The translations under genes were made by a program, and so were the position numbers. The notes beneath the pieces are model-generated. The model had not been told where the DNA came from. It did no database searches and was given only the letters and a program-made list of their open reading frames with translations. A stretch of 64,000 bases of DNA, from the NCBI RefSeq assembly GCF_054482595.1, contig NZ_CM137008.1. One strand, written 5' to 3'. Positions 1-64,000 of the stretch are shown piece after piece. How positions within the stretch are numbered: position 1 is the first letter of the stretch; the number at the start of each line of letters is the position of its first letter.

Positions 1-743
1 TGGATAAAGACGAAGAGTTCCAGAAATTCATCTCCGTACCGGAAAACCGTGAGTATGTTTACGGTGATACCGCGACGCTGCTCGATAAAAAACTGCCGAA
101 AAGCAACTGGCTGGCAATGTGGATTTTCCTCGGGGCAATCGCTGTAGTCGCCCTTCTTGGTGCTGATTCGGACCTGCGTCCATCCTTCGGCGGCAAACCG
201 CTGTCGATGGTACTGGTTATTCAGATGTTTATGCTGCTGACCGGGGCGCTGATTATTATCCTGACCAAAACCAATCCCGCGTCTATCTCAAAAAACGAAG
301 TCTTCCGTTCCGGTATGATCGCCATCGTGGCGGTGTACGGTATCGCATGGATGGCAGAAACCATGTTCGGTGCGCATATGTCTGAAATTCAGGGCGTACT
401 GGGTGAAATGGTGAAAGAGTATCCGTGGGCGTATGCCATTGTTCTGCTGCTGGTTTCCAAGTTTGTAAACTCTCAGGCTGCGGCGCTGGCGGCGATTGTT
501 CCGGTCGCGCTGGCGATCGGCGTTGATCCGGCATACATCGTGGCTTCAGCACCGGCTTGCTACGGTTATTACATCCTGCCGACTTATCCGAGCGATCTGG
601 CAGCGATTCAGTTTGACCGTTCCGGCACCACCCACATCGGTCGCTTCGTCATCAACCACAGCTTTATTCTGCCGGGGTTGATTGGTGTGAGCGTATCGTG
701 CGTCTTCGGCTGGATCTTCGCCGCGATGTACGGGTTCTTATAA
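1..743 (+). CDS. dcuB: anaerobic C4-dicarboxylate transporter DcuB, 3' portion (5' end outside window)
   Basis: Frame 3 is open from the window edge ([27 protein letters not shown]...) to the stop at 741-743; hydrophobic membrane protein; sits directly upstream of fumB as in the dcuB-fumB operon. Confidence 0.85.
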
Positions 744-820
744 ATGCACTTTGCGTGCCGCCCGTGACTACGCGGCACGCCATTTTCGAATAACAAATAC
801 AGAGTTACAGGCTGGAAGCT

Positions 821-2467
821 ATGTCAAACAAACCCTTTATCTACCAGGCACCTTTCCCGATGGGGAAAGACAATACCGAATACTATCTACTCACTTCCGA
901 TTACGTTAGCGTTGCCGACTTCGACGGCGAAACCATCCTGAAAGTGGAACCAGAAGCCCTGACCCTGCTGGCGCAGCAAGCCTTTCACGACGCTTCTTTT
1001 ATGCTCCGCCCGGCACACCAGAAACAGGTTGCGGCTATTCTTCACGATCCAGAAGCCAGCGAAAACGACAAGTACGTGGCGCTGCAATTCTTAAGAAACT
1101 CCGAAATCGCCGCCAAAGGCGTGCTGCCGACCTGCCAGGATACCGGCACCGCGATCATCGTCGGTAAAAAAGGCCAGCGCGTGTGGACCGGTGGCGGTGA
1201 TGAAGAAGCGCTGTCGAAAGGCGTCTATAACACCTATATCGAAGATAACCTGCGCTACTCGCAAAACGCGGCGCTGGACATGTACAAAGAGGTCAACACC
1301 GGCACTAACCTGCCTGCGCAAATCGACCTGTACGCGGTAGATGGCGATGAGTACAAATTCCTTTGCGTTGCGAAAGGCGGCGGCTCTGCCAACAAAACGT
1401 ATCTCTACCAGGAAACCAAAGCCCTGCTGACTCCCGGCAAACTGAAAAACTTCCTCGTCGAGAAAATGCGTACCCTCGGTACTGCAGCCTGCCCGCCGTA
1501 CCATATCGCGTTTGTGATTGGCGGTACGTCTGCGGAAACCAACCTGAAAACCGTCAAGTTAGCAAGCGCTCACTATTACGATGAACTGCCGACGGAAGGG
1601 AACGAACATGGTCAGGCGTTCCGCGATGTCCAGCTGGAACAGGAACTGCTGGAAGAGGCCCAGAAACTCGGTCTTGGCGCGCAGTTTGGCGGTAAATACT
1701 TCGCGCACGACATTCGCGTTATCCGTCTGCCACGTCACGGCGCATCCTGCCCGGTCGGCATGGGCGTCTCCTGCTCCGCTGACCGTAACATTAAAGCGAA
1801 AATCAACCGCGAAGGTATCTGGATCGAAAAACTGGAACACAACCCAGGCCAGTACATTCCACAAGAACTGCGCCAGGCCGGTGAAGGCGAAGCGGTGAAA
1901 GTTGACCTTAACCGCCCGATGAAAGAGATCCTCGCCCAGCTTTCGCAATATCCGGTTTCCACTCGTTTGTCGCTCACCGGCACCATTATCGTGGGCCGAG
2001 ATATTGCACACGCCAAGCTGAAAGAGCTGATTGACGCCGGTAAAGAACTTCCGCAGTACATCAAAGATCACCCGATCTACTACGCGGGTCCGGCGAAAAC
2101 CCCTGCCGGTTATCCATCAGGTTCACTTGGCCCAACCACCGCAGGTCGTATGGACTCCTATGTGGATCTGCTGCAATCCCACGGCGGCAGCATGATCATG
2201 CTAGCGAAAGGTAACCGCAGTCAGCAGGTTACCGACGCGTGTCATAAACACGGCGGCTTCTACCTCGGTAGCATCGGCGGTCCGGCGGCGGTACTGGCGC
2301 AGCAGAGCATCAAGCATCTGGAATGCGTCGCTTATCCGGAGCTGGGTATGGAAGCTATCTGGAAAATCGAAGTAGAAGATTTCCCGGCGTTTATCCTGGT
2401 CGATGACAAAGGTAACGACTTCTTCCAGCAGATCGTCAACAAACAGTGCGCGAACTGCACTAAGTAA
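821..2467 (+). CDS. fumB: class I (Fe-S) fumarate hydratase, anaerobic isozyme
   Basis: 548 aa ORF; matches remembered FumB sequence and length; position next to dcuB. Confidence 0.93.
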
Positions 2468-2589
2468 CCTCTTCGGCCCAGCGCCTGGCAGCATGCTGCC
2501 AGGTGATCCCCCTGGGCCACCTCTTTTGCGATTGTAATTTCACGCTTGCTGGTGAATAGTCAGTATTTTCCCTGACTTGCGAACTCACC

Positions 2590-3219
2590 ATGACCCGCAC
2601 ACTCAAGCCGTTAATTCTTAACACCGGCGCACTGGCGCTAACGTTAATCCTGATTTATACCGGCATTTCGGCCCATGACAAACTCACCTGGCTGATGGAA
2701 GTGACACCGGTGATTATTGTCGTGCCGCTACTGCTTGCCACCGCTAAACGTTATCCGTTAACGCCGCTGCTCTATACGCTCATTTTCTTTCACGCCATCA
2801 TCCTGATGGTCGGCGGGCAATACACCTACGCGAAAGTCCCCATCGGTTTTGAGGTGCAGGAATGGCTGGGGTTGAGCCGTAATCCGTATGACAAGCTGGG
2901 GCATTTTTTCCAGGGGCTGGTGCCTGCACTGGTGGCACGAGAAATTCTCGTGCGCGGGATGTACGTGCGCGGACGTAAAATGGTGGCGTTCCTGGTCTGC
3001 TGCGTGGCGCTGGCGATAAGCGCGATGTATGAATTAATCGAGTGGTGGGCGGCGCTGGCAATGGGCCAGGGAGCGGATGATTTTCTCGGCACCCAGGGCG
3101 ACCAGTGGGACACGCAATCCGATATGTTCTGCGCGCTGCTTGGCGCATTAACGACGGTGATATTCCTCGCTCGCTTTCATTGCCGCCAGCTACGGCGCTT
3201 TGGCTTGATAACCGGATAA
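2590..3219 (+). CDS. yjdF: inner membrane protein YjdF
   Basis: 209 aa multi-pass hydrophobic ORF between fumB and melB, as in K-12. Confidence 0.8.
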   Translation: MTRTLKPLILNTGALALTLILIYTGISAHDKLTWLMEVTPVIIVVPLLLATAKRYPLTPLLYTLIFFHAIILMVGGQYTYAKVPIGFEVQEWLGLSRNPYDKLGHFFQGLVPALVAREILVRGMYVRGRKMVAFLVCCVALAISAMYELIEWWAALAMGQGADDFLGTQGDQWDTQSDMFCALLGALTTVIFLARFHCRQLRRFGLITG

Positions 3220-3233
3220 CAACGTGCGCTTTG

Positions 3234-3272
3234 TTGATGCCGGATGCGGCGTGAATTCCTTATCCGGTCTAC
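3234..3272. repeat. REP (repetitive extragenic palindromic) element
   Basis: gccggatgcggcgtgaa...ccttatccggtctaca motif between convergent yjdF and melB. Confidence 0.7.
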
Positions 3273-3357
3273 AAAATTTGCAAATCCAAAGCATTACATT
3301 AAGACGTGGCCTGATAAACATATCGCATCAGGCCATTTTCGTTAGCTATTGTCCACG

Positions 3358-4779
3358 TCAGGCTTTCACATCACTCACTGCACCGACCGGAATATCAGCA
3401 TGAACAGGCTCGGGCGGTACTTTGCGATATTTATCCAGCAGATGAATCTGGATCCTGCGCAGCGTGTCGCCATTGAGGCGATAGAAACGGAAGTAGAGAA
3501 TCAGCGTTACCATGAAAAACAGAGTTGGTAGAGCAATCATAATAAACTGCATACCTAATAGGGCTTGCGTAGACTGTTCAACATTCGGTACATAGCCAAT
3601 CATCCCTAACACAACCGCAATGAAAAAAGCCGCAAAGGCTGAACCGCCCTTCACCACCATAGTCTGCACGGAGTAAGCGATACTTTCACAGCGTACGTGC
3701 AGTTTATATTCACCGTAATCAACGGTATCTGCCACCATGATGACCTGTAATACCCAGAAAAGCGCCGTTCCCACATTCAGCAAAATACCCGCAATCACAA
3801 TGAGGACGACGTTGTGATAGCTCATTAATGCCATTAACAGGAGAACACCACAGCTTAACACCGGAAGAATAGATGCTCCGGCCCATAAAATGCGTCGGGA
3901 TAATGATTTAACTAAGCGTGGGAAGAATACTAACGTCACCAGGTTAGCAGCTCCCGCATACGACAGATAATAGGGGAACAAATCCGCATCACCAATAACA
4001 TATGAGAAATAATAGATAGCAAATCCGGTAATAATGTTGCTGGCTACATTATAAGCAAGAGCCATACCCAAGAGGCATGAAAGCTGATCGTTTTTATAAA
4101 TTAGCGCAACGATGGCTTTAAGTGTCAGATGGCTTCCTTCAGCAGACGGTTGATTGTCTGACGAAAAGACTTCATGCACATTGCGCAAAGTGATGATGGT
4201 TGAAACAATAAAAAAGGCGATTAGTACCAGAGTGAACATCTGAAAGCCAAATCCCCGATCGCCACCGCCGACATAATTAACAAATGGTAGCGTCACACCT
4301 GCCGTAACAAAGCCTGCCAGACTGGCAAAAAAACGCGGATAAGGAACCAGTTGTTCGCGCTCACGTTTATCGAGCGTGATGGTTGGAACCAGCGACCAGA
4401 AGGGAATATCCATAATGGTGTAAGTCATGCCCCAGAGGATGTAGGTCACGCAAACAAAGACAATCTGAGTAGTACCTTCAAACAGATGCGCACTAAAGAG
4501 GAGAAATAAGATTACAGAGTTTGCCAACGTACCGATCAGGATCCAGGGTTTGAACTTACCCCATCGCGATCGCGTAGCATTTACAATCCATCCCATAATC
4601 GGATCGTTAATAGCATCCCAGATCCTCGCCACCAGAAACAAAGTACCGACCAAACCCACAGACAGCCCAACGACATCGGTGTAGTAATACATGAGGTACA
4701 TATACACAATGCCGATCGCAAAATCCTTCCCGAACGCTCCAAATCCATAACTGAGTTTTGTAGTCATTGAAATGCTCAT
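3358..4779 (-). CDS. melB: melibiose:Na+/H+ symporter
   Basis: Translation from the ATG at 4779 begins [20 protein letters not shown] and gives 473 aa; the track ORF starts 8 codons further upstream. Confidence 0.93.
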
Positions 4780-4881
4780 AGGGTATCGGGTCGCTGTTAC
4801 CAACGCCCGCCTTCTGTTATTGGTATCGTCAGAGGTGTGCGCCGGAATAATTCCCCCGGCGCAGTAGCGTTTAGTCGCGTT

Positions 4882-6237
4882 TTAACGGTGCAACCAGCCT
4901 GGCAGCCAGTCGCCGTGGGCGGCAATCAGGTCGTCAACAAGAGCATATATTTCGTCAATGCCCAGCACGGCGGCAGTATGCGGGTCCATCATCGCGGCGT
5001 GGTAAACACGGTCGCGATTTTCCGTAAGAATAGCTTCGGTCAGCAGCGTCTGTACGTTGATGTTGGTTTGCATCAGGGCGGCCAGATGCGAAGGTAGCGT
5101 ACCGACTTTGGTTGGCTGAATGCCATTAGCATCAACCAGACAGGCTACTTCCACGCAACATCCTTGTGGCAGGTTATCAATCAAACCATCGTTACGGACG
5201 TTGCCGTAAATCACACTCGGCTCGCCAGTCCAGATAGCGTTCATGATTGTGCTGGCATATTCCCGTGACGGTTTAATATCAATCCGGGAGGCGTTTTTAT
5301 ACTCCTCCAGCTCTTTATGCCAGTTCGCCAGCTGCTCGACGCAGCGTTTCGGGTACTCATCCAGCGGTACTTTATAACGCTCAATCAAATCCTCACGACC
5401 TGGCTTAATAAACCACGGCGTATATTCGGCAAAATGTTCTGACGATTCCGTGACGAAGTAGCCCAGCTTTTTGAACATTTCGTAGCGCACAATATTCTGG
5501 CAGCGAGTATTACCATGAATATTCGGCTTCGGTGCCTGCCCTGCTTCATAAGCCGCCAGCAGTTCCGGGTAGAGATTCACATAACTGCCGTCGGCGGTTT
5601 TGCGCTCCAGCTCCAGGTAAAACGCCATATGGTTGATACCTGCGCAACGGTAACGCAGCGTAGCTGGGTCGATATTGAGGTCACGCGCCAGCTCTTCCGC
5701 CGTTCCCTGCACCGAATGGCACAGCCCGACCTGTTTGATATGCGGATAGCGGGCATACATCGCCCAGGTATTCATCGCCATTGGGTTAACATAGTTGAGC
5801 ATGGTGGCATCGGGGCAGACTTCCGTCATGTCCTCGCAAATTTGCCACAGATGCGGAATGGTACGTAGCGCGCGCATAATACCGCCCGGCCCCAACGTAT
5901 CGGCAATGGTTTGTTCCAGACCATGCCGCTTACAGACCTCGAAATCAGTCACCGTGCAAGGTTCATAACCGCCAATCTGAAATGCCACCACGACAAAATC
6001 GGCATCCTCTAAGGCTTCTTTCTGTTGGGTGTGGCAGGTGATTTTGCCGCTGGCCCCTGCTGAATCCATCAGCTTACGCACCACAATATGCGACTCTTCC
6101 AGGCGGGTGGGATCAATGTCCATCAGGGCAATATGCGCCGTTTTCAGCGCCTCGCGATGGAACACATCACCAAGAATATTTTTAACGAAAATCGTCGAAC
6201 CAGCGCCGATAAATGTAATTTTGGGTGCAGTCATCAT
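4882..6237 (-). CDS. melA: alpha-galactosidase (NAD/Mn-dependent, GH4)
   Basis: 451 aa; N-terminal GAGS Rossmann motif (KITFIGAGSTIF); upstream of melB. Confidence 0.93.
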   Translation of the reverse strand: MMTAPKITFIGAGSTIFVKNILGDVFHREALKTAHIALMDIDPTRLEESHIVVRKLMDSAGASGKITCHTQQKEALEDADFVVVAFQIGGYEPCTVTDFEVCKRHGLEQTIADTLGPGGIMRALRTIPHLWQICEDMTEVCPDATMLNYVNPMAMNTWAMYARYPHIKQVGLCHSVQGTAEELARDLNIDPATLRYRCAGINHMAFYLELERKTADGSYVNLYPELLAAYEAGQAPKPNIHGNTRCQNIVRYEMFKKLGYFVTESSEHFAEYTPWFIKPGREDLIERYKVPLDEYPKRCVEQLANWHKELEEYKNASRIDIKPSREYASTIMNAIWTGEPSVIYGNVRNDGLIDNLPQGCCVEVACLVDANGIQPTKVGTLPSHLAALMQTNINVQTLLTEAILTENRDRVYHAAMMDPHTAAVLGIDEIYALVDDLIAAHGDWLPGWLHR

Positions 6238-6519
6238 GCAGATCTCCTGGCTTGCTTGAATAACTTCATCATGGCAGGCGAATCTGCAGAAAACCTCCGG
6301 CTTCCAGGTTGAGCATTCCCATAAACTCAGATCCTGCGTGAAGCAGCAGTAAATCTGAGTTTATGGTAATAAGTTACCTGAAAAGCAGAGTTTTCGGCCT
6401 CATGATGCTCGGACGCTCCCCTCGCCTCTCTGGGAAGAGGGTGAAAACCGTGCTCCCACTCGCAGTCATCCTCCCTCACTCCTGCCATAATTCTGATATT
6501 CCAGGAAAGAGAGCCATCC
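6238..6519. promoter_or_regulatory. divergent melAB / melR promoter region
   Basis: Intergenic region between divergent melA and melR; established that MelR and CRP act here; individual sites not mapped by me. Confidence 0.5.
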
Positions 6520-7428
6520 ATGAATACAGATACGTTTATGTGCAGCAGCGACGAAAAACAGACCCGCAGCCCGCTGTCGCTGTATTCGGAATACCAGCGG
6601 ATGGAGATTGAGTTTCGCGCACCGCATATCATGCCCACCAGCCACTGGCATGGTCAGGTCGAAGTGAATGTGCCTTTCGATGGCGATGTGGAATACCTGA
6701 TCAACAATGAAAAAGTGAATATCAATCAGGGTCATATCACGCTGTTCTGGGCCTGTACACCGCACCAACTAACAGATACCGGAACCTGTCAGAGCATGGC
6801 GATTTTTAATCTGCCGATGCATCTGTTTCTCTCCTGGCCGCTGGATAAAGACCTGATTAACCACGTCACTCACGGCATGGTGATCAAATCACTGGCCACA
6901 CAGCAACTTAGCCCGTTTGAAGTGCGCCGCTGGCAGCAGGAATTAAACAGTCCGAACGAGCAAATTCGCCAGCTCGCCATTGATGAAATTGGCCTGATGC
7001 TCAAGCGATTTAGCCTCTCTGGCTGGGAACCGATTCTGGTCAATAAAACCTCGCGCACACACAAAAACAGCGTCTCGCGCCATGCGCAATTTTATGTTAG
7101 CCAGATGCTGGGCTTTATTGCCGAAAACTATGATCAGGCGCTGACCATCAACGATGTGGCTGAGCACGTCAAACTTAACGCCAACTATGCAATGGGGATA
7201 TTCCAGCGGGTCATGCAATTGACGATGAAACAGTACATTACCGCGATGCGCATCAACCACGTTCGCGCGTTACTGAGCGATACCGATAAAAGTATTCTCG
7301 ATATTGCCCTGACGGCAGGCTTTCGTTCAAGTAGTCGTTTTTACAGCACGTTCGGCAAATATGTCGGCATGTCGCCGCAACAATACCGCAAACTTAGCCA
7401 ACAGCGCCGCCAGACGTTTCCCGGCTAA
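6520..7428 (+). CDS. melR: AraC-family melibiose operon activator
   Basis: 302 aa; C-terminal AraC-type HTH region; divergent from melAB. Confidence 0.92.
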   Translation: MNTDTFMCSSDEKQTRSPLSLYSEYQRMEIEFRAPHIMPTSHWHGQVEVNVPFDGDVEYLINNEKVNINQGHITLFWACTPHQLTDTGTCQSMAIFNLPMHLFLSWPLDKDLINHVTHGMVIKSLATQQLSPFEVRRWQQELNSPNEQIRQLAIDEIGLMLKRFSLSGWEPILVNKTSRTHKNSVSRHAQFYVSQMLGFIAENYDQALTINDVAEHVKLNANYAMGIFQRVMQLTMKQYITAMRINHVRALLSDTDKSILDIALTAGFRSSSRFYSTFGKYVGMSPQQYRKLSQQRRQTFPG

Positions 7429-7626
7429 AGACGATATCAGTATCAGCCAAAAAAATAGTTTAGCCGTCGATAATAAGCAGTGAAAATAATTTAAAATAAT
7501 CACATAACGTATTGTTTATAAAACTAAATATTTCAAAAATGTTTGTTTTTCACGCGCTTTACAGCCCGAAAAGGCCGGAAGATACTTGCCCGCAACGAAG
7601 ATTCCTTCATAACCGGGTAAGCAATG

Positions 7627-9894
7627 ATGAAAGTATTAATTGTTGAAAGCGAGTTTCTCCATCAAGACACCTGGGTCGGTAACGCCGTTGAGCGTCTGGC
7701 AGATGCTTTAAGCCAGCAAAATGTTACCGTGATTAAATCCACCTCCTTTGATGATGGTTTTGCCATTCTCTCTTCAAACGAAGCCATTGACTGCCTGATG
7801 TTCAGCTATCAAATGGAACATCCGGACGAACATCAAAACGTCAGACAATTGATCGGTAAGCTTCATGAGCGCCAACAAAACGTGCCGGTCTTCCTGTTGG
7901 GCGATCGGGAAAAAGCCCTCGCCGCAATGGACCGGGATCTGCTGGAGCTTGTCGATGAATTCGCCTGGATTCTGGAAGATACCGCCGACTTTATCGCCGG
8001 ACGCGCCGTTGCCGCGATGACCCGCTACCGCCAGCAGCTGTTGCCGCCACTGTTCAGCGCGCTGATGAAATATAGTGACATCCATGAATATTCCTGGGCA
8101 GCGCCAGGCCACCAGGGCGGCGTTGGTTTTACCAAAACACCCGCCGGACGTTTCTACCATGACTACTATGGTGAAAATCTGTTTCGCACCGACATGGGCA
8201 TCGAACGAACTTCCCTCGGTTCTTTGCTTGACCATACTGGCGCATTTGGCGAAAGCGAAAAATATGCCGCACGCGTATTTGGTGCCGATCGCTCCTGGTC
8301 GGTAGTCGTCGGTACTTCCGGCTCTAACCGCACCATCATGCAGGCTTGCATGACCGATAACGATGTCGTGGTCGTTGACCGTAATTGCCATAAATCCATC
8401 GAACAAGGCTTGATGCTGACAGGCGCGAAACCAGTCTACATGGTGCCAAGCCGCAACCGCTACGGCATTATCGGGCCAATCTATCCGCAGGAAATGCAAC
8501 CTGAAACCTTGCAGAAGAAAATCAGTGAAAGCCCGCTGACTAAAGACAAAGCTGGGCAAAAACCGTCTTACTGCGTGGTGACCAACTGCACCTATGACGG
8601 CGTGTGTTATAACGCTAAAGAAGCGCAGGATCTGCTGGAAAAAACCTCCGATCGTCTGCACTTTGACGAAGCCTGGTACGGCTATGCACGTTTCAACCCG
8701 ATCTATGCCGATCACTATGCCATGCGCGGCGAACCTGGCGATCACAACGGTCCTACCGTTTTCGCCACCCACTCCACCCACAAACTGCTGAATGCGCTGT
8801 CACAGGCTTCTTATATTCATGTACGTGAAGGTCGTGGGGCGATTAACTTCTCCCGCTTCAACCAGGCCTACATGATGCATGCCACCACCTCCCCGCTGTA
8901 TGCCATCTGCGCATCCAACGACGTGGCGGTGTCGATGATGGACGGCAACAGCGGCCTGTCACTGACACAAGAAGTGATTGACGAAGCGGTTGATTTTCGT
9001 CAGGCGATGGCGCGGCTGTATAAAGAGTTCACCGCTGACGGTAGCTGGTTCTTCAAACCGTGGAACAAAGAAGTCGTCACCGACCCACAAACCGGCAAAA
9101 CCTATGACTTTGCTGACGCACCAACCAAACTGCTGACCACCGTTCAGGACTGCTGGGTAATGCATCCGGGCGAAAGCTGGCACGGCTTCAAAGATATTCC
9201 GGATAACTGGAGTATGCTCGACCCAATTAAAGTCAGCATCCTTGCTCCGGGAATGGGTGAAGATGGTGAACTGGAAGAAACCGGTGTTCCGGCGGCGCTG
9301 GTCACTGCCTGGCTTGGTCGCCACGGCATTGTGCCTACCCGCACCACTGACTTCCAAATTATGTTCCTGTTCTCTATGGGCGTAACCCGTGGGAAATGGG
9401 GGACTCTGGTTAACACCCTTTGCTCCTTCAAACGCCACTATGACGCCAACACACCGCTGGCGCAGGTGATGCCGGAACTTGTTGAACAATATCCTGACAC
9501 TTACGCGAACATGGGGATTCACGATCTGGGTGACACCATGTTTGCCTGGCTGAAAGAAAACAACCCTGGCGCACGGTTGAACGAAGCCTATTCCGGCCTG
9601 CCGATGGCGGAAATCACCCCGCGTGAAGCGTACAACGCGATTGTCGACAACAATGTCGAACTGGTATCCATTGAAAATCTGCCAGGACGCATCGCGGCAA
9701 ACTCAGTTATCCCGTATCCGCCAGGAATCCCGATGCTGCTGTCTGGTGAAAACTTCGGCGATAAAAACAGTCCGCAAGTAAGTTATTTACGCTCGCTGCA
9801 ATCCTGGGACCACCATTTCCCTGGATTTGAACACGAAACTGAAGGGACTGAAATTATTGACGGTATTTACCACGTTATGTGCGTGAAAGCGTAA
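7627..9894 (+). CDS. adiA: biodegradative (acid-inducible) arginine decarboxylase
   Basis: 755 aa from the second ATG (MKVLIVESEF...); PLP-dependent Orn/Lys/Arg decarboxylase family. Confidence 0.93.
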   Translation: MKVLIVESEFLHQDTWVGNAVERLADALSQQNVTVIKSTSFDDGFAILSSNEAIDCLMFSYQMEHPDEHQNVRQLIGKLHERQQNVPVFLLGDREKALAAMDRDLLELVDEFAWILEDTADFIAGRAVAAMTRYRQQLLPPLFSALMKYSDIHEYSWAAPGHQGGVGFTKTPAGRFYHDYYGENLFRTDMGIERTSLGSLLDHTGAFGESEKYAARVFGADRSWSVVVGTSGSNRTIMQACMTDNDVVVVDRNCHKSIEQGLMLTGAKPVYMVPSRNRYGIIGPIYPQEMQPETLQKKISESPLTKDKAGQKPSYCVVTNCTYDGVCYNAKEAQDLLEKTSDRLHFDEAWYGYARFNPIYADHYAMRGEPGDHNGPTVFATHSTHKLLNALSQASYIHVREGRGAINFSRFNQAYMMHATTSPLYAICASNDVAVSMMDGNSGLSLTQEVIDEAVDFRQAMARLYKEFTADGSWFFKPWNKEVVTDPQTGKTYDFADAPTKLLTTVQDCWVMHPGESWHGFKDIPDNWSMLDPIKVSILAPGMGEDGELEETGVPAALVTAWLGRHGIVPTRTTDFQIMFLFSMGVTRGKWGTLVNTLCSFKRHYDANTPLAQVMPELVEQYPDTYANMGIHDLGDTMFAWLKENNPGARLNEAYSGLPMAEITPREAYNAIVDNNVELVSIENLPGRIAANSVIPYPPGIPMLLSGENFGDKNSPQVSYLRSLQSWDHHFPGFEHETEGTEIIDGIYHVMCVKA

Positions 9895-10011
9895 CCACTA
9901 TTCCGCTGAAGGCGTAATTGTTTAAATAACATTACGCCGCCTGGCCTTAGGCCTTTTGAGTATGGCAACGTTTTCATAAAAATTGCTGCAAACAAAAATG
10001 TCATACTTTTT

Positions 10012-10038
10012 GCGCGGCCCCACCCCGCGCTTTTTTTT
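10012..10038 (+). terminator. rho-independent terminator downstream of adiA
   Basis: Stem gcgcgg / ccgcgc with loop ccccacc, followed by an 8-T run. Confidence 0.8.
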
Positions 10039-10218
10039 GCCTGTTATTTATCCTGTAAAAAAATATGTACATGAAAAATTACTATAAAAATTTGTAATAT
10101 TAGTAAAACTCGTTATTTTTATGCATGTTTATATTCATCATACAATTATATAACCATTTCCCGGTATCGCTTTGCTTTAGCGAGAACTGGTCTTTTATTT
10201 GCACTCAGGAGTACATGT

Positions 10219-10980
10219 ATGAGGATTTGCAGCGACCAACCTTGTATTGTTTTATTGACTGAAAAAGATGTCTGGATAAGGGTGAATGGGAAAGAACCTA
10301 TTAGCCTTAAAGCTAACCATATGGCGTTATTAAATTGTGAAAATAATATTATCGACGTCTCCTCTCTTAACAACACTTTGGTTGCTCATATTAGTCACGA
10401 CATCATCAAAGATTACCTCCGGTTTCTGAATAAAGATCTCTCGCAAATACCAGTATGGCAACGTAGCGCTACGCCCATACTCACCCTGCCATGCCTGACG
10501 CCAGACGTCTTTCGCGTTGCCGCGCAACACAGCATGATGCCCGCAGAAACTGAGTCAGAAAAGGAACGAACACGCGCATTATTATTCACGGTGCTATCCC
10601 GTTTTCTCGACAGTAAAAAATTCCTTTCATTAATGATGTATATGTTACGTAATTGTGTAAGTGACAGCGTTTATCAAATTATTGAAAGCGATATTCACAA
10701 AGACTGGAATCTTAGTATGGTAGCCAGTTGTTTATGTCTTAGCCCAAGTCTGTTAAAGAAAAAGTTGAAAAGCGAAAACACCAGTTATAGCCAAATAATC
10801 ACCACCTGCCGCATGCGTTATGCCGTAAATGAATTAATGATGGACGGTAAAAATATCTCTCAGGTATCACAGTCCTGCGGCTACAACAGTACGTCGTACT
10901 TTATTTCTGTCTTTAAAGACTTCTACGGTATGACGCCGCTGCATTATGTTAGTCAGCACAGAGAACGCACTGTCGCCTGA
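10219..10980 (+). CDS. adiY: AraC-family regulator of the arginine-dependent acid resistance genes
   Basis: 253 aa; AraC-type C-terminal HTH; located between adiA and adiC; visibly AT-rich coding sequence. Confidence 0.9.
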   Translation: MRICSDQPCIVLLTEKDVWIRVNGKEPISLKANHMALLNCENNIIDVSSLNNTLVAHISHDIIKDYLRFLNKDLSQIPVWQRSATPILTLPCLTPDVFRVAAQHSMMPAETESEKERTRALLFTVLSRFLDSKKFLSLMMYMLRNCVSDSVYQIIESDIHKDWNLSMVASCLCLSPSLLKKKLKSENTSYSQIITTCRMRYAVNELMMDGKNISQVSQSCGYNSTSYFISVFKDFYGMTPLHYVSQHRERTVA

Positions 10981-11116
10981 TTTTTAACCTTAACGAAGAG
11001 CTATATTAATAACGGCATCAGCGATAACCCGGTCGATAATAATTCAACTATCGAATGCAGGCGTATGATATGACGTAATTTATTGTCACGAAGCTCGCCT
11101 TCGCAGGAGTTTAATT

Positions 11117-12454
11117 ATGTCTTCGGATGCTGATGCTCACAAAGTGGGCTTAATCCCCGTCACCCTGATGGTGTCGGGGAATATTATGGGGTCAGGTGTT
11201 TTTCTGTTACCTGCAAACCTGGCCTCCACCGGCGGGATTGCCATTTATGGATGGTTGGTGACGATTATCGGTGCGCTGGGGCTCTCGATGGTATACGCCA
11301 AAATGTCGTTCCTCGACCCAAGTCCTGGTGGTTCTTACGCTTACGCCCGCCGCTGCTTTGGCCCGTTTCTCGGTTATCAAACCAACGTCCTCTACTGGCT
11401 GGCCTGCTGGATCGGCAATATCGCCATGGTGGTCATTGGCGTAGGATATTTAAGTTACTTCTTCCCGATTCTGAAAGATCCATTGGTATTAACCATCACC
11501 TGCGTCGTGGTGCTGTGGATCTTCGTCCTGCTGAACATTGTCGGTCCGAAAATGATCACCCGTGTGCAGGCCGTTGCCACCGTGCTGGCGCTGATCCCCA
11601 TCGTCGGGATTGCCGTATTTGGCTGGTTCTGGTTCCGTGGTGAAACCTATATGGCGGCATGGAACGTCAGCGGCCTGGGCACTTTCGGTGCAATTCAAAG
11701 TACCCTTAACGTTACGCTGTGGTCGTTCATCGGTGTGGAAAGTGCCTCCGTTGCCGCAGGTGTGGTGAAAAACCCGAAACGCAATGTCCCTATCGCCACC
11801 ATCGGTGGGGTATTGATTGCCGCCGTTTGCTATGTGCTCTCCACCACCGCGATTATGGGGATGATCCCTAATGCCGCACTGCGCGTTTCTGCCTCGCCAT
11901 TCGGTGATGCCGCACGGATGGCGTTGGGTGACACCGCCGGGGCCATTGTTTCCTTCTGCGCAGCTGCGGGTTGCTTAGGTTCACTGGGCGGCTGGACATT
12001 GCTGGCGGGTCAAACGGCGAAAGCCGCTGCCGATGACGGACTGTTCCCACCGATTTTTGCCCGTGTAAATAAAGCGGGTACGCCAGTGGCGGGGCTGATT
12101 ATCGTCGGTATTTTGATGACCATCTTCCAGCTCAGCAGCATTTCACCAAACGCGACCAAAGAATTCGGTCTGGTTTCTTCCGTCTCGGTCATCTTTACAC
12201 TGGTGCCATATCTTTACACCTGTGCGGCATTACTGCTGCTCGGACACGGTCACTTTGGTAAAGCACGCCCGGCATATCTGGCAGTTACTACCATTGCCTT
12301 CCTCTACTGCATCTGGGCCGTGGTGGGGTCCGGGGCGAAAGAGGTTATGTGGTCATTTGTCACCCTGATGGTCATCACCGCCATGTATGCGCTGAATTAC
12401 AACCGGCTGCATAAAAACCCGTATCCCTTAGATGCACCAATAAGCAAAGATTAA
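11117..12454 (+). CDS. adiC: arginine:agmatine antiporter
   Basis: 445 aa, APC-family 12-TM transporter; gene order adiA-adiY-adiC. Confidence 0.93.
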
Positions 12455-12480
12455 TTCCCCTTAATCCAGCAAAGATAAAA

Positions 12481-12519
12481 GCCAACCTTAAGAACTTAAG
12501 GTTGGCTTAATTTTGCTTT
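12481..12519 (+). terminator. rho-independent terminator downstream of adiC
   Basis: Perfect inverted repeat gccaaccttaag / cttaaggttggc followed by ttaattttgcttt. Confidence 0.75.
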
Positions 12520-12557
12520 GCGAGCATATGCGCACTTTGTTCGATGGAAACACCGTG

Positions 12558-14201
12558 ATGTTGAAGTGCCTACTAAAAAGACCCTCTTTGAATTTACTCG
12601 CCTGGCTATTGTTAGCCGCTTTTTATATCTCTATCTGCCTGAATATTGCCTTTTTTAAACAGGTGTTGCAGGCGCTGCCGCTGGACTCGCTGCATAACGT
12701 ACTGGTTTTCTTGTCGATGCCGGTCGTCGCCTTCAGCGTGATTAATATTGTCCTGACACTAAGCTCTTTCTTATGGCTTAATCGACCGCTGGCCTGCCTG
12801 TTTATTCTGGTTGGCGCGGCTGCACAATATTTCATAATGACTTACGGCATCGTCATCGACCGCTCGATGATTGCCAATATTATTGATACCACTCCGGCAG
12901 AAAGCTATGCGCTGATGACACCGCAAATGTTATTAACGCTGGGATTCAGCGGCGTGCTTGCTGCGCTGATTGCCTGCTGGATTAAAATCAAACCTGCCAC
13001 CTCGCGTCTGCGCAGTGTTCTTTTCCGTGGAGCCAATATTCTGGTTTCTGTACTGCTGATTTTGCTGGTCGCCGCACTATTTTATAAAGACTACGCCTCG
13101 TTGTTCCGCAACAACAAAGAGCTGGTGAAGTCCTTAAGCCCCTCTAACAGCATTGTTGCCAGCTGGTCATGGTACTCCCATCAGCGACTGGCAAATCTGC
13201 CGCTGGTGCGAATTGGTGAAGACGCGCACCGCAACCCGTTAATGCAGAACGAAAAACGTAAAAATTTGACCATCCTGATTGTCGGCGAAACCTCGCGGGC
13301 GGAGAACTTCTCCCTCAACGGCTACCCGCGTGAAACTAACCCGCGGTTGGCGAAAGATAACGTGGTCTATTTCCCTAATACCGCATCTTGCGGCACGGCA
13401 ACGGCAGTTTCAGTACCGTGCATGTTCTCGGATATGCCGCGTGAGCATTACAAAGAAGAGCTGGCACAGCACCAGGAAGGCGTGCTGGATATCATTCAGC
13501 GAGCGGGCATCAACGTGCTGTGGAATGACAACGATGGTGGCTGTAAAGGTGCCTGCGACCGCGTGCCTCACCAGAACGTCACCGCGCTGAATCTGCCTGG
13601 TCAGTGCATCAACGGCGAATGCTATGACGAAGTGCTGTTCCACGGGCTGGAAGAGTACATCAATAACCTGCAGGGTGATGGCGTGATTGTCTTACACACC
13701 ATCGGCAGCCACGGTCCGACCTATTACAACCGCTATCCGCCGCAGTTCAGGAAATTTACCCCAACCTGCGACACCAATGAGATCCAGACCTGTACCAAAG
13801 AGCAACTGGTGAACACTTACGACAACACGCTGGTTTACGTCGACTATATTGTTGATAAAGCGATTAATCTGCTGAAAGAACATCAGGATAAATTTACCAC
13901 CAGCCTGGTTTATCTTTCTGACCACGGTGAATCGTTAGGTGAAAATGGCATCTATCTGCACGGTCTGCCTTATGCCATCGCCCCGGATAGCCAAAAACAG
14001 GTGCCGATGCTGCTGTGGCTGTCGGAGGATTATCAAAAACGGTATCAGGTTGACCAGAACTGCCTGCAAAAACAGGCGCAAACGCAACACTATTCACAAG
14101 ACAATTTATTCTCCACGCTATTGGGATTAACTGGCGTTGAGACGAAGTATTACCAGGCTGCGGATGATATTCTGCAAACTTGCAGGAGAGTGAGTGAATG
14201 A
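12558..14201 (+). CDS. eptA: lipid A phosphoethanolamine transferase
   Basis: 547 aa from internal ATG ([18 protein letters not shown]...); N-terminal TM segments plus sulfatase-like domain; overlaps basR start. Confidence 0.9.
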
Positions 14202-14866
14202 AAATTCTGATTGTTGAAGACGATACGCTGTTATTGCAGGGACTGATTCTGGCGGCGCAAACCGAAGGCTACGCGTGCGATGGCGTGACAACCGCGCGGA
14301 TGGCGGAACAAAGCCTTGAGGCCGGTCATTACAGCCTGGTGGTACTGGATTTAGGGTTACCCGACGAAGATGGACTGCATTTTCTCGCCCGTATCCGGCA
14401 GAAAAAATATACCCTGCCGGTACTGATCCTCACCGCTCGCGATACGCTGACCGACAAAATCGCCGGGCTGGATGTCGGTGCCGACGACTATCTGGTGAAG
14501 CCTTTTGCGCTGGAAGAGTTACATGCCCGTATCCGCGCCCTGCTACGACGCCATAATAATCAGGGCGAAAGTGAGCTGATTGTTGGCAATCTGACGCTGA
14601 ACATGGGTCGCCGTCAGGTATGGATGGGCGGTGAAGAGTTGATTCTGACGCCCAAAGAATATGCTCTGCTGTCACGGTTAATGCTCAAAGCAGGCAGTCC
14701 GGTGCATCGGGAAATTCTCTACAACGACATCTATAACTGGGACAATGAACCCTCGACCAACACCCTGGAAGTGCATATCCACAATCTGCGCGACAAAGTG
14801 GGCAAAGCCCGTATCCGCACCGTGCGCGGCTTTGGCTATATGCTTGTCGCTAATGAGGAAAACTAA
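14198..14866 (+). CDS. basR: OmpR-family response regulator BasR (PmrA)
   Basis: 222 aa; receiver domain plus winged-helix; 4-bp overlap with eptA stop. Confidence 0.92.
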
Positions 14867-14875
14867 TTGAATCTG

Positions 14876-15967
14876 ATGCGTTTTCTGCGCCGACCAATAT
14901 CGCTGCGCCAACGGCTGATATTGACCATCGGGGCCATTTTGTTGGTGTTTGAGCTGATCAGCGTCTTCTGGCTATGGCATGAAAGTACCGAGCAGATTCA
15001 GCTGTTTGAGCAGGCGCTACGCGACAATCGCAACAACGATCGCCACATCATGCGTGAGATCCGCGAGGCGGTCGCCAGCCTGATTGTCCCCGGCGTCTTT
15101 ATGGTCAGCCTGACGCTATTTATCTGCTATCAGGCGGTACGCCGCATCACCCGCCCGCTGGCGGAGCTGCAAAAAGAGCTGGAAGCGCGCACCGCCGACA
15201 ACTTAACGCCCATTGCCATTCACAGCGCCACCCTCGAAATCGAAGCGGTGGTTTCGGCGTTAAACGATCTGGTCAGTCGCCTGACCAGCACGCTGGATAA
15301 CGAAAGGTTGTTTACCGCTGACGTCGCGCACGAACTGCGAACGCCACTGGCGGGGGTACGTTTGCATCTGGAACTGCTGGCGAAAACGCATCACATTGAT
15401 GTAGCACCGTTAGTGGCACGGCTTGATCAGATGATGGAGAGCGTCTCCCAGCTGCTGCAACTGGCGCGTGCCGGACAGTCATTTTCTTCCGGTAATTATC
15501 AACATGTAAAACTGCTGGAAGATGTCATTCTCCCCTCGTATGACGAACTCAGTACCATGCTCGACCAGCGACAGCAAACCCTGCTATTGCCAGAGAGCAC
15601 CGCCGACATCACCGTTCAGGGTGATGCAACCCTGCTGCGGATGTTATTGCGAAACCTGGTAGAAAACGCCCATCGTTACAGCCCGCAAGGCAGCAACATT
15701 ATGATTAAGCTGCAAGAAGATGGCGGAGCGGTCATGGCAGTTGAAGATGAAGGACCAGGTATTGATGAGAGTAAATGCGGGGAGTTGAGTAAAGCGTTTG
15801 TACGTATGGACAGCCGTTATGGCGGGATTGGTCTGGGGTTAAGTATTGTCAGCCGCATTACACAGTTGCATCACGGGCAGTTTTTCCTGCAAAACCGGCA
15901 AGAGACTTCTGGCACGCGCGCCTGGATACGGCTGAAGAAAGATCAGTACGTGGCAAACCAGATATAA
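14876..15967 (+). CDS. basS: sensor histidine kinase BasS (PmrB)
   Basis: ~363 aa from ATG at 14876; H-box (ADVAHELRTPL) and HATPase motifs; the track ORF begins at a TTG 3 codons upstream. Confidence 0.9.
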   Translation: MRFLRRPISLRQRLILTIGAILLVFELISVFWLWHESTEQIQLFEQALRDNRNNDRHIMREIREAVASLIVPGVFMVSLTLFICYQAVRRITRPLAELQKELEARTADNLTPIAIHSATLEIEAVVSALNDLVSRLTSTLDNERLFTADVAHELRTPLAGVRLHLELLAKTHHIDVAPLVARLDQMMESVSQLLQLARAGQSFSSGNYQHVKLLEDVILPSYDELSTMLDQRQQTLLLPESTADITVQGDATLLRMLLRNLVENAHRYSPQGSNIMIKLQEDGGAVMAVEDEGPGIDESKCGELSKAFVRMDSRYGGIGLGLSIVSRITQLHHGQFFLQNRQETSGTRAWIRLKKDQYVANQI

Positions 15968-16032
15968 AGAAAGCTGCTGACCACCAGCACGCTGAACACG
16001 GTAGTTAAACTTTCATAAACACGGTTTTTCAT
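15943..16032 (-). CDS. pmrR: small membrane peptide PmrR (29 aa)
   Basis: Reverse strand translates exactly to MKNRVYESLTTVFSVLVVSSFLYIWFATY*; overlaps the last 25 nt of basS on the opposite strand; not in the supplied ORF track. Confidence 0.8.
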   Translation of the reverse strand: MKNRVYESLTTVFSVLVVSSFLYIWFATY

Positions 16033-16146
16033 TGCACTCTCCTCCGTTAACCTGGAGGAGAGTATGCGCGGCAGAGATTAAGTGAACCTTAAGAGTTCAA
16101 TTGTTGGTCTGATAAGACAGCGTCACATCAGGCCATCCGTTTCAGC

Positions 16147-17649
16147 TTATTCATCAATTCGCGGATGTTGCTGCACCAGGCGGGTACGTTTCGCCTGCAA
16201 ATCGGCAATCTCGTGGTCAATATCATCGATTTTCTGCTCGATATTATCGTAATGCTCGACGAGAATTTCCTTCGCTTCCTGTATATCTGACGCCGCCGGT
16301 GTTGCACCTTTCAACGGACGATTTGCCGTCTCTTTCATGGTTACGCCGGTGATTAAACCAACCACCGCCACTACCATCAGGTAATAGGCTGGCATCATCA
16401 GATTCTGCGAGCTTTCGACCAGCCAGGCCGCCAGTGTTGGCGTCAGACCGGCAACCAACACCGAAATATTAAATGCCGCCGCCAGCGCGCTGTAACGGAT
16501 ATGCGTCGGGAACATCGCTGGCAAGGTAGAAGCCATAACGCCCGTAAAGCAGTTAAGGATCACCGCCAGCATCAGTAACCCGGCAAAAATCAGGCCGATG
16601 ACGTTACTGTTAATCAGAATAAACGCCGGGATCGCCAACACAAACAGTGCAACACTACCAAGTAGCACAAACGGACGACGGCCAAAACGGTCACTCAGCA
16701 AGCCCATCACCGGCTGGACAAACAGCATACCGATCATAATGGCGATAATAATCAGCACCCCGTGGTCTTCGGAGTAATGCAGGTTATGCGACAAATAACT
16801 CGGCATATAGGTCAGCAACATGTAGTAAGTCACGTTGGTGGCAATTACCAGACCAATACATGTCAACAGGCTGCGCCAGTATTTAGTGGCAATCTCTTTA
16901 AACGAGACTTTCGGGCCATCCTGCAAACCTTCGCGGTCGCCCTGTTCCAGTTTATCAACATGCTGCTGGAACGCCGGAGTTTCTTCCAGCGCATGGCGCA
17001 GGTAAAGCCCGATAATCCCTAACGGCAGAGCAATAAAGAACGGAATACGCCAGCCCCAGTCGAGGAAGTTCGCTTCGCCGACAATGGTCGAAATTAACAC
17101 CACCACGCCCGCACCCAGCACAAACCCGGCAATAGAACCGAAGTCCAGCCAGCTGCCCATAAAGCCACGTTTACGGTCAGGGGAGTATTCCGCAACAAAT
17201 ATCGACGCCCCGGTATATTCACCGCCGACCGAGAAACCTTGTGCCATCTTACAGATCAACAGCAGAATCGGTGCCCAAATACCAATCGTGTCGTAGGACG
17301 GTATTAAGCCAATACAGAACGTACTGATCGACATAATCACAATAGTGATAGCGAGGATCTTCTGGCGACCATATTTATCGCCCAACATACCAAAGAAGAG
17401 TCCGCCAAGCGGTCGAATCAGAAAGGGAACGGAGAAAGTGGCAAGTGCAGCAACCATCTGCACGCTGGGGTCAGCCCCCGGGAAAAAAACTTTACCTAAT
17501 GCGTAAGCAACAAAACCATAAACACCAAAATCAAACCATTCCATTGCATTACCCAGTGATGCTGCGGTAATGGCTTTACGCAGTTTACCGTCATCAATAA
17601 TGGTGACATCACGAAGGGTAATCGGTTTTACTTTTTTCCTTTTCAGCAT
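16147..17649 (-). CDS. proP: proline/glycine betaine:H+ symporter (osmosensor)
   Basis: 500 aa from internal ATG (MLKRKKVKPITLRDVTIIDDG...); MFS transporter with C-terminal coiled-coil region. Confidence 0.92.
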   Translation of the reverse strand: MLKRKKVKPITLRDVTIIDDGKLRKAITAASLGNAMEWFDFGVYGFVAYALGKVFFPGADPSVQMVAALATFSVPFLIRPLGGLFFGMLGDKYGRQKILAITIVIMSISTFCIGLIPSYDTIGIWAPILLLICKMAQGFSVGGEYTGASIFVAEYSPDRKRGFMGSWLDFGSIAGFVLGAGVVVLISTIVGEANFLDWGWRIPFFIALPLGIIGLYLRHALEETPAFQQHVDKLEQGDREGLQDGPKVSFKEIATKYWRSLLTCIGLVIATNVTYYMLLTYMPSYLSHNLHYSEDHGVLIIIAIMIGMLFVQPVMGLLSDRFGRRPFVLLGSVALFVLAIPAFILINSNVIGLIFAGLLMLAVILNCFTGVMASTLPAMFPTHIRYSALAAAFNISVLVAGLTPTLAAWLVESSQNLMMPAYYLMVVAVVGLITGVTMKETANRPLKGATPAASDIQEAKEILVEHYDNIEQKIDDIDHEIADLQAKRTRLVQQHPRIDE

Positions 17650-17912
17650 AGCTTTCCTCGCAGAGTTGGCCCATTTCCGCAAACGCCAGAAAAATCAGCG
17701 CGACGGCCGCAAAAGGGGAGCGGGAATTGCAGGATGCAATCTCTGTAACAAGCGTAGCGGGTTTGCTTACACCCTCCGGTTAAGGAATGTACAATCAAAC
17801 CAGTTGACGCCTGAATTGGGCAGTTAATGACCTTTTTACCCTACCAGCGTTTAAATTTGTGATCAACTTCACACATGAATTTCGTTTAGGACTCATTGAT
17901 GTAACTGATTAT

Positions 17913-18791
17913 TTACACCAAATTTACAGAGAAGATTTCCTCGAGCATTGCCCCCGCCAGACGCTGCGCTGAACAGAGTCGTGGCATCCCCAGCGCGACA
18001 GTTTGCCAGCGTTGGGTCACTGACCAGCAAACGGGTTGTTTATCTGCCGTGGTCCACTTTCCCAGCCAACTTAAAAAATCAGCATGATCCCCGCCCGTCG
18101 GAACGGTCGAAGAGGCAAACCACTGATGGTAATAGTGACGCGTGGTCGGGGCCGCATTGATACTCTCTGCCAGATGTTGTGTCGCTTTCACGCGCAAATC
18201 ACCCAGCAACAACGCCACCGCTTGCGGGCTTCCCAGACGACAGGCATCGCCAAATGCCCCCCAACGCAACTCTTCGAGAACGATAAAACAGCGCCCAGGC
18301 AACGACCAGGCGTTATACGCCCCAGCACGCCAGCGGGTAAAAATTTGCTCGCTCTGTTCACCCGCCTGCACCAGTAGGCCTCGTTGCGTTAACGCCTTTT
18401 CCTTCCAGCGACAACGGGCTGAAAACCACTCATACAAGGCGGCAATTTGCTGGGGGAGCTCCGGGAAAGCAGAGTGCTGGCGGTGATCCATTTTTTGCAG
18501 CAGCGCCAGATGCTGCGCGATCTGCGTCAGTGCCAGATGACCGGGATCCAGCATCGACGCCAGTTTTTCCACCAATGTCAAACGCAGGCTAAGCGGCGCA
18601 TTTAACATTCCGCCGTTCGTCCATGTCTGAAGCTGCACGCGCGCAAGAAGTTCCTGCATCAGTCGTTCACGAAACTGCTGCTGATGGGCTTGTGGAAGGC
18701 GGGCATCATCGCCCTGCGCCAGATCCACTAAAAAGCGGGGATAAACCGACTCCAGCACGCGACCGGGGCCGTCAAGTAACGTCTTGGTCAA
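17913..18791 (-). CDS. yjcZ: uncharacterised protein YjcZ
   Basis: 292 aa; position downstream of crfC as in K-12; 4-bp overlap with crfC stop. Confidence 0.8.
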   Translation of the reverse strand: MTKTLLDGPGRVLESVYPRFLVDLAQGDDARLPQAHQQQFRERLMQELLARVQLQTWTNGGMLNAPLSLRLTLVEKLASMLDPGHLALTQIAQHLALLQKMDHRQHSAFPELPQQIAALYEWFSARCRWKEKALTQRGLLVQAGEQSEQIFTRWRAGAYNAWSLPGRCFIVLEELRWGAFGDACRLGSPQAVALLLGDLRVKATQHLAESINAAPTTRHYYHQWFASSTVPTGGDHADFLSWLGKWTTADKQPVCWSVTQRWQTVALGMPRLCSAQRLAGAMLEEIFSVNLV

Positions 18792-21016
18792 TATCGTTCT
18801 GCCGTGAAAAGTGTTTGAATATCATCGCGTAACAGCTGGGCGTCGGTGTAAATCCAGCCGTGAGTCATCACAGTCTGCTGCAATTGCTGCTGCATCAGCC
18901 TGACCACCGATTCATTTTGTTGACGCAGAGCCAGACTTTCGCGTAAACGCGTCTGTAATTCCGTCAAACATGAAGCGAACTCAGCGAAAAAAGTATTCAT
19001 GCCTGCCGTAACAGATTCATCGACCTGCTCTGCCAGAACTTTAGCCATTTGTTGGCAATAGAGATCGACTTCTGCACTTAATGCTCGTTGCAACACACTG
19101 TAATCAACCGTTTCTGTCGGGGATTTCTCATTCCCCCGTCCCCAGTCGGGCTGATTCAACCAGCGCGAAAAAGTCTCACGCACAACGCCTAAACGCGTGC
19201 TCTGCTCGTCCGTTGCTTCCTGGCGCGAAATGACTTCACTGAACAGCTGGCGAGTGTTGAAGTGGGGAACTACGCCGTGAAAAACAGGAAAATGAAACCC
19301 AGGACGAAACCCTGACTCGCTCAATTCCATTTTGACTTGTTGTTCAATGGGGCGAATAACATCGGTTAACACCCGGCAAAGAGTGGATTCAAGCTCGGCA
19401 AAACGCAGCGTAAAGTCGCGACTGATGGTGTTCTGCGCCGTCTGTAACAGTGTCTCACAGCGGGTACGAATCTCGCTTAACGGCTCCGAATCATCCTGAA
19501 ACAAGGCGGCTAACTGCGCCTTCAGCGCATCTTGCTGTTGACGCAGAAAGTGGTTGGCGGAGGTCAGGGCCAGCTCGATTTCATGTTTAATCTCGCCGCT
19601 CACCTGCGCCTGATTGAGTTGCAATAGCTGCAAACTTTCTTCGATCTGGTGGATATTTTGCCGCAATTGTTCACAAGCGACGTTTAACCCGTGCGCACGA
19701 AAATCCAGGTATTCCCGCGCCTGCTGCGCGTAATTCAACAGTTTATGCGCGGCAGATCGCAGAGCATACAACGAGGCGTTAGCGTAAGCGGCATGAAGCA
19801 ACATCTGAATTGGCTGGGCGAACAGCGAATCTTCCCACAGCTGATCGGCAGCATGACGAATATGTTCGAGGTCCGCCAGATCGGCATGACGCCAGCGCCT
19901 GCCGAGCGCGGCATGGGCAAAATCTTCTACCCAGCGTTGTTGCTCTGGCGCTGGTAACTTACCGTTGTTGGCTAACTCATGGCGCGCCCGATTCGCCAGG
20001 TAGCCCCACATCGACGACACCGGAAATATCTGCTGTGGCGTAATACAGCCTTTCATCAGCGTCCCGGAAATCAGTGCCCGCACCTGGTCGGCGTCGTCAC
20101 TGTTACGATCCTGTTGATCGAACTTATTGACCAGCACATACAGCGGCACCGATTGCCCCACCGCCAAAATCGCCTCACGGACCTCTTCATCGGAGATCGA
20201 TTTCAGTTGCGTATAATCCAGCACCGCCAGTACCGCCGAGGCGCGTGCCAGCTGCTGGTTAAGCATTTTTTGCAGATGCGGTTGCCCGGCTTCATTTGGC
20301 CCGGGGGTATCCAGTAACGTCAACTGACCGGGATAACTCTCCAGCCCCGCCAGATGGACAAACTCCACTTCAATCACGGGAATATGCTCAATGGCGGCGT
20401 AAGCAGAAAAAGGAAAATCGACGTCCAGCGCCTTCGCCAGTCGCACCAAATCATTCAAACTTTTCAGACAATGAAAAATAGGCTGGGCACCCAGATAATA
20501 TTTTTCGAAAGCGACGCCATTTTCGATCCGCTGCATAAGCGCACGCATATCTTTATCTATTTCCAGCACATCGGTCAGATGCTTAATATCGCAATCACGC
20601 AGGCGTTGTTGTAATTGTTGAATTAAACAATCGATTGGCGCGACATGTGAAAAATGCAGTACCGGTTCTTTTTGCCCGGGTGTATGGCGAATAAGCGTCG
20701 GCAGGGCAGTCATTGGGCGATTGCGATTAGGCAGAACCTCCGTACCAACAATGGCATTAATGGTGGTTGATTTCCCTGCTTTCATAGTACCGACAATCGC
20801 CAGCACCATTTCCAGTTGGGAAATTTTACGCAACTCATTATTCAGCATCGCGTGACGCTCGGCGATATTAGGCTGACTCCAGGGTAAAGCCAGTTGTGGC
20901 GCATCGTCTCCGGGTACAGAGAGAGGCATTTTTTCCAGTAACTGCAACTGTTGGCGAGAAAGCTGTAACAGGCGTTCAGCCTCCTGACTTAACTCATACA
21001 GGGTCTGTGTGTACAT
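18788..21016 (-). CDS. crfC: dynamin-like GTPase CrfC (YjdA)
   Basis: 742 aa; P-loop GTPase motif GTMKAGKST near N-terminus; long coiled-coil C-terminal part. Confidence 0.85.
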   Translation of the reverse strand: MYTQTLYELSQEAERLLQLSRQQLQLLEKMPLSVPGDDAPQLALPWSQPNIAERHAMLNNELRKISQLEMVLAIVGTMKAGKSTTINAIVGTEVLPNRNRPMTALPTLIRHTPGQKEPVLHFSHVAPIDCLIQQLQQRLRDCDIKHLTDVLEIDKDMRALMQRIENGVAFEKYYLGAQPIFHCLKSLNDLVRLAKALDVDFPFSAYAAIEHIPVIEVEFVHLAGLESYPGQLTLLDTPGPNEAGQPHLQKMLNQQLARASAVLAVLDYTQLKSISDEEVREAILAVGQSVPLYVLVNKFDQQDRNSDDADQVRALISGTLMKGCITPQQIFPVSSMWGYLANRARHELANNGKLPAPEQQRWVEDFAHAALGRRWRHADLADLEHIRHAADQLWEDSLFAQPIQMLLHAAYANASLYALRSAAHKLLNYAQQAREYLDFRAHGLNVACEQLRQNIHQIEESLQLLQLNQAQVSGEIKHEIELALTSANHFLRQQQDALKAQLAALFQDDSEPLSEIRTRCETLLQTAQNTISRDFTLRFAELESTLCRVLTDVIRPIEQQVKMELSESGFRPGFHFPVFHGVVPHFNTRQLFSEVISRQEATDEQSTRLGVVRETFSRWLNQPDWGRGNEKSPTETVDYSVLQRALSAEVDLYCQQMAKVLAEQVDESVTAGMNTFFAEFASCLTELQTRLRESLALRQQNESVVRLMQQQLQQTVMTHGWIYTDAQLLRDDIQTLFTAERY

Positions 21017-21417
21017 AGAAAATTCTTCCTTAAAGCAAATTTTATTACTTTTATTTAGCCAGATTGTTTTTGAGTTCTGTTTTCGGCTTTTATAATTACT
21101 GCAAGAAATAATTTTATATTTAGAGCGTTGTTTTTTATTAGAATAAATAACATCTTCCGATACGTTTAAAACGTCAGAAAGATAAAAATATCATGTGAAT
21201 TAAAAAAAGAACAAGTAGAGCATTAACCTTATCTTAAATAATAAATGGAGGCAAAAAGATTATTTTCTTTTTGCGTTTCCTTTCAAATGAAAACGATCGT
21301 CGTCTAAAATCAGCAGTACCCCCGACAAACTCAGGGATTTTGTGTATAATTGCGGCCTTTTTCGGCAATCTGCCGTTTTTTGGCGCTTTTGCCCTGCTGA
21401 CTTTTGAGGAAATCCAC

Positions 21418-21753
21418 ATGTCATTACCACACTGCCCAAAATGCAACTCCGAATACACTTACGAAGATAACGGCATGTACATCTGCCCGGAATGTGCCTA
21501 CGAATGGAACGACGCAGAACCTGCACAGGAAAGCGACGAGCTGATCGTTAAAGATGCTAACGGCAATCTGCTGGCTGACGGCGACAGCGTTACCATCATT
21601 AAAGATCTGAAGGTGAAAGGTAGCTCTTCGATGCTGAAAATTGGCACCAAAGTGAAAAACATCCGCCTGGTTGAAGGCGACCATAACATCGATTGCAAAA
21701 TCGACGGTTTTGGTCCGATGAAACTGAAATCTGAGTTTGTGAAAAAGAACTGA
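21418..21753 (+). CDS. phnA: zinc-ribbon protein PhnA (YjdM)
   Basis: 111 aa from ATG at 21418 ([30 protein letters not shown]...); CxxC...CxxC zinc ribbon; the track ORF is extended upstream. Confidence 0.88.
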
Positions 21754-21771
21754 TTGTATTGTGATCGGTAA

Positions 21772-22247
<476 letters not shown>

Positions 22248-22310
22248 GCCTCTCATCTGTATAAATTTCGAACTACACTTAACTGGCTTCTCTTAACTGA
22301 GGTCACCATC

Positions 22311-22754
22311 ATGCCGTTAAGTCCCTACCTCTCTTTTGCCGGTAACTGTGCCGACGCAATTGCTTATTATCAACGTACGTTGGGCGCGGAACTGCTCTAT
22401 AAAATCAGCTTCGGCGAAATGCCAAAATCAGCGCAGGACAGCGCCGAGAACTGCCCTTCCGGAATGCAATTTCCCGATACCGCCATCGCCCACGCCAATG
22501 TGCGTATTGCCGGAAGCGATATCATGATGAGCGATGCTATACCGTCAGGAAAAGCCAGCTACTCCGGCTTTACGCTGGTGCTCGATTCGCAACAGGTCGA
22601 AGAAGGAAAACGCTGGTTTGATAACCTTGCCGCTAACGGAAAAATCGAAATGGCCTGGCAGGAAACTTTCTGGGCGCATGGCTTCGGCAAAGTCACCGAT
22701 AAATTTGGCGTACCGTGGATGATTAATGTCGTCAAACAACAACCAACGCAATAA
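22311..22754 (+). CDS. phnB: glyoxalase/bleomycin-resistance-fold protein PhnB (YjdN)
   Basis: 147 aa; position between phnA and phnC. Confidence 0.85.
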   Translation: MPLSPYLSFAGNCADAIAYYQRTLGAELLYKISFGEMPKSAQDSAENCPSGMQFPDTAIAHANVRIAGSDIMMSDAIPSGKASYSGFTLVLDSQQVEEGKRWFDNLAANGKIEMAWQETFWAHGFGKVTDKFGVPWMINVVKQQPTQ

Positions 22755-22809
22755 TCCGCCGGGAGGCCCGCCCTCCCGCACTGTCATCGAATTCCCGTTA
22801 ACTCTTCAT

Positions 22810-22847
22810 CTGTTAGTCACTTTTCATTAACCAAACCGTCACAATAA
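22810..22847 (+). promoter_or_regulatory. candidate Pho box (PhoB binding) of the phnC promoter
   Basis: 7-bp elements separated by 4-bp spacers (ctgttag-tcac-ttttcat-taac-caaaccg-tcac-aataatc) 40-80 bp upstream of phnC; phn operon is an established Pho regulon member. Confidence 0.55.
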
Positions 22848-22886
22848 TCCGCCACGATGGAGCCACTTTTTTAGGGAGGCTGCATC

Positions 22887-23675
22887 ATGCAAACGATTAT
22901 CCGCGTCGAGAAGCTCGCCAAAACCTTCAATCAGCATCAGGCGCTGCATGCGGTTGATCTGAACATTCATCACGGTGAAATGGTGGCTCTGCTTGGGCCG
23001 TCGGGTTCCGGCAAATCCACCCTTTTACGTCACTTAAGCGGCCTGATTGTCGGCGATAAAAAGCCAGAATGCCGCGTCGAACTGCTGGGCCGTACCGTCC
23101 AGCAAAATGGCCGTCTGGCCCGCGATATCCGCAAAAGCCGCGCCCATACCGGCTACATCTTCCAACAATTCAACCTGGTGAACCGCCTGAGCGTACTGGA
23201 GAACGTGCTGATTGGCGCGCTCGGCAGCACGCCGTTCTGGCGCACCTGTTTTAGTTGGTTCACCCGCGAGCAGAAACAGCGCGCGTTACAGGCGCTGACC
23301 CGCGTTGGCATGGTGCATTTTGCCCATCAGCGCGTTTCCACCCTCTCCGGCGGCCAGCAGCAGCGTGTAGCGATTGCCCGCGCGCTGATGCAGCAGGCGA
23401 AGGTGATTCTCGCCGACGAACCGATCGCCTCGCTGGACCCGGAATCGGCGCGCATCGTGATGGACACCCTGCGCGACATCAACCAGAACGACGGCATCAC
23501 CGTGGTCGTCACGCTGCATCAGGTGGATTACGCCCTGCGCTACTGCGAGCGCATCGTCGCCCTGCGTCAGGGGCACGTCTTCTACGACGGCAGCAGCCAA
23601 TTGTTTGATAACGATCGTTTTGACCATCTCTACCGCAGCATTAACCGCGTCGAAGAGAACGCGAAAGCTGCCTGA
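22887..23675 (+). CDS. phnC: phosphonate ABC transporter ATP-binding protein
   Basis: 262 aa; Walker [13 protein letters not shown] signature LSGGQQQR. Confidence 0.93.
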
Positions 23676-23699
23676 CATCCCCATCATTGAGGAAAACGA

Positions 23700-24716
23700 A
23701 TGAACGCTAAGATAATTGCCTCGCTGGCCTTCACCAGCATGTTCAGCCTCAGCACCCTGTTTAGCCCGGCGCACGCCGAAGAGCAGGAAAAGGCGCTGAA
23801 TTTCGGCATTATTTCAACGGAATCACAGCAAAACCTGAAACCGCAATGGACGCCGTTTTTACAGGATATGGAGAAGAAGCTGGGCGTGAAGGTCAACGCC
23901 TTCTTTGCCCCGGACTACGCGGGCATTATCCAGGGAATGCGCTTCAACAAAGTGGATATCGCCTGGTACGGCAACCTGTCGGCAATGGAAGCGGTGGATC
24001 GCGCCAACGGCCAGGTCTTCGCCCAGACGGTCGCGGCGGATGGATCGCCGGGTTACTGGAGCGTGTTGATCGTCAACAAAGACAGTCCGATCAACAACCT
24101 GAGCGATCTGCTGGCGAAGCGGAAAGATCTCACCTTCGGCAATGGCGATCCTAACTCCACCTCTGGCTTCCTCGTCCCCGGTTACTACGTCTTTGCCAAA
24201 AACAATATCTCCGCTAACGACTTTAAGCGCACCGTCAACGCCGGGCATGAAACCAACGCGCTGGCCGTCGCCAACAAGCAGGTGGATGTGGCGACCAACA
24301 ACACCGAAAACCTCGACAAACTGAAAACCTCCGCGCCGGAGAAGCTCAAAGAGCTGAAGGTGATCTGGAAGTCGCCGCTAATCCCAGGCGATCCGATCGT
24401 CTGGCGCAAGAATCTGTCCGAAACCACCAAAGACAAGATCTACGACTTCTTTATGAATTACGGCAAGACGCCGGAAGAGAAAGCGGTGCTGGAACGCCTG
24501 GGCTGGGCGCCGTTCCGCGCCTCCAGCGACCTGCAACTGGTGCCGATTCGCCAGCTCGCGCTGTTTAAAGAGATGCAGGGCGTGAAAAGCAATAAAGGAC
24601 TGAATGAGCAGGACAAGCTGGCAAAAACCACCGAGATTCAGGCGCAGCTGGATGACCTGGACCGCCTGAACAACGCGTTAAGCGCGATGAGTTCGGTGAG
24701 TAAAGCGGTGCAGTAA
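23700..24716 (+). CDS. phnD: phosphonate ABC transporter periplasmic binding protein
   Basis: 338 aa with N-terminal signal peptide. Confidence 0.93.
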   Translation: MNAKIIASLAFTSMFSLSTLFSPAHAEEQEKALNFGIISTESQQNLKPQWTPFLQDMEKKLGVKVNAFFAPDYAGIIQGMRFNKVDIAWYGNLSAMEAVDRANGQVFAQTVAADGSPGYWSVLIVNKDSPINNLSDLLAKRKDLTFGNGDPNSTSGFLVPGYYVFAKNNISANDFKRTVNAGHETNALAVANKQVDVATNNTENLDKLKTSAPEKLKELKVIWKSPLIPGDPIVWRKNLSETTKDKIYDFFMNYGKTPEEKAVLERLGWAPFRASSDLQLVPIRQLALFKEMQGVKSNKGLNEQDKLAKTTEIQAQLDDLDRLNNALSAMSSVSKAVQ

Positions 24717-24720
24717 ATCG

Positions 24721-24808
24721 TAGGTCGGATAAGACGCCCCGGCGTCGCATCCGACAATGTGCAGGCGTTGATGCCGGATGCGGTGCAAGCACCTTATCCG
24801 GCCTACAG
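24721..24808. repeat. REP element pair between phnD and phnE
   Basis: ggtcggataagacgccccggcgtcgcatccgaca ... gatgccggatgcggtg...ccttatccggcctaca. Confidence 0.8.
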
Positions 24809-24821
24809 ACCGGAGCCAAAC

Positions 24822-25601
24822 ATGCAAACCATCACCATCGCCCCACCCAAGCGCAGCTGGTTCTCGCTTCTGAGCTGGGCCGTTGTACTCGCCGTGTTGG
24901 TCGTCTCGTGGCAGGGCGCGGAAATGGCCCCGCTTACGCTGATCAAAGACGGCGGCAACATGGCAACCTTCGCCGCCGACTTCTTCCCGCCCGATTTCAG
25001 CCAGTGGCAGGATTACCTCACCGAAATGGCCGTCACGCTGCAAATCGCCGTCTGGGGCACCGCGCTGGCGGTGGTTCTCTCCATCCCCTTTGGCCTGATG
25101 AGCGCCGAAAACCTGGTGCCGTGGTGGGTTTACCAGCCCGTTCGCCGCCTGATGGACGCCTGCCGCGCCATTAACGAAATGGTCTTCGCCATGCTGTTCG
25201 TGGTCGCCGTCGGCCTCGGCCCGTTCGCTGGCGTGCTGGCGCTGTTTATCCACACCACCGGCGTGCTCTCCAAGCTGCTTTCCGAAGCGGTGGAAGCGAT
25301 TGAACCCGGCCCGGTGGAAGGCATTCGCGCGACCGGCGCTAACAAGCTCGAAGAGATCCTCTACGGCGTGCTGCCGCAGGTGATGCCGCTGCTGATCTCC
25401 TACTCCCTCTATCGCTTCGAATCCAACGTCCGCTCGGCGACCGTCGTCGGCATGGTCGGCGCGGGCGGGATCGGCGTCACGCTGTGGGAAGCGATTCGCG
25501 GTTTCCAGTTCCAGCAAACCTGCGCCCTGATGGTGCTCATCATCGTCACGGTCAGCCTGCTGGATTTCCTCTCTCAACGGTTGCGTAAGCACTTTATCTG
25601 A
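24822..25601 (+). CDS. phnE: phosphonate ABC transporter permease (intact reading frame)
   Basis: 259 aa from ATG at 24822 ([19 protein letters not shown]...), uninterrupted to the stop; the track ORF starts upstream inside the REP element. Confidence 0.88.
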
Positions 25602-25621
25602 TTAGCGAGGCATTGATAGCT

Positions 25622-26347
25622 ATGCACTTGTCTACACATCCGACCAGCTACCCAACACGCTATCAGGAGATAGCCGCAAAACTTGAGCAGGAGCTTCGTC
25701 AACACTACCGCTGCGGCGACTATCTTCCCGCCGAGCAGCAACTGGCGGCGCGCTTTGCGGTGAACCGCCACACCCTGCGTCGCGCCATCGACCAACTGGT
25801 GGAAAAAGGCTGGGTACAGCGCCGTCAGGGCGTCGGCGTGCTGGTGCTGATGCGCCCGTTCGATTACCCGCTCAACGCCCAGGCGCGTTTTAGCCAGAAT
25901 CTGCTGGATCAGGGCAGCCATCCCACCAGCGAAAAACTGCTGTCGGTGCTGCGCCCGGCCTCCGGTCACGTCGCTGACGCGCTGGGGATCAAGGAGGGCG
26001 AGAACGTTATCCACCTGCGCACCCTGCGCCGGGTCAACGGCATCGCGCTCTGTTTGATCGACCACTACTTCGCGGACCTCACCCTCTGGCCGACGCTGCA
26101 ACGCTTCGACAGCGGCTCGCTGCACGATTTTCTGCGCGAGCAAACGGGGATTGCACTGCGCCGCAGCCAGACGCGGATCAGCGCCCGCCGCGCCCAGGCC
26201 AAAGAGAGCCAGCGTCTTGAAATCCCGAATATGTCGCCGCTGCTGTGCGTGCGCACCCTTAACCACCGTGACGGTGAAAGCAGCCCGGCGGAGTACTCCG
26301 TCAGCCTGACGCGCGCCGACATGATTGAATTCACTATGGAGCACTGA
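25622..26347 (+). CDS. phnF: GntR-family regulator of the phn operon
   Basis: 241 aa from ATG at 25622 (MHLSTHPTSYPTRYQEIAAKLEQ...); N-terminal GntR-type HTH. Confidence 0.9.
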   Translation: MHLSTHPTSYPTRYQEIAAKLEQELRQHYRCGDYLPAEQQLAARFAVNRHTLRRAIDQLVEKGWVQRRQGVGVLVLMRPFDYPLNAQARFSQNLLDQGSHPTSEKLLSVLRPASGHVADALGIKEGENVIHLRTLRRVNGIALCLIDHYFADLTLWPTLQRFDSGSLHDFLREQTGIALRRSQTRISARRAQAKESQRLEIPNMSPLLCVRTLNHRDGESSPAEYSVSLTRADMIEFTMEH

Positions 26348-26800
26348 ATGCACGCAGATACCGCGACCCGCCAGCACTGGATGTCCGTACTGGCGCACAG
26401 CCAACCGGCAGAACTGGCAGCACGCCTGAACGCGCTGAACATCACCGCCGACTATGAGGTGATCCGCGCCGCTGAAACTGGCCTGGTACAGATTCAGGCG
26501 CGGATGGGCGGCACCGGCGAACGCTTTTTTGCCGGCGACGCCACGCTCACCCGCGCCGCCGTACGCCTGACTGACGGCACGCTCGGCTACAGCTGGGTGC
26601 TGGGGCGCGACAAACAGCACACCGAACGCTGCGCGCTGATTGACGCGCTGATGCAGCAAACCCGCCACTTTCAAAACTTATTAGAAACTCTTATTGCCCC
26701 GCTGGACGCTGACCGTATGGCACGCATTGCCGCACGCCAGGCCGAAGTGAACGCCAGCCGGGTCGACTTCTTTACGATGGTTCGCGGAGACAACGCATGA
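26348..26800 (+). CDS. phnG: C-P lyase core complex subunit PhnG
   Basis: 150 aa; operon position. Confidence 0.9.
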
Positions 26801-27381
26801 CCCTGGAAACCGCTTTTATGCTTCCCGTGCAGGATGCCCAGCACAGTTTTCGTCGCCTGTTAAAGGCCATGAGCGAGCCGGGCGTGATTGTCGCCCTGCA
26901 TCAGCTCAAACGCGGCTGGCAGCCGCTGAATATCGCCACCACCAGCGTGCTGCTGACGCTGGCCGATAACGACACGCCGGTGTGGCTTGCCGCGCCATTG
27001 AGCAACGATATCGTCAGCCAGAGCCTGCGTTTTCATACCAACGCGCCGCTGGTCAGCCAGCCGGAACAGGCGACCTTCGCGGTAACGGATGAGGCGATTT
27101 CCAGCGAACAGCTTAACGCCCTTTCCACCGGCACCGCCGTTGCGCCGGAAGCGGGCGCAACGCTGATTTTACAGGTCGCCAGCCTGAGCGGCGGGCGCAT
27201 GCTGCGTCTCACCGGCGCGGGTATTGCCGAAGAACGAATGATCGCCCCGCAGCTGCCGGAGTGCATTCTGCACGAACTCACCGAGCGCCCGCACCCGTTC
27301 CCGCTCGGCATCGACCTGATCCTGACCTGCGGCGAGCGCCTGCTGGCTGTTCCGCGAACCACTCATGTGGAGGTGTGCTGA
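26797..27381 (+). CDS. phnH: C-P lyase core complex subunit PhnH
   Basis: 194 aa; 4-bp overlap with phnG. Confidence 0.9.
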
Positions 27382-28445
27382 TGTACGTTGCCGTGAAAGG
27401 GGGCGAGAAGGCGATCGACGCCGCCCACGCCCTGCAAGAGAGCCGACGCCGGGGCGATACCGATTTGCCTGAACTGAGCGTCGCCCAGATTGAACAGCAG
27501 CTTAACCTCGCAGTAGATCGCGTGATGACCGAAGGCGGCATTGCCGACCGCGAACTGGCGGCGCTGGCGCTGAAACAGGCCAGCGGCGATAACGTCGAAG
27601 CAATTTTCCTGCTGCGCGCCTACCGCACCACGCTGGCGAAGCTCGCGGTAAGCGAGCCGCTCGACACCACGGAGATGCGCCTCGAACGGCGTATTTCGGC
27701 GGTTTATAAAGACATTCCCGGCGGCCAGCTGCTTGGCCCAACCTACGACTACACCCATCGCCTGCTCGATTTCACCCTGCTGGCAAACGGCGAAGCGCCG
27801 ACGCTGACCACCGCCGACAGCGAACAACAGCCGTCGCCGCACGTTTTCAGCCTGCTGGCGCGTCAGGGGCTGGCGAAGTTTGAAGAGGATAGCGGCGCAC
27901 AGCCGGATGACATCACCCGCACGCCACCGGTTTACCCCTGCTCACGTTCTTCCCGCCTGCAACAGCTCATGCGCGGCGACGAAGGCTATTTGCTGGCGCT
28001 GGCCTACTCCACCCAACGCGGTTACGGGCGCAATCACCCGTTCGCGGGTGAAATCCGCAGTGGTTACATCGACGTGTCGATTGTGCCGGAAGAGCTGGGA
28101 TTTGCGGTGAACGTCGGCGAACTGCTGATGACTGAGTGTGAAATGGTCAACGGTTTTATCGACCCACCGGATGAATCTCCGCACTTCACGCGCGGCTACG
28201 GGCTGGTGTTCGGCATGAGCGAGCGCAAAGCGATGGCGATGGCGCTGGTCGACCGCGCTCTGCAAGCCCCGGAGTACGGCGAGCACGCGACAGGCCCGGC
28301 GCAGGATGAAGAGTTCGTGCTGGCACATGCCGACAACGTCGAAGCCGCAGGCTTTGTCTCGCACCTCAAACTCCCGCACTACGTCGATTTCCAGGCCGAA
28401 CTGGAGCTACTCAAACGTCTGCAACAGGAGCAGAACCATGGCTAA
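27381..28445 (+). CDS. phnI: C-P lyase core complex subunit PhnI
   Basis: 354 aa from ATG at 27381 preceded by ggagg; the track ORF is extended upstream. Confidence 0.9.
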   Translation: MYVAVKGGEKAIDAAHALQESRRRGDTDLPELSVAQIEQQLNLAVDRVMTEGGIADRELAALALKQASGDNVEAIFLLRAYRTTLAKLAVSEPLDTTEMRLERRISAVYKDIPGGQLLGPTYDYTHRLLDFTLLANGEAPTLTTADSEQQPSPHVFSLLARQGLAKFEEDSGAQPDDITRTPPVYPCSRSSRLQQLMRGDEGYLLALAYSTQRGYGRNHPFAGEIRSGYIDVSIVPEELGFAVNVGELLMTECEMVNGFIDPPDESPHFTRGYGLVFGMSERKAMAMALVDRALQAPEYGEHATGPAQDEEFVLAHADNVEAAGFVSHLKLPHYVDFQAELELLKRLQQEQNHG

Positions 28446-29283
28446 TCTGAGCGGCTACAACTTTGCCTACCTCGACGAGCAGACCAAACGCATGATCCGC
28501 CGCGCCATCTTAAAAGCGGTGGCAATCCCCGGTTATCAGGTGCCGTTTGGCGGGCGCGAGATGCCAATGCCGTACGGCTGGGGAACCGGCGGCATACAGC
28601 TCACCGCCAGCGTGATTGGCGAAAGCGACGTGTTGAAGGTGATTGACCAGGGCGCGGATGACACCACCAACGCCGTGTCGATCCGCAACTTCTTTAAGCG
28701 CGTGACCGGGGTGAATACCACCGAACGCACGGATGATGCGACGGTTATCCAGACGCGTCACCGCATCCCCGAAACGCCGCTGACCGAAGATCAGATAATT
28801 ATCTTCCAGGTGCCGATCCCCGAACCGCTGCGCTTTATCGAGCCGCGCGAAACGGAAACCCGCACCATGCACGCGCTGGAGGAGTACGGCGTGATGCAGG
28901 TGAAGCTGTATGAAGATATCGCCCGCTTCGGTCATATCGCCACCACCTACGCCTATCCGGTGAAGGTAAACGGGCGCTACGTAATGGACCCGTCGCCGAT
29001 CCCGAAATTTGATAACCCGAAAATGGACATGATGCCCGCCCTGCAACTGTTCGGCGCAGGGCGCGAAAAGCGCATCTATGCGGTGCCGCCGTTTACCCGC
29101 GTGGAAAGTCTCGATTTCGACGATCACCCGTTCACCGTTCAGCAGTGGGATGAGCCATGCGCCATCTGCGGAACGACCCACAGCTATCTTGATGAAGTGG
29201 TGCTGGATGACGCCGGAAACCGCATGTTTGTCTGCTCCGATACCGATTATTGCCGCCAACAGAGCGAGGCAAAAAGCCAATGA
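28438..29283 (+). CDS. phnJ: C-P lyase catalytic subunit PhnJ
   Basis: 281 aa from ATG at 28438 (MANLSGYNFAYLDEQTKRMIRR...); C-terminal cysteine cluster (CAICGTTHSYLDE...FVCSDTDYC). Confidence 0.9.
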   Translation: MANLSGYNFAYLDEQTKRMIRRAILKAVAIPGYQVPFGGREMPMPYGWGTGGIQLTASVIGESDVLKVIDQGADDTTNAVSIRNFFKRVTGVNTTERTDDATVIQTRHRIPETPLTEDQIIIFQVPIPEPLRFIEPRETETRTMHALEEYGVMQVKLYEDIARFGHIATTYAYPVKVNGRYVMDPSPIPKFDNPKMDMMPALQLFGAGREKRIYAVPPFTRVESLDFDDHPFTVQQWDEPCAICGTTHSYLDEVVLDDAGNRMFVCSDTDYCRQQSEAKSQ

Positions 29284-30038
29284 ATCAACCGTTACTTTCG
29301 GTCAATAACCTGACCCACCTTTACGCGCCGGGCAAAGGTTTTAGCGATGTCTCTTTTGATTTATGGCCGGGAGAAGTGCTGGGCATTGTCGGGGAATCCG
29401 GCTCCGGGAAGACCACGCTGCTGAAATCAATCTCCGCGCGTCTGACGCCGCAACTGGGGGAGATTCACTATGAAAACCGTTCCCTCTATGGCATGAGCGA
29501 GGCCGACCGCCGTCGCCTGCTGCGCACCGAATGGGGCGTAGTGCATCAGCATCCGCTCGACGGCCTGCGCCGCCAGGTGTCGGCAGGCGGCAATATCGGC
29601 GAGCGGCTGATGGCAACCGGGGCGCGTCATTACGGCGACATTCGCGCTACCGCGCAGAAGTGGCTGGAAGAGGTGGAAATTCCCGCCAACCGGATCGACG
29701 ACCTGCCGACCACCTTTTCCGGCGGTATGCAGCAGCGTTTGCAGATTGCCCGCAACCTGGTGACGCATCCGAAGCTGGTGTTTATGGACGAGCCAACCGG
29801 TGGGCTGGATGTGTCGGTGCAGGCGCGCCTGCTCGATCTGCTGCGCGGCCTGGTGGTGGAGCTGAACCTGGCGGTGGTGATTGTCACCCACGATTTAGGC
29901 GTCGCCCGCCTGCTGGCGGACCGTTTGCTGGTGATGAAGCAGGGGCAAGTGGTGGAGAGTGGGTTAACCGACCGCGTGCTCGACGACCCGCATCATCCGT
30001 ATACACAGCTGCTGGTGTCATCGGTTTTGCAGAATTGA
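29280..30038 (+). CDS. phnK: C-P lyase system ABC-type ATPase PhnK
   Basis: 252 aa from ATG at 29280 ([15 protein letters not shown]...); Walker [10 protein letters not shown]. Confidence 0.9.
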
Positions 30039-30039
30039 G

Positions 30040-30129
<90 letters not shown>

Positions 30130-30148
30130 CCGAACCACGAGGCGAAAA

Positions 30149-30829
30149 ATGATTAACGTACAAAACGTCAGTAAAACCTTCATCCTGCACCAGCAAAACG
30201 GCGTGCGCCTGCCCGTCCTCAACCGCGCCTCGCTCATCGTCAACGCGGGCGAATGCGTGGTGCTCCACGGCCATTCCGGCAGCGGAAAATCAACCCTGCT
30301 ACGCTCGCTGTACGCCAACTATCTGCCCGACGAAGGGCAAATCCAGATCAAACACGGCGACGAATGGGTCGATCTGGTCACCGCGCCAGCGCGCAAAGTG
30401 GTGGAGATCCGCAAAACCACCGTCGGCTGGGTGAGCCAGTTTCTGCGCGTCATCCCGCGTATTTCAGCACTGGAAGTGGTGATGCAGCCGCTGCTCGATA
30501 CCGGCGTACCGCGTGAAGCCTGCGCCGCTAAAGCCGCGCGTCTGCTCACCCGCCTGAACGTGCCGGAACGCCTGTGGCACCTGGCGCCATCGACCTTCTC
30601 CGGCGGCGAACAGCAGCGCGTCAACATCGCCCGCGGCTTTATCGTCGACTACCCCATTCTGCTGCTCGACGAACCTACCGCCTCGCTGGACGCTAAAAAC
30701 AGCGCCGCCGTAGTGGAACTGATCCGCGAAGCAAAAGCCCGTGGCGCGGCCATCGTCGGCATTTTCCATGACGAAGCCGTACGCAATGACGTCGCCGACC
30801 GCCTGCACCCAATGGGAGCCTCTGCATGA
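30149..30829 (+). CDS. phnL: C-P lyase system ABC-type ATPase PhnL
   Basis: 226 aa from ATG at 30149 ([15 protein letters not shown]...); Walker [10 protein letters not shown]. Confidence 0.9.
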
Positions 30830-31962
30830 TTATCAATAACGTCAAACTGGTGCTGGAAAACGAAGTGGTAAACGGTTCGCTGGAGATGCAGGACGGCGAA
30901 ATCCGCGCCTTTGCCGAAAGCCAGAGCCGCCTACCGGAGGCGATGGACGGCGAAGGCGGCTGGCTGCTGCCGGGGCTGATTGAGCTGCATACCGATAATC
31001 TGGATAAATTCTTCACCCCGCGCCCGAAAGTTGACTGGCCTGCCCACTCGGCGATGAGCAGCCACGACGCGCTGATGGTGGCGAGCGGCATCACCACCGT
31101 ACTGGACGCCGTGGCAATTGGCGACGTGCGCGACGGCGGCGATCGGCTGGAGAATCTGGAGAAGATGATCAACGCCATCGAAGAGACGCAGAAACGCGGC
31201 GTCAACCGCGCCGAGCACCGTCTGCATCTGCGCTGCGAACTGCCGCATCACACCACGCTGCCGCTGTTTGAAAAACTGGTGCAGCGCGAGCCGGTGACGC
31301 TGGTGTCGCTGATGGACCACTCACCGGGCCAGCGCCAGTTCGCCAACCGCGAGAAGTATCGCGAATATTATCAGGGCAAATACTCGCTCACCGACGCGCA
31401 GATGCAGCAGTATGAAGAGGAACAGCTGGCGCTTGCTGCACGCTGGTCGCAGCCAAATCGCGAATCCATCGCCGCAATGTGCCGCGCGCGACACATTGCG
31501 CTCGCCAGCCACGATGACGCCACCCACGCCCATGTTGCCGAATCCCACCAGCTTGGCAGCGTGATCGCCGAATTTCCCACTACGTTCGAAGCGGCGGAAG
31601 CCTCGCGCAAGCATGGCATGAACGTGCTGATGGGCGCGCCGAATATTGTGCGCGGCGGTTCGCACTCCGGCAACGTGGCGGCCAGTGAACTGGCGCAGCT
31701 TGGCCTGCTGGATATCCTCTCTTCCGACTACTACCCCGCCAGCCTGCTGGATGCGGCGTTCCGCGTCGCCGATGACGAGAGCAACCGCTTTACGCTGCCG
31801 CAGGCGGTGAAGCTGGTGACTAAAAATCCAGCGCAGGCGCTTAATCTCCAGGATCGCGGGGTGATTGGCGAGGGCAAACGCGCCGACCTGGTGCTGGCGC
31901 ATCGCAAGGGCAACCACATTCATATCGACCACGTCTGGCGTCAGGGTAAAAGGGTGTTCTGA
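30826..31962 (+). CDS. phnM: amidohydrolase-family phosphonate pathway enzyme PhnM
   Basis: 378 aa; 4-bp overlap with phnL. Confidence 0.9.
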
Positions 31963-32519
31963 TGACGGGAAAACTGATTTGGTTAATGGGGCCGTCCGGC
32001 TCCGGGAAAGATAGCCTGCTGGCGGAACTCCGCCTGCGGGAACAAACTCAGTTACTGGTGGCGCATCGCTACATCACGCGCGACGCCAGCGCTGGAAGCG
32101 AAAACCATATCGCCCTGAGCGAGCAGGAGTTTTTTACCCGCGCGGGGCAAAACCTACTGGCCTTAAGCTGGCACGCTAACGGTCTGTATTATGGCGTCGG
32201 CGTCGAGATCGACCTCTGGCTGCACGCCGGATTCGACGTGCTGGTCAACGGCTCACGCGCCCATCTGCCGCAGGCGCGGGCGCGCTATGCATCGGCGCTG
32301 CTGCCCATCTGCTTACAGGTGTCGCCGGAGATCCTGCGCCAGCGCCTGGAAAACCGTGGTCGTGAAAACGCCAGTGAAATTAACGCCCGGCTGGCGCGCG
32401 CTGCCCGCTATACTCCACAGGATTGCCATACGCTCAATAATGACGGCAGCCTGCGCCAGTCGGTCGACACGCTGCTGACGCTGATTCATCAGAAGGAGAA
32501 ACACCATGCCTGCTTGTGA
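31962..32519 (+). CDS. phnN: ribose 1,5-bisphosphate phosphokinase PhnN
   Basis: 185 aa; P-loop GPSGSGKDS; 1-bp overlap with phnM stop. Confidence 0.9.
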
Positions 32520-32940
32520 GCTTCGCCCGGCCACGCAGTACGACACCGACGCGGTTTACGCGCTGATTTGTGAGCTAAAACAGGCGGAGTTTGACCATCA
32601 CGCGTTTCGCGTGGGCTTTAACGCCAACCTGCGTGACCCAAACATGCGCTACCATCTGGCGCTGCTGGATGGCGAAGTTGTTGGCATGATCGGCCTGCAT
32701 TTGCAGTTTCATCTGCATCATGTCAACTGGATCGGCGAAATTCAGGAGCTGGTGGTGATGCCGCAGGCGCGCGGTCTGAACGTCGGCAGTAAGTTACTGG
32801 CGTGGGCAGAAGAAGAAGCCCGCCAGGCCGGGGCCGAAATGACCGAGCTTTCCACCAACGTGAAGCGCCACGACGCGCACCGTTTCTATCTGCGCGAAGG
32901 CTACGAGCAGAGCCATTTCCGCTTCACCAAGGCGCTGTAA
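32506..32940 (+). CDS. phnO: aminoalkylphosphonate N-acetyltransferase PhnO
   Basis: 144 aa GNAT-type; overlaps phnN 3' end. Confidence 0.88.
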
Positions 32941-32941
32941 C

Positions 32942-33700
32942 ATGAGCCTGACCCTCACGCTCACGGGCACCGGCGGCGCACAGGGCGTTCCGGCATGGGG
33001 CTGCGAGTGCGCGGCCTGCGCACGAGCGCGACGCTCGCCGCAGTATCGCCGCCAGCCGTGCAGCGGCGTAGTGAAGTTTAACGAGGCTGTCACCCTGATC
33101 GACGCCGGGCTGCACGATCTCACCGATCGCTGGTCGCCAGGATCGTTCCAGCAGTTTTTGCTGACGCATTATCATATGGATCACGTTCAGGGACTGTTTC
33201 CGCTGCGCTGGGGCGTGGGCGATTCGATCCCGGTCTACGGCCCGCCGGATGAACAGGGCTGCGACGATCTGTTTAAACATCCGGGCCTGCTTGATTTCAG
33301 CCACACGGTGGAACCGTTTGTGGTGTTCGATTTGCAGGGGTTGCAGGTGACACCGCTGCCGCTAAACCACTCAAAACTGACCTTCGGTTATCTGCTGGAA
33401 ACGGCACACAGCCGGGTGGCGTGGCTGTCTGACACCGCAGGCCTGCCGGAAAAAACGCTGAAATTTTTACACAATAATCAGCTACAGGTAATGGTGATTG
33501 ATTGCAGCCACCCGCCGCGCGAGGATGCACCGCGTAATCACTGTGATTTAAATACCGTGCTTGCGCTGAATCAGGTTATCCGCTCGCCACGGGTGATTCT
33601 GACCCATATCAGCCACCAGTTTGATGCGTGGCTGATGGAGAACGCGCTGCCGTCAGGGTTTGAGGCGGGGTTTGATGGGATGGAGATTGGGGTGGCGTGA
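32942..33700 (+). CDS. phnP: metallo-beta-lactamase-fold phosphodiesterase PhnP
   Basis: 252 aa; HxHxDH motif ([10 protein letters not shown]). Confidence 0.9.
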
Positions 33701-33732
33701 TGGGGGAGAATGTGCGCGCTGATGCCCTCATC

Positions 33733-33820
33733 CCGGCCCTCTCCCACAGGGAGAGGGAGAAAATCACCCCGTGCACCATCGGTCCCCTCGCCCCTTTGGG
33801 GAGAGGGTTAGGGTGAGGGG
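33733..33820. repeat. GC-rich palindromic intergenic element (family uncertain, possibly Box C-like)
   Basis: ccctctccc-aca-gggagaggg followed by cccctcgcccctttggggagagggttagggtgagggg between convergent phnP and yjdP. Confidence 0.5.
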
Positions 33821-33843
33821 CGATGCCAGCACCCGAGCCTACC

Positions 33844-34173
33844 TCACCGCCCATACTCATCTTCCATTCTCCGCTCTTCATCCTCCAGTTGCCGACGCTC
33901 CTGATCAAGCTGACGTTGGCGATCGTCCAGCTGCCTGCGGCGATCTTCAAACTGGCGGCGGCGGTCGTCATATTGTCTGCGCCGATCGTCGCTCACTTCA
34001 CGCTGCCAGCCGTCGTCGCGCGAATCTTCATAATCTCGCCCACGGTCAGGGTTATAAGCATCGTTAATCGCCTGCTGAATATTGCCAATGGTGTCGTCGA
34101 TAATATCGGCCTGGGCCGGTACGGTGGTCAGCGTGAGCAGGGTGAAAAAAAAGAGCGTGGAGTGGCGTTTCAT
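33844..34173 (-). CDS. yjdP: small secreted low-complexity protein YjdP
   Basis: 109 aa; N-terminal signal peptide; C-terminal DDRRRQ/ERRQ repeats; convergent with phnP as in K-12. Confidence 0.75.
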   Translation of the reverse strand: MKRHSTLFFFTLLTLTTVPAQADIIDDTIGNIQQAINDAYNPDRGRDYEDSRDDGWQREVSDDRRRQYDDRRRQFEDRRRQLDDRQRQLDQERRQLEDEERRMEDEYGR

Positions 34174-34241
34174 AAACTCGGCCTCGCAACAAAGTTAATA
34201 CAAGGTAGGCAAAGGTGCCTGTTACGAGTAGAGGAGGATTC

Positions 34242-36503
34242 TCAATTCTCTTGCCCCAGCGCCTGCGCCAACTGCGCACGGGTAAAGGGTTTGCGCAACA
34301 GCGCCACGTCTGGCAGCGCGGGGTTATGGCTGGGGCGTAAATCCTGACCGCTGATGAGTAGCAGCGTCAGGTGCGGGTAAAGTTTGCGGGCCGCATTGAC
34401 CACTTCTGCGCCGCTCATGCCGCCGGGGAGCATTAAATCGCTGATAAAAATATCGATTTCTGCTGATGCCGCCAGCAGATCCAGCGCCTGTTCGCCGCTG
34501 CTTGCTTCCAGCGTCAAATAGCCCAGCAGGTGCAACTGTTCGCAGATGGTCTGGCGCACCGCGGCTTCATCTTCCAGCACTAACACCAGTTTATCGCCGC
34601 TGACAGAAGCCTGTTCTACTGCCGCTGGCGATAGGTTTTTCGCCGCCGTCAGCGCGCGGGGAAGCTGTAATCTGACCGTTGTCCCCTGCCCCGGCGCGCT
34701 TTCAATTTCAACGCGCCCACCGGACTGGCGCACAAAACCATAGACCATCGACAAACCCAGCCCGCTGCCGCTGCCCGTCTGTTTGGTGGTAAAGAATGGC
34801 TCAAATACCTGGCTTTTCACCGCCTGCGACATACCGCTGCCATGATCGATGACCTCCAGTGCCACCATGTCCTGACGCTGCCCACTGCTGCGAGTAACGC
34901 GCTGATTCCAGGTACGAATTTTGATGATTCCCGTCTGCCCTTCCATCGCGTCACGGGCGTTCATCACCAGGTTGATGATGGCATTTTCCAGTTGGCTGAC
35001 GTCAATCCACGCGGGCCACGCCGGAGACTGCGCTTCAATCTCCAGCGCCAGCGTTGCCGGTAAGGAGTGGCGCATTAATTCGCTTAACTCTTCCAGCAAT
35101 GTTTTCAGTTCAACGGCTTGCGGATGTAAGGACTGCTTGCGGGAAAACGCCAGCAGTCGTTGTGTCAGTAGCGCCCCACGTTCGGCAGCTTGCAGCGCCC
35201 GCTGTATTCGCGGCGCGTCTGGCGAGTCCGGATTCACCAGCTCCAGGCTGCCAATAATCACCGCCAGCAGATTATTAAAATCATGGGCCAGCCCGCCCGT
35301 CAGTTGCCCGACCGCTTTCAGTTTCTGGCTGTGTAATAGCGCCTCTTCCAACCCCTGCCGCTCAGTTTGGGCAATCTCCATCTGCGTGGTCTTCTCTTTT
35401 AGCAGCCGTGAGGTTCGTTCGAGTGACTCGGTATTGCGGGCAAAAACGTTAAAGGCGCGCGCCAGTTCACCCAACTCATCACGCCGCTGTAACGCCGGAA
35501 AAGTGACGTCCGCTTCGCCGTACGCCAGGCGGCTCATGGCGCGGGAAATCGCCGTCAGGTTAGTGCCGAGGTTGCGATAGATATACCAGCCGGCAAACGC
35601 GGTGATCACCACCGCTAACAGGGCGAAAATCATGATCACCCTCTCGCCGGAGCGCAAATCCTGGTAACTTTGCGCCACGCGCTGACCGGAGAGCGTCGCC
35701 ACCTGTTCGGCGTAACGGTTGATGTCGCCATTGAGGATCGCCACCAGCGCTTTGATGTGAAACATATACCAGCTGATTGCCAGATCGCTTTGCTCCAGAG
35801 CGGCAGAAAGCGGCGCGAGTTTACGCATTTCATCATTGAAATCATTGAGTAACGTATTAACCAATGGCATATCGCTGTGGGTCGGCAACGCAGACATTAC
35901 CCCGACCAGTTGATGAATAATCGCCTGCGGCGCGGGGGTGGCAATAGCGGCAACAATCAGTCGGTTCATCTCGTTAAGCAAAATATCATCTTGCGCGTGA
36001 GTGACTTTTTGCAGATGCCGCAGATAACTTAAGTTTTGATACAGCGAACTTAACAGCGCGTTGCGCTCCAGATGCCGCCTTTGCCCGCGCTCCAGCATAC
36101 CGCCGACGCTGGTTTGCAGTTCGTTGCTACGCGTGATGATTCGCGTCACCAGCCCGGCTTCCTGCTGCGCTAAAGGCGCGTTCGCCAGTTGTGCAAGCGA
36201 GCTTTTTAATGCCCGCTGTGTCTCCTGCAACCGCTCGGCTTCGCCTTTATATTCCAGCGCTCCCACCACCTGCGACAATCGCACCGCCGCCGTTGCCACG
36301 TTTGCCGTGTCGCGCGCCAGATTCAGGCTGCCGGTCATATCATCCACCGTTTGCTGCTGCACCAGCTCCTGCATCTGGCTGGCATGACGAAAGCCCATTA
36401 CCGCCACGCCGCTGACCATCAACGTCACCGCCACCACCAGCAAATTCAAAAGCAGCAATCGCCCGCGCGCGCTGGCAAAAAAATGACGTCCGGGGTGCGC
36501 CAT
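34242..36503 (-). CDS. hybrid sensor histidine kinase (periplasmic sensor, HAMP, HisKA, HATPase, C-terminal receiver; no HPt domain)
   Basis: ~753 aa from ATG at 36503 (MAHPGRHFF...) with GGAG 8 nt upstream; two TM segments flank a ~300 aa periplasmic region; H-box GGLAHDFNNLL; G-boxes DHGSGM / GSGLGLSMV; receiver with ISDLMLPGG; protein ends ~25 aa after the receiver. Confidence 0.85.
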   Translation of the reverse strand: MAHPGRHFFASARGRLLLLNLLVVAVTLMVSGVAVMGFRHASQMQELVQQQTVDDMTGSLNLARDTANVATAAVRLSQVVGALEYKGEAERLQETQRALKSSLAQLANAPLAQQEAGLVTRIITRSNELQTSVGGMLERGQRRHLERNALLSSLYQNLSYLRHLQKVTHAQDDILLNEMNRLIVAAIATPAPQAIIHQLVGVMSALPTHSDMPLVNTLLNDFNDEMRKLAPLSAALEQSDLAISWYMFHIKALVAILNGDINRYAEQVATLSGQRVAQSYQDLRSGERVIMIFALLAVVITAFAGWYIYRNLGTNLTAISRAMSRLAYGEADVTFPALQRRDELGELARAFNVFARNTESLERTSRLLKEKTTQMEIAQTERQGLEEALLHSQKLKAVGQLTGGLAHDFNNLLAVIIGSLELVNPDSPDAPRIQRALQAAERGALLTQRLLAFSRKQSLHPQAVELKTLLEELSELMRHSLPATLALEIEAQSPAWPAWIDVSQLENAIINLVMNARDAMEGQTGIIKIRTWNQRVTRSSGQRQDMVALEVIDHGSGMSQAVKSQVFEPFFTTKQTGSGSGLGLSMVYGFVRQSGGRVEIESAPGQGTTVRLQLPRALTAAKNLSPAAVEQASVSGDKLVLVLEDEAAVRQTICEQLHLLGYLTLEASSGEQALDLLAASAEIDIFISDLMLPGGMSGAEVVNAARKLYPHLTLLLISGQDLRPSHNPALPDVALLRKPFTRAQLAQALGQEN

Positions 36504-36616
36504 ATCACGCTCCGTGAAGAAAAATCGCAATATGACAAATATGAACGGCTTCTGACATTTTGCATTTACTTTCCTGTGATGGAGTGCTGATATCGACAAC
36601 CTCGCAGGAGTCCACC
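36504..36616. promoter_or_regulatory. divergent promoter region between the sensor kinase gene and the ABC transporter operon
   Basis: 113-bp AT-rich spacer between divergent start codons; direct repeats tgacaaatatgaa (36533-36545) and tgacattttgcat (36553-36565) spaced 20 bp apart. Confidence 0.5.
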
Positions 36617-38137
36617 ATGAACAGCACGCCAGTTCTGGAGATGCGCAATATTGCCAAAGCCTTCGGCAAATTTTATGCACTCAAAGGGGTGGATTTGACG
36701 GTCTACCCTGGCGAGATCCATGCCCTGATGGGGGAAAACGGCGCGGGAAAAAGCACGCTGATGAAGGTGCTGGCGGGGGCGTATACCGCCACCAGCGGCG
36801 AGATCCTCATAGACGGCAAGCCCTTTCACATTCGCACGCCAAAAGATGCCTTAAGCGCCGGTATTACGCTGATTTATCAGGAGATGCAGCTGGCACCGAA
36901 TCTGTCGGTGGCAGAAAATATTTTTCTCGGCAGCGAGCTTTCCCACGGCGGGCTGGTGCAGCGTAAAGAGATGCTAGTGCAGGCGCAAAAAGTGATCGAC
37001 CGCCTCGGCGCGCAGTTTAACGCCAGCGATAAGGTCATGACGCTGACCATTGCCGAGCAACAGCAGGTCGAAATCGCCCGCGCACTACATCGCAACAGCC
37101 GCATTCTGGTGATGGACGAACCCACCGCTGCCCTCTCCTCCCGTGAAACTCACCGTCTGTTTGAACTGATTATGCGGCTGCGCGATGAAGGGATGGCGAT
37201 TATCTACATCAGCCACCGTATGGCGGAAGTGTATGAGCTTTCCGATCGCGTCAGCGTGCTGCGCGACGGGCAATACGTTGGCAGCCTGACCCGCGATAAC
37301 CTCAATGCCGGGGAGCTGGTGCGGATGATGGTCGGCAGGCCACTGAGCGATCTGTTCAATAAAGAGCGCGATATCCCGCTCGGTAAAGCCCGCCTGAATG
37401 TTCACCACCTGACCGACGGCGGCAAAGTCCAGCCGAGTAGCCTGCTGGTGCGTTCCGGCGAAATTGTTGGCCTCGCCGGACTGGTGGGTGCCGGACGTTC
37501 CGAACTGGCGCAGTTGATCTTCGGCGTGCGGAAAGCGACAGGCGGAATGATTGAAGTCGATGGTGAACCGGTGGTGATCCACTCCCCGCGCGAAGCCATC
37601 GATCTTGGCATTGGTTTTCTCACCGAAAACCGCAAAGAACAAGGCTTATTCCTTGAAATGGCAGCAGCCGAAAACATCACCATGGCAACCCTGGAGCGCG
37701 ATGCCCGCTGGGGAATGCTCAATCGCAAAAAAGCGCAAACCATTTCCGATGACGCCATTAAGTTGCTCAACATTCGCGTGCCTCACGCCCAGGTACGCGC
37801 GGGCGGGCTTTCCGGCGGCAATCAGCAAAAACTGTTGATCTCCCGCTGGGTGGCGATTGGCCCGCGCATTTTACTGCTCGATGAACCCACCCGCGGCGTG
37901 GACGTTGGCGCCAAAAGCGAGATCTACCGGATCATGAACGAGATGGCGCGCAAGGGCGTGGCGATCCTGATGATCTCCAGCGAACTGCCGGAGATAGTGG
38001 GAATGAGCGATCGCGTCTATGTGATGCGCGAAGGCAGCATTGCCGGTGAGTTAAACGGCAAAAACATCACCCAGGAAAACATTATGACCTTAGCGACTGG
38101 CGTCAACGACGCCCATTCCCAGGCGGTAACCTCATGA
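36617..38137 (+). CDS. sugar ABC transporter ATP-binding protein, tandem ABC domains (RbsA/CUT2-type)
   Basis: 506 aa from ATG at 36617 ([16 protein letters not shown]...) preceded by aggag; two Walker A motifs ([18 protein letters not shown]) and two signature motifs (LSGGNQQK in the second half). Confidence 0.88.
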
Positions 38138-39108
38138 CGACCTCTGCAAAAACCTCTGCCAAAAAAATGCTGATGAGCGATCTGATGCAAACGGTCGGCA
38201 TCTTGCCCATTTTGATTCTGATCGTGGCGGTATTTGGCTTTATCGCGCCAAACTTTTTTACCGAAAGCAACCTGCTGAATATTACCCGCCAGGCATCGAT
38301 CAACATTGTTCTGGCGGCGGGGATGACCTTCATCATTTTGACCGGCGGGATCGATCTTTCCGTGGGTTCGATCCTCGGCACCACAGCGGTGGCGGCGATG
38401 GTCGTCTCCCTTAGCCCTGAGTTCGCCATGCTGTCGATCCCGGCAGCGCTGATGCTCGGCCTGCTGCTGGGGCTGTTCAACGGCGCGCTGGTGGCCTTTG
38501 CCGGATTGCCACCGTTTATCGTCACGCTTGGCACCTATACGGCGCTGCGCGGGGCGGCGTATCTGCTGGCGGACGGCACCACGGTTATCAACTCCAACAT
38601 TAATTTCGAGTGGATAGGCAATAACTATCTCGGGCCGGTCCCGTGGCTGGTGGTGATTGCCCTCGCAGTGATTGTGCTGTGCTGGTTTATTCTGCGCCGC
38701 ACCACGCTTGGCGTTCATATCTACGCCGTCGGCGGCAATATGCAGGCGGCGCGTCTTACCGGCATTAAGGTCTGGCTGGTGCTGCTGTTTGTTTATGGTA
38801 TGAGCGGCCTGCTTTCTGGGCTTGGCGGGATTATGAGCGCCTCACGGCTGTACAGCGCCAACGGCAACTTAGGCATGGGTTACGAACTGGATGCCATTGC
38901 AGCGGTGATCCTCGGCGGCACCAGTTTTGTCGGCGGCATCGGCACCATCACCGGCACGCTGGTCGGCGCGCTAATTATCGCCACGCTCAACAATGGCATG
39001 ACCTTAATGGGCGTCTCTTACTTCTGGCAACTGGTGATCAAAGGGGCGGTGATCATCATTGCGGTGCTGATCGACAAATACCGTACCCGACACCATCAAA
39101 GTGCATAA
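38134..39108 (+). CDS. sugar ABC transporter permease (RbsC-like)
   Basis: 324 aa polytopic membrane protein; 4-bp ATGA overlap with the ATPase gene. Confidence 0.85.
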
Positions 39109-39126
39109 ACACATGAGGAATACAGC

Positions 39127-40068
39127 ATGAGATTGAAGCCCTTAGTGACCGCGCTCTATGCAGGCGCGCTGCTGACCGCAGCACCGTTCGCCCAGGCGAA
39201 AGAACTGAAATCGATAGGCGTAACGGTGGGCGATCTGGCGAACCCGTTCTTCGTGCAGATCACCAAAGGCGCGGAGCTGGAAGCACGCAAACTGGCAGGC
39301 GATAACGTCAAAGTGACGCTGGTTTCCAGCGGCTACGATCTGGGTCAGCAGGTGTCGCAGATAGACAACTTTATCGCCGCTAACGTCGATATGATTATCC
39401 TCAACGCTGCCGATTCAAAAGGGATCGGCCCAGCGGTGAAACGGGCGAAAGATGCCGGGATCGTAGTCGTCGCGGTTGACGTAGCGGCAGAAGGTGCTGA
39501 TGCCACCATCACCTCCGATAACACCCAGGCGGGCGAAATGGCCTGTAAATACATCACCGATCGCCTGAAAGGCAAAGGCAATGTGGTGATCATCAACGGC
39601 CCGCCGGTATCCGCCGTGCAAAACCGCGTCGAAGGATGCCAGACTGAATTTAAACGCCATCCTGACATCAAAGTGCTCTCTGACAACCAGAACGCGAAAG
39701 GCAGTCGTGAAGGCGGGCTGGAGGTAATGACGGGACTGCTGGCGGCAAATCCGAAGATCGACGGCGTATTTGCGATTAACGATCCCACCGCAATCGGTGC
39801 CGATCTGGCAGCAAAACAGGCGCAACGTAACGAGTTCTTTATTGTTGGTGTGGACGGAAGCCCGGACGCCGAAGAGGCGCTCAAGCGTGAGAACTCGTTG
39901 TTTGTCGCTACTCCGGCGCAAGATCCCCAGGTGATGGCAGCGAAAGCGGTGGAAATTGGCTACGACATTTTGCAGGGCAAACCTGCGCCGAAAGAGCCGG
40001 TGCTGATCCCGGTGACGATGATCGATAAAAACAACGTCGGCAATTACAAAGGCTGGACGGTGAAATAA
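39127..40068 (+). CDS. periplasmic sugar-binding protein (type I PBP, RbsB-like)
   Basis: 313 aa; signal peptide MRLKPLVTALYAGALLTAAPFAQA; RBS gagga upstream. Confidence 0.85.
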   Translation: MRLKPLVTALYAGALLTAAPFAQAKELKSIGVTVGDLANPFFVQITKGAELEARKLAGDNVKVTLVSSGYDLGQQVSQIDNFIAANVDMIILNAADSKGIGPAVKRAKDAGIVVVAVDVAAEGADATITSDNTQAGEMACKYITDRLKGKGNVVIINGPPVSAVQNRVEGCQTEFKRHPDIKVLSDNQNAKGSREGGLEVMTGLLAANPKIDGVFAINDPTAIGADLAAKQAQRNEFFIVGVDGSPDAEEALKRENSLFVATPAQDPQVMAAKAVEIGYDILQGKPAPKEPVLIPVTMIDKNNVGNYKGWTVK

Positions 40069-40122
40069 GTCCACACGCCGGGCGGCGCAGCTGCCCGGTC
40101 ACCGCTAAGGAGAACGCTTTCG

Positions 40123-40806
40123 ATGAAACGCTCCGCTATAAACGACATTCTCGGCCATACACGGCAATTCTTTTCGCAACATGACGTACATCTGCCGCCC
40201 TTTGCCAGTTTCTCGCCTGCTCAATGGCAGCAGCTCGACACCGCCGCGTGGGAGGAGGTTTTTGATCTTAAACTCGGCTGGGATGTTACCGCTTTTGGTC
40301 GCAACAACTTTGCAGCACACGGGCTGACGCTGTTTACCCTACGTAACGGCTCAGCAAAAGGAATGCCGTATGTGAAATGTTACGCCGAGAAGATCATGCA
40401 TGTGCGCGATGCGCAGGTCACGCCAATGCATTTTCACTGGCGTAAGCGTGAGGACATTATCAATCGCGGCGGCGGTAATTTAATTGTTGAACTGTGGAAT
40501 GCCGATAGTAACGAGCAAACGGCTGATAGTGACATTACGGTGGTGATCGACGGCTGCCGCCAGAAACATACTGCAGGCACTCAGTTGCGCCTGTCTCCCG
40601 GCGAAAGTATCTGCCTGCCGCCCGGCCTGTATCACAGCTTTTGGGCGGAAACCGGCTTTGGCGATGTTCTGGTTGGCGAAGTCTCTTCTGTCAATGACGA
40701 CGACCACGATAACCACTTTTTACAGCCACTGGACCGCTACAACCTGATTGACGAAGACGAACCTGCACAGTTGGTATTGTGTAACGAATACCGCCAGTTC
40801 CGCTGA
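40123..40806 (+). CDS. cupin-fold sugar isomerase, D-lyxose/D-mannose isomerase-like
   Basis: 227 aa; RBS aaggag; His-rich metal-site region (VTPMHFHWRKRE); length and context match my recollection of the characterised pathogenic E. coli D-lyxose isomerase family (not verified by search). Confidence 0.7.
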   Translation: MKRSAINDILGHTRQFFSQHDVHLPPFASFSPAQWQQLDTAAWEEVFDLKLGWDVTAFGRNNFAAHGLTLFTLRNGSAKGMPYVKCYAEKIMHVRDAQVTPMHFHWRKREDIINRGGGNLIVELWNADSNEQTADSDITVVIDGCRQKHTAGTQLRLSPGESICLPPGLYHSFWAETGFGDVLVGEVSSVNDDDHDNHFLQPLDRYNLIDEDEPAQLVLCNEYRQFR

Positions 40807-40820
40807 ATAAGGATAACGTT

Positions 40821-41681
40821 ATGCCATTGATTTCTCTCGCTGAAGGGCTGGCACATGCCCGCGAACATCACTATTCGTTAGGTGCGTTTAATGTGCTGGA
40901 CTCGCACTTTTTACGCGCCTTGTTTGCTGCTGCCAGACAAGAACGTTCGCCCTTTATTATCAACATTGCCGAAGTACATTTTAAATATATCTCGCTGGAT
41001 TCCCTGGTCGAGACAGTGAAATTTGAAGCGGCGCGTCATGCCATTCCGGTGGTGTTAAATCTCGATCACGGACTGCATTTTGAATCGGTGGTGCAAGCGT
41101 TGCGGCTGGGATTCAGCTCGGTAATGTTTGATGGCTCCACGCTGGGGTATGAAGAAAATGTCCGCCAGACGCGGGAAGTGGTGAAAATGTGCCATGCCGT
41201 TGGCGTATCGGTAGAAGCTGAACTGGGCGCGGTGGGTGGCGACGAAGGCGGTGCACTCTATGGCCATGCCGATGAATCCCTGTTTACCGATCCGCAACTG
41301 GCGCGTGATTTTGTCGACCGTACCGGCATTGACGCGTTGGCCGTGGCGATTGGCAATGCACACGGCAAATATCGCGGCGAACCGAAACTCGATTTCCCGC
41401 GCCTCGACGCTATCCGCCAGCAGGCTGCTATCCCGCTGGTATTACACGGCGGCTCAGGGATTAGCGATGCCGATTTCCGCCGCGCCATCGAACTGGGTAT
41501 CCACAAAATCAATTTCTACACTGGCATGTCGCAAGCGGCGCTGGCTGCCGTTGAGGCCCGAATGGCGTACCGTCAGCCGATGTATGACGAGTTTGCCGAG
41601 TTACTGCTGGCAGTGGAAGCCGCCATCAGCGATACGGTTGCACAACAGATGCGTATTTTTGGCAGTGCGGGGCAGGCATGA
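40821..41681 (+). CDS. class II ketose-bisphosphate aldolase family protein (GatY/KbaY/FbaA-like)
   Basis: 286 aa; alignable by eye with GatY (NLDHG, SVMFDGS, SVEAELG, ALAVAIGNAHG, LVLHGGSG motifs). Confidence 0.8.
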   Translation: MPLISLAEGLAHAREHHYSLGAFNVLDSHFLRALFAAARQERSPFIINIAEVHFKYISLDSLVETVKFEAARHAIPVVLNLDHGLHFESVVQALRLGFSSVMFDGSTLGYEENVRQTREVVKMCHAVGVSVEAELGAVGGDEGGALYGHADESLFTDPQLARDFVDRTGIDALAVAIGNAHGKYRGEPKLDFPRLDAIRQQAAIPLVLHGGSGISDADFRRAIELGIHKINFYTGMSQAALAAVEARMAYRQPMYDEFAELLLAVEAAISDTVAQQMRIFGSAGQA

Positions 41682-42679
41682 TGGAGCGTAAAGGAATTAT
41701 CGCCGCAGGCAATATGTTGGTTGACCACGTCCATCAGATTATCCAGTGGCCAGAGCGCGGCTGGCTGGCGGAGATCACCCACAGCGAACGCTCCACCGGC
41801 GGTGCGCCGCTTAACGTCCTGCTGACGCTGGCGAAAATGCGCACCGGGCTGCCGTTACAGGCGGTTGGGCTAATCGGTCAGGACAGCGACGGCGATTACA
41901 TCATGGCGATGCTTGAGCAATATCACGTCAATCGTCAGCATGTGCAGCGCACTACCTTTGCCCCGACGTCGATGTCGCAGGTGATGACAGACCCAAGCGG
42001 GCAGCGGACGTTTTTCCATTCGCCGGGTGCAAACAGACTTTTGGATCTTCCGGCGTTCGATCAGCTCGATAACACCATGAAGATTTTCCATCTCGGCTAT
42101 TTACTGTTGCTCGACAGCCTGGATATGCCGGACGATGTTTACGGCACCCGTAGCGCACGCCTGCTGGCGCAAATGCGTGATACTGGCTTTGAAACCTCAC
42201 TCGACCTGGTCTCCCGTAAGGGCGATCCGCGTTATCAGCCGCTGGTGCTGTCCGCGTTGCGCCATCTGGATTATCTGGTAATTAACGAACTGGAGGCCGG
42301 GGAGTTTAGCGGGCTGGAAATTCGGTTACCCAACGGCGAACCGCATATCGCGCATATTGCTGCCGCCGCGCGTGAACTGTTAGATGCGGGCGTGCGCCAG
42401 CGGGTGGTGATCCACTGCCCGGAAGGGGCGTGGGGAGAGACCCCAGAACAGGGCGGCGTGTGGATCCCTTCGCAAAAGTTAGAACAACGGGAAATTATCG
42501 GCAGCGTCGGCGCGGGCGATGCATTTTGTGCCGGATTTTTATATGGCTGCCATGAACGCTGGACGCTTACCGAGAGCATCAAACTGGCACACGCCTGCGC
42601 GCGGGCAAGCCTGTTATGCGCCAATGCCATCGACGGGGCGAAAACGCTGGAAGAGCTGCAAACAGAAATGTCGGATTAA
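41678..42679 (+). CDS. pfkB/ribokinase-family sugar kinase
   Basis: 333 aa; C-terminal GAGDAF motif (GSVGAGDAFCAGFLYG); 4-bp overlap with the aldolase gene. Confidence 0.8.
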   Translation: MMERKGIIAAGNMLVDHVHQIIQWPERGWLAEITHSERSTGGAPLNVLLTLAKMRTGLPLQAVGLIGQDSDGDYIMAMLEQYHVNRQHVQRTTFAPTSMSQVMTDPSGQRTFFHSPGANRLLDLPAFDQLDNTMKIFHLGYLLLLDSLDMPDDVYGTRSARLLAQMRDTGFETSLDLVSRKGDPRYQPLVLSALRHLDYLVINELEAGEFSGLEIRLPNGEPHIAHIAAAARELLDAGVRQRVVIHCPEGAWGETPEQGGVWIPSQKLEQREIIGSVGAGDAFCAGFLYGCHERWTLTESIKLAHACARASLLCANAIDGAKTLEELQTEMSD

Positions 42680-43383
42680 TGCACGTCGGCAGCGAAGACA
42701 TACCCCAGACCGCGCAGAGTTTTAATCAACATCGGCTGATGCGGGTTGAGTTCGATTTTGCGTCGTAAGCGCATGATTAATACGTCGATGGTGCGATCAA
42801 ACACCTCCACGCTGTCGCTGTGGGTGAACGCCAGCAACTGCTCGCGGCTCAATACCCGACGCGCGTTTTGCGCCAGAGCCAGTAACAAGCCATATTCGCC
42901 CTGAGTTAACTCGACATGTTGCTGAAGCGGATTGTGCAACTGGCAGCGCATGGTATCGAGATACCAGCCATTGAATGACAGCCCGGCGCTTTTCTCGTCA
43001 TTAACCGCCAGCGCACCAACCCGTCGCAACACCGCTTTCAGTCGTGCGACCACCACCCGCGGGGTGAACGGTTTGCAGATGTAATCATCCGCGCCCATTT
43101 CCAGCCCGACCACCACATCAGACTCACTGCCCATGCCGGTCAACATCACCACCGGCAATGTCGGACGCAGTTTCTGGATTTGCTGCAATACCCTCAGGCC
43201 GTTGGTATCGGGTAGCATCATATCCAGCACCACCAGCGCAATGTCAGGATCGCCCTCAATACGCAATATGGCCTCCTGTCCGGTATGGCAGACTGAAACC
43301 GTAAAGACATGTTCACTTAACACGTCCTGCAACAGTGCGCAGATAGCCGTGTCATCATCCACCACCAGCACGACGGGTTTCAT
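42676..43383 (-). CDS. OmpR/PhoB-family response regulator
   Basis: 235 aa from ATG at 43383 (MKPVVLVVDDD...) with GGAG upstream; the track ORF starts 6 codons earlier at 43401; receiver plus winged-helix (LRGLGYVF); 3' end overlaps the kinase gene stop convergently. Confidence 0.85.
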   Translation of the reverse strand: MKPVVLVVDDDTAICALLQDVLSEHVFTVSVCHTGQEAILRIEGDPDIALVVLDMMLPDTNGLRVLQQIQKLRPTLPVVMLTGMGSESDVVVGLEMGADDYICKPFTPRVVVARLKAVLRRVGALAVNDEKSAGLSFNGWYLDTMRCQLHNPLQQHVELTQGEYGLLLALAQNARRVLSREQLLAFTHSDSVEVFDRTIDVLIMRLRRKIELNPHQPMLIKTLRGLGYVFAADVH

Positions 43384-43673
43384 GGTTACACTCCGCATCA
43401 TTCATCTGATTAATCATTGTGCGTACTTCTTGTCGAAGTGAAAGCTGAAAGTAATATAAATAATAAAAATATAAGTCAGGTCACATTATTGATGATAGTA
43501 ATAAATATGCCGTACTTTTCCCTCTTCAGCACAAATGCCTAATAAAATGGATCGTTCCGCTCACACTTCCACTTATTAAAGTCGCAATTTCCCAATTATG
43601 ATAACGCCAGCTTTAAATGACGTATTTTGCATGGATTACATATTTACGACATAAATGATAAATGGAGATTTAT

Positions 43674-45659
43674 ATGAATAACTCTCGGTTATTCCGTTTG
43701 AGCAGGATTGTTATTGCGTTAACCGCCGTCAGCGGCATGATGGTAAATACCGCTAACGCGAAAGAGGAAGCGAAAGCCGCCACTCAATATACCCAACAGG
43801 TTAATCAGAATTACGCCAAATCATTACCGTTTAGCGATCGTCAGGATTTTGACGATGCCCAGCGTGGATTTATCGCCCCGCTGCTGGATGAAGGTATTCT
43901 GCGTGATGCGAACGGTAAAGTTTACTACCGCGCAGACGATTACAAATTTGATATTAATGCCGCTGCGCCGGAAACCGTAAACCCCAGCCTGTGGCGTCAG
44001 TCGCAGATCAACGGCATATCTGGCCTGTTCAAAGTCACCGATAAAATGTATCAGGTGCGCGGCCAGGATATCTCTAACATTACGTTCGTTGAGGGCGAGA
44101 AAGGCATTATTGTCATCGACCCGCTGGTGACGCCGCCTGCCGCAAAAGCCGCACTTGACCTTTACTTCCAGCATCGTCCGCAAAAACCGATTGTTGCCGT
44201 TATTTACACTCACAGCCACACTGACCACTATGGTGGCGTGAAAGGTATTATCTCTGAAGCCGATGTTAAATCCGGCAAAGTTCAGGTGATTGCCCCTGCT
44301 GGCTTTATGGACGAAGCCATCAGCGAAAACGTGCTGGCGGGTAACATCATGAGCCGCCGTGCGCTCTACTCTTACGGTCTGTTACTGCCGCACAACGCGC
44401 AAGGCAACGTGGGTAATGGCCTTGGCGTGACGCTGGCAACCGGCGACCCGAGCATTATTGCGCCAACCAAAACTATCGTCAGAACTGGCGAGAAGATGAT
44501 TATCGACGGCCTGGAGTTTGACTTCCTGATGACCCCAGGCAGCGAAGCCCCAGCCGAAATGCACTTCTATATTCCGGCCCTGAAAGCCCTGTGTACCGCC
44601 GAGAACGCCACGCATACCCTGCACAACTTCTACACTCTGCGCGGCGCGAAAACCCGCGATACCAGCAAGTGGACAGAGTACCTGAACGAAACGCTGGATA
44701 TGTGGGGTAACGACGCGGAAGTACTGTTTATGCCGCACACCTGGCCGGTCTGGGGCAATAAGCATATCAATGATTATATTGGTAAATATCGCGATACCAT
44801 CAAGTATATTCACGATCAAACCCTGCATCTGGCGAACCAGGGCTACACCATGAATGAAATCGGCGACATGATTAAGCTGCCGCCTGCGCTTGCCAATAAC
44901 TGGGCCAGCCGCGGTTATTACGGTTCTGTCAGCCACAACGCCCGCGCGGTGTATAACTTCTATCTTGGCTATTACGACGGTAACCCGGCTAACCTGCATC
45001 CGTATGGTCAGGTAGAGATGGGCAAACGTTACGTGAAAGCGCTGGGCGGTTCTGCCCGTGTCATCAACCTGGCGCAAGAAGCGAACAAGCAAGGTGATTA
45101 CCGCTGGTCGGCAGAACTGCTGAAACAGGTGATTGCCGCCAACCCGGGTGACCAGGTCGCGAAGAATCTGCAAGCGAATAACTTTGAACAGCTGGGCTAT
45201 CAGGCCGAGTCCGCCACATGGCGCGGTTTCTACCTGACCGGCGCGAAAGAGCTGCGCGAAGGGGTGCATAAGTTCAGCCACGGCACCACCGGTTCCCCGG
45301 ACACCATTCGCGGAATGTCGGTCGAAATGCTGTTCGACTTTATGTCCGTTCGCCTCGATAGCGAAAAAGCCGCGGGTAAAAATATCAGCCTGAACTTCAA
45401 TATGAGCAACGGCGATAACCTCAACCTGACGCTGAACGATAGCGTGCTTAACTACCGTAAAACGCTGCAATCCCAAGCTGACGCCTCTTTCTACATCAGT
45501 CGTGAAGATCTGCACGCCGTGCTGACCGGACAAGCCAAAATGGCGGATCTGGTAAAAGCGAAGAAAGCCAAAATTATTGGCAATGGTGCGAAACTGGAAG
45601 AAATTATTGCCTGTCTGGATAATTTCGATTTGTGGGTAAATATCGTAACCCCAAATTAA
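43674..45659 (+). CDS. yjcS: metallo-beta-lactamase-fold alkyl/aryl sulfatase
   Basis: 661 aa from ATG at 43674 ([21 protein letters not shown]...); signal peptide; HxHxDH motif ([10 protein letters not shown]). Confidence 0.85.
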
Positions 45660-45669
45660 TGCCACTCAC

Positions 45670-45695
45670 TTTTGGGGGCGCTTAAGCCCCCAAAA
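45670..45695 (+). terminator. hairpin terminator downstream of yjcS
   Basis: ttttgggggc / gcccccaaaa inverted repeat with 6-nt loop; A/T runs on both sides. Confidence 0.6.
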
Positions 45696-45867
45696 GCATT
45701 TACTTTAAAAATATATGCAGCCAATTAATAAATAAAACATATAAGTTATGAATGCGGTGGCTGAATAAAGCTATTTTTATTCATCAAGAAAATAGCCATA
45801 CTGACGCCTTCAATGGATAGTGATATTCACTACAGATATTGTTCGCAGCAGACAGGATGTATTTAAT

Positions 45868-46143
45868 ATGCCAACAGTTCTCTCTCGCATGGCGATGCAA
45901 CTCAAAAAAACAGCCTGGATAATTCCCGTCTTCATGGTTTCGGGATGTTCATTATCTCCGGCAATCCCGGTGATCGGCGCTTATTATCCCAGCTGGTTTT
46001 TCTGCGCCATTGCCAGCCTTATATTGACGCTCATCACGAGGCGAGTTATTCAGCGGGCAAATATCAAGCTGGCATTTGTCGGAATTATTTATACCGCCCT
46101 TTTTGCTCTCTACGCCATGCTGTTCTGGCTGGCATTTTTCTAA
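45868..46143 (+). CDS. ytcA: small lipoprotein YtcA
   Basis: 91 aa from ATG at 45868; lipobox MVSGC; upstream of mdtN. Confidence 0.75.
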   Translation: MPTVLSRMAMQLKKTAWIIPVFMVSGCSLSPAIPVIGAYYPSWFFCAIASLILTLITRRVIQRANIKLAFVGIIYTALFALYAMLFWLAFF

Positions 46144-46161
46144 TCTATTTGAGACGCGCTC

Positions 46162-47193
46162 ATGGAAAGTATGCCGAAAAAAGCTCCTCGCAGTAAATTC
46201 CCTGCTCTGTTAGTGGTTGCGTTGGCGCTGGTTGCCCTTGTTTTCGTTATCTGGCGCGTAGACAGTGCGCCATCAACTAATGACGCTTACGCGTCAGCAG
46301 ATACCATTGATGTGGTGCCGGAAGTCAGCGGTCGCATTGTAGAACTGGCGGTCACCGACAACCAAGCGGTGAAGCAGGGCGATTTGCTGTTCCGCATTGA
46401 CCCGCGCCCGTACGAAGCCAATCTGGCGAAAGCCGAAGCCTCCCTCGCGGCACTGGATAAGCAAATTATGCTCACCCAGCGTAGCGTTGACGCGCAACAG
46501 TTTGGTGCCGACTCGGTTAACGCCACGGTAGAAAAAGCCCGTGCCGCCGCTAAACAGGCCACAGATACATTACGCCGCACCGAGCCATTACTGAAAGAAG
46601 GTTTTGTCTCAGCGGAAGACGTTGACCGTGCGAGGACCGCGCAGCGCGCTGCAGAAGCGGATCTTAATGCCGTATTGTTACAGGCGCAGTCAGCCGCCAG
46701 CGCCGTCAGCGGCGTCGATGCGCTGGTGGCGCAACGTGCGGCGGTCGAAGCGGATATTGCCCTGACCAAACTGCATCTGGAAATGGCGACCGTTCGCGCA
46801 CCGTTTGATGGCCGGGTCATTTCCCTCAAAACCTCCGTCGGGCAATTTGCTTCTGCCATGCGCCCTATTTTTACCCTAATCGACACTCGTCACTGGTACG
46901 TGATCGCCAACTTCCGCGAAACCGATCTGAAAAATATTCGCTCAGGTACACCCGCAACGATTCGCCTGATGAGTGACAGCGGCAAAACTTTCGAGGGTAA
47001 AGTGGATTCGATTGGCTACGGCGTGCTACCGGATGACGGCGGCCTGGTGCTGGGCGGCCTGCCAAAAGTGTCTCGCTCTATTAACTGGGTCCGCGTTGCC
47101 CAGCGTTTTCCGGTCAAAATCATGGTCGATAAACCTGACCCGGAAATGTTCCGCATCGGCGCTTCGGCAGTCGCTAATCTTGAGCCGCAATAA
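46162..47193 (+). CDS. mdtN: membrane fusion (HlyD-family) efflux component
   Basis: 343 aa; N-terminal TM anchor; operon position. Confidence 0.88.
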   Translation: MESMPKKAPRSKFPALLVVALALVALVFVIWRVDSAPSTNDAYASADTIDVVPEVSGRIVELAVTDNQAVKQGDLLFRIDPRPYEANLAKAEASLAALDKQIMLTQRSVDAQQFGADSVNATVEKARAAAKQATDTLRRTEPLLKEGFVSAEDVDRARTAQRAAEADLNAVLLQAQSAASAVSGVDALVAQRAAVEADIALTKLHLEMATVRAPFDGRVISLKTSVGQFASAMRPIFTLIDTRHWYVIANFRETDLKNIRSGTPATIRLMSDSGKTFEGKVDSIGYGVLPDDGGLVLGGLPKVSRSINWVRVAQRFPVKIMVDKPDPEMFRIGASAVANLEPQ

Positions 47194-49244
47194 TGAGCGC
47201 GCTCAACTCCCTGCCATTACCGGTGGTCAGGCTGCTGGCGTTCTTTCATGAAGAGTTAAGCGAGCGGCGACCAGGTCGCGTGCCGCAGACCGTGCAACTC
47301 TGGGTAGGCTGCCTGCTGGTGATTCTGATCTCGATGACTTTTGAGATCCCTTTTGTGGCGTTATCGCTGGCAGTGCTGTTTTACGGTATTCAGTCGAACG
47401 CGTTTTACACCAAATTTGTCGCGATCTTGTTTGTGGTTGCCACGGTGCTGGAGATCGGCAGCCTGTTTTTGATCTACAAATGGTCATACGGCGAACCGTT
47501 GATCCGCTTGATCATCGCCGGACCGATCCTGATGGGCTGCATGTTTTTGATGCGCACCCATCGCTTGGGGCTGGTCTTTTTCGCCGTCGCCATTGTCGCT
47601 ATTTACGGGCAAACCTTCCCCGCCATGCTCGACTATCCGGAAGTGGTCGTGCGCTTAACGCTGTGGTGTATCGTTGTTGGCCTCTATCCAACCTTGCTGA
47701 TGACGTTAATCGGCGTGCTGTGGTTTCCCAGTCGTGCCATTTCGCAAATGCATCAGGTGCTTAATGATCGGCTTGATGATGCCATTAGCCACCTGACGGA
47801 CAGCCTCGCACCGCTACCCGAAACGCGGATTGAAAGAGAGGCGCTGGCGCTGCAAAAACTCAATGTCTTTTGCCTCGCGGACGATGCCAACTGGCGAACC
47901 CAGAGTGCATGGTGGCAAAGCTGCGTGGCAACGGTAACCTACATTTACTCGACGCTGAATCGCTACGATCCCACCTCTTTTGCTGATTCTCAGGCAATTA
48001 TTGAATTCCGACAAAAATTAGCTTCAGAAATCAACAAGCTGCAGCATGCCATTACCGAAGGTCAGTGCTGGCAAAGCGACTGGCGGATCAGTGAAAGTGA
48101 AGCGATGGCGGCACGGGAATGTAACCTGGAGAATATCTGCCAGACACTGTTACAGCTTGGTCAGATAGACCCGAATACGCCGCCAACGCCCGCAGCCAAA
48201 CCGCCATCAATGGCCGCCGATGCTTTTACCAATCCAGACTATATGCGCTACGCGGTAAAAACGCTGCTCGCCTGTTTGATCTGTTACACCTTCTACAGCG
48301 GCGTGGACTGGGAAGGCATTCACACCTGTATGCTGACCTGCGTGATCGTCGCTAATCCGAATGTCGGTTCATCGTACCAGAAGATGGTGCTGCGTTTTGG
48401 CGGGGCCTTTTGCGGCGCGATTCTGGCGCTGTTATTCACGCTACTGGTCATGCCCTGGCTGGACAATATTGTCGAATTGCTGTTTGTGCTGGCACCGATT
48501 TTCCTGTTGGGCGCATGGATTGCCACCAGCTCTGAACGCTCTTCTTATATCGGCACACAGATGGTGGTTACCTTCGCGCTCGCCACGCTCGAAAACGTTT
48601 TTGGCCCGGTGTACGACCTGGTGGAAATTCGCGATCGCGCCCTGGGTATCATCATTGGTACCGTGGTGTCCGCGGTGATTTACACCTTTGTCTGGCCTGA
48701 AAGTGAAGCGCGCACGCTGCCGCAAAAACTGGCTGTCGCGCTGGGTATGTTAAGTAAAGTAATGCGGATCCCACGCCAGCAGGAAGTCACGGCTCTGCGC
48801 ACTTATCTGCAAATTCGTATAGGTCTGCATGCGGCGTTTAATGCCTGTGAAGAGATGTGCCAACGCGTGGCGCTGGAGCGTCAACTGGACAGCGAAGAAC
48901 GCGCCTTACTGATTGAACGTTCGCAAACGGTTATTCGTCAGGGCCGCGATCTTCTTCACGCCTGGGATGCCACCTGGAACTCGGCGCAGGCGCTGGATAA
49001 CGCACTACAGCCGGACAGAGCAGGTCAGTTTGCCGACGCTCTGGAAAAATACGCTGCCGGTCTGGCAACCGCACTCAGCCGTTCTCCTCAAATAACGCTT
49101 GAAGAGACACCCGCCTCGCAGGCCATCCTGCCCACCTTATTAAAACAGGAGCAACACGTCTGCCAGCTTTTCGCCCGCTTGCCAGACTGGACAGCCCCGG
49201 CATTAACGCCCGCCACGGAACAGGCACAAGGAGCCACACAATGA
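47193..49244 (+). CDS. mdtO: inner-membrane efflux component (aromatic acid exporter-like)
   Basis: 683 aa polytopic protein; TAATG stop/start overlap with mdtN. Confidence 0.88.
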   Translation: MSALNSLPLPVVRLLAFFHEELSERRPGRVPQTVQLWVGCLLVILISMTFEIPFVALSLAVLFYGIQSNAFYTKFVAILFVVATVLEIGSLFLIYKWSYGEPLIRLIIAGPILMGCMFLMRTHRLGLVFFAVAIVAIYGQTFPAMLDYPEVVVRLTLWCIVVGLYPTLLMTLIGVLWFPSRAISQMHQVLNDRLDDAISHLTDSLAPLPETRIEREALALQKLNVFCLADDANWRTQSAWWQSCVATVTYIYSTLNRYDPTSFADSQAIIEFRQKLASEINKLQHAITEGQCWQSDWRISESEAMAARECNLENICQTLLQLGQIDPNTPPTPAAKPPSMAADAFTNPDYMRYAVKTLLACLICYTFYSGVDWEGIHTCMLTCVIVANPNVGSSYQKMVLRFGGAFCGAILALLFTLLVMPWLDNIVELLFVLAPIFLLGAWIATSSERSSYIGTQMVVTFALATLENVFGPVYDLVEIRDRALGIIIGTVVSAVIYTFVWPESEARTLPQKLAVALGMLSKVMRIPRQQEVTALRTYLQIRIGLHAAFNACEEMCQRVALERQLDSEERALLIERSQTVIRQGRDLLHAWDATWNSAQALDNALQPDRAGQFADALEKYAAGLATALSRSPQITLEETPASQAILPTLLKQEQHVCQLFARLPDWTAPALTPATEQAQGATQ

Positions 49245-50707
49245 TCAATCGTCAACTTTCACGTCTGCTGTTGTGCAGCATTCTCGGCAGCACGACGCTG
49301 ATTTCCGGCTGTGCCCTGGTACGCAAGGATTCTGCGCCTCATCAACAGCTCAAACCGGAACAAATCAAACTGGCCGATGATATTCATCTTGCCAGCTCCG
49401 GCTGGCCGCAGGCGCAGTGGTGGAAACAACTCAATGACCCGCAGCTGGATGCGCTGATCCAACGGACGCTAAGTGGTTCACACACCCTCGCCGAAGCGAA
49501 ACTGCGGGAAGAAAAAGCGCAGTCCCAGGCCGATTTGTTAGATGCCGGTTCACAATTACAGGTCGCAGCGTTAGGGATGCTCAACCGCCAACGCGTCTCG
49601 GCGAACGGCTTTTTAAGCCCTTATGCGATGGATGCGCCAGCACTGGGTATGGACGGGCCGTACTATACGGAAGCCACAGTAGGTTTGTTTGCCGGACTGG
49701 ATCTTGATTTGTGGGGTGTGCATCGCTCAGCGGTTGCCGCCGCCATTGGCGCGCATAATGCCGCGCTGGCAGAAACCGCAGCAGTAGAGCTATCGCTGAC
49801 CACGGGCGTAGCGCAGCTTTATTACAGTATGCAGGCCAGCTATCAGATGCTCGATCTGTTAGAACAAACTCGCGATGTGATTGATTACGCGGTGAAAGCG
49901 CACCAGAGTAAAGTGGCGCAAGGTCTGGAAGCGCAAGTGCCTTTCCACGGCGCGCGGGCACAGATTCTGGCGGTCGATAAACAAATTGCTGCCGTCAAAG
50001 GGCAAATCACCGAAACGCGAGAATCTCTGCGTGCATTGATTGGCGCGGGAGCCAGCGATATGCCGGAGATCAAACCTGTAGCATTACCACGAGTTCAGAC
50101 CGGCATTCCGGCGACACTCTCTTATGAGTTGCTCGCCAGACGCCCGGATCTGCAAGCCATGCGCTGGTATGTTCAGGCGTCATTAGATCAGGTGGATTCC
50201 GCGCGGGCGTTGTTCTACCCGAGCTTTGATATCAAAGCGTTTTTCGGCCTTGATGCCATCCACCTGGATACCTTATTCAAAAAAACCAGTCGCCAGTTCA
50301 ACTTTATCCCGGGTCTGAAATTGCCGCTGTTTGACGGTGGACGGTTGAATGCCAATCTCGAAGGCACGCGCGCCACCAGCAACATGATGATTGAACGTTA
50401 CAACCAGTCAGTACTGAACGCGGTGCGTGACGTTGCCGTCAACGGCACGCGTCTGCAAACGCTCAACGACGAGCGAGAAATGCAGGCTGAACGCGTGGAA
50501 GCCACGCGCTTCACCCAGCGCGCTGCCGAGGCCGCCTATCAGCGCGGCTTAACCAGCCGCTTACAGGCCACTGAAGCCCGGTTGCCAGTACTTGCCGAAG
50601 AGATGTCATTACTGATGCTGGACAGCCGCCGGGTGATCCAAAGCATTCAGTTGATGAAATCGCTGGGCGGCGGGTATCAGGCGGCTCCCGTCGTCGAGAA
50701 AAAATAA
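49241..50707 (+). CDS. mdtP: outer-membrane efflux channel (TolC-family lipoprotein)
   Basis: 488 aa; lipobox LISGC; 4-bp overlap with mdtO. Confidence 0.88.
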   Translation: MINRQLSRLLLCSILGSTTLISGCALVRKDSAPHQQLKPEQIKLADDIHLASSGWPQAQWWKQLNDPQLDALIQRTLSGSHTLAEAKLREEKAQSQADLLDAGSQLQVAALGMLNRQRVSANGFLSPYAMDAPALGMDGPYYTEATVGLFAGLDLDLWGVHRSAVAAAIGAHNAALAETAAVELSLTTGVAQLYYSMQASYQMLDLLEQTRDVIDYAVKAHQSKVAQGLEAQVPFHGARAQILAVDKQIAAVKGQITETRESLRALIGAGASDMPEIKPVALPRVQTGIPATLSYELLARRPDLQAMRWYVQASLDQVDSARALFYPSFDIKAFFGLDAIHLDTLFKKTSRQFNFIPGLKLPLFDGGRLNANLEGTRATSNMMIERYNQSVLNAVRDVAVNGTRLQTLNDEREMQAERVEATRFTQRAAEAAYQRGLTSRLQATEARLPVLAEEMSLLMLDSRRVIQSIQLMKSLGGGYQAAPVVEKK

Positions 50708-50715
50708 AATGTCTG

Positions 50716-50750
50716 CCGCGTGATGGCTGTCACGCGGTATTTCGTTTCGT
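50716..50750 (+). terminator. rho-independent terminator downstream of mdtP
   Basis: ccgcgtga / tcacgcgg stem with loop tggctg, followed by tatttcgtttcgt. Confidence 0.7.
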
Positions 50751-50837
50751 CACGTCAAAACTGACGACAGCCTGTTTTTCGTCAGAGTTTTGAATAAATA
50801 GTGCCCGTAATATCAGGGAATGACCCCAAATAAAATG

Positions 50838-50853
50838 TGGCATAAAAGATGCA
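50838..50853 (+). promoter_or_regulatory. sigma54 (-24/-12) promoter of fdhF
   Basis: TGGCAT-N5-ATGCA with GG-to-GC spacing of 12 nt, about 50 bp upstream of the fdhF ATG; fdhF is an established sigma54/FhlA-dependent gene. Confidence 0.8.
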
Positions 50854-50904
50854 TACTGTAGTCGAGAGCGCGTATGCGTGATTTGATTAACTGGAGCGAG
50901 ACCG

Positions 50905-53052
50905 ATGAAAAAAGTCGTCACGGTTTGCCCCTATTGCGCATCAGGTTGCAAAATCAACCTGGTCGTCGATAACGGCAAAATCGTCCGGGCGGAGGCAGCG
51001 CAGGGGAAAACCAACCAGGGTACCCTGTGTCTGAAGGGTTATTATGGCTGGGATTTCATTAACGATACCCAGATCCTGACCCCGCGCCTGAAAACCCCCA
51101 TGATCCGTCGCCAGCGTGGCGGCAAACTCGAACCTGTTTCCTGGGATGAGGCACTGAATTACGTTGCCGAGCGCCTGAGCGCCATCAAAGAGAAGTACGG
51201 TCCGGATGCCATCCAGACGACCGGCTCCTCGCGTGGTACGGGTAACGAAACCAACTATGTAATGCAAAAATTTGCGCGCGCCGTTATTGGTACCAATAAC
51301 GTTGACTGCTGCGCTCGTGTCTGACACGGCCCATCGGTTGCAGGTCTGCACCAATCGGTCGGTAATGGCGCAATGAGCAATGCTATTAACGAAATTGATA
51401 ATACCGATTTAGTGTTCGTTTTCGGGTACAACCCGGCGGATTCCCACCCAATCGTGGCGAATCACGTAATTAACGCTAAACGTAACGGGGCGAAAATTAT
51501 CGTCTGCGATCCGCGCAAAATTGAAACCGCGCGCATTGCTGACATGCACATTGCACTGAAAAACGGCTCGAACATCGCGCTGTTGAATGCGATGGGCCAT
51601 GTCATTATTGAAGAAAATCTGTACGACAAAGCGTTCGTCGCTTCACGTACAGAAGGCTTTGAAGAGTATCGTAAAATCGTTGAAGGCTACACGCCGGAGT
51701 CGGTTGAAGATATCACCGGCGTCAGCGCCAGCGAGATTCGTCAGGCGGCACGGATGTATGCCCAGGCGAAAAGCGCCGCCATCCTGTGGGGCATGGGTGT
51801 AACCCAGTTCTACCAGGGCGTGGAAACCGTGCGTTCTCTGACCAGCCTCGCGATGCTGACCGGTAACCTCGGTAAGCCGCATGCGGGTGTAAACCCGGTT
51901 CGTGGTCAGAACAACGTGCAGGGTGCCTGCGATATGGGCGCGCTGCCGGATACGTATCCGGGATACCAGTACGTGAAAGATCCGGCTAACCGCGAGAAAT
52001 TCGCCAAAGCCTGGGGTGTGGAAAGCCTGCCAGCGCATACCGGCTATCGCATCAGCGAGCTGCCGCACCGCGCAGCGCATGGCGAAGTGCGTGCCGCGTA
52101 CATTATGGGCGAAGATCCGCTGCAAACTGACGCGGAGCTGTCGGCAGTACGTAAAGCCTTTGAAGATCTGGAACTGGTTATCGTTCAGGACATCTTTATG
52201 ACCAAAACCGCGTCGGCGGCGGATGTTATTTTACCGTCAACGTCGTGGGGCGAGCATGAAGGCGTGTTTACTGCGGCTGACCGTGGCTTCCAGCGTTTCT
52301 TCAAAGCAGTTGAACCGAAATGGGATCTGAAAACGGACTGGCAAATCATCAGTGAAATCGCCACCCGTATGGGTTATCCGATGCACTACAACAACACCCA
52401 GGAGATCTGGGATGAGTTGCGTCATCTGTGCCCGGATTTCTACGGTGCGACTTACGAGAAAATGGGCGAACTGGGCTTCATTCAGTGGCCTTGCCGCGAT
52501 ACTTCAGATGCCGATCAGGGGACTTCTTATCTGTTTAAAGAGAAGTTTGATACCCCGAACGGTCTGGCGCAGTTCTTCACCTGCGACTGGGTAGCGCCAA
52601 TCGACAAACTCACCGACGAGTACCCGATGGTACTGTCAACGGTGCGTGAAGTTGGTCACTACTCTTGCCGTTCGATGACCGGTAACTGTGCGGCACTGGC
52701 GGCGCTGGCGGATGAACCTGGCTACGCACAAATCAATACCGAAGACGCCAAACGTCTGGGTATTGAAGATGAGGCATTGGTTTGGGTGCACTCGCGTAAA
52801 GGCAAAATTATCACCCGTGCGCAGGTCAGCGATCGTCCGAACAAAGGGGCGATTTACATGACCTACCAGTGGTGGATTGGTGCCTGTAACGAGCTGGTTA
52901 CCGAAAACTTAAGCCCGATTACGAAAACGCCGGAATACAAATACTGCGCCGTGCGCGTCGAGCCGATCGCCGATCAGCGCGCCGCCGAGCAGTACGTGAT
53001 TGACGAGTACAACAAGTTGAAAACTCGCCTGCGCGAAGCGGCACTGGCGTAA
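50905..53052 (+). CDS. fdhF: formate dehydrogenase H (selenocysteine-containing molybdoenzyme)
   Basis: Track ORFs 50905..51324 and 51373..53052 are in the same frame, separated only by TGA at 51322-51324; reading through gives 715 aa with ...NNVDCCARV-U-HGPSVAGLHQSVGNGAMSNAINE... Confidence 0.93.
51322..51370 (+). other. fdhF: UGA selenocysteine codon plus downstream SECIS hairpin
   Basis: In-frame TGA at 51322-51324 followed immediately by a stem-loop-forming segment (ggttgcag gtct ctgcacc core). Confidence 0.85.
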
Positions 53053-53066
53053 TACAGTCCTTTCTA

Positions 53067-53093
53067 CAGCCTCCTTTCGGAGGCTGTTTTTTT
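53067..53093 (+). terminator. rho-independent terminator downstream of fdhF
   Basis: cagcctcc tttc ggaggctg followed by a 7-T run. Confidence 0.85.
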
Positions 53094-53145
53094 ATCCATT
53101 CGAACTCTTTATACTGGTTACTCCCTACCCAATCGTATTATCAAA

Positions 53146-53835
53146 ATGAAAAAAATTATCGCATTGATGTTGTTTTTGACATTCTTTGCCCACGCCAACG
53201 ACTCCGAGCCTGGCAGCCAGTATTTAAAGGCAGCAGAGGCCGGGGACCGACGCGCACAATATTTTCTTGCCGACAGCTGGTTTAGCTCCGGCGATTTGAG
53301 CAAAGCCGAATATTGGGCACAGAAAGCCGCCGACAGCGGTGATGCTGATGCCTGCGCGCTGTTGGCGCAGATCAAAATCACCAATCCGGTCAGTCTGGAC
53401 TATCCACAAGCAAAAGTTCTTGCAGAGAAAGCGGCGCAAGCGGGCAGTAAAGAAGGTGAAGTAACGCTGGCGCATATTCTGGTAAATACTCAAGCGGGCA
53501 AACCGGATTATCCAAAGGCGATTTCGCTGTTAGAAAACGCCTCGGAAGATCTGGAGAACGACTCTGCCGTCGATGCCCAAATGCTGCTTGGTTTGATTTA
53601 CGCCAACGGCGTGGGCATTAAGGCCGACGATGACAAGGCAACCTGGTATTTCAAACGCAGCTCTGCAATTTCCCGAACCGGTTATTCCGAGTACTGGGCG
53701 GGAATGATGTTCTTAAACGGTGAAGAAGGTTTTATCGAGAAGAATAAACAAAAGGCGCTGCACTGGTTGAACCTGAGCTGTATGGAAGGGTTTGATACCG
53801 GGTGTGAAGAGTTTGAAAAATTAACCAACGGTTAA
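53146..53835 (+). CDS. yjcO: Sel1-like repeat (TPR-like) periplasmic protein
   Basis: 229 aa; signal peptide; repeated A-x-x-W-Y-x-K-A-A-x-x-G motifs. Confidence 0.8.
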   Translation: MKKIIALMLFLTFFAHANDSEPGSQYLKAAEAGDRRAQYFLADSWFSSGDLSKAEYWAQKAADSGDADACALLAQIKITNPVSLDYPQAKVLAEKAAQAGSKEGEVTLAHILVNTQAGKPDYPKAISLLENASEDLENDSAVDAQMLLGLIYANGVGIKADDDKATWYFKRSSAISRTGYSEYWAGMMFLNGEEGFIEKNKQKALHWLNLSCMEGFDTGCEEFEKLTNG

Positions 53836-53837
53836 GG

Positions 53838-54100
53838 TAGGCCTGATAAGACGCGTTAAGCGTCGCATCAGGCGTTGATGTCGGATGCGGCGTAAACGCC
53901 TTATCCGACCTACAAAATCACGCTAAATCAGGCTATTGCGCTGTCTGGCGTAGGCCTGATAAGACGCGGCAAGCGTCGCATCAGGCGTTGATGTCGGATG
54001 CGGCGTAAACGCCTTATCCGACCTACAAAATCACGCTAAATCAGGCTATTGCGCTGTCTGGCGTAGGCCTGATAAGACGCACCAGCGTCGCATCAGGCAT
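53838..54100. repeat. BIME/REP array, ~2.3 units of ~112-115 bp
   Basis: ggcctgataagacgcg...cgtcgcatcaggcg...gatgtcggatgcggcgtaaacgccttatccgacctacaaa units starting at about 53838, 53953 and 54065. Confidence 0.9.
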
Positions 54101-54137
54101 CCACACATTGCCGGGGGATAACCCCGGCAATCTTCAA

Positions 54138-55451
54138 TTATTGATCCGCAGTTTTATCAAATTTGCCCAGCACTTCACGCTCATAAGCCAGCGCCTTTTT
54201 GCGGTCAAATTTGTGTTCCCACTTGGCAATCACCAGCACCGCCAGCGCATTACCCACCACGTTCAGCGCAGTACGCGCCATGTCGAGGATACGGTCAACA
54301 CCGGCAATAAACGCCAGACCTTCCAGCGGAATACCTACGCTACCCAGCGTTGCCAGCAACACCACAAACGACACGCCAGGCACGCCAGCAATCCCTTTCG
54401 AGGTCACCATCAGCGTCAGCACCAGAATGATTTCCTGCCAGATGGACAGGTCAATGCCATACAGCTGAGCGATGAAAATAGCGGCAATACTTTGGTACAG
54501 CGTCGAACCATCAAGGTTAAAAGAGTAACCGGTTGGCACCACGAAGCTGGTGATCGACGCCGGTGCTCCGTAGGCTTCCATCTTCTCAATAATTCGCGGC
54601 AGTACGCTTTCAGAGCTGGCAGTGGAGTACGCCAGAATCAGCTCATCTTTCAGAATACGAATCAGGATCCAGACGCTTAACCCGCACAGGTGCGCCACAA
54701 TGCCCAGCACTACCAGCGCGAAGAACAGAATGGCGAAATGCACCAGCAGCACCAGTTTCGCCAGTGGCCACAGAGAAGAGAAACCAAAGTTAGCCACCGT
54801 CACCGCAATCAGCGCAAACACACCCACCGGCGCATAACGCATCACCATGTGAGTCACTTTAAACATGGTTTCAGAGATGGAGCGGAACACGGTCACCAGC
54901 GGTTCACGATGCGTCGCGGGCAGGGAAGAAAGCCCCAGACCAAACAGCACCGAGAAGAAGATGATCGGCAGCATTTCGCCTTTCGCCATCGACGCCACAA
55001 TGTTCGTCGGCACCAGCGACAAAATCGTGCCCATAATGCCGTGGGAACTGCTTTGTACCGCTTCCGTAGTGCTCTGATATTTCGAGATATCGACGGTCGC
55101 CAGCTGCGACATATCCACCCCGGCACCGGGCTGGAAGACGTTCGCCAGAGTGATCCCCAAAATGATGGCGACGGTGGTGATCACCTCGAAGTAGATAATG
55201 GTTTTCGCGCCAATACGCCCGAGCTGTTTGGCATCACCAACACCCGCGATACCCACCACCAGCGTGGAGATCACAATCGGCACAACAATCATTTTGATCA
55301 AATGGATGAAGATATCACCCGCCGGAGAGAGCAAATTGACGACCAGCCAGTCGCGGCTGTCGCTATGGTAGTGCAGGTAGCTTCCCAGGAGAATGCCCAG
55401 CACCATAGCAAACAGAATCTGCCAGGCCAGGCTGAATTTTATATTTTTCAT
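54138..55451 (-). CDS. gltP: glutamate/aspartate:proton symporter
   Basis: 437 aa DAACS-family transporter. Confidence 0.92.
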   Translation of the reverse strand: MKNIKFSLAWQILFAMVLGILLGSYLHYHSDSRDWLVVNLLSPAGDIFIHLIKMIVVPIVISTLVVGIAGVGDAKQLGRIGAKTIIYFEVITTVAIILGITLANVFQPGAGVDMSQLATVDISKYQSTTEAVQSSSHGIMGTILSLVPTNIVASMAKGEMLPIIFFSVLFGLGLSSLPATHREPLVTVFRSISETMFKVTHMVMRYAPVGVFALIAVTVANFGFSSLWPLAKLVLLVHFAILFFALVVLGIVAHLCGLSVWILIRILKDELILAYSTASSESVLPRIIEKMEAYGAPASITSFVVPTGYSFNLDGSTLYQSIAAIFIAQLYGIDLSIWQEIILVLTLMVTSKGIAGVPGVSFVVLLATLGSVGIPLEGLAFIAGVDRILDMARTALNVVGNALAVLVIAKWEHKFDRKKALAYEREVLGKFDKTADQ

Positions 55452-55792
55452 CAGAATAACTTCCTCAATGGAGCGCCGTTCCCCGTTCAGAAACGCGAGA
55501 ACGTGACATACTGCCAGGGCATGAATTGTGTTGCGTTGGTTTGTAGATTTTTTTAACGCTTATGATCAGTATCATTTGCGCGGTATGTTGCGCAACCCTT
55601 TAACAACAGAGCTTTTCGCTGCATTAATGCATAATAACGCGAGTTTATGGCAGGATTAATGAATAACCATTTGTTATGGAAAGATTTTTATTTGTTTAAT
55701 CTGCAATAATACTGATTAGTGATTATTTTTGACATATGTTCATTCGATTATTTTTTATGCAGCTCAATAACATAATCTTCATCACCAGATGA

Positions 55793-56389
55793 TTAATCCG
55801 ATCTCCGCTGCAACAGTTTCGCCATATTAATCGACTCGACCAGCTGTGTCCGGTTGATCCGGGGTGAGTTGAGATCCATCACTTTTTGCCATAGTTCGAT
55901 GGCTTGCGCGTAATTCGCCTGCATAAACGCATCGGAAGCCAGCAGCATCAGAGCGGTGATTTCGTTAGAGTCCAGCGCGAGGGCTTTGTCGATCATTGCG
56001 CGAGTCTGGGCGGTCATATGCTGGCTGGCCTGGTAATAAAGCACCGTCGCCAGCGCCGCATACAGTTCAGCGTTCTCACCACGTAGTTGCAACGCCTGAC
56101 GGTACGCCAGCAGCGAATTGCTGTAATCGTTTTGCCACAGATAGTACTCGCCCAGTAGCGCCCATTGTTCGCTGTTTTGTGGATTAGCGCGGATTTTATC
56201 CTGCAATGCCTGAAGCTGCGCTTCCGGGGTTTGCTGGCTGGCAAACTGATGTAGCGGATCGCGCTGACGCTGGTACTCCGCACGTACCGCCTGCCATTTT
56301 GGGCTTAACAGATAACTGCCGACACAGAGGAATACCATCAATATCGTGAGTGTTGTCAGCATTTTCACCGGTATTTGAGGCCGTTTCAT
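55793..56389 (-). CDS. nrfG: TPR-repeat heme lyase accessory protein NrfG
   Basis: 198 aa from ATG at 56389 ([20 protein letters not shown]...); TPR repeats. Confidence 0.88.
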
Positions 56390-56769
56390 CGCTTCGCCCT
56401 CACTCGCCAGAGGATCAGTGCCATCAGCAGTAACAACACCACTGGCAGCGCCCACAACACCAGCGTCTGACCCGTTAACGGTGGGTTATAGCGAACAAAA
56501 TCTCCGTAGCGTTCGGTCATCCAGCCAATGATTTCGACTTCACTTTTCCCCTCCGCCACCATGCTGTAAACCTGATGGCGCATACTGACTGCCACCGGCG
56601 CGTTGGATTCCAGTAAGTTTTGATTCTGGCACTGCGGACAACGTAACTGGCTGGCAATATTTAACGCCTGTTGCTGTTGTTGCGGATTGGCGAATTGCCA
56701 GGTGTCTACAACCTGAGCGCGCGCAAAACAGGTAAATAACAGCAGTAGCGTGAGAAGTCCTTTATTCAT
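56386..56769 (-). CDS. nrfF: cytochrome c-type biogenesis protein NrfF (CcmH-like)
   Basis: 127 aa; CPQC motif ([10 protein letters not shown]). Confidence 0.88.
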
Positions 56770-58420
56770 CGCGCTTCCTCCCCCGCCATCCGCTTAACAA
56801 TGCGCCCGCAATCATCAACAATCCTCCCCCCCAGATCCAGCGCACACCGCTTTGTACATACAAACGAAAAGCGTAACGATCCGGCCCAGTTTTCTCCCCC
56901 ATGACCGCATACCAGTCATGGATGCCGTTCCAGCGAATTGACGGTTCCATCATTTGCTGACGGCGTGCTTCATAAAAACGCCGCTCCGGCGTCAGTTCAC
57001 CAATACGTTGCTGATGGTCAAACAGTGCCACTATCGCTTTTTCGCTGGTGTAATTGCCTCTGGCTTGCAGATCGAGGCGCTCAAAACGGAAGGTGTATCC
57101 TGCCAGCGTCACCTGCTGACCCGGCTGTAAATTCAGGCTGATTTCCTGACGGCTGACGCTGGAAACCACGACCCCAGCGGCAAATAACAGCACGCCCGCA
57201 TGAGCTACCAGCGCCGGAAGCTGCACGCGTTTGCCAGAGACAAACGTCGCCAGCACAATCACCACCAACATCAACAGACCAAACGGTAACGTCGCGCGGT
57301 TAAAATACGGTGCGCCAACGGAGAGGCGTCCCCAGCCCAGCAGGCCGTAAATCATCGGATAAAGCGTTCCCACCAGCACGATCAGTAGCACTGCGCAAAA
57401 CAGCAACAGCGTAGCGAGGATTAACATTTCCCGCGATAACCCCGAAAAACGCACCGCCGGGCCACCGTCCCGCGCTCGCCAGCCATACAGAGCCAGAGAC
57501 GCAAGGCTAATCAGTACAAACAGACTGAACAACGGCACGGCGCGGACGTTATCCAGCGCGAACGCATGAACCGAAACCAGAATGCCAGAACGGACAATTA
57601 AGGTGCCCAGCAGCGACAGCATCAGAGTAACTATCGCCAGTAACAGCGACCAGTGGCGAAAAATCCCCCGCTGGCGTGTCAGGGATAAACTGTGCAGCAG
57701 CGCAGTGGCAGAAAGCCAGGGTAATAAAGAGGCGTTTTCCACCGGATCCCAGAACCACCAGCCGCCCCAGCCCAGTTCGCAATAGGCCCACCAGGAACCG
57801 AGGATGATCCCCGCCGTTAATGCGCTCCAGCCAGGTAGTGCCCAACGCCAGCAAATTCGGGCGCAGGCCGCATCAAACTCGCCGCGCAGTAAACTCGCCA
57901 GCACCACGCTCGCCGCTACCATCAAACCGCCATAGCCAAGGTAAAGCAGCGGTGGATGAAAGATAAGACCGGGATGTTGCAGCATCGGATTGAGATCGCG
58001 GCCTTCGATTGCTGGTGGAAATATCCGCACGAAGGGATCGGACCACAGCACCACAAACAGTAGCAGTGCGGCGAGCATGAGAGATAAAACGGCTAACGTC
58101 AGCGGAAATAGCGGATCGGTTTGCTGCCGATAATGCCAGGCAAACAGCGCGCTCCAGGCGGAAAGCAGCAGCACCCAAAGCAGCAGCGAACCTTCATGGC
58201 CGCCCCACACCGCTGCCAGCTTGAGTTCCCACGACAGCAGGCTGTAGCTATGTTGCGCGACATAAATGACCGAGAAATCGCTGATGAGAAAACAATACGT
58301 CAGTACGCCAAAGGCGAGCAGCTGGAGCGCGAACTGCGCCAGAATGCCGACGCAAGTGAGTCGCATCATGGCAGGCCAGCGCAACCGCACTCCCGCAAAG
58401 GCCGTCAACGGGGTCAACAC
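56762..58420 (-). CDS. nrfE: heme lyase NrfE (CcmF-like)
   Basis: Large polytopic CcmF-type protein; the track ORF starts at a TTG at 58441; a GTG at 58420 gives the 552 aa length I recall for NrfE; start uncertain. Confidence 0.8.
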   Translation of the reverse strand: MLTPLTAFAGVRLRWPAMMRLTCVGILAQFALQLLAFGVLTYCFLISDFSVIYVAQHSYSLLSWELKLAAVWGGHEGSLLLWVLLLSAWSALFAWHYRQQTDPLFPLTLAVLSLMLAALLLFVVLWSDPFVRIFPPAIEGRDLNPMLQHPGLIFHPPLLYLGYGGLMVAASVVLASLLRGEFDAACARICWRWALPGWSALTAGIILGSWWAYCELGWGGWWFWDPVENASLLPWLSATALLHSLSLTRQRGIFRHWSLLLAIVTLMLSLLGTLIVRSGILVSVHAFALDNVRAVPLFSLFVLISLASLALYGWRARDGGPAVRFSGLSREMLILATLLLFCAVLLIVLVGTLYPMIYGLLGWGRLSVGAPYFNRATLPFGLLMLVVIVLATFVSGKRVQLPALVAHAGVLLFAAGVVVSSVSRQEISLNLQPGQQVTLAGYTFRFERLDLQARGNYTSEKAIVALFDHQQRIGELTPERRFYEARRQQMMEPSIRWNGIHDWYAVMGEKTGPDRYAFRLYVQSGVRWIWGGGLLMIAGALLSGWRGRKRDE

Positions 58421-58499
58421 ATTGACCCCGAGACTTAACAACAGCGCCAGAAAACCGACTTCAGGAAGGAATACGTCCAGAAACCACCTCTGTTCTGGC

Positions 58500-59456
58500 T
58501 TACGCCACCGTTAACTGCCCGGCGTAGAGAATGAAAAATCGCAACATCAACACGCCGACCAGACTGGCCCCACACGCCGCCAGCACGGCAGGAATGCCGG
58601 AACTGCGATTGACCCACGGTTTGAGCAACATTGGCACAATCAGCCCCAGCCCGGCGACACCAAGCCAGAACCACCACGTCCAGAAACCGCCGCCCAATGC
58701 CGCCACCAGCGCACGCACTTTACCGTCATCGCCCAGCGCCAGACCGACAAAAAACGCCACCAGCAGGAAGATTTCACCCCATACCACGGGGATTTCCATA
58801 CGGTGTACAAACTGCGCTTCCGTGGAATGCGGGTTACTGCGTTGGCGTATCGCCATGGCGATCAGTGCCACCGCCGCACCGGACGAGATGCCGGAGAAGA
58901 GGAACAGCACCGGCAGGATCGGGTTATTAAGGAACGGATACGATTTCAGCGCCGACAGCAGAAAACCGGTATAAGCCCCCAACAACACCGCCAGCACCAG
59001 CATCAATGTTTCCAGTCCGCGATGAACGGGCGTCAGCAGGCTCAGAACCTTTTGCACGATCCCCAGCTTCGGCAACCAGCGTTGTTGCAGGGCAAGCAAA
59101 TCATGTTCAAAGATTTTCGCCAGCCACAGCACCAGCACCACCATGTAAAGCTGAAACAGCATCACCCCCATCGACATCACCGAGGTAAAACTGTAGTGGA
59201 ACATCAGCTTCCAGAAGGTCCACGGTCTTGTCAGGTGGAAGACGAGGATCAACAGACCGAGGATCACCGCGCCCGGCCCGACAATCAGCGTGGTGCGCAG
59301 CAACGTACTGTCTGCACCGCCCGCCTGCGGGTAGAAGCGACGTAACAGCACAGCCAGCGTCACCAAACCAGCAGAAATACCAATCAAAAACAGGTAGATG
59401 GCAATCGGCCAGTCCCACACCAGCGATTCAAAATGAAATGCGGAAGTCTGCGTCAT
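58500..59456 (-). CDS. nrfD: membrane quinol dehydrogenase subunit NrfD
   Basis: 318 aa polytopic membrane protein; operon position. Confidence 0.9.
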   Translation of the reverse strand: MTQTSAFHFESLVWDWPIAIYLFLIGISAGLVTLAVLLRRFYPQAGGADSTLLRTTLIVGPGAVILGLLILVFHLTRPWTFWKLMFHYSFTSVMSMGVMLFQLYMVVLVLWLAKIFEHDLLALQQRWLPKLGIVQKVLSLLTPVHRGLETLMLVLAVLLGAYTGFLLSALKSYPFLNNPILPVLFLFSGISSGAAVALIAMAIRQRSNPHSTEAQFVHRMEIPVVWGEIFLLVAFFVGLALGDDGKVRALVAALGGGFWTWWFWLGVAGLGLIVPMLLKPWVNRSSGIPAVLAACGASLVGVLMLRFFILYAGQLTVA

Positions 59457-60124
59457 TGGCTCACCTCCCCGTATTTAAACGGTACGCGGTACAGCTTCGG
59501 TTTGGTTCCCAGCGCCAGCTTGTAGCGGTAAGTAGGCTTCTGGCGCAGCAGTTGCGAAATCTCACTGTTAGGATCGTCCAGATTGCCAAACGTCAGCGCC
59601 TTCGTCGGGCAAGCCTCAACGCACGCGGGCAGCTTACCGGCCTGCAAATTGGTCTTACGGCAGAAATCGCATTTGTCCGCCGTCTTCGTGACCGGATGGA
59701 TAAAGCGCACGCGGTACGGACAGGCGGCGATGCAGTACTGACAACCGACGCAGAGATCAGGATTAACATCGACAATCCCGCTAGCGGCATCACGAAAAGA
59801 CGCACCGGTCGGGCAGACGTCAACGCACGGCGCATGATCACAGTGCTGGCAAGACTTACGGAAGAAGCGATATTTCACATCAGGAAATTCGCCCTGCGGC
59901 TCGCTACGAATAATCGTCAGGCGCGAGACGCCTTCCGGCACCTTGTTCACTTCCCGACAAGCATCCATACAGGCGGTACAGCCGATGCATAACGACTCGT
60001 CATGCACCATGCCGTAACGTACCCCATTGATATTCAACGTTTTCGCCACCACGCGTCCTGCGGTGCCGCTGACGGCTGCCAGCACGCCGACGCCGGTGAG
60101 AAACTGGCGACGAGACCAGGTCAT
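59453..60124 (-). CDS. nrfC: 4Fe-4S ferredoxin-type subunit NrfC
   Basis: 223 aa; Tat-type RRQFL motif; several CxxCxxCxxxCP clusters. Confidence 0.9.
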
Positions 60125-60687
60125 GGCTGCTCCTTAAGCAACGGAACAGACGCCGGGTTAAAGTTCGGATTGGTGCGCTGATCGCTGTGGCAATCGACGC
60201 AAATCTTAATCCGTCCTTTGTCACTTAACGTCTGCATCGTATCTTGCTGTGGATGCAGGGAATGGCAGCTGGCGCACGCCACTTTGGTTACGTGGACATC
60301 GTGCGGCCAGAACGCTTTTTGCAACTGTTCCGGCAGATGGCAGGACATACAGACGCTGTTCTGCTCTCCAACCTTGTACATCGGCTCGTTAAAGCGCATC
60401 ACATCTTTCACCCCTTCGCGGTGTTGCGGTGATGGCTGGCCGTGACAGTTGGTGCAGGTGACCGGCAGTTTGTTATTCGGGTTGATAACGGAAGCATGTT
60501 TGCCATGCATACCTTCGGTATCTGGCTTATGACAGTCCAGACAGGCGGCATCCGGGTTACGCTGCTGGGTAACTTCGTAGCGATCATCAGATGCCTGCGC
60601 CGCAGGGGTAGCGGTAATTCCGTTCAGGCTCCACAACAGGCCCGACGCCAGCACCCCGGCAGTTAATAACGAACGTAATACGCTCAT
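60121..60687 (-). CDS. nrfB: pentaheme cytochrome c NrfB
   Basis: 188 aa from ATG at 60687; five CxxCH motifs (CLDCH, CTNCH, CMSCH, CASCH, CVDCH). Confidence 0.9.
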
Positions 60688-60731
60688 ATTCACTCCATTG
60701 TGTTTTCCGCCCCTTGCGAGGCGGAACGGGG

Positions 60732-64000
<3,269 letters not shown>

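Follow-up and report, generated by a model that had tools for sequence, protein, structure and literature searches.

The AT-rich gap between lmvR and yjcS beside Escherichia coli O-island 167 is probably a resident divergent control region

Introduction

O-island 167 of Escherichia coli O157:H7 EDL933 is located between yjdP and yjcS, in the place of rpiB-als. It has been described as the LmvK/LmvR system with lmuKAIZYX, responsible for mannose and lyxose use and for activation of the LEE virulence locus (Yang et al. 2023, PMC10128022), and as RbfS/RbfR (Z5692/Z5684), a riboflavin-sensing system (PNAS 2022, PMC9860305). The regulator gene lmvR is inducible by mannose and lyxose (PMC10128022) and by riboflavin (PMC9860305). 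Both papers regard the block as an EHEC-associated island gained horizontally, and neither mentions an ancestral block or a replacement involving rpiB-als.

The stretch analyzed here (the window) comprises 64,000 nucleotides of contig NZ_CM137008.1 (NCBI RefSeq assembly GCF_054482595.1). It carries the genes of O-island 167 in the same order and at the same site (yjdP, block, yjcS), with 99.0% identity to EDL933 over 10.2 kb and one SNP in the 290-bp gap between lmvR and yjcS, but the background is non-O157, unlike EDL933. The window is nearly identical to E. coli XH990, a urine isolate (3 SNPs and one 1-bp indel); crfC (18788-21016) shows a 1-bp indel in respect to XH990, where this gene is annotated as frameshifted. 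The main features, based on the XH990 annotation and family matches, are:

34242-43383, block O-island 167: lmvK (minus strand), lmuX, lmuY, lmuZ, lmuI, lmuA and lmuK (plus strand), lmvR (minus strand)
42676-43383, minus strand, lmvR/rbfR (Z5684, EDL933_5428), response regulator of the OmpR/PhoB family
43674-45659, plus strand, yjcS, alkyl sulfatase, a core gene

The products of the block are a kinase, an aldolase, a D-lyxose/mannose isomerase, a sugar ABC transporter, and a hybrid histidine kinase. The flanks consist of yjdP and the phn operon beyond lmvK, and of ytcA, mdtNOP, and fdhF beyond yjcS.

Two further kinds of described systems resemble this locus. With autoregulated regulators of the OmpR/PhoB type it shares a divergent gene across an AT-rich gap of ~300 bp, which, according to the published work, is bound by the regulator itself; unlike in those promoters, the LmvR-bound fragment lies nearest to the core gene yjcS, and no direct repeat of the kind found upstream of lmuX is recognizable. 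With the replacement ("alternative cassette") loci of E. coli it shares three states at one site, fixed breakpoints, and a peak of divergence beside the indel; unlike in typical replacement loci, it is the rarer cassette that appears ancestral, with its ends at the lmvK stop codon and ~22-69 bp upstream of lmvR. An AT-rich divergent gap at the edge of a well-described block is already known, and the ancestral-locus reading is the only, mildly new, part. The reading preferred here, with a probability of roughly 0.72, is that the gap is a native divergent lmvR/yjcS control region, that its AT-richness is resident, and that the lmvK-lmu-lmvR block is ancestral.

Results

Position and composition of the gap

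The preliminary description, made from the sequence alone, reported about 290 bp of AT-rich non-coding DNA between GC-richer genes, and its limits are exact. Positions 43384-43673 form the whole non-coding gap between the divergent genes lmvR/rbfR (minus strand) and yjcS (plus strand). The start codon of lmvR is the reverse-strand ATG at 43381-43383, in agreement with the published deletion and expression primers, and the ATG of yjcS is at position 43674. The GC content of the gap is 0.331 (290 bp), compared with 0.551 for lmvR and 0.520 for yjcS. The lowest value (GC 0.203, ~80% AT, with many TpA steps) is observed in the 59 bp at 43453-43511, to which the run aatataaataataaaaatataag (43454-43476) belongs, while the segments outside this core have a GC content of 0.35-0.46 (54-73% AT in the count made for the H-NS question). 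The window has 26 intergenic regions of 60 bp or longer (mean GC 0.466, standard deviation 0.098), among which the gap is the second most AT-rich, and five core-gene intergenic regions also have a GC content of 0.37 or less:

crfC/yjdM intergenic region, GC 0.317
melR/adiA intergenic region, GC 0.348
adiA/adiY intergenic region, GC 0.349
yjcS/ytcA intergenic region, GC 0.351
gltP/nrfG intergenic region, GC 0.367

The contrast in base composition is real, yet ordinary for promoter-bearing gaps of E. coli. No Rfam family at a permissive threshold and no tRNA are present in 43384-43673, and a short-repeat search of the gap returned only two-copy families, probably due to chance. An imperfect direct repeat of 23 nt in the yjcS leader (43598-43620 and 43655-43677, 17/23 positions identical) may also be a chance occurrence; its second copy runs across the Shine-Dalgarno sequence of yjcS into the start codon and includes the sole perfect ATATGA half-site.

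Three haplotypes in E. coli

Of 5,426 complete E. coli genomes, 410 (7.6%) carry the lmv block together with the present gap, a patchy distribution that includes non-EHEC strains. An als-deleted remnant occurs in 1,568 of the same genomes (29%), and the remaining ones carry rpiB-alsRBACEK, as K-12 does. The als-deleted scar consists of an rpiB remnant, with an internal deletion of 150 bp, fused to the last codons and the hairpin of alsK; in annotations it appears as a 105-aa "RpiB/LacA/LacB family" protein (comparison locus L003, 5651-6000; also L006 and L007). The possibility that this haplotype carries a different RpiB-family gene was ruled out, as the gene is the K-12 rpiB, which has lost an internal stretch and runs into the last codons of alsK. 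The spacer upstream of yjcS in the als-deleted haplotype is ~76 bp longer than that of K-12. Apart from the haplotypes, yjcS (43674-45659) is unusually variable in E. coli, with 86.5-98% nucleotide identity to the window, a separate allele class of 87-88% at the protein level, and a few genomes in which the far 3' part alone matches.

Segments of the gap

The gap can be divided into four segments according to their similarity to genomes lacking the block:

43384-43405, minus strand, lmvR leader with the Shine-Dalgarno sequence GGAG (reverse complement of 43391-43394)
43406-43452, segment absent from K-12, ending in a GAAAG(C/T) tandem duplication (about 43436-43452)
43453-43511, AT-rich core, homologous to the K-12 and als-deleted spacers (63-75% identity)
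43512-43673, plus strand, conserved yjcS-proximal control region (96-98% identity among all E. coli haplotypes)

The preliminary description took the interval as the likely junction of the block and looked to K-12 for the breakpoint, and a break in similarity is found there: K-12 shows no match before 43453, 63-71% identity over 43453-43511, and 98% identity from 43512, so that the interval does not match K-12 from end to end. In a megablast search of the 5,426 complete genomes the block-free matches begin at 43453 or 43512, and with sensitive blastn the similarity starts at 43453 for the K-12 type and the als-deleted type alike. The Smith-Waterman scores of the AT-rich core are 27 against the K-12 spacer and 20 against the als-deleted spacer (11.7 and 10.1 for shuffled sequences, of which 0/1000 reach these scores). 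Across lmv-bearing Escherichia the core is 85-100% identical.

Closer to lmvR, positions 43406-43439 are weakly but significantly similar to the final ~32 nt of the als-deleted spacer, colinear with its junction (Smith-Waterman score 13; shuffles 7.0 ± 1.2, 2/1000 reaching 13), and the GAAAG tandem duplication of the window separates this stretch from the part common to the als-deleted spacer. For the leader at 43384-43405, alone in the gap, no counterpart was detected in any genome lacking lmv, whereas two other lmv-bearing Escherichia lineages have it at 91-100% identity. The stretch lacking a counterpart in block-free genomes thus appears, from these alignments, to measure merely 22 to 69 bp adjoining lmvR, with the AT tract on the shared side.

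In the case of 43512-43673, homology extends to E. fergusonii and Salmonella (64-65% identity, with conserved blocks; Smith-Waterman scores of 41-43 against 10-11 for shuffles, 0/1000). Local alignment of the AT-rich core with the spacers of the same two taxa is not significant, because AT-rich shuffles score equally high. Local alignment of the lmvR-proximal 128 nt with the DNA upstream of lmvR in 11 other genera likewise gave no significant similarity, and the orthology of this stretch therefore rests on its position and one short motif.

AT-richness upstream of yjcS

The spacer upstream of yjcS has a GC content of 0.357 in K-12, 0.317 in als-deleted E. coli, and 0.314 in E. fergusonii, all three with alsK as the upstream neighbor, and 0.318 in Salmonella, where the neighbor is phnP and neither cassette is present. 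In five arrangements the value remains within 0.31-0.36, independently of the upstream neighbor. AT-richness therefore appears to be a long-standing feature of the DNA 5' of yjcS in enterobacteria, and not one introduced by a foreign island. Since the tract of the window is homologous to K-12, and the yjcS spacers are equally AT-rich where the block is missing, the tract is no mark of the junction, contrary to the preliminary description, nor of imported DNA.

Synteny and divergence in other enterobacteria

Relatives of LmvR with the same gene cluster are found in Citrobacter, Pluralibacter, Pseudescherichia, Enterobacter, Leclercia, Cedecea, Serratia, and Pantoea. The order in Citrobacter is phnJ-P, yjdP, lmvK, lmuXYZIAK, lmvR, fdhF, yjcO, gltP, nrfG, which is the order of the window minus yjcS-ytcA-mdtNOP, and P. 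vulneris is analogous (comparison loci L096 and L098). The divergent neighbor of lmvR is fdhF in at least six genera, and the fdhF regulatory DNA of those genera, with its sigma-54 promoter and FhlA sites, aligns with the mdtP-fdhF spacer of E. coli. The DNA upstream of fdhF (50708-50904 in the window) is strongly conserved in the mdtP-fdhF spacers of E. coli and Salmonella and in the lmvR-fdhF spacer of other genera (L009-L030, 3713-4000); yjcS-ytcA-mdtNOP therefore sits between genes that are adjacent elsewhere. Between the window and Citrobacter, nucleotide identity is 74-88% for the block genes and 70-88% for the flanking core genes. Citrobacter was rejected as a donor, with LmvR only 80% identical and the block as diverged as the flanks.

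Two more Escherichia lineages carry the arrangement of yjcS, the 290-bp spacer, and lmvR, with LmvR identities of 95% and 93% (the latter in Escherichia sp. MOD1-EC5495). Their 290-bp spacers align with that of the window with no indels and at 85-100% identity in every segment. In MOD1-EC5495 the block genes (89-94% identity to the window) and mdtNOP (91-92%) are equally diverged. The cluster of this cryptic-clade strain lacks lmuI (isomerase) and lmuA (aldolase) (L100, 10705-12708), and an extra ORF of 237 aa is present between lmvK and yjdP. E. fergusonii is of the als type, and Salmonella has neither cassette. Within E. coli the block also occurs outside EHEC, in the urine isolate XH990 and in a pig ETEC. 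The occurrence in other genera and in non-EHEC E. coli contradicts the published picture of a block found only in EHEC and O55:H7 as a result of lateral transfer.

Neither mark of a classical island, a site empty in relatives or a divergence unlike that of the flanks, was found in Citrobacter, P. vulneris, and the two Escherichia lineages. Among the best LmvR matches no other named Escherichia species has a representative genome, and vertical retention therefore needs several losses or a long-lived polymorphism. On balance, the comparison leans towards O-island 167 being the ancestral enterobacterial order between phn/yjdP and fdhF, with the rpiB-als state of K-12-type E. coli and E. fergusonii derived.

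Edges of the block

The right edge, in the gap, has its counterpart on the left:

34147-34241, left boundary zone, comprising the 5' tip of yjdP and the 68-bp yjdP-lmvK spacer, colinear with the yjdP-rpiB spacer of K-12

In this zone the window is 58% identical to K-12, on a level with K-12 against E. fergusonii (63%) or Citrobacter (66%); for the whole yjdP the identity is 95%. At both edges colinear stretches of 58% (left) and 63-75% (right) identity switch abruptly to 95-98%. The genes lmvK and rpiB share the ending AATTGA, and the ~20 nt past the stop codon are conserved in both haplotypes and in Citrobacter (34242-34262; L004, 2534-2555), so that the left end of the replacement falls almost exactly at the stop codon. 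Positions 34147-43511 form a deeply diverged haplotype block in E. coli-like flanks, a pattern compatible with an old replacement polymorphism as well as with a re-import.

Between the window, O157:H7, and O145:H28 the gap shows one SNP each; not until about 43687, within yjcS, do SNPs between lmv-positive lineages become roughly ten times denser. In respect to EDL933 the block is 99.3% identical, compared with 92-98% for the flanks, and this greater uniformity points to a recent spread between E. coli lineages via recombination in the flanks. In a comparison of 43278-43677 with another E. coli locus (L102), the first 100 nt of lmvR and the whole gap differ by 1-2 SNPs per 100 nt, and outside this stretch the differences amount to 5-11 SNPs per 100 nt in lmuK and lmvR and ~5 per 100 nt in yjcS. 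The low divergence of the gap between these two sequences reflects either a recombination patch or strong constraint on a control region.

The best surviving alternative to ancestral retention is that a block of Escherichia origin was lost and then regained from a diverged relative by homologous recombination. One crossover would lie near 34147, in the 5' tip of yjdP, and the other at 43511/43512, and the gap would then contain a genuine recombination junction where the AT-rich core ends on the right. Such a history would account for edge stretches at the level of inter-genus divergence with their abrupt switch to near-identity, and for a block more uniform among E. coli lineages than its flanks, and lmv-bearing relatives with the same yjcS adjacency do exist. 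However, an old balanced replacement polymorphism, with recombination suppressed beside the indel, predicts the same pattern, and the blocks of the known relatives are 5-10% diverged from that of the window, so none of them qualifies as the donor. Re-import is therefore held to be a serious but clearly less probable course of events.

Composition of the block and H-NS

In the view of both published papers the block is foreign, and the preliminary description took the AT tract as the likely recombination junction and as a typical target of H-NS, which could silence lmvR. The presence of the block in just 410 of 5,426 complete genomes and an 80% AT core rich in TpA steps would suit an inserted island with an H-NS-bound junction, and the published faster evolution of H-NS-bound upstream regions would fit the hypervariable 43453-43511. 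The AT tract, however, has its homolog in K-12, and the DNA upstream of yjcS is equally AT-rich where the block is missing. The GC content of the block (0.563) exceeds that of the window (0.541) and of its coding sequence (0.548), and the block is therefore not AT-rich foreign DNA. No integrase, transposase, or other mobility gene is present in the block in the XH990 annotation, no tRNA lies within 30000-48000, and no pair of direct repeats joins the block ends. The synteny and the flank-like divergence in Citrobacter and in the cryptic Escherichia lineage argue for ancestry.

For the high-affinity H-NS motif tCG(t/a)T(a/t)AATT, with up to 2 mismatches allowed, no match is found in 43384-43673, compared with 0-3 matches in the other AT-rich gaps, and the supplements of the H-NS ChIP study PMC4720273 have no yjcS/alsK entry. 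The locus shares with known cases of xenogeneic silencing by H-NS an AT tract with TpA steps 5' of a regulator gene, but differs from them in that the tract is just 59 bp long and consists of resident DNA, the block is GC-rich, and the high-affinity motif is absent. Induction of lmvR by mannose, lyxose, and riboflavin also speaks against silencing. Silencing of lmvR by H-NS is speculative, and a horizontally inserted foreign island is judged improbable. Of the proposal that the gap is the recombination junction of the block, the break in similarity within the gap stands, but the block is probably no insertion, given the synteny and the flank-like divergence.

Promoters and regulator binding

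Since lmvR and yjcS are divergent, the promoters of both must lie in the gap, as the preliminary description had stated. According to PMC10128022, an lmvR-lacZ fusion whose fragment corresponds to 43343-43847 is active and autoregulated, and LmvR shifts an EMSA probe within this fragment, which is described there as lmvR autoregulation. The elements located in or near the gap are:

43470-43485, minus strand, candidate CRP-like site TGTGACCTGACTTATA (8/10 consensus positions; centre 94.5 nt upstream of the lmvR ATG)
43539-43754, LmvR EMSA probe, from the primers 5428EMSA-F/R mapped onto the window
43597-43602, plus strand, candidate -10 element TATGAT for yjcS (TATGAT/TATTAT conserved across E. 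coli, E. fergusonii, and Salmonella)
43664-43667, plus strand, yjcS Shine-Dalgarno sequence GGAG

A scan of 43250-43800 for consensus sigma-70 promoters and terminators returned no promoter and one weak terminator, inside yjcS. By eye, a sigma-54 promoter in the gap was considered and rejected, as TTGCA at 43627-43631 has no GG at -24; K-12 possesses a better, TGGCAC-like sigma-54 element, located in als-specific DNA that is missing from the window. In published in vitro screens the K-12 yjcS spacer binds NtrC, the RpoN holoenzyme with NtrC, and SutR (RpoN and NtrC by gSELEX).

The EMSA probe covers the yjcS-proximal, K-12-conserved half of the gap, 156-370 bp from the lmvR ATG, and the perfect ATATGA half-site at 43672-43677 is its sole motif match. 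Upstream of lmuX, a perfect LmvR site, ATATGA-N3-ATATGA, is found at 36530-36544. No such tandem pair of half-sites is observed in the gap (0.3 expected), and the best match there to the RbfR motif of ler, TCTCACATAATTTATATCATT, agrees in 14/21 positions, a value equalled by 21% of shuffles. The published LmvR ChIP-seq "peak" at lmvR was set aside as evidence of binding. It covers coding sequence only (EDL933 5208479-5209126), with 38,000-45,000 reads compared with ~600-2,900 elsewhere (20-70x), and lmvR is on a plasmid in the strain used. The signal is probably a copy-number artefact of the plasmid copy, with no binding implied. The differentially expressed genes listed in the published work do not include yjcS.

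In respect to the CRP-like site (consensus TGTGA-N6-TCACA), six other enterobacterial lineages have a similar one, TGTGA-N6-TTAAA, centred 93.5 to 95.5 nt upstream of the lmvR ATG. For a CRP-like site to fall at that distance by chance P = 0.0016, the site having been noticed post hoc. In the six lineages a conserved CAGAAT implies a start ~60.5 nt downstream of the site; no -10 element is recognizable in E. coli. In the same lineages the site also marks the border between the fdhF regulatory DNA and the lmvR-proximal ~100 nt. From the spacing, we infer that lmvR retains a candidate CRP-like site at a distance from the start codon conserved across genera.

The absence of a sigma-70 promoter in the consensus scan and of a tandem LmvR site would be expected of a mere spacer that holds only ribosome-binding sites, with promoters elsewhere or read-through, but each of two divergent genes needs its promoter there, fragments of the gap serve in the published lacZ fusion and EMSA, blocks of it are conserved between E. 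coli, E. fergusonii, and Salmonella, and the K-12 spacer binds NtrC, RpoN, and SutR in vitro, so this reading is scarcely credible.

Discussion

The preferred reading of the gap as a native control region beside an ancestral block can be outlined as follows. The gap would hold the leader and promoter of lmvR on the minus strand and the promoter and leader of yjcS on the plus strand, and LmvR, as published, binds the yjcS-proximal half and thereby autoregulates lmvR. The order lmvK-lmu-lmvR would be the original one at the phn/yjdP-fdhF locus. Replacement of the block by rpiB-alsRBACEK would have followed in E. fergusonii and most E. coli, and 29% of E. coli would later have lost that cassette. 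Of the old lmvR-yjcS control region, the replacement, which extended from lmvK through lmvR, would have spared 220-270 bp, now the alsK-yjcS spacer. If the block is ancestral, the K-12-type "breakpoints" (43453, or about 43406 with the longer spacer) would therefore be the ends of the replacement in the other haplotypes, and the jump of identity from 65-75% to ~98% at 43511/43512 would mark the right edge of an old diverged haplotype block.

The coordinates, composition, homology limits, synteny, and divergence on which this outline is based come from the present comparison, and promoter activity, LmvR binding, and inducibility from the literature; our own deductions concern the ancestral polarity, where the promoters lie, and the CRP-like site. 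Several observations speak against the preferred reading, namely the lack of other named Escherichia species among the best LmvR matches, the greater uniformity of the block than of its flanks between the window and O157, the lack of significant similarity of the lmvR-proximal 128 nt to other genera, the lack of a sigma-70 consensus promoter, and the fact that neither the LmvR nor the RbfR motif exceeds chance in the gap.

The limits of similarity at the right end of the block are now precise to the base (43453, possibly 43406, with near-identity from 43512), and the value of AT-richness as a marker of import is undercut at this locus. Comparison with K-12 alone is poor ground for assigning the status of an acquired island. 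In respect to polarity, the gene orders suggest that the two published papers probably read it backwards, the block being ancestral and the allose cassette the newcomer. If this is true, the input into EHEC virulence, in which sensing of mannose or riboflavin acts on the LEE, would have been retained or regained within the genus and not imported, and an ancestral block would call for a different account of how this sensor system came to be tied to EHEC virulence.

Follow-up and report, generated by a model that had tools for sequence, protein, structure and literature searches.

In Escherichia coli, the sigma-54 promoter of fdhF and the upstream activating sequence recognized by FhlA have reportedly been the subject of studies by Birkmann and Bock in 1989, Schlensog et al. 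in 1994, and Leonhartsberger et al. in 2000. Three further FhlA-dependent control regions of strain K-12, those of hycA-hypA, hydN and hyfA, are built like that of fdhF, each combining a sigma-54 element with a cluster of YGTCR or TTCGwCA half-sites located approximately 30-110 bp upstream. The hyc-hyp spacer carries TTTCGTCG and TTTCGACA, both of the TTCGwCA type, within a group of seven YGTCR motifs, and its half-sites, counted by eye, match only part of the idealized FhlA consensus; hydN displays TGTCA, TGTCA, CGTCAC, TGTCG and TGACA within 36 bp, and hyfA harbors a single YGTCR palindrome, TTCGACAC-N-GTGTCG, with TTCGwCA on the minus strand. These regions differ from fdhF in the number, orientation and spacing of their half-sites, and the hyc-hyp region, unlike that of fdhF, serves two divergent promoters. 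In addition, IHF has been reported to aid hyc and hyp (PMC2636881), whereas fdhF shows no evident conserved IHF site. NorR, likewise a GAF-domain enhancer-binding protein, acts at norVW through several short inverted repeats upstream of a sigma-54 promoter, where three GT-N7-AC sites are present and all are required (PMC2831303); this system differs from fdhF in its protein, motif and signal (nitric oxide), and a third site at fdhF is putative.

The window analyzed here, a stretch of 64,000 nucleotides, is part of the E. coli chromosome and includes mdtP and fdhF, separated by a spacer of 197 bp (Table 1). Positions 50600-51000, and with them the spacer itself, match many complete E. coli genomes at 100% identity, and mdtP followed by fdhF is annotated in 5,419 of 5,426 complete genomes of the species, at one place per genome, in agreement with the gene assignment made in the original prediction. 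The reading frame of mdtP ends with a TAA stop codon (50705-50707), while that of fdhF is continued through an in-frame TGA (51322-51324), its selenocysteine codon 140; the Rfam family SECIS_2 matches directly after this codon (51317-51371, plus strand, 87 bits, E 2.6e-19), a known feature that confirms the identity of the gene. The promoter and enhancer treated below are the known, textbook control region of fdhF itself and not a relative of it. A reading of the letters alone had recovered both at the right coordinates, which holds nothing new for fdhF regulation; what is added here is a cross-genus footprint that narrows the enhancer to two TTCGwCA-based palindromes and a GTCAC motif at a fixed distance from them.

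Table 1. Features of the mdtP-fdhF region, in window coordinates
Feature	Position	Strand	Basis
mdtP CDS, outer-membrane efflux subunit	49241..50707	+	ORF list; RefSeq annotation of identical locus
mdtP intrinsic terminator hairpin	50714..50739	+	terminator scan; folding
Distal GTCAC in 3' arm of terminator stem, candidate third FhlA half-site	50729..50733	+	footprint
T-rich tail TTTCGTTTCGT, two overlapping TTTCGT FhlA-type half-sites	50740..50750	+	sequence
FhlA enhancer site 1, TTTCGTCA-CGTCAAAACTGACGAC	50745..50768	+	FhlA matrix; conservation; motif clusters
FhlA enhancer site 2, TTTTTCGTCAGAGTTTTGA	50775..50793	+	inverted repeats I3, I5; direct repeat D4
Conserved block between enhancer and promoter, CCGTAATATCAGG ... 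AATac CCaCA ATAAAA	50805..50835	+	alignment
Sigma-54 promoter, TGGCATAAAAGATGCA	50838..50853	+	RpoN matrix; ChIP-seq identity; conservation
Predicted transcription start, 41 nt before ATG	50864	+	rule of PMC4591121
Small GC palindrome GCGCGTATGCGTG, fdhF 5' leader	50868..50880	+	alignment
Shine-Dalgarno GGAG, 8 nt before ATG	50893..50896	+	invariant TGGAGC block in alignment
fdhF CDS	50905..53052	+	two in-frame ORFs parted by TGA; annotated as selenocysteine-containing

A near-consensus -24/-12 element had been proposed about 50 bp upstream of fdhF, and it is present on the plus strand, ending 52 nt ahead of the ATG. Direct reading of the sequence gives TGGCAT (50838-50843), AAAAG, and ATGCA (50849-50853); compared with the pattern TGGCAC-N5-TTGCW, the GG doublet of the -24 region (50839-50840) and the GC doublet of the -12 region (50851-50852) lie 12 bp apart, as in sigma-54 promoters. 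When both strands of the window (approximately 128,000 positions) were scored with an RpoN matrix representing 186 promoters (PMC7658346, Table 2), the element obtained 13.8 of 21.2 bits and rank 2, and a simple sigma-70 scan of 50500-51100 yielded no sigma-70-like promoter. Furthermore, the 17-mer GTGGCATAAAAGATGCA is identical to site OS41 in the ChIP-seq map of sigma-54 in E. coli, an identity that bears out the sigma-54 call; OS41 is assigned to fdhF, stands 41-fold above threshold, is marked as experimentally confirmed in EcoCyc, and is listed with a predicted start-to-gene distance of 41 nt (PMC4591121). The start site of Table 1 follows from the rule of the same study, which places it 19 nt downstream of the motif centre. 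The mdtP-fdhF spacer was also recovered by genomic SELEX with RpoN holoenzyme, a measure of binding in vitro (PMC8743547), and the Salmonella homologue of the fdhF site, TGGCATAAAACATGCATA, was bound in ChIP-chip, the gene at this site being listed as FhlA-activated and rising 29-fold with a constitutive activator (PMC3844500). Occupancy by sigma-54 and dependence on FhlA and formate are taken here from the literature. The top match to the RpoN matrix in the window is a separate motif, TGGCAGACGTGTTGCT (49150-49165, minus strand, 15.2 bits), which lies antisense within the 3' end of mdtO; neither this motif nor mdtO or mdtP was found in the main text and tables of PMC4591121.

Upstream of the promoter, a palindrome had been quoted as a candidate activator site for FhlA, composed of gtcacgtcaaaactgacgac (50749-50768) and ttttcgtcag (50776-50785) and spanning -115 to -79 relative to the predicted start at 50864. 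Its position at activator distance and its content both hold: it carries half-sites of the published consensus (PMC4987338), it has TTCGwCA in common with the enhancers of hyc-hyp and hyfA, and across genera no part of the spacer is better conserved. The most apt description of the enhancer is a pair of related imperfect palindromes, inverted relative to each other and centred near -104 and -78, since site 2 read on the minus strand (TCAAAACTCTGACGAAAAA, centre approximately -78) repeats site 1 with a spacer longer by 2 nt (TCAAAACTCTGACGAAA as compared to CGTCAAAACTGACGA). Site 1, the top match to the published FhlA matrix within the spacer, contains the palindrome CGTCA-N4-TGACG (50753-50766, centre approximately -104). 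A repeat search identified the inverted arms CTGACGA/TCGTCAG and TCAAAACT/AGTTTTGA, as well as a direct repeat of TTTCGTCA at 50745 and 50777, with a spacing of 32 bp. The two sites together occupy 50745-50793, that is, positions -119 to -71 if the predicted start is taken as reference, and lie within the distance of approximately 70-150 bp upstream that is quoted for enhancers of sigma-54 promoters (PMC3844500).

The same segment stands out from the rest of the window, being its only dense cluster of CGTCA/TGACG together with TTTCGT. Four copies of CGTCA/TGACG within 45 bp do not recur at any other place of the 64 kb (Poisson estimate approximately 0.02, corrected for the windows scanned), and TTTCGT, present at 50740, 50745 and 50777, forms here the sole triple within 50 bp among its 29 occurrences in the window (approximately 0.002). 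The published models of the complete site are less discerning. The FhlA enhancer consensus of Leonhartsberger 2000, CATTTCGTACGAAATG, as tabulated in PMC4987338, includes TTTCGT as its half-site, and over its full length of 16 bp the best match reaches 9/16; the 14-bp FhlA matrix of PMC7658346 gives the main palindrome 8.1 bits, rank 119 in the window, and was discarded as a detector on account of its degeneracy. An attempt at back-inferring the fdhF 14-mers in the training set of this matrix gave ambiguous results and was dropped. The fdhF site is, in summary, recognizable at the level of its half-sites, and neither published full-length FhlA model singles it out.

In order to delimit the elements across species, loci were collected with the first 139 residues of FdhF as query and one genome per species, which gave 80 loci with the position of the ATG fixed; 34 spacers from approximately 30 enterobacterial genera were aligned, and columns conserved in at least 90% of the sequences were scored. 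Such columns are limited to TCGwCA-CGTCAA...TGACGA, TTTCGTCAG, TGGCAT...TGCAT, and the ribosome-binding block. The site 1 block is near-invariant across the approximately 30 genera as TCGaCACGTCAAnnnTGACGA, with diverging flanks, and in site 2 the motif TTTCGTCAG is similarly near-invariant, GTTTTGa being moderately kept. A second, ungapped alignment of 48 sequences with mutual identities below 85%, anchored on CGTCA-N4-TGNCG, yields the consensus tTCGaCACGTCAAat.TGACGA..gcCTG.tTTTCGTCAG..tTTtg. The more distant Atlantibacter and Arsenophonus possess the variant palindromes TGACAC-TTTT-GTCGA and TGTCA-TTTA-TGTCGA, which fit a TGTC-N6-GACA-like matrix. Between the enhancer and the promoter lies the additional conserved block listed in Table 1. 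A candidate IHF site in this potentially looping spacer, TATCAGGGAATGA, agrees at 8 of 9 specified positions, with approximately 0.09 such matches expected by chance and an unconserved TTR part, and was rejected.

The gene that precedes fdhF varies among these loci. MdtP was employed as a tblastn query against the fdhF loci to establish synteny; Escherichia, Salmonella arizonae, Kluyvera, Superficieibacter and Pseudocitrobacter alone have a full-length mdtP immediately ahead of fdhF, partial or remnant matches being present in two further loci (L023 and L024). In many other genera the neighbour is a divergent gene whose product starts with MKPAILVVDDD and which we take to be a response regulator. 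The enhancer-promoter cassette travels together with fdhF.

These observations make it very probable that the 197-bp spacer controls fdhF in response to formate. Following the general scheme of enhancer-dependent sigma-54 transcription (PMC3844500) and what has been described for FhlA (PMC11291172, PMC4987338), sigma-54 RNA polymerase on the -24/-12 element would form a closed complex that is unable to start alone. Formate-bound FhlA would occupy 50745-50793, from approximately -120 to -70, recognizing an upstream activating sequence in which the TTCGTCA/TGACGA half-sites are arranged as the two related imperfect palindromes, although its exact contacts are our proposal. The intervening DNA of approximately 50 bp would presumably be looped so that FhlA meets the polymerase, and ATP hydrolysis by FhlA would open the promoter, with transcription proceeding from near 50864. 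Upstream, the hairpin and T-rich tail (50714-50750) would end transcription of mdtNOP and spare the enhancer from readthrough, an insulating role that we infer.

Two other explanations of the conserved blocks at 50745-50793 deserve consideration. The repeats lie just downstream of mdtP and include short inverted repeats, and could on these grounds act at the RNA level in the mdtNOP transcript, for example as an additional terminator or a stabilizing 3' structure, with no role in the activation of fdhF. As RNA, however, the enhancer stretch folds no better than its shuffled counterparts (z -0.77, with 41 of 200 shuffles folding equally well), no Rfam family matches in the mdtP-fdhF spacer, it is the sequence and not the pairing that is conserved, and the blocks are kept in genera whose upstream gene is not mdtP. 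RNA structure was rejected for these repeats on the strength of the folding and Rfam results, which also indicate that the conservation is that of duplex DNA sequence, as protein sites would show, and a role confined to the mdtNOP transcript is extremely improbable.

If the blocks are protein sites, the protein could be a regulator other than FhlA, for instance NarL/NarP, ModE, CRP or FNR, through which fdhF would be controlled; fdhF has been reported to be repressed by nitrate via NarL and influenced by molybdate via ModE (PMC2636881), and the core of the terminator hairpin, GTGA-N6-TCAC, resembles the core of a CRP site. The half-sites nevertheless match the FhlA half-site consensus and recur in other FhlA-dependent enhancers, and no palindrome of the ModE or FNR type is visible in 50745-50793. 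The spacing of GTGA and TCAC, moreover, shifts between genera, which a CRP site could not tolerate, and the CRP reading of the hairpin core was rejected for this reason. Control of fdhF by another protein bound to these blocks is very improbable, while a second regulator acting in the spacer block at 50805-50835 is possible.

The terminator that precedes the enhancer has a core hairpin with the arms CCGCGTGA (50716-50723) and TCACGCGG (50730-50737), extended in the terminator scan to a stem of 11 pairs that includes 6 G-C pairs and closes on a loop of 4 nt. As RNA it folds with -19.6 kcal/mol (z -4.3), a value equalled by 0 of 200 shuffles. The stem begins shortly past the stop codon and leads into TTTCGTTTCG, so that both the GC-rich hairpin and the T-rich tail of an intrinsic terminator are present; its efficiency is uncertain, because C and G interrupt the T-tail. 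The full hairpin is found only in mdtP-linked loci, with weaker traces where a fragment of mdtP remains. Among 12 loci inspected by eye, compensatory changes maintain it in Kluyvera and Salmonella arizonae, as in Kluyvera cryocrescens, where GCCGCGTGA/TCACGCGGC is replaced by GCCGCATGA/TCATGCGGC, and in Superficieibacter and Pseudocitrobacter it is rebuilt from different bases. A T-rich tail follows the hairpin in most mdtP-linked genera, being poor in Pseudocitrobacter, and the genera that lack mdtP at this place are C-rich at the corresponding position.

It had been suggested that the palindrome overlaps this hairpin and that one sequence may serve as both terminator and activator site. With regard to the stem, the overlap does not stand, since the stem ends at 50739 and the quoted palindrome starts at 50749; it does hold for the T-rich tail, at 50740-50750. 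The dual use of sequence likewise fails for the quoted palindrome and the stem, whereas a case can be made for it in the T-tail and in a conserved GTCAC of the 3' arm. The latter leads to an extension of the FhlA-based explanation, in which the enhancer might reach further upstream to include GTCAC as a third FhlA half-site and the T-tail of half-sites, the same DNA acting as a terminator when transcribed into RNA and as an activator site when in duplex form. We regard this extension as tentative, and somewhat less likely to be true than false.

Several observations speak in its favor. In 25 of 33 thinned loci without an upstream mdtP, GTCA(C) is present 21-25 nt upstream of the CGTCAA anchor, while the bases that flank it and the linker of 17-21 nt vary freely across the 33 loci; the background chance of GTCA in a window of 5 positions is 0.016, although the lineages are related and a binomial P is inflated, overstating their independence. 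Every mdtP-linked genus (Escherichia, Salmonella arizonae, Kluyvera, Pseudocitrobacter and Superficieibacter) uses GTCA in the descending arm, even in rebuilt hairpins, GTCAC doubling there as terminator arm. Further copies of GTCAC are present in site 1 (TTCGTCAC) and the hydN enhancer (ATCGTCAC), and the GTCA copies at 50729, 50749 and 50781 follow each other at 20 and 32 bp, approximately 2 and 3 helical turns, which would place them on one helical face, in keeping with the one-sided binding of DNA that has been stated for FhlA (PMC11291172). The requirement for all three sites at norVW provides a precedent for the need of a third site. On the other hand, a motif of 4-5 nt could persist for another reason, such as binding of another factor or as a relic of an ancestral terminator, and its offset drifts by up to 2 nt either way.

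We read this pattern as suggesting that a distal control element of fdhF may have been incorporated into the terminator of a gene that arrived upstream. Enhancer and terminator would in that event be physically interleaved, GTCAC forming the descending arm and the TTTCGT half-sites encoding the U-tract, an arrangement that we consider doubtful. If it were true, the terminator would have been assembled around pre-existing enhancer bases once mdtNOP lay upstream, and the binding of FhlA could affect, and be affected by, termination or readthrough of mdtNOP; should FhlA contact GTCAC, the locus would offer a small, clean case of a DNA stretch under two constraints, one as RNA terminator and one as protein-binding site. 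Neither the fixed distance of GTCAC nor its placement in the terminator stem was described in the literature searched, which comprised papers other than the primary footprinting studies, and both may be known.

Additional features of the spacer are of a minor nature. The small GC palindrome of the fdhF leader is kept in many genera and deleted in Enterobacter, Lelliottia and Citrobacter sedlakii; as an RNA hairpin it was rejected for now, given that compensatory changes are absent and that the leader has a z of +0.76 against shuffles. An exact direct repeat of 11 nt, AAATAAAATGT, occurs on the plus strand at 50702-50712, across the mdtP stop codon, and at 50828-50838, where it adjoins the -24 element; the copy at the stop codon is altered in E. 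albertii, and the repeat is therefore probably due to chance in AT-rich sequence. In Enterobacter, Lelliottia and Citrobacter sedlakii, finally, the distal GTCAC is preceded by TGACGGAAATTyAAyCC, located approximately 40-45 nt upstream of the CGTCAA anchor (loci L011, L048, L057, L062, L063, L065, L068 and L070). A wider inverted repeat is formed there, (G)TGACG ... (C/T)GTCAC, with its arms approximately 17 nt apart, and the element could represent an additional activator site of these genera.

Follow-up and report, generated by a model that had tools for sequence, protein, structure and literature searches.

The in-frame TGA that interrupts fdhF in the 64-kb stretch of DNA analysed here (the window) is almost certainly the selenocysteine-recoding site of the E. 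coli gene, served by a SECIS element and read through to yield one 715-residue formate dehydrogenase H (FDH-H), the subunit that oxidises formate in the formate hydrogenlyase complex. Support for this selenocysteine reading comes from the anatomy of the sequence, identity of the product to a solved protein, a match to the SECIS_2 model, constraint acting at the RNA level, conservation of both the TGA and the frame among orthologues, and the presence of sel genes in the species. No observation speaks against it. The pairing of TGA140 with a downstream hairpin is a textbook case, long known, and nothing in the window is novel; UGA140 of fdhF is the case on which the study of selenocysteine recoding in bacteria was founded, and no new biology is claimed for it. 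The locus instead serves as a handy positive control, in that a naive test of hairpin stability fails on it and a covariance model and a synonymous-site test both detect the element.

The fdhF reading frame and its product

A mechanical list of open reading frames divides the gene into two plus-strand pieces, each with an ATG start, at 50905..51324 (139 aa) and 51373..53052 (559 aa). The first-pass annotation of this DNA held that the two share one frame and are interrupted only by the TGA at 51322-51324, and translation of 50905-53052 in a single frame agrees: it gives 716 codons, the last of which is the true stop (TAA, 53050-53052), and the TGA is the sole internal stop. By position this is codon 140, (51322-50905)/3+1 = 140, and the surrounding peptide reads NNVDCCARV*HGPSVAGLHQ. 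The gene and its recoded codon are as follows.

50905..53052, plus strand: fdhF CDS, formate dehydrogenase H; 715 codons plus TAA, with an in-frame TGA at codon 140
51322..51324, plus strand: UGA codon 140, read as selenocysteine (Sec140) on the evidence of the PDB 'X' and of orthologues; the sole in-frame stop

The same early reading had named the gene fdhF and placed selenocysteine at U140 of FDH-H, and three lines of identification bear it out. Once the stop is replaced, the product matches, at 100% identity over residues 1-715, the FDH-H chains of PDB entries 1AA6, 1FDI, 1FDO, 2IV2 and 7Z0T, in which residue 140 is the non-standard 'X'. The NCBIfam equivalog TIGR01591 (formate dehydrogenase subunit alpha) recognises it at 1095.7 bits, well over the cutoff of 666.25, and the FDH-N alpha model TIGR01553 scores 249 bits, below its own cutoff of 814. 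RefSeq, finally, gives 50905..53052 the gene name fdhF. Three Pfam domains follow one another along the protein, Fe4S4 (PF04879, residues 1-54), Molybdopterin (PF00384, 61-487) and Molydop_binding (PF01568, 576-682), the second of them as a single stretch that crosses codon 140. The features by which FDH-H is recognised are thus all present, namely the equivalog match, the domain order and a Sec or Cys at residue 140 within the motif CCARV-U-HGPS. We take Sec140 to be the molybdenum ligand of the enzyme.

The surrounding DNA is shared with other E. coli. Numerous E. coli chromosomes carry the segment 50700-53200 at 100% identity, and of the 5426 complete E. coli genomes 5418 contain it; the initial 25 kb of the window likewise match several of these genomes at 100% identity. 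Gene order around the locus is mdtO-mdtP-fdhF-yjcO-gltP-nrfG. Set beside the UGA140/SECIS system of E. coli K-12, the window holds the same 715-residue protein, the same type of SECIS and the same mdtO-mdtP-fdhF-yjcO-gltP neighbourhood, and nothing of substance differs.

Could the TGA nevertheless be a real stop, separating a 139-aa Fe4S4-domain protein from a 559-aa molybdopterin protein that starts at ATG 51373? Mechanical ORF calling yields exactly these two ORFs, both fragments have been deposited as separate public proteins, and some ribosomes do terminate at UGA140 (PMC4513850). The crystal and cryo-EM chains refute the proposal, however, as they comprise residues 1-715 in a single polypeptide. 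A genuine stop at this point would cut the Pfam Molybdopterin domain in two, and the 48 nt that lie between the TGA and ATG 51373 encode conserved residues (HGPSVAGLHQSVGNGA, dN = 0). Moreover, none of the 76 complete orthologues departs from this frame and spacing, and one orthologue with a Cys codon in place of the TGA is read straight through. We regard two separate proteins as extremely unlikely, and a single FDH-H polypeptide as the product of this gene.

The SECIS element

The hairpin noticed directly after the TGA was proposed at the outset to be a bacterial SECIS, and the covariance-model search and the presence of the SelB determinants confirm it as one. Rfam SECIS_2 (RF01988) matches 51317-51371 on the plus strand with 87.1 bits (gathering score 70; E = 8.5e-19), the match is full-length (model positions 1-55 of 55), and it is the sole SECIS match at the gathering threshold in an Rfam scan of the whole 64-kb window. 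The parts of the element are these.

51317..51371, plus strand: bacterial SECIS, full SECIS_2 span (RF01988 match), with a 5-bp basal helix bracketing the UGA
51325..51335, plus strand: spacer CACGGCCCAUC, 11 nt, from the UGA to the upper stem-loop; it makes up the 5' strand of the lower stem
51336..51352, plus strand: minimal SelB-binding upper stem-loop GGUUGCAGGUCUGCACC, 17 nt, +15..+31 counting the U of UGA as +1

Bacterial SECIS elements are characterised by an upper stem-loop of 17 nt (+15 to +31), 11 nt past the UGA, whose contacts with SelB are a bulged U17 and the bases G23 and U24 of the apical loop (PMC8659212). In the fdhF element every one of these properties is found: the hairpin lies within the ORF, the spacing is 11 nt, and within GGUUGCAGGUCUGCACC the SelB-contact bases U17, G23 and U24 fall at 51338, 51344 and 51345, respectively. 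The apical loop is GGUC (51343-51346), and in the minimum free energy (MFE) fold either U17 or U18 can form the bulge. Only 2 of the 55 positions depart from the Rfam consensus, both in a wobble-compatible manner. Two positions also distinguish the window 55-mer (GUG...AAU) from that of the GTDB species representative of E. coli (GCG...AAC), one of which turns a basal-helix C-G pair into U-G and the other of which is unpaired.

The other selenoprotein genes of E. coli, fdnG and fdoG, likewise encode molybdopterin formate dehydrogenase alpha subunits, and their SECIS_3-like elements resemble that of fdhF in mechanism, with the in-frame UGA and, behind it, a hairpin bound by SelB both inside the CDS. 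The fdhF element differs from them in scoring only 35.8 bits against SECIS_3 (gathering score 63), and the window element is therefore assigned to the fdhF type. That 35.8-bit match was rejected as a separate SECIS_3 element, being the SECIS_2 element viewed through a related model. Two further Rfam matches in or near fdhF, to ZMP-ZTP (20.2 bits) and Atu_Ti3 (18.8 bits), fall far under their gathering scores of 39 and 50 and were set aside as chance. The minus-strand ORFs that cover the site (e.g. 50941..51354, 137 aa) were likewise dismissed as mechanical; RefSeq annotates nothing there, and neither the local nor the whole-window Rfam scan matched an RNA family on the minus strand at these antisense ORFs.

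With eukaryotic and archaeal SECIS elements, too, it is an mRNA structure that causes UGA to be recoded as selenocysteine. Those elements, which lie in the 3'-UTR, depend on SBP2/eEFSec. Their core is a kink-turn, and they are placed in untranslated regions at a long distance from the UGA (PMC8659212). The fdhF element, in contrast, lies within the ORF, directly 3' of the UGA, with a strict 11-nt spacing.

Folding of 51322-51370, the 49-nt span on which the first-pass annotation had centred the hairpin, does produce one (MFE -14.9 kcal/mol), although the element itself runs slightly wider, from 51317 to 51371. Over this full 55-nt span the MFE is -19.7 kcal/mol and the fold is identical to the Rfam SECIS_2 consensus structure. 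Neither value stands out. Relative to dinucleotide shuffles, the 49-nt span has a z of -0.49, its stability being equalled or exceeded by 54 of the 200 shuffled sequences, and among the 2094 windows of the same size within fdhF the 55-nt span takes 173rd place. Hairpin stability was consequently rejected as a discriminator, and since it is not distinctive here, the lack of a stable hairpin would be a poor ground on which to refute the element. What rises above chance in the SECIS signal is the match of sequence and structure together with conservation, not thermodynamic stability.

Base pairing among orthologues is in keeping with the same structure. Across the 27 distinct orthologue 55-mers, 95.9% of the cells in the Rfam structure hold standard pairs; with slid partners the figure never exceeds 46.8%. 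Every single-sided change in a stem is GC to GU or UA to UG, so that pairing is kept. These counts are consistent with the structure and are not independent of it, the Rfam model having been derived from these same sequences. Compensatory covariation among the 27 variants (96% identity per column) amounts to one double change, a score that 77 of 500 shuffles reach; it falls short of significance because the orthologue SECIS sequences are too conserved. Of the predicted pairs in the lower stem, A3-U42 and A12-U34 lack conservation among the variants. Their loss fits the statement that the lower region of the SECIS tolerates mispairing (PMC8659212).

How the element would act can be sketched largely from the literature. 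With UGA140 in the ribosomal A site, the mRNA directly downstream would be folded as the SECIS hairpin, the upper stem-loop of which would be bound by the C-terminal domain of SelB carrying GTP and Sec-tRNA(Sec) (selC). The SelB tether would in this way bring Sec-tRNA(Sec) to UGA140, in competition with RF2. Selenocysteine would then be inserted at position 140 and translation would run on to 53050-53052 to give 715 residues; ribosomes that fail to recode would terminate and leave a 139-residue fragment. Kotini et al. employed this very stretch of the gene as a reporter fragment, namely fdhF codons 130-179 with UGA140 and the SECIS at codons 141-153 (PMC4513850). Recoding was found to need both the SECIS and selenium, and to reach 30-40% in vivo and ~40% in vitro (PMC4513850).

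The window itself contains no sel gene and no tRNA gene. Searches of the 5426 complete E. coli genomes with K-12 sequences as queries recovered selAB (selB plus selA) in 5425, selC in 5424 and selD in 5425. Given that these genes are near-universal in E. coli and that 25 kb of the window are identical to several such genomes, selABCD are very likely to be present in the source genome as well.

Orthologues and selection around codon 140

A scan seeded with the protein, in which each species was represented by one genome, gathered 80 orthologous loci, all from Enterobacterales and with 80-100% protein identity. An alignment at codon 140, looking for Sec or Cys at this position, had been proposed as a check, and its outcome favours recoding: the codon is TGA in 79 of the 80 loci and TGT (Cys) in one, and none shows a gene break. 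All 76 complete copies with TGA have an ATG start, 715 codons, one internal stop (codon 140) and no indels.

Pseudogenes are usually recognised by an in-frame stop, and one might suppose that fdhF has been inactivated by a nonsense mutation, or that the TGA is a sequencing error. The same TGA, however, recurs in 79 species-level orthologues and the region is present in 5418 of the complete E. coli genomes, RefSeq raises no pseudogene flag, and purifying selection is as strong downstream of the TGA as upstream of it (median dN/dS against the window sequence, 0.046 for codons 141-715 and 0.040 for codons 1-139). The similar selection on either side excludes a pseudogene and disfavours two genes. 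We accord decay or error next to no probability, and retain the reading of an intact, recoded gene.

A third proposal would accept read-through and do without the SECIS: a near-cognate Trp or Cys tRNA, or a frameshift, would carry ribosomes past the TGA, and the hairpin would be incidental to the encoded peptide. It draws some support from the finding that the hairpin is no more stable than shuffled sequence, and from the conservation of the peptide SVAGLH, which leads one to expect some conservation of nucleotides. Since both ORFs share a frame, however, a frameshift is unneeded, and in the reporter experiments read-through required the SECIS and selenium (PMC4513850).

The synonymous sites provide further evidence against it. 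All 17 nt of GGUUGCAGGUCUGCACC are invariant in the 80 orthologues. The synonymous-site test took in 78 distinct CDSs with a median nucleotide identity of 84.6%, and across fdhF only 15 of 682 degenerate codon columns (2.2%) are invariant at the nucleotide level. Six of these invariant columns are consecutive, codons 144-149 (TCG GTT GCA GGT CTG CAC), and correspond to the upper stem-loop; this is the longest such run in the gene, the next longest being 2, and a run of 6 was reached in 0 of 100,000 permutations. With windows of any size between 6 and 16 codons, synonymous entropy is at its minimum for the gene in those that begin at codons 140-144, and dS over codons 141-155 is 0.177, compared with 0.77 and 1.0 in the flanks. 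Because the synonymous sites of codons 144-149 are frozen, a constraint must act on the RNA, beyond that on the peptide; constraint on the protein is insufficient to hold fixed codons that are 2- to 6-fold degenerate in all 78 CDSs. SECIS-independent read-through thus appears vanishingly improbable, and SECIS-directed insertion of selenocysteine is the reading we adopt.

Among the Enterobacteriaceae, several genomes carry two fdhF paralogues. Such pairs were observed in Klebsiella michiganensis (loci L015 and L069), Raoultella ornithinolytica (L040 and L045) and MGYG-HGUT-00110 (L072 and L073); the copies share ~85-95% protein identity with the query, and TGA140 and the same apical hairpin are present in both members of each pair.

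The single locus with Cys at position 140 (L066) comes from a metagenome-assembled genome of an uncultured Enterobacteriaceae member (SRR11267054_bin.5, CALYPF010000061.1). Codon 140 is TGT there, at L066:1918-1920, and the ORF is uninterrupted, yet SECIS_2 still matches in full length at L066:1913-1967, with 71.9 bits against a gathering score of 70, and the apical 17-mer is unchanged. The same assembly also holds an fdhF copy with TGA (L077). The TGT could be a recent switch from Sec to Cys or a base-call error. It is also conceivable, and in our judgement very unlikely, that the hairpin has been retained for a role independent of selenocysteine, e.g. in translational pausing or regulation; if that were true, L066 being neither a base-call error nor a very recent switch, a function of the hairpin beyond Sec insertion would be suggested.

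Annotation of fdhF and elements in its neighbourhood

The proper annotation of fdhF is one CDS of 715 codons with a translation exception at codon 140. It had been predicted that automated annotation would miscall the gene as a pseudogene or as two genes, and this proved true of some pipelines and not of others. RefSeq/PGAP presents a single uninterrupted fdhF CDS of 2148 nt with no pseudogene or join flag. In a public protein collection, on the other hand, the exact 139-aa and 559-aa fragments are each called as a protein of their own on no fewer than 1000 contigs, which indicates that many pipelines do split fdhF. The corresponding clusters number 2374 members for the 139-aa fragment and 11377 for the 559-aa fragment, and include entries from GenBank and UniRef under the name formate dehydrogenase H. 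The split fragments are a sizeable and systematic annotation artefact due to Sec codons; with thousands of such FdhF 'proteins' in public collections, they swell fragment clusters and may mislead counts of domains and pseudogenes.

On either side of the gene lie elements that resemble transcription signals.

50714-50739: terminator-like hairpin after mdtP
50838..50853, plus strand: sigma-54-type -24/-12 element TGGCATAAAAGATGCA upstream of fdhF, with one mismatch to the consensus pattern
53066..53087, plus strand: intrinsic-terminator-like hairpin, 14 nt past the fdhF stop; a 9-bp stem with 6 GC pairs, then TTTTTTT

The sigma-54 consensus is not enriched across the window (61 matches, compared with 80.7 expected from shuffles). 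As this is below the shuffle expectation, the pattern alone is no evidence, and it gains weight only from its conserved position upstream of the orthologues: TGGCA-N7-TGCA is found in front of 66 of 79, at 54-69 nt before the ATG. TGGCATAAAAGATGCA is presumably the fdhF promoter, under sigma-54/FhlA-dependent control. Repeats of the hexamers TCGTCA/TGACGA lie upstream of the gene at ~50748-50792, and these hexamers, the -24/-12 element and the terminator-like hairpins are together consistent with the known sigma-54/FhlA-dependent control of fdhF.

Other RNA families were observed elsewhere in the window. Rfam naRNA4 (RF02564, a REP/BIME-type nucleoid-associated RNA) has eight matches above its gathering score, located at 21771-22247 (+), 24723-24803 (-) and 53840-54023 (-); five of them form a tandem array at 21771-22247, repeating every 100 nt, and two others follow closely downstream of yjcO, in the vicinity of fdhF. 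The enterobacterial sRNA STnc630 (RF02052) is matched in full length at 15936-16101 on the minus strand, with 177.1 bits against a gathering score of 55.

What the first reader, a model, noticed from the sequence alone, without database searches (positions are those of the whole stretch)
53838..54100. Second BIME array between yjcO and gltP with ~112-115 bp period
Roughly 2.3 tandem units of a REP pair plus spacer (...aatcacgctaaatcaggctattgcgctgtctggcg...) lie between the ends of convergent yjcO and gltP. The array probably acts as a bidirectional termination and mRNA-stabilising region and is another likely site of copy-number variation.
Basis: seen in the sequence. Interest (0 to 1): 0.25.

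Follow-up and report, generated by a model that had tools for sequence, protein, structure and literature searches.

The report
Known BIME-2 repeat array, gltP–yjcO
This is an ordinary, already catalogued E. coli REP/BIME-2 repeat array lying between the ends of two convergent genes; as is usual for this class, the number of repeats differs widely between strains, and even between laboratory K-12 lines.

Summary
Window 53837-54098 holds 2.3 tandem copies of a 113-bp unit (96% match) between convergent yjcO (+) and gltP (-). Each unit is [z2 REP, 6-nt linker, inverted y REP, 36-nt tail-to-tail linker]. A lone z2 REP closes the array, followed by a unique GC hairpin next to the gltP stop. This is the canonical BIME-2 architecture. 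The same locus in MG1655 was used as substrate "B319 (gltP-yjcO)" by Ton-Hoang et al. 2012, so it is already known.

Copy-number variation is confirmed. Alleles range from a lone z2 REP to 7 units across E. coli. K-12 lines carry 5 (MG1655), 4 (W3110, BW25113, C600, DH5alpha) or 2 (MC1061) units. One strain has IS1397 in a REP loop.

Function is inferred, not shown. No hairpin-plus-U terminator exists in the spacer. All REPs fold as -17 to -22 kcal/mol RNA hairpins on both strands. Published +/-bicyclomycin data place a Rho termination region on the gltP-sense strand about 110 nt beyond the array, in a C>G stretch. The likeliest role is a 3' hairpin barrier with Rho termination downstream. Rfam naRNA4 hits only reflect REP modules shared with REP325. 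Interest is low.

The parts
53146..53835 (+). yjcO (Sel1-repeat protein) CDS. The stop codon TAA is at 53833-53835. The first REP begins 2 nt after the stop, and its stem begins 6 nt after it.
   Evidence: ORF list; RefSeq annotation of the 100%-identical strain XH990; coordinates checked.
53837..53873 (+). Unit 1, z2-type REP (5' GTAG, arms 53841-53854 and 53860-53873, loop GTTAA).
   Evidence: Inverted repeat I6; aligns with the Z2 module of REP325; RNA hairpin -20.4 (+ strand) and -21.3 (- strand) kcal/mol.
53874..53879 (+). Unit 1, short head-to-head linker (S), GTTGAT.
   Evidence: Sequence; 6 nt against 13 nt in REP325.
53880..53913 (+). Unit 1, inverted y-type REP (arms 53880-53893 and 53896-53909, then CTAC). 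It carries a compensated stem pair (T...A) where the REP325 Y module has C...G.
   Evidence: Inverted repeat I13; alignment; RNA hairpin -19.2 and -17.4 kcal/mol.
53914..53949 (+). Unit 1, 36-nt tail-to-tail linker AAAATCACGCTAAATCAGGCTATTGCGCTGTCTGGC, which is private to this locus.
   Evidence: The number of linker copies per genome equals the unit count at this locus in K-12 lines and BL21. Elsewhere it was found only at the same locus in two other Escherichia species.
53950..54062 (+). Unit 2: z2 REP 53950-53986 (loop GGCAA), S linker 53987-53992, y iREP 53993-54026, tail-to-tail linker 54027-54062.
54063..54098 (+). Terminal lone z2 REP (loop ACCA). In about 40% of sampled genomes this is the only REP present at the locus.
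   Evidence: Inverted repeat I10; lone-z2 alleles.
54107..54131 (.). Unique perfect GC-rich hairpin (10-bp stem, 5-nt loop), 6 nt downstream of the gltP stop. It is not a REP and has no adequate U-tract on either strand.
   Evidence: Inverted repeat I15; -19.4 and -17.9 kcal/mol; not called as a terminator; present with small loop and stem variants in all alleles examined.
54138..55451 (-). gltP (glutamate/aspartate:proton symporter) CDS, with its stop codon at 54138-54140.
53700..53857 (-). C>G (rut-like) stretch on the gltP-sense RNA immediately downstream of the array (C/G 2.3-2.8). The published MG1655 Rho-score peak (4296545, + strand) maps to about window 53726.
   Evidence: Composition; Adams et al. 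2021 Supplementary file 2; coordinate mapping through the yjcO end at 4296436.

Best explanation
The feature is the E. coli BIME-2 (REP) array in the 3' spacer between convergent yjcO and gltP. In this strain it has two full 113-bp units [z2 REP, 6-nt S linker, inverted y REP, 36-nt tail-to-tail linker] plus a terminal z2 REP.

Shown here: the identity and architecture, the locus-private linker, and extensive change in whole-unit copy number between strains.

Inferred (a): units are gained and lost by in-register unequal recombination or replication slippage between the 113-bp direct repeats, possibly helped by the REP-associated transposase TnpA_REP.

Inferred (b): both mRNAs run into the array, where five REP hairpins (-17 to -22 kcal/mol each) plus the gltP-proximal GC hairpin block 3'-to-5' exonucleases and slow RNA polymerase. 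Real termination is Rho-dependent, in the untranslated C>G RNA just beyond the array. The array therefore defines stable 3' ends rather than acting as a self-sufficient bidirectional terminator.

Inferred (c): extra units beyond the terminal z2 REP are probably close to neutral.
For: Architecture. The Y and Z2 modules are the same as in the literature-defined Y/Z2 array REP325 in the same window (Qian 2015). The BIME-2 definition (z2 + y, tandem, short S linker, flanking s/l/r linker, copy number variable between strains) is taken from Ton-Hoang 2012, which also used 'B319, gltP-yjcO' of MG1655 as a substrate cleaved by TnpA_REP at four linker sites.

Copy number: MG1655 has 5.3 copies. A flank-only BLAST sample of 58 genomes gives inserts of 40/41 (23 genomes), 110 (2), 140 (3), 154 (1), 265-267 (7), 379-380 (7), 451 (6), 492-493 (7) and 790-791 (2) bp. 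The linker is present in 2590 of 5426 genomes, at 1-6 copies. Genomes whose flanks are 100% identical to K-12 carry 0, 2, 4 or 5 full units. Unit strings are MG1655 A'BBAB, W3110/Keio ABAB and MC1061 AB, so the changes are whole units of 113 or 226 bp.

RNA: both strands fold with z = -8.9 and -9.9 against shuffles. There is no hairpin-plus-U terminator in the spacer.

Rho: Adams 2021 lists MG1655 4296545 (+), antisense to yjcO. Coverage downstream rises from 22 to 404 reads with bicyclomycin; Rho score 10.8, p = 2.8e-17. C/G is 2.3-2.8 just beyond the array on that strand.

Class literature: REP325 acts as a partly Rho-dependent terminator plus stabiliser, and convergent gene pairs with a REP are more highly expressed. 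Rho-terminated transcripts are trimmed back to stable stem-loops, a quarter of which are REPs.
Against: No 3'-end map, half-life measurement or deletion phenotype exists for this locus. gltP is absent from the Term-seq tables I could read, probably because reads in the repeats map to several places.

The Rho score uses 800-nt windows, so termination could lie inside the array rather than beyond it. I found nothing for the yjcO-sense direction.

Genome-wide, terminal REPs show no longer mRNA half-lives.

About 40% of sampled genomes have only the lone z2 REP, so any function cannot require the array.

Some copy-number differences, such as one 'MG1655' assembly with 4 units, could be assembly errors.
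Confidence: 0.85

Rival explanations
1. The primary role is at the DNA level. The BIME-2 array is a strong, sequence-specified DNA gyrase binding and cleavage site, mainly at the y REPs, that handles supercoiling between two convergent transcription units or contributes to chromosome organisation. This is not exclusive with the RNA-level model.
For: Topo-Seq shows gyrase cleavage sites significantly over-represented in BIME-2 elements. Cleavage prefers y over z2 REPs, and the signal rises rather than falls when transcription is blocked (Sutormin 2019). That study cites Espeli and Boccard 1997 and Yang and Ames 1988. The array here has two y REPs with the short S linker typical of BIME-2 and sits where convergent transcription would build up positive supercoils.
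Against: Only a subset of BIME-2 elements carry cleavage sites. This locus is not named among the prominent ones, and I could not retrieve cleavage sites for it because the table is truncated. About 40% of genomes lack any y REP here, so a gyrase site at this position is dispensable.
Confidence: 0.3
2. The array is essentially a selfish or neutral repeat (a REP doublet of REPIN type) maintained and amplified by the REP-associated tyrosine transposase and by recombination. On this view it has no locus-specific function beyond that of any stable hairpin.
For: TnpA_REP cleaves the gltP-yjcO BIME at four linker sites in vitro and promotes BIME recombination. Copy number varies among genomes with identical flanks and among K-12 laboratory lines, with no known phenotype. 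Alleles include truncated REPs and linker deletions in the O157 and B2 types. IS1397 can sit in the array.
Against: At least one REP is retained next to the gltP-proximal hairpin in every allele examined, and the array occupies the same locus in Escherichia sp. E1V33 and E. whittamii. The REP stems keep their pairing, including a compensated pair in the y stem. The class-level expression effects argue for some function.
Confidence: 0.3
3. The first z2 REP, whose stem starts 6 nt after the yjcO stop codon, lowers YjcO synthesis. It would do so by stalling terminating ribosomes and triggering tmRNA trans-translation. This REP-within-15-nt-of-a-stop mechanism comes from Liang, Rudd and Deutscher, Mol Cell 2015, which I cite from memory because the paper is not held in the library.
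For: The geometry is shown directly: stop codon at 53833-53835, GTAG at 53837, stem from 53841, hairpin -20.4 kcal/mol. The same junction (TAA-G-GTAGG or TAA-G-ATAGG) is kept in all non-B2 alleles.
Against: I could not check whether yjcO was among the genes they tested. B2-type alleles have a 5'-truncated first z2 REP that cannot form the hairpin, so the arrangement is not conserved across the species.
Confidence: 0.15
4. The units encode naRNA4-like nucleoid-associated small RNAs that bind HU and condense the chromosome, as the Rfam RF02564 hits above the gathering score would suggest.
For: Rfam naRNA4 hits on the gltP-sense strand score 77.1 and 75.2 bits against a gathering score of 59.5. 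The strand is transcribed at least as read-through. Qian 2015 proposed that REP325-homologous sequences could share the role.
Against: The hits are explained by shared Y and Z2 modules. The unit is 71 nt rather than 77 nt, with a 6-nt instead of a 13-nt inter-hairpin linker, and it scores 25-35 bits below the REP325 units. A 2026 study found no stable HU-naRNA4-cruciform complex, no change in nucleoid volume on deleting or over-expressing REP325, and no HU-dependent REP-REP contacts.
Confidence: 0.04

Closest known systems
BIME-2 family of bacterial interspersed mosaic elements (Gilson, Bachellier, Hofnung; summarised in Ton-Hoang et al. 2012, PMC3333891), specifically the MG1655 gltP-yjcO BIME ('B319')
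   Same: It has y and z2 REPs in alternating orientation, a short head-to-head S linker, a longer tail-to-tail linker, tandem repetition, an extragenic 3' location, and a copy number that differs between strains. It is the same locus as B319, and the units are near-identical to those of MG1655.
   Different: Only the allele differs. This strain has 2 full units (variants GTTAA/CGTAAA and GGCAA/CGTAAA) and a terminal z2 with loop ACCA, against 5 units and a terminal GGCAA loop in MG1655.
REP325 / naRNA4 (Rfam RF02564), between yjdM and yjdN; in this window at 21768-22247
   Same: It is a BIME-2-type tandem array of Y and Z2 hairpins. Units of the gltP-yjcO array score above the Rfam gathering threshold in the gltP-sense orientation.
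   Different: The period is 100 rather than 113 nt, the head-to-head linker is 13 rather than 6 nt, and the tail-to-tail linker is 17 rather than 36 nt with an unrelated sequence. REP325 lies between tandem genes, not convergent ones. The y stem here has a compensated T-A pair in place of C-G.
BIME-1 / RIP / RIB elements (y + z1 with the long L linker carrying an IHF site)
   Same: They are built from REP modules and lie at 3' ends of transcription units.
   Different: BIME-1 elements are single copy, use z1 rather than z2, and have a long L linker with an IHF site. Here the linker is only 6 nt and the REP is z2, so the array is not a BIME-1.
Rho-dependent 3' ends protected by stable stem-loops (Peters 2012; Dar and Sorek 2018, PMC6061677)
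   Same: There are stable hairpins without a U-tract, a C>G stretch immediately downstream, and bicyclomycin-sensitive read-through on the gltP-sense strand.
   Different: The hairpin module here is a multi-copy repeat array rather than a single stem-loop. The exact 3' end at this locus is not mapped.
REPIN/RAYT systems (REP doublets mobilised by REP-associated tyrosine transposases)
   Same: An inverted REP pair is the repeating unit, and the E. coli RAYT (TnpA_REP) cleaves this very BIME in vitro.
   Different: The variation seen here is local tandem copy-number change at one locus with a locus-private linker, not dispersal to new loci.

Membership tests
BIME-2 | Built from y-type and z2-type REPs (palindromic units) | tested here: met
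   The palindromes align module for module with the Y and Z2 hairpins of REP325, which the literature defines as Y/Z2. The diagnostic CCGGAT-type (here TCGGAT) and CCTGAT cores are present.
BIME-2 | REP and inverted REP alternate, separated by a short head-to-head linker (S) | tested here: met
   GTAG-z2, then GTTGAT (6 nt), then y-CTAC in each unit.
BIME-2 | Occurs as tandem copies, with copies at one locus nearly identical | tested here: met
   2.3 copies at 96-98% identity; 5.3 copies in MG1655.
BIME-2 | Tail-to-tail flanking linker of type s, l or r | tested here: inconclusive
   A 36-nt tail-to-tail linker is present. By length it is probably 'l'. Ton-Hoang notes that BIME-2 linkers vary in length and sequence.
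BIME-2 | [quoted passage not shown] | tested here: met
   0.3 to about 7 units.
BIME-2 | Bound and cleaved by DNA gyrase in vivo | not testable with these tools
   Class-level evidence only; locus-specific cleavage sites were not retrievable.
BIME-1 (RIP/RIB) | z1 + y pair separated by the long L linker with an IHF site; single copy | tested here: not met
   The linker is 6 nt, the REP is z2 length (37 nt), and the element is tandemly repeated.
naRNA4 (Rfam RF02564) | Covariance-model score at or above the gathering threshold (59.5 bits) | tested here: met
   77.1 and 75.2 bits on the - strand; the third, partial unit scores 50.4 and the + strand 46-49, all below threshold.
naRNA4 (Rfam RF02564) | 77-nt Y-linker-Z2 unit as in REP325, processed to a discrete HU-binding RNA | tested here: not met
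   The unit is 71 nt, with 7 nt of the linker missing. Processing and HU binding cannot be tested here, and the HU-compaction role itself is disputed.
Intrinsic (Rho-independent) bidirectional terminator | GC-rich hairpin followed by a U-tract on each strand | tested here: not met
   No terminator-like site was called between 53836 and 54137 on either strand. The GC hairpin at 54107-54131 is followed by GUGUGG on the gltP-sense strand and CUUCAAUU on the yjcO-sense strand.
REP-at-stop-codon translational attenuation (Liang, Rudd and Deutscher 2015; from memory) | REP hairpin within 15 nt of the termination codon | tested here: met
   For yjcO, the stem starts 6 nt after TAA. For gltP, the nearest REP is 40 nt away, with the unique GC hairpin 6 nt away.
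REP-at-stop-codon translational attenuation (Liang, Rudd and Deutscher 2015; from memory) | Ribosome stalling, mRNA cleavage and tmRNA tagging of the upstream protein | not testable with these tools
   The paper is not held, and there are no data for YjcO.

The most novel reading that the evidence does not exclude
Array length is a fast-mutating tuner, in the manner of a contingency locus. Whole-unit gains and losses occur even between K-12 laboratory lines. They would change how much gltP-sense and yjcO-sense transcription collides, reaches Rho, or is stabilised, and/or how much gyrase is recruited. Strains would then differ heritably in glutamate/aspartate uptake or YjcO level without any coding change.
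Probability: 0.06. Interest if true: 0.45.

Novelty: already known. Interest (0 to 1): 0.1.

Why it matters
It matters little as a discovery. REP/BIME-2 arrays have been described since the 1980s-90s, and this very locus has been used as a biochemical substrate.

There are three practical points. (1) Rfam annotates such arrays as 'naRNA4', which over-interprets shared REP modules. (2) The array is a hypervariable marker that differs among K-12 stocks and can be collapsed or mis-sized in assemblies. (3) It is a clean natural allelic series (0.3, 1.3, 2.3, 3.3, 4.3 and 5.3 units with identical flanks) that could be used to test how the number of REP hairpins affects Rho-dependent termination, mRNA 3'-end stability and gyrase recruitment between convergent genes.

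Tried and rejected
Chance or artefact: rejected by the periodicity test against shuffles, an exact match to a complete genome, and presence of the same unit in thousands of genomes.

Canonical intrinsic terminator in the spacer: scanned and none found.

Hidden small ORF in the array: only 20-31-aa ORFs, antisense or overlapping hairpins, none credible.

naRNA4 gene: rejected as a specific identification.

BIME-1: rejected (6-nt linker, z2 REP).

Dispersed family defined by the 36-nt linker: rejected, because the linker is private to this locus.

Searches that led nowhere:
- Ton-Hoang supplements are not held.
- Liang/Deutscher 2015, Macvanin 2012, Gilson 1991 and Hayashi 2006 are not held.
- The supplements of the 2026 REP preprint mention gltP and yjcO only in differential-expression tables.
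- The Sutormin cleavage-site tables are truncated, with no entry found near the locus.
- Dar and Sorek supplements are not held.

I tried to confirm that 'B319' equals EcoCyc REP319 by counting REP clusters between this array and REP325. Only two clear clusters were seen (24743-24785 and 30047-30125), so the numbering link is unproven.

Variable positions among 19 distinct units are not clearly confined to unpaired positions (14 of 74 paired against 12 of 43 unpaired columns). The commonest variants do lie in the z2 loop, the y loop-closing pair and the first base of the S linker.

Full report
OBSERVATION. Tandem Repeats Finder reports 53837-54098 with period 113, 2.3 copies, 96% matches and score 489. 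The repeat finder gives two 113-nt copies at 98% identity and a third partial copy. In a self-alignment of 53800-54150, lag 113 stands alone at 0.655 identity. The next-best lag is 0.32, and the maximum over 1000 shuffles is 0.392. The flanking ORFs are yjcO (53146-53835, +) and gltP (54138-55451, -). They are convergent and are so named in the RefSeq annotation of strain XH990, to which the window is 100% identical.

ANATOMY. Each unit has four parts.
- A z2-type REP: GTAG plus 14-nt arms around a 5-nt loop, 37 nt in all.
- A 6-nt head-to-head linker, GTTGAT.
- An inverted y-type REP ending in CTAC, 34 nt.
- A 36-nt tail-to-tail linker.

Two full units (53837-53949 and 53950-54062) are followed by a lone z2 REP (54063-54098), 8 unique bases, and a perfect 10-bp GC hairpin (54107-54131) that ends 6 nt from the gltP stop codon. 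The yjcO stop codon (53833-53835) is followed after one base by the GTAG of the first REP.

I aligned the units, read on the minus strand, with the five units of REP325. REP325 lies in the same window at 21768-22247 and is defined in the literature as a Y/Z2 array. The Y and Z2 modules are the same. There is one compensated stem pair in Y and a head-to-head linker shorter by 7 nt.

Ton-Hoang et al. define BIME-2 as follows: z2 + y, REP and inverted REP separated by a short S linker, flanked by s, l or r linkers, tandemly repeated, and with copy number variable between strains. The array meets this definition. The same paper used 'B319', a partial BIME from the MG1655 gltP-yjcO region, as a substrate that TnpA_REP cleaves at four linker sites. 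The element is therefore already known at this exact locus.

COPY-NUMBER VARIATION. MG1655 has a 641-bp spacer carrying 5.3 copies of the same unit.

I searched 5,426 complete E. coli genomes with a query made only of the two flanks and listed 58 evenly spaced hits. The insert lengths were discrete:
- 40/41 bp, a lone z2 REP: 23 genomes.
- 110 bp: 2 genomes.
- 140 bp: 3 genomes.
- 154 bp: 1 genome.
- 265-267 bp, as in the window: 7 genomes.
- 379-380 bp: 7 genomes.
- 451 bp: 6 genomes.
- 492-493 bp: 7 genomes.
- 790-791 bp: 2 genomes.

Fetched representatives resolve into whole modules.
- Arrays of 1, 2, 3, 4 or 5 full units followed by the terminal z2 REP.
- An O157:H7 allele with a 12-nt deletion in the linker (101-nt unit).
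- B2-type alleles (for example NC101, with 7 units) that have a 5'-truncated first z2 and no terminal z2.

The 36-nt linker occurs in 2590 of 5426 genomes, at 1-6 copies with a median of 2. In K-12 lines and BL21 the number of linker copies equals the number of full units at this locus. The linker is therefore private to this locus.

Among 100,044 species-representative genomes, a degenerate 21-nt core of the linker occurs in only three records. Two are Escherichia sp. E1V33 (5.0 copies) and E. whittamii (period 117, 1.9 copies), both at the same yjcO-gltP locus. The third is a 240-bp contig at 0.5x coverage in a myxobacterial assembly, which consists of pure K-12-type units and is surely contamination.

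Change is fast relative to point mutation. Among 60 genomes whose 800 bp of flanks are 100% identical to MG1655, 25 have the lone z2, 1 has two units, 10 have four and 24 have five. Twenty of the 24 five-unit genomes belong to one related laboratory strain set.

Unit strings were read directly for MG1655 (A'BBAB), W3110 and a Keio strain (ABAB), MC1061 (AB) and BL21 (ABB). C600, J53, DH5alpha and ER1709 were placed in the four-unit class from insert length alone. The differences are whole units of 113 or 226 bp. That is what in-register unequal recombination or slippage between direct repeats would produce. This mechanism is an inference, and TnpA_REP activity is an alternative. Some differences, such as one 'MG1655' assembly with four units, could be assembly errors.

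FUNCTION. Nothing in the spacer matches a hairpin-plus-U-tract terminator on either strand. As RNA, every REP folds at -17 to -22 kcal/mol on both strands, and the GC hairpin folds at -18 to -19. The whole spacer folds far better than shuffled sequence, with z = -8.9 and -9.9.

I found one locus-specific data set. Adams et al. 2021 list Rho termination regions from DirectRNA-seq with and without bicyclomycin. One entry is MG1655 position 4296545 on the + strand (gltP sense), classed as antisense to yjcO. Coverage in the 800 nt downstream rises from 22 to 404 reads with the Rho inhibitor, while upstream coverage goes from 44 to 75. The Rho score is 10.8 and p = 2.8e-17. yjcO ends at 4296436, so this point lies about 110 nt beyond the array, at roughly window 53726.

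In the window, the gltP-sense RNA just beyond the array is C-rich and G-poor, with C/G of 2.3-2.8 over 53857-53700. The equivalent stretch for the yjcO-sense RNA has C/G of 1.5-2.1.

These results fit the published picture for the class. Rho terminates in untranslated RNA downstream, and exonucleases trim back to a stable stem-loop, which is often a REP. REP325 acts both as a partly Rho-dependent terminator and as a stabiliser, and convergent gene pairs with a REP are more highly expressed.

My best reading is therefore that the array forms a 3' hairpin barrier and pause region for both mRNAs, with Rho doing the actual termination. It is not a self-sufficient bidirectional terminator. This remains an inference, for four reasons.
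- No 3' ends or half-lives are known for this locus.
- There are no data for the yjcO direction.
- Genome-wide, terminal REPs do not lengthen half-lives.
- About 40% of genomes manage with a single REP.

RIVALS.
(1) Gyrase site. Cleavage sites are over-represented in BIME-2 elements, mainly at y REPs, and independently of transcription. This is plausible and not exclusive with the RNA model. I could not retrieve locus-specific data, and many strains have no y REP at this locus.
(2) Selfish or neutral repeat. This is supported by the ease of gain and loss, by decayed alleles, and by an IS1397 inserted in the loop of the terminal z2 REP of E. coli O78 strain 3, with a 3-bp CCA duplication.
(3) Translational attenuation of yjcO by a REP within 15 nt of its stop codon. 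The geometry is met. The mechanism is recalled from Liang, Rudd and Deutscher 2015, which I could not read.
(4) naRNA4-like HU-binding RNA. Two units score 77.1 and 75.2 bits on the gltP-sense strand, against a gathering score of 59.5. The match is explained by shared modules, and the naRNA4-HU compaction model itself was not reproduced in 2026.

VERDICT. The prediction of copy-number variation is right and is now documented. The functional statement is reasonable but needs the Rho qualification and remains untested at this locus. The element is a known BIME-2 at a known locus, so novelty is 'already known' and interest is low.

Noticed in passing
L001 (MG1655 NC_000913.3), L016 (W3110), L011 (Keio JW5503), L017 (MC1061); one search hits: K-12 laboratory lines differ at this array. 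The MG1655 reference has 5 full units (A'BBAB, with a 2-nt deletion in the first y loop). W3110 and a BW25113 derivative (Keio JW5503) have 4 by sequence (ABAB), and C600, J53, DH5alpha and ER1709 fall in the 4-unit class by insert length. MC1061 has 2 (AB). One assembly labelled MG1655 (NZ_CP032667.1) has 4. This is either real stock-to-stock change or assembly error.
   Followed up: partly
L012 (E. coli O78 strain 3, NZ_CP084096.1), locus 3588-4936: An IS1397-family IS3 element is inserted in the loop of the terminal z2 REP of the array (...GACGCACCA|IS|CCAGCGTC...), with a 3-bp CCA target duplication. This matches the known preference of IS1397 for BIME palindromic units.
   Followed up: partly
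L013 (NZ_JAAIYA010000177.1, Pyxidicoccus caerfyrddinensis assembly): A 240-bp contig at 0.53x coverage consists entirely of K-12-type 'B' units of this array. It is almost certainly E. coli (prey or laboratory strain) contamination in a myxobacterial genome assembly.
   Followed up: partly
L014 7365-7930 (Escherichia sp. E1V33); L015 5991-6218 (E. whittamii): The same yjcO-gltP spacer carries the same BIME-2 array in two other Escherichia species: 5.0 copies of 113 bp, and 1.9 copies of a 117-bp unit with a longer head-to-head linker. The array at this locus therefore predates E. coli diversification.
   Followed up: partly
window 21768-22247 (+) and 24723-24803 (-): REP325, the naRNA4 type locus, is present with 4.8 copies of a 100-bp unit (K-12 is described with six). 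A further Y/Z-type REP pair at 24723-24803 also exceeds the Rfam naRNA4 gathering score (69.1 bits). This shows that the model captures generic REP pairs.
   Followed up: partly
window 15936-16101 (-) and 51317-51371 (+): Rfam gathering-level hits to the enterobacterial sRNA STnc630 (177 bits) and to the SECIS element just upstream of the ORF at 51373-53052, which is the selenocysteine region of fdhF.
   Followed up: no
window 54107-54131: The unique GC hairpin next to the gltP stop varies between strains in loop and stem length (GGGGGATAACCCC, GGGTGGATATCCCC, GGGTGGATATCCCCCC) but is always retained. It has no U-tract on either strand, so it is more likely a 3'-end protective stem-loop for gltP than an intrinsic terminator.
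   Followed up: partly
L005, L008, L010 (B2-type alleles, e.g. NC101): Phylogroup-B2-like alleles have a 5'-truncated first z2 REP (GGTAGGCGCAGCAAACGTCGCATCAGGC). They also lack the terminal z2 REP, the last linker being fused directly to ...CAGGCATCCACAC. This gives insert lengths (110, 451, 790 bp) that are out of register with the other series.
   Followed up: partly
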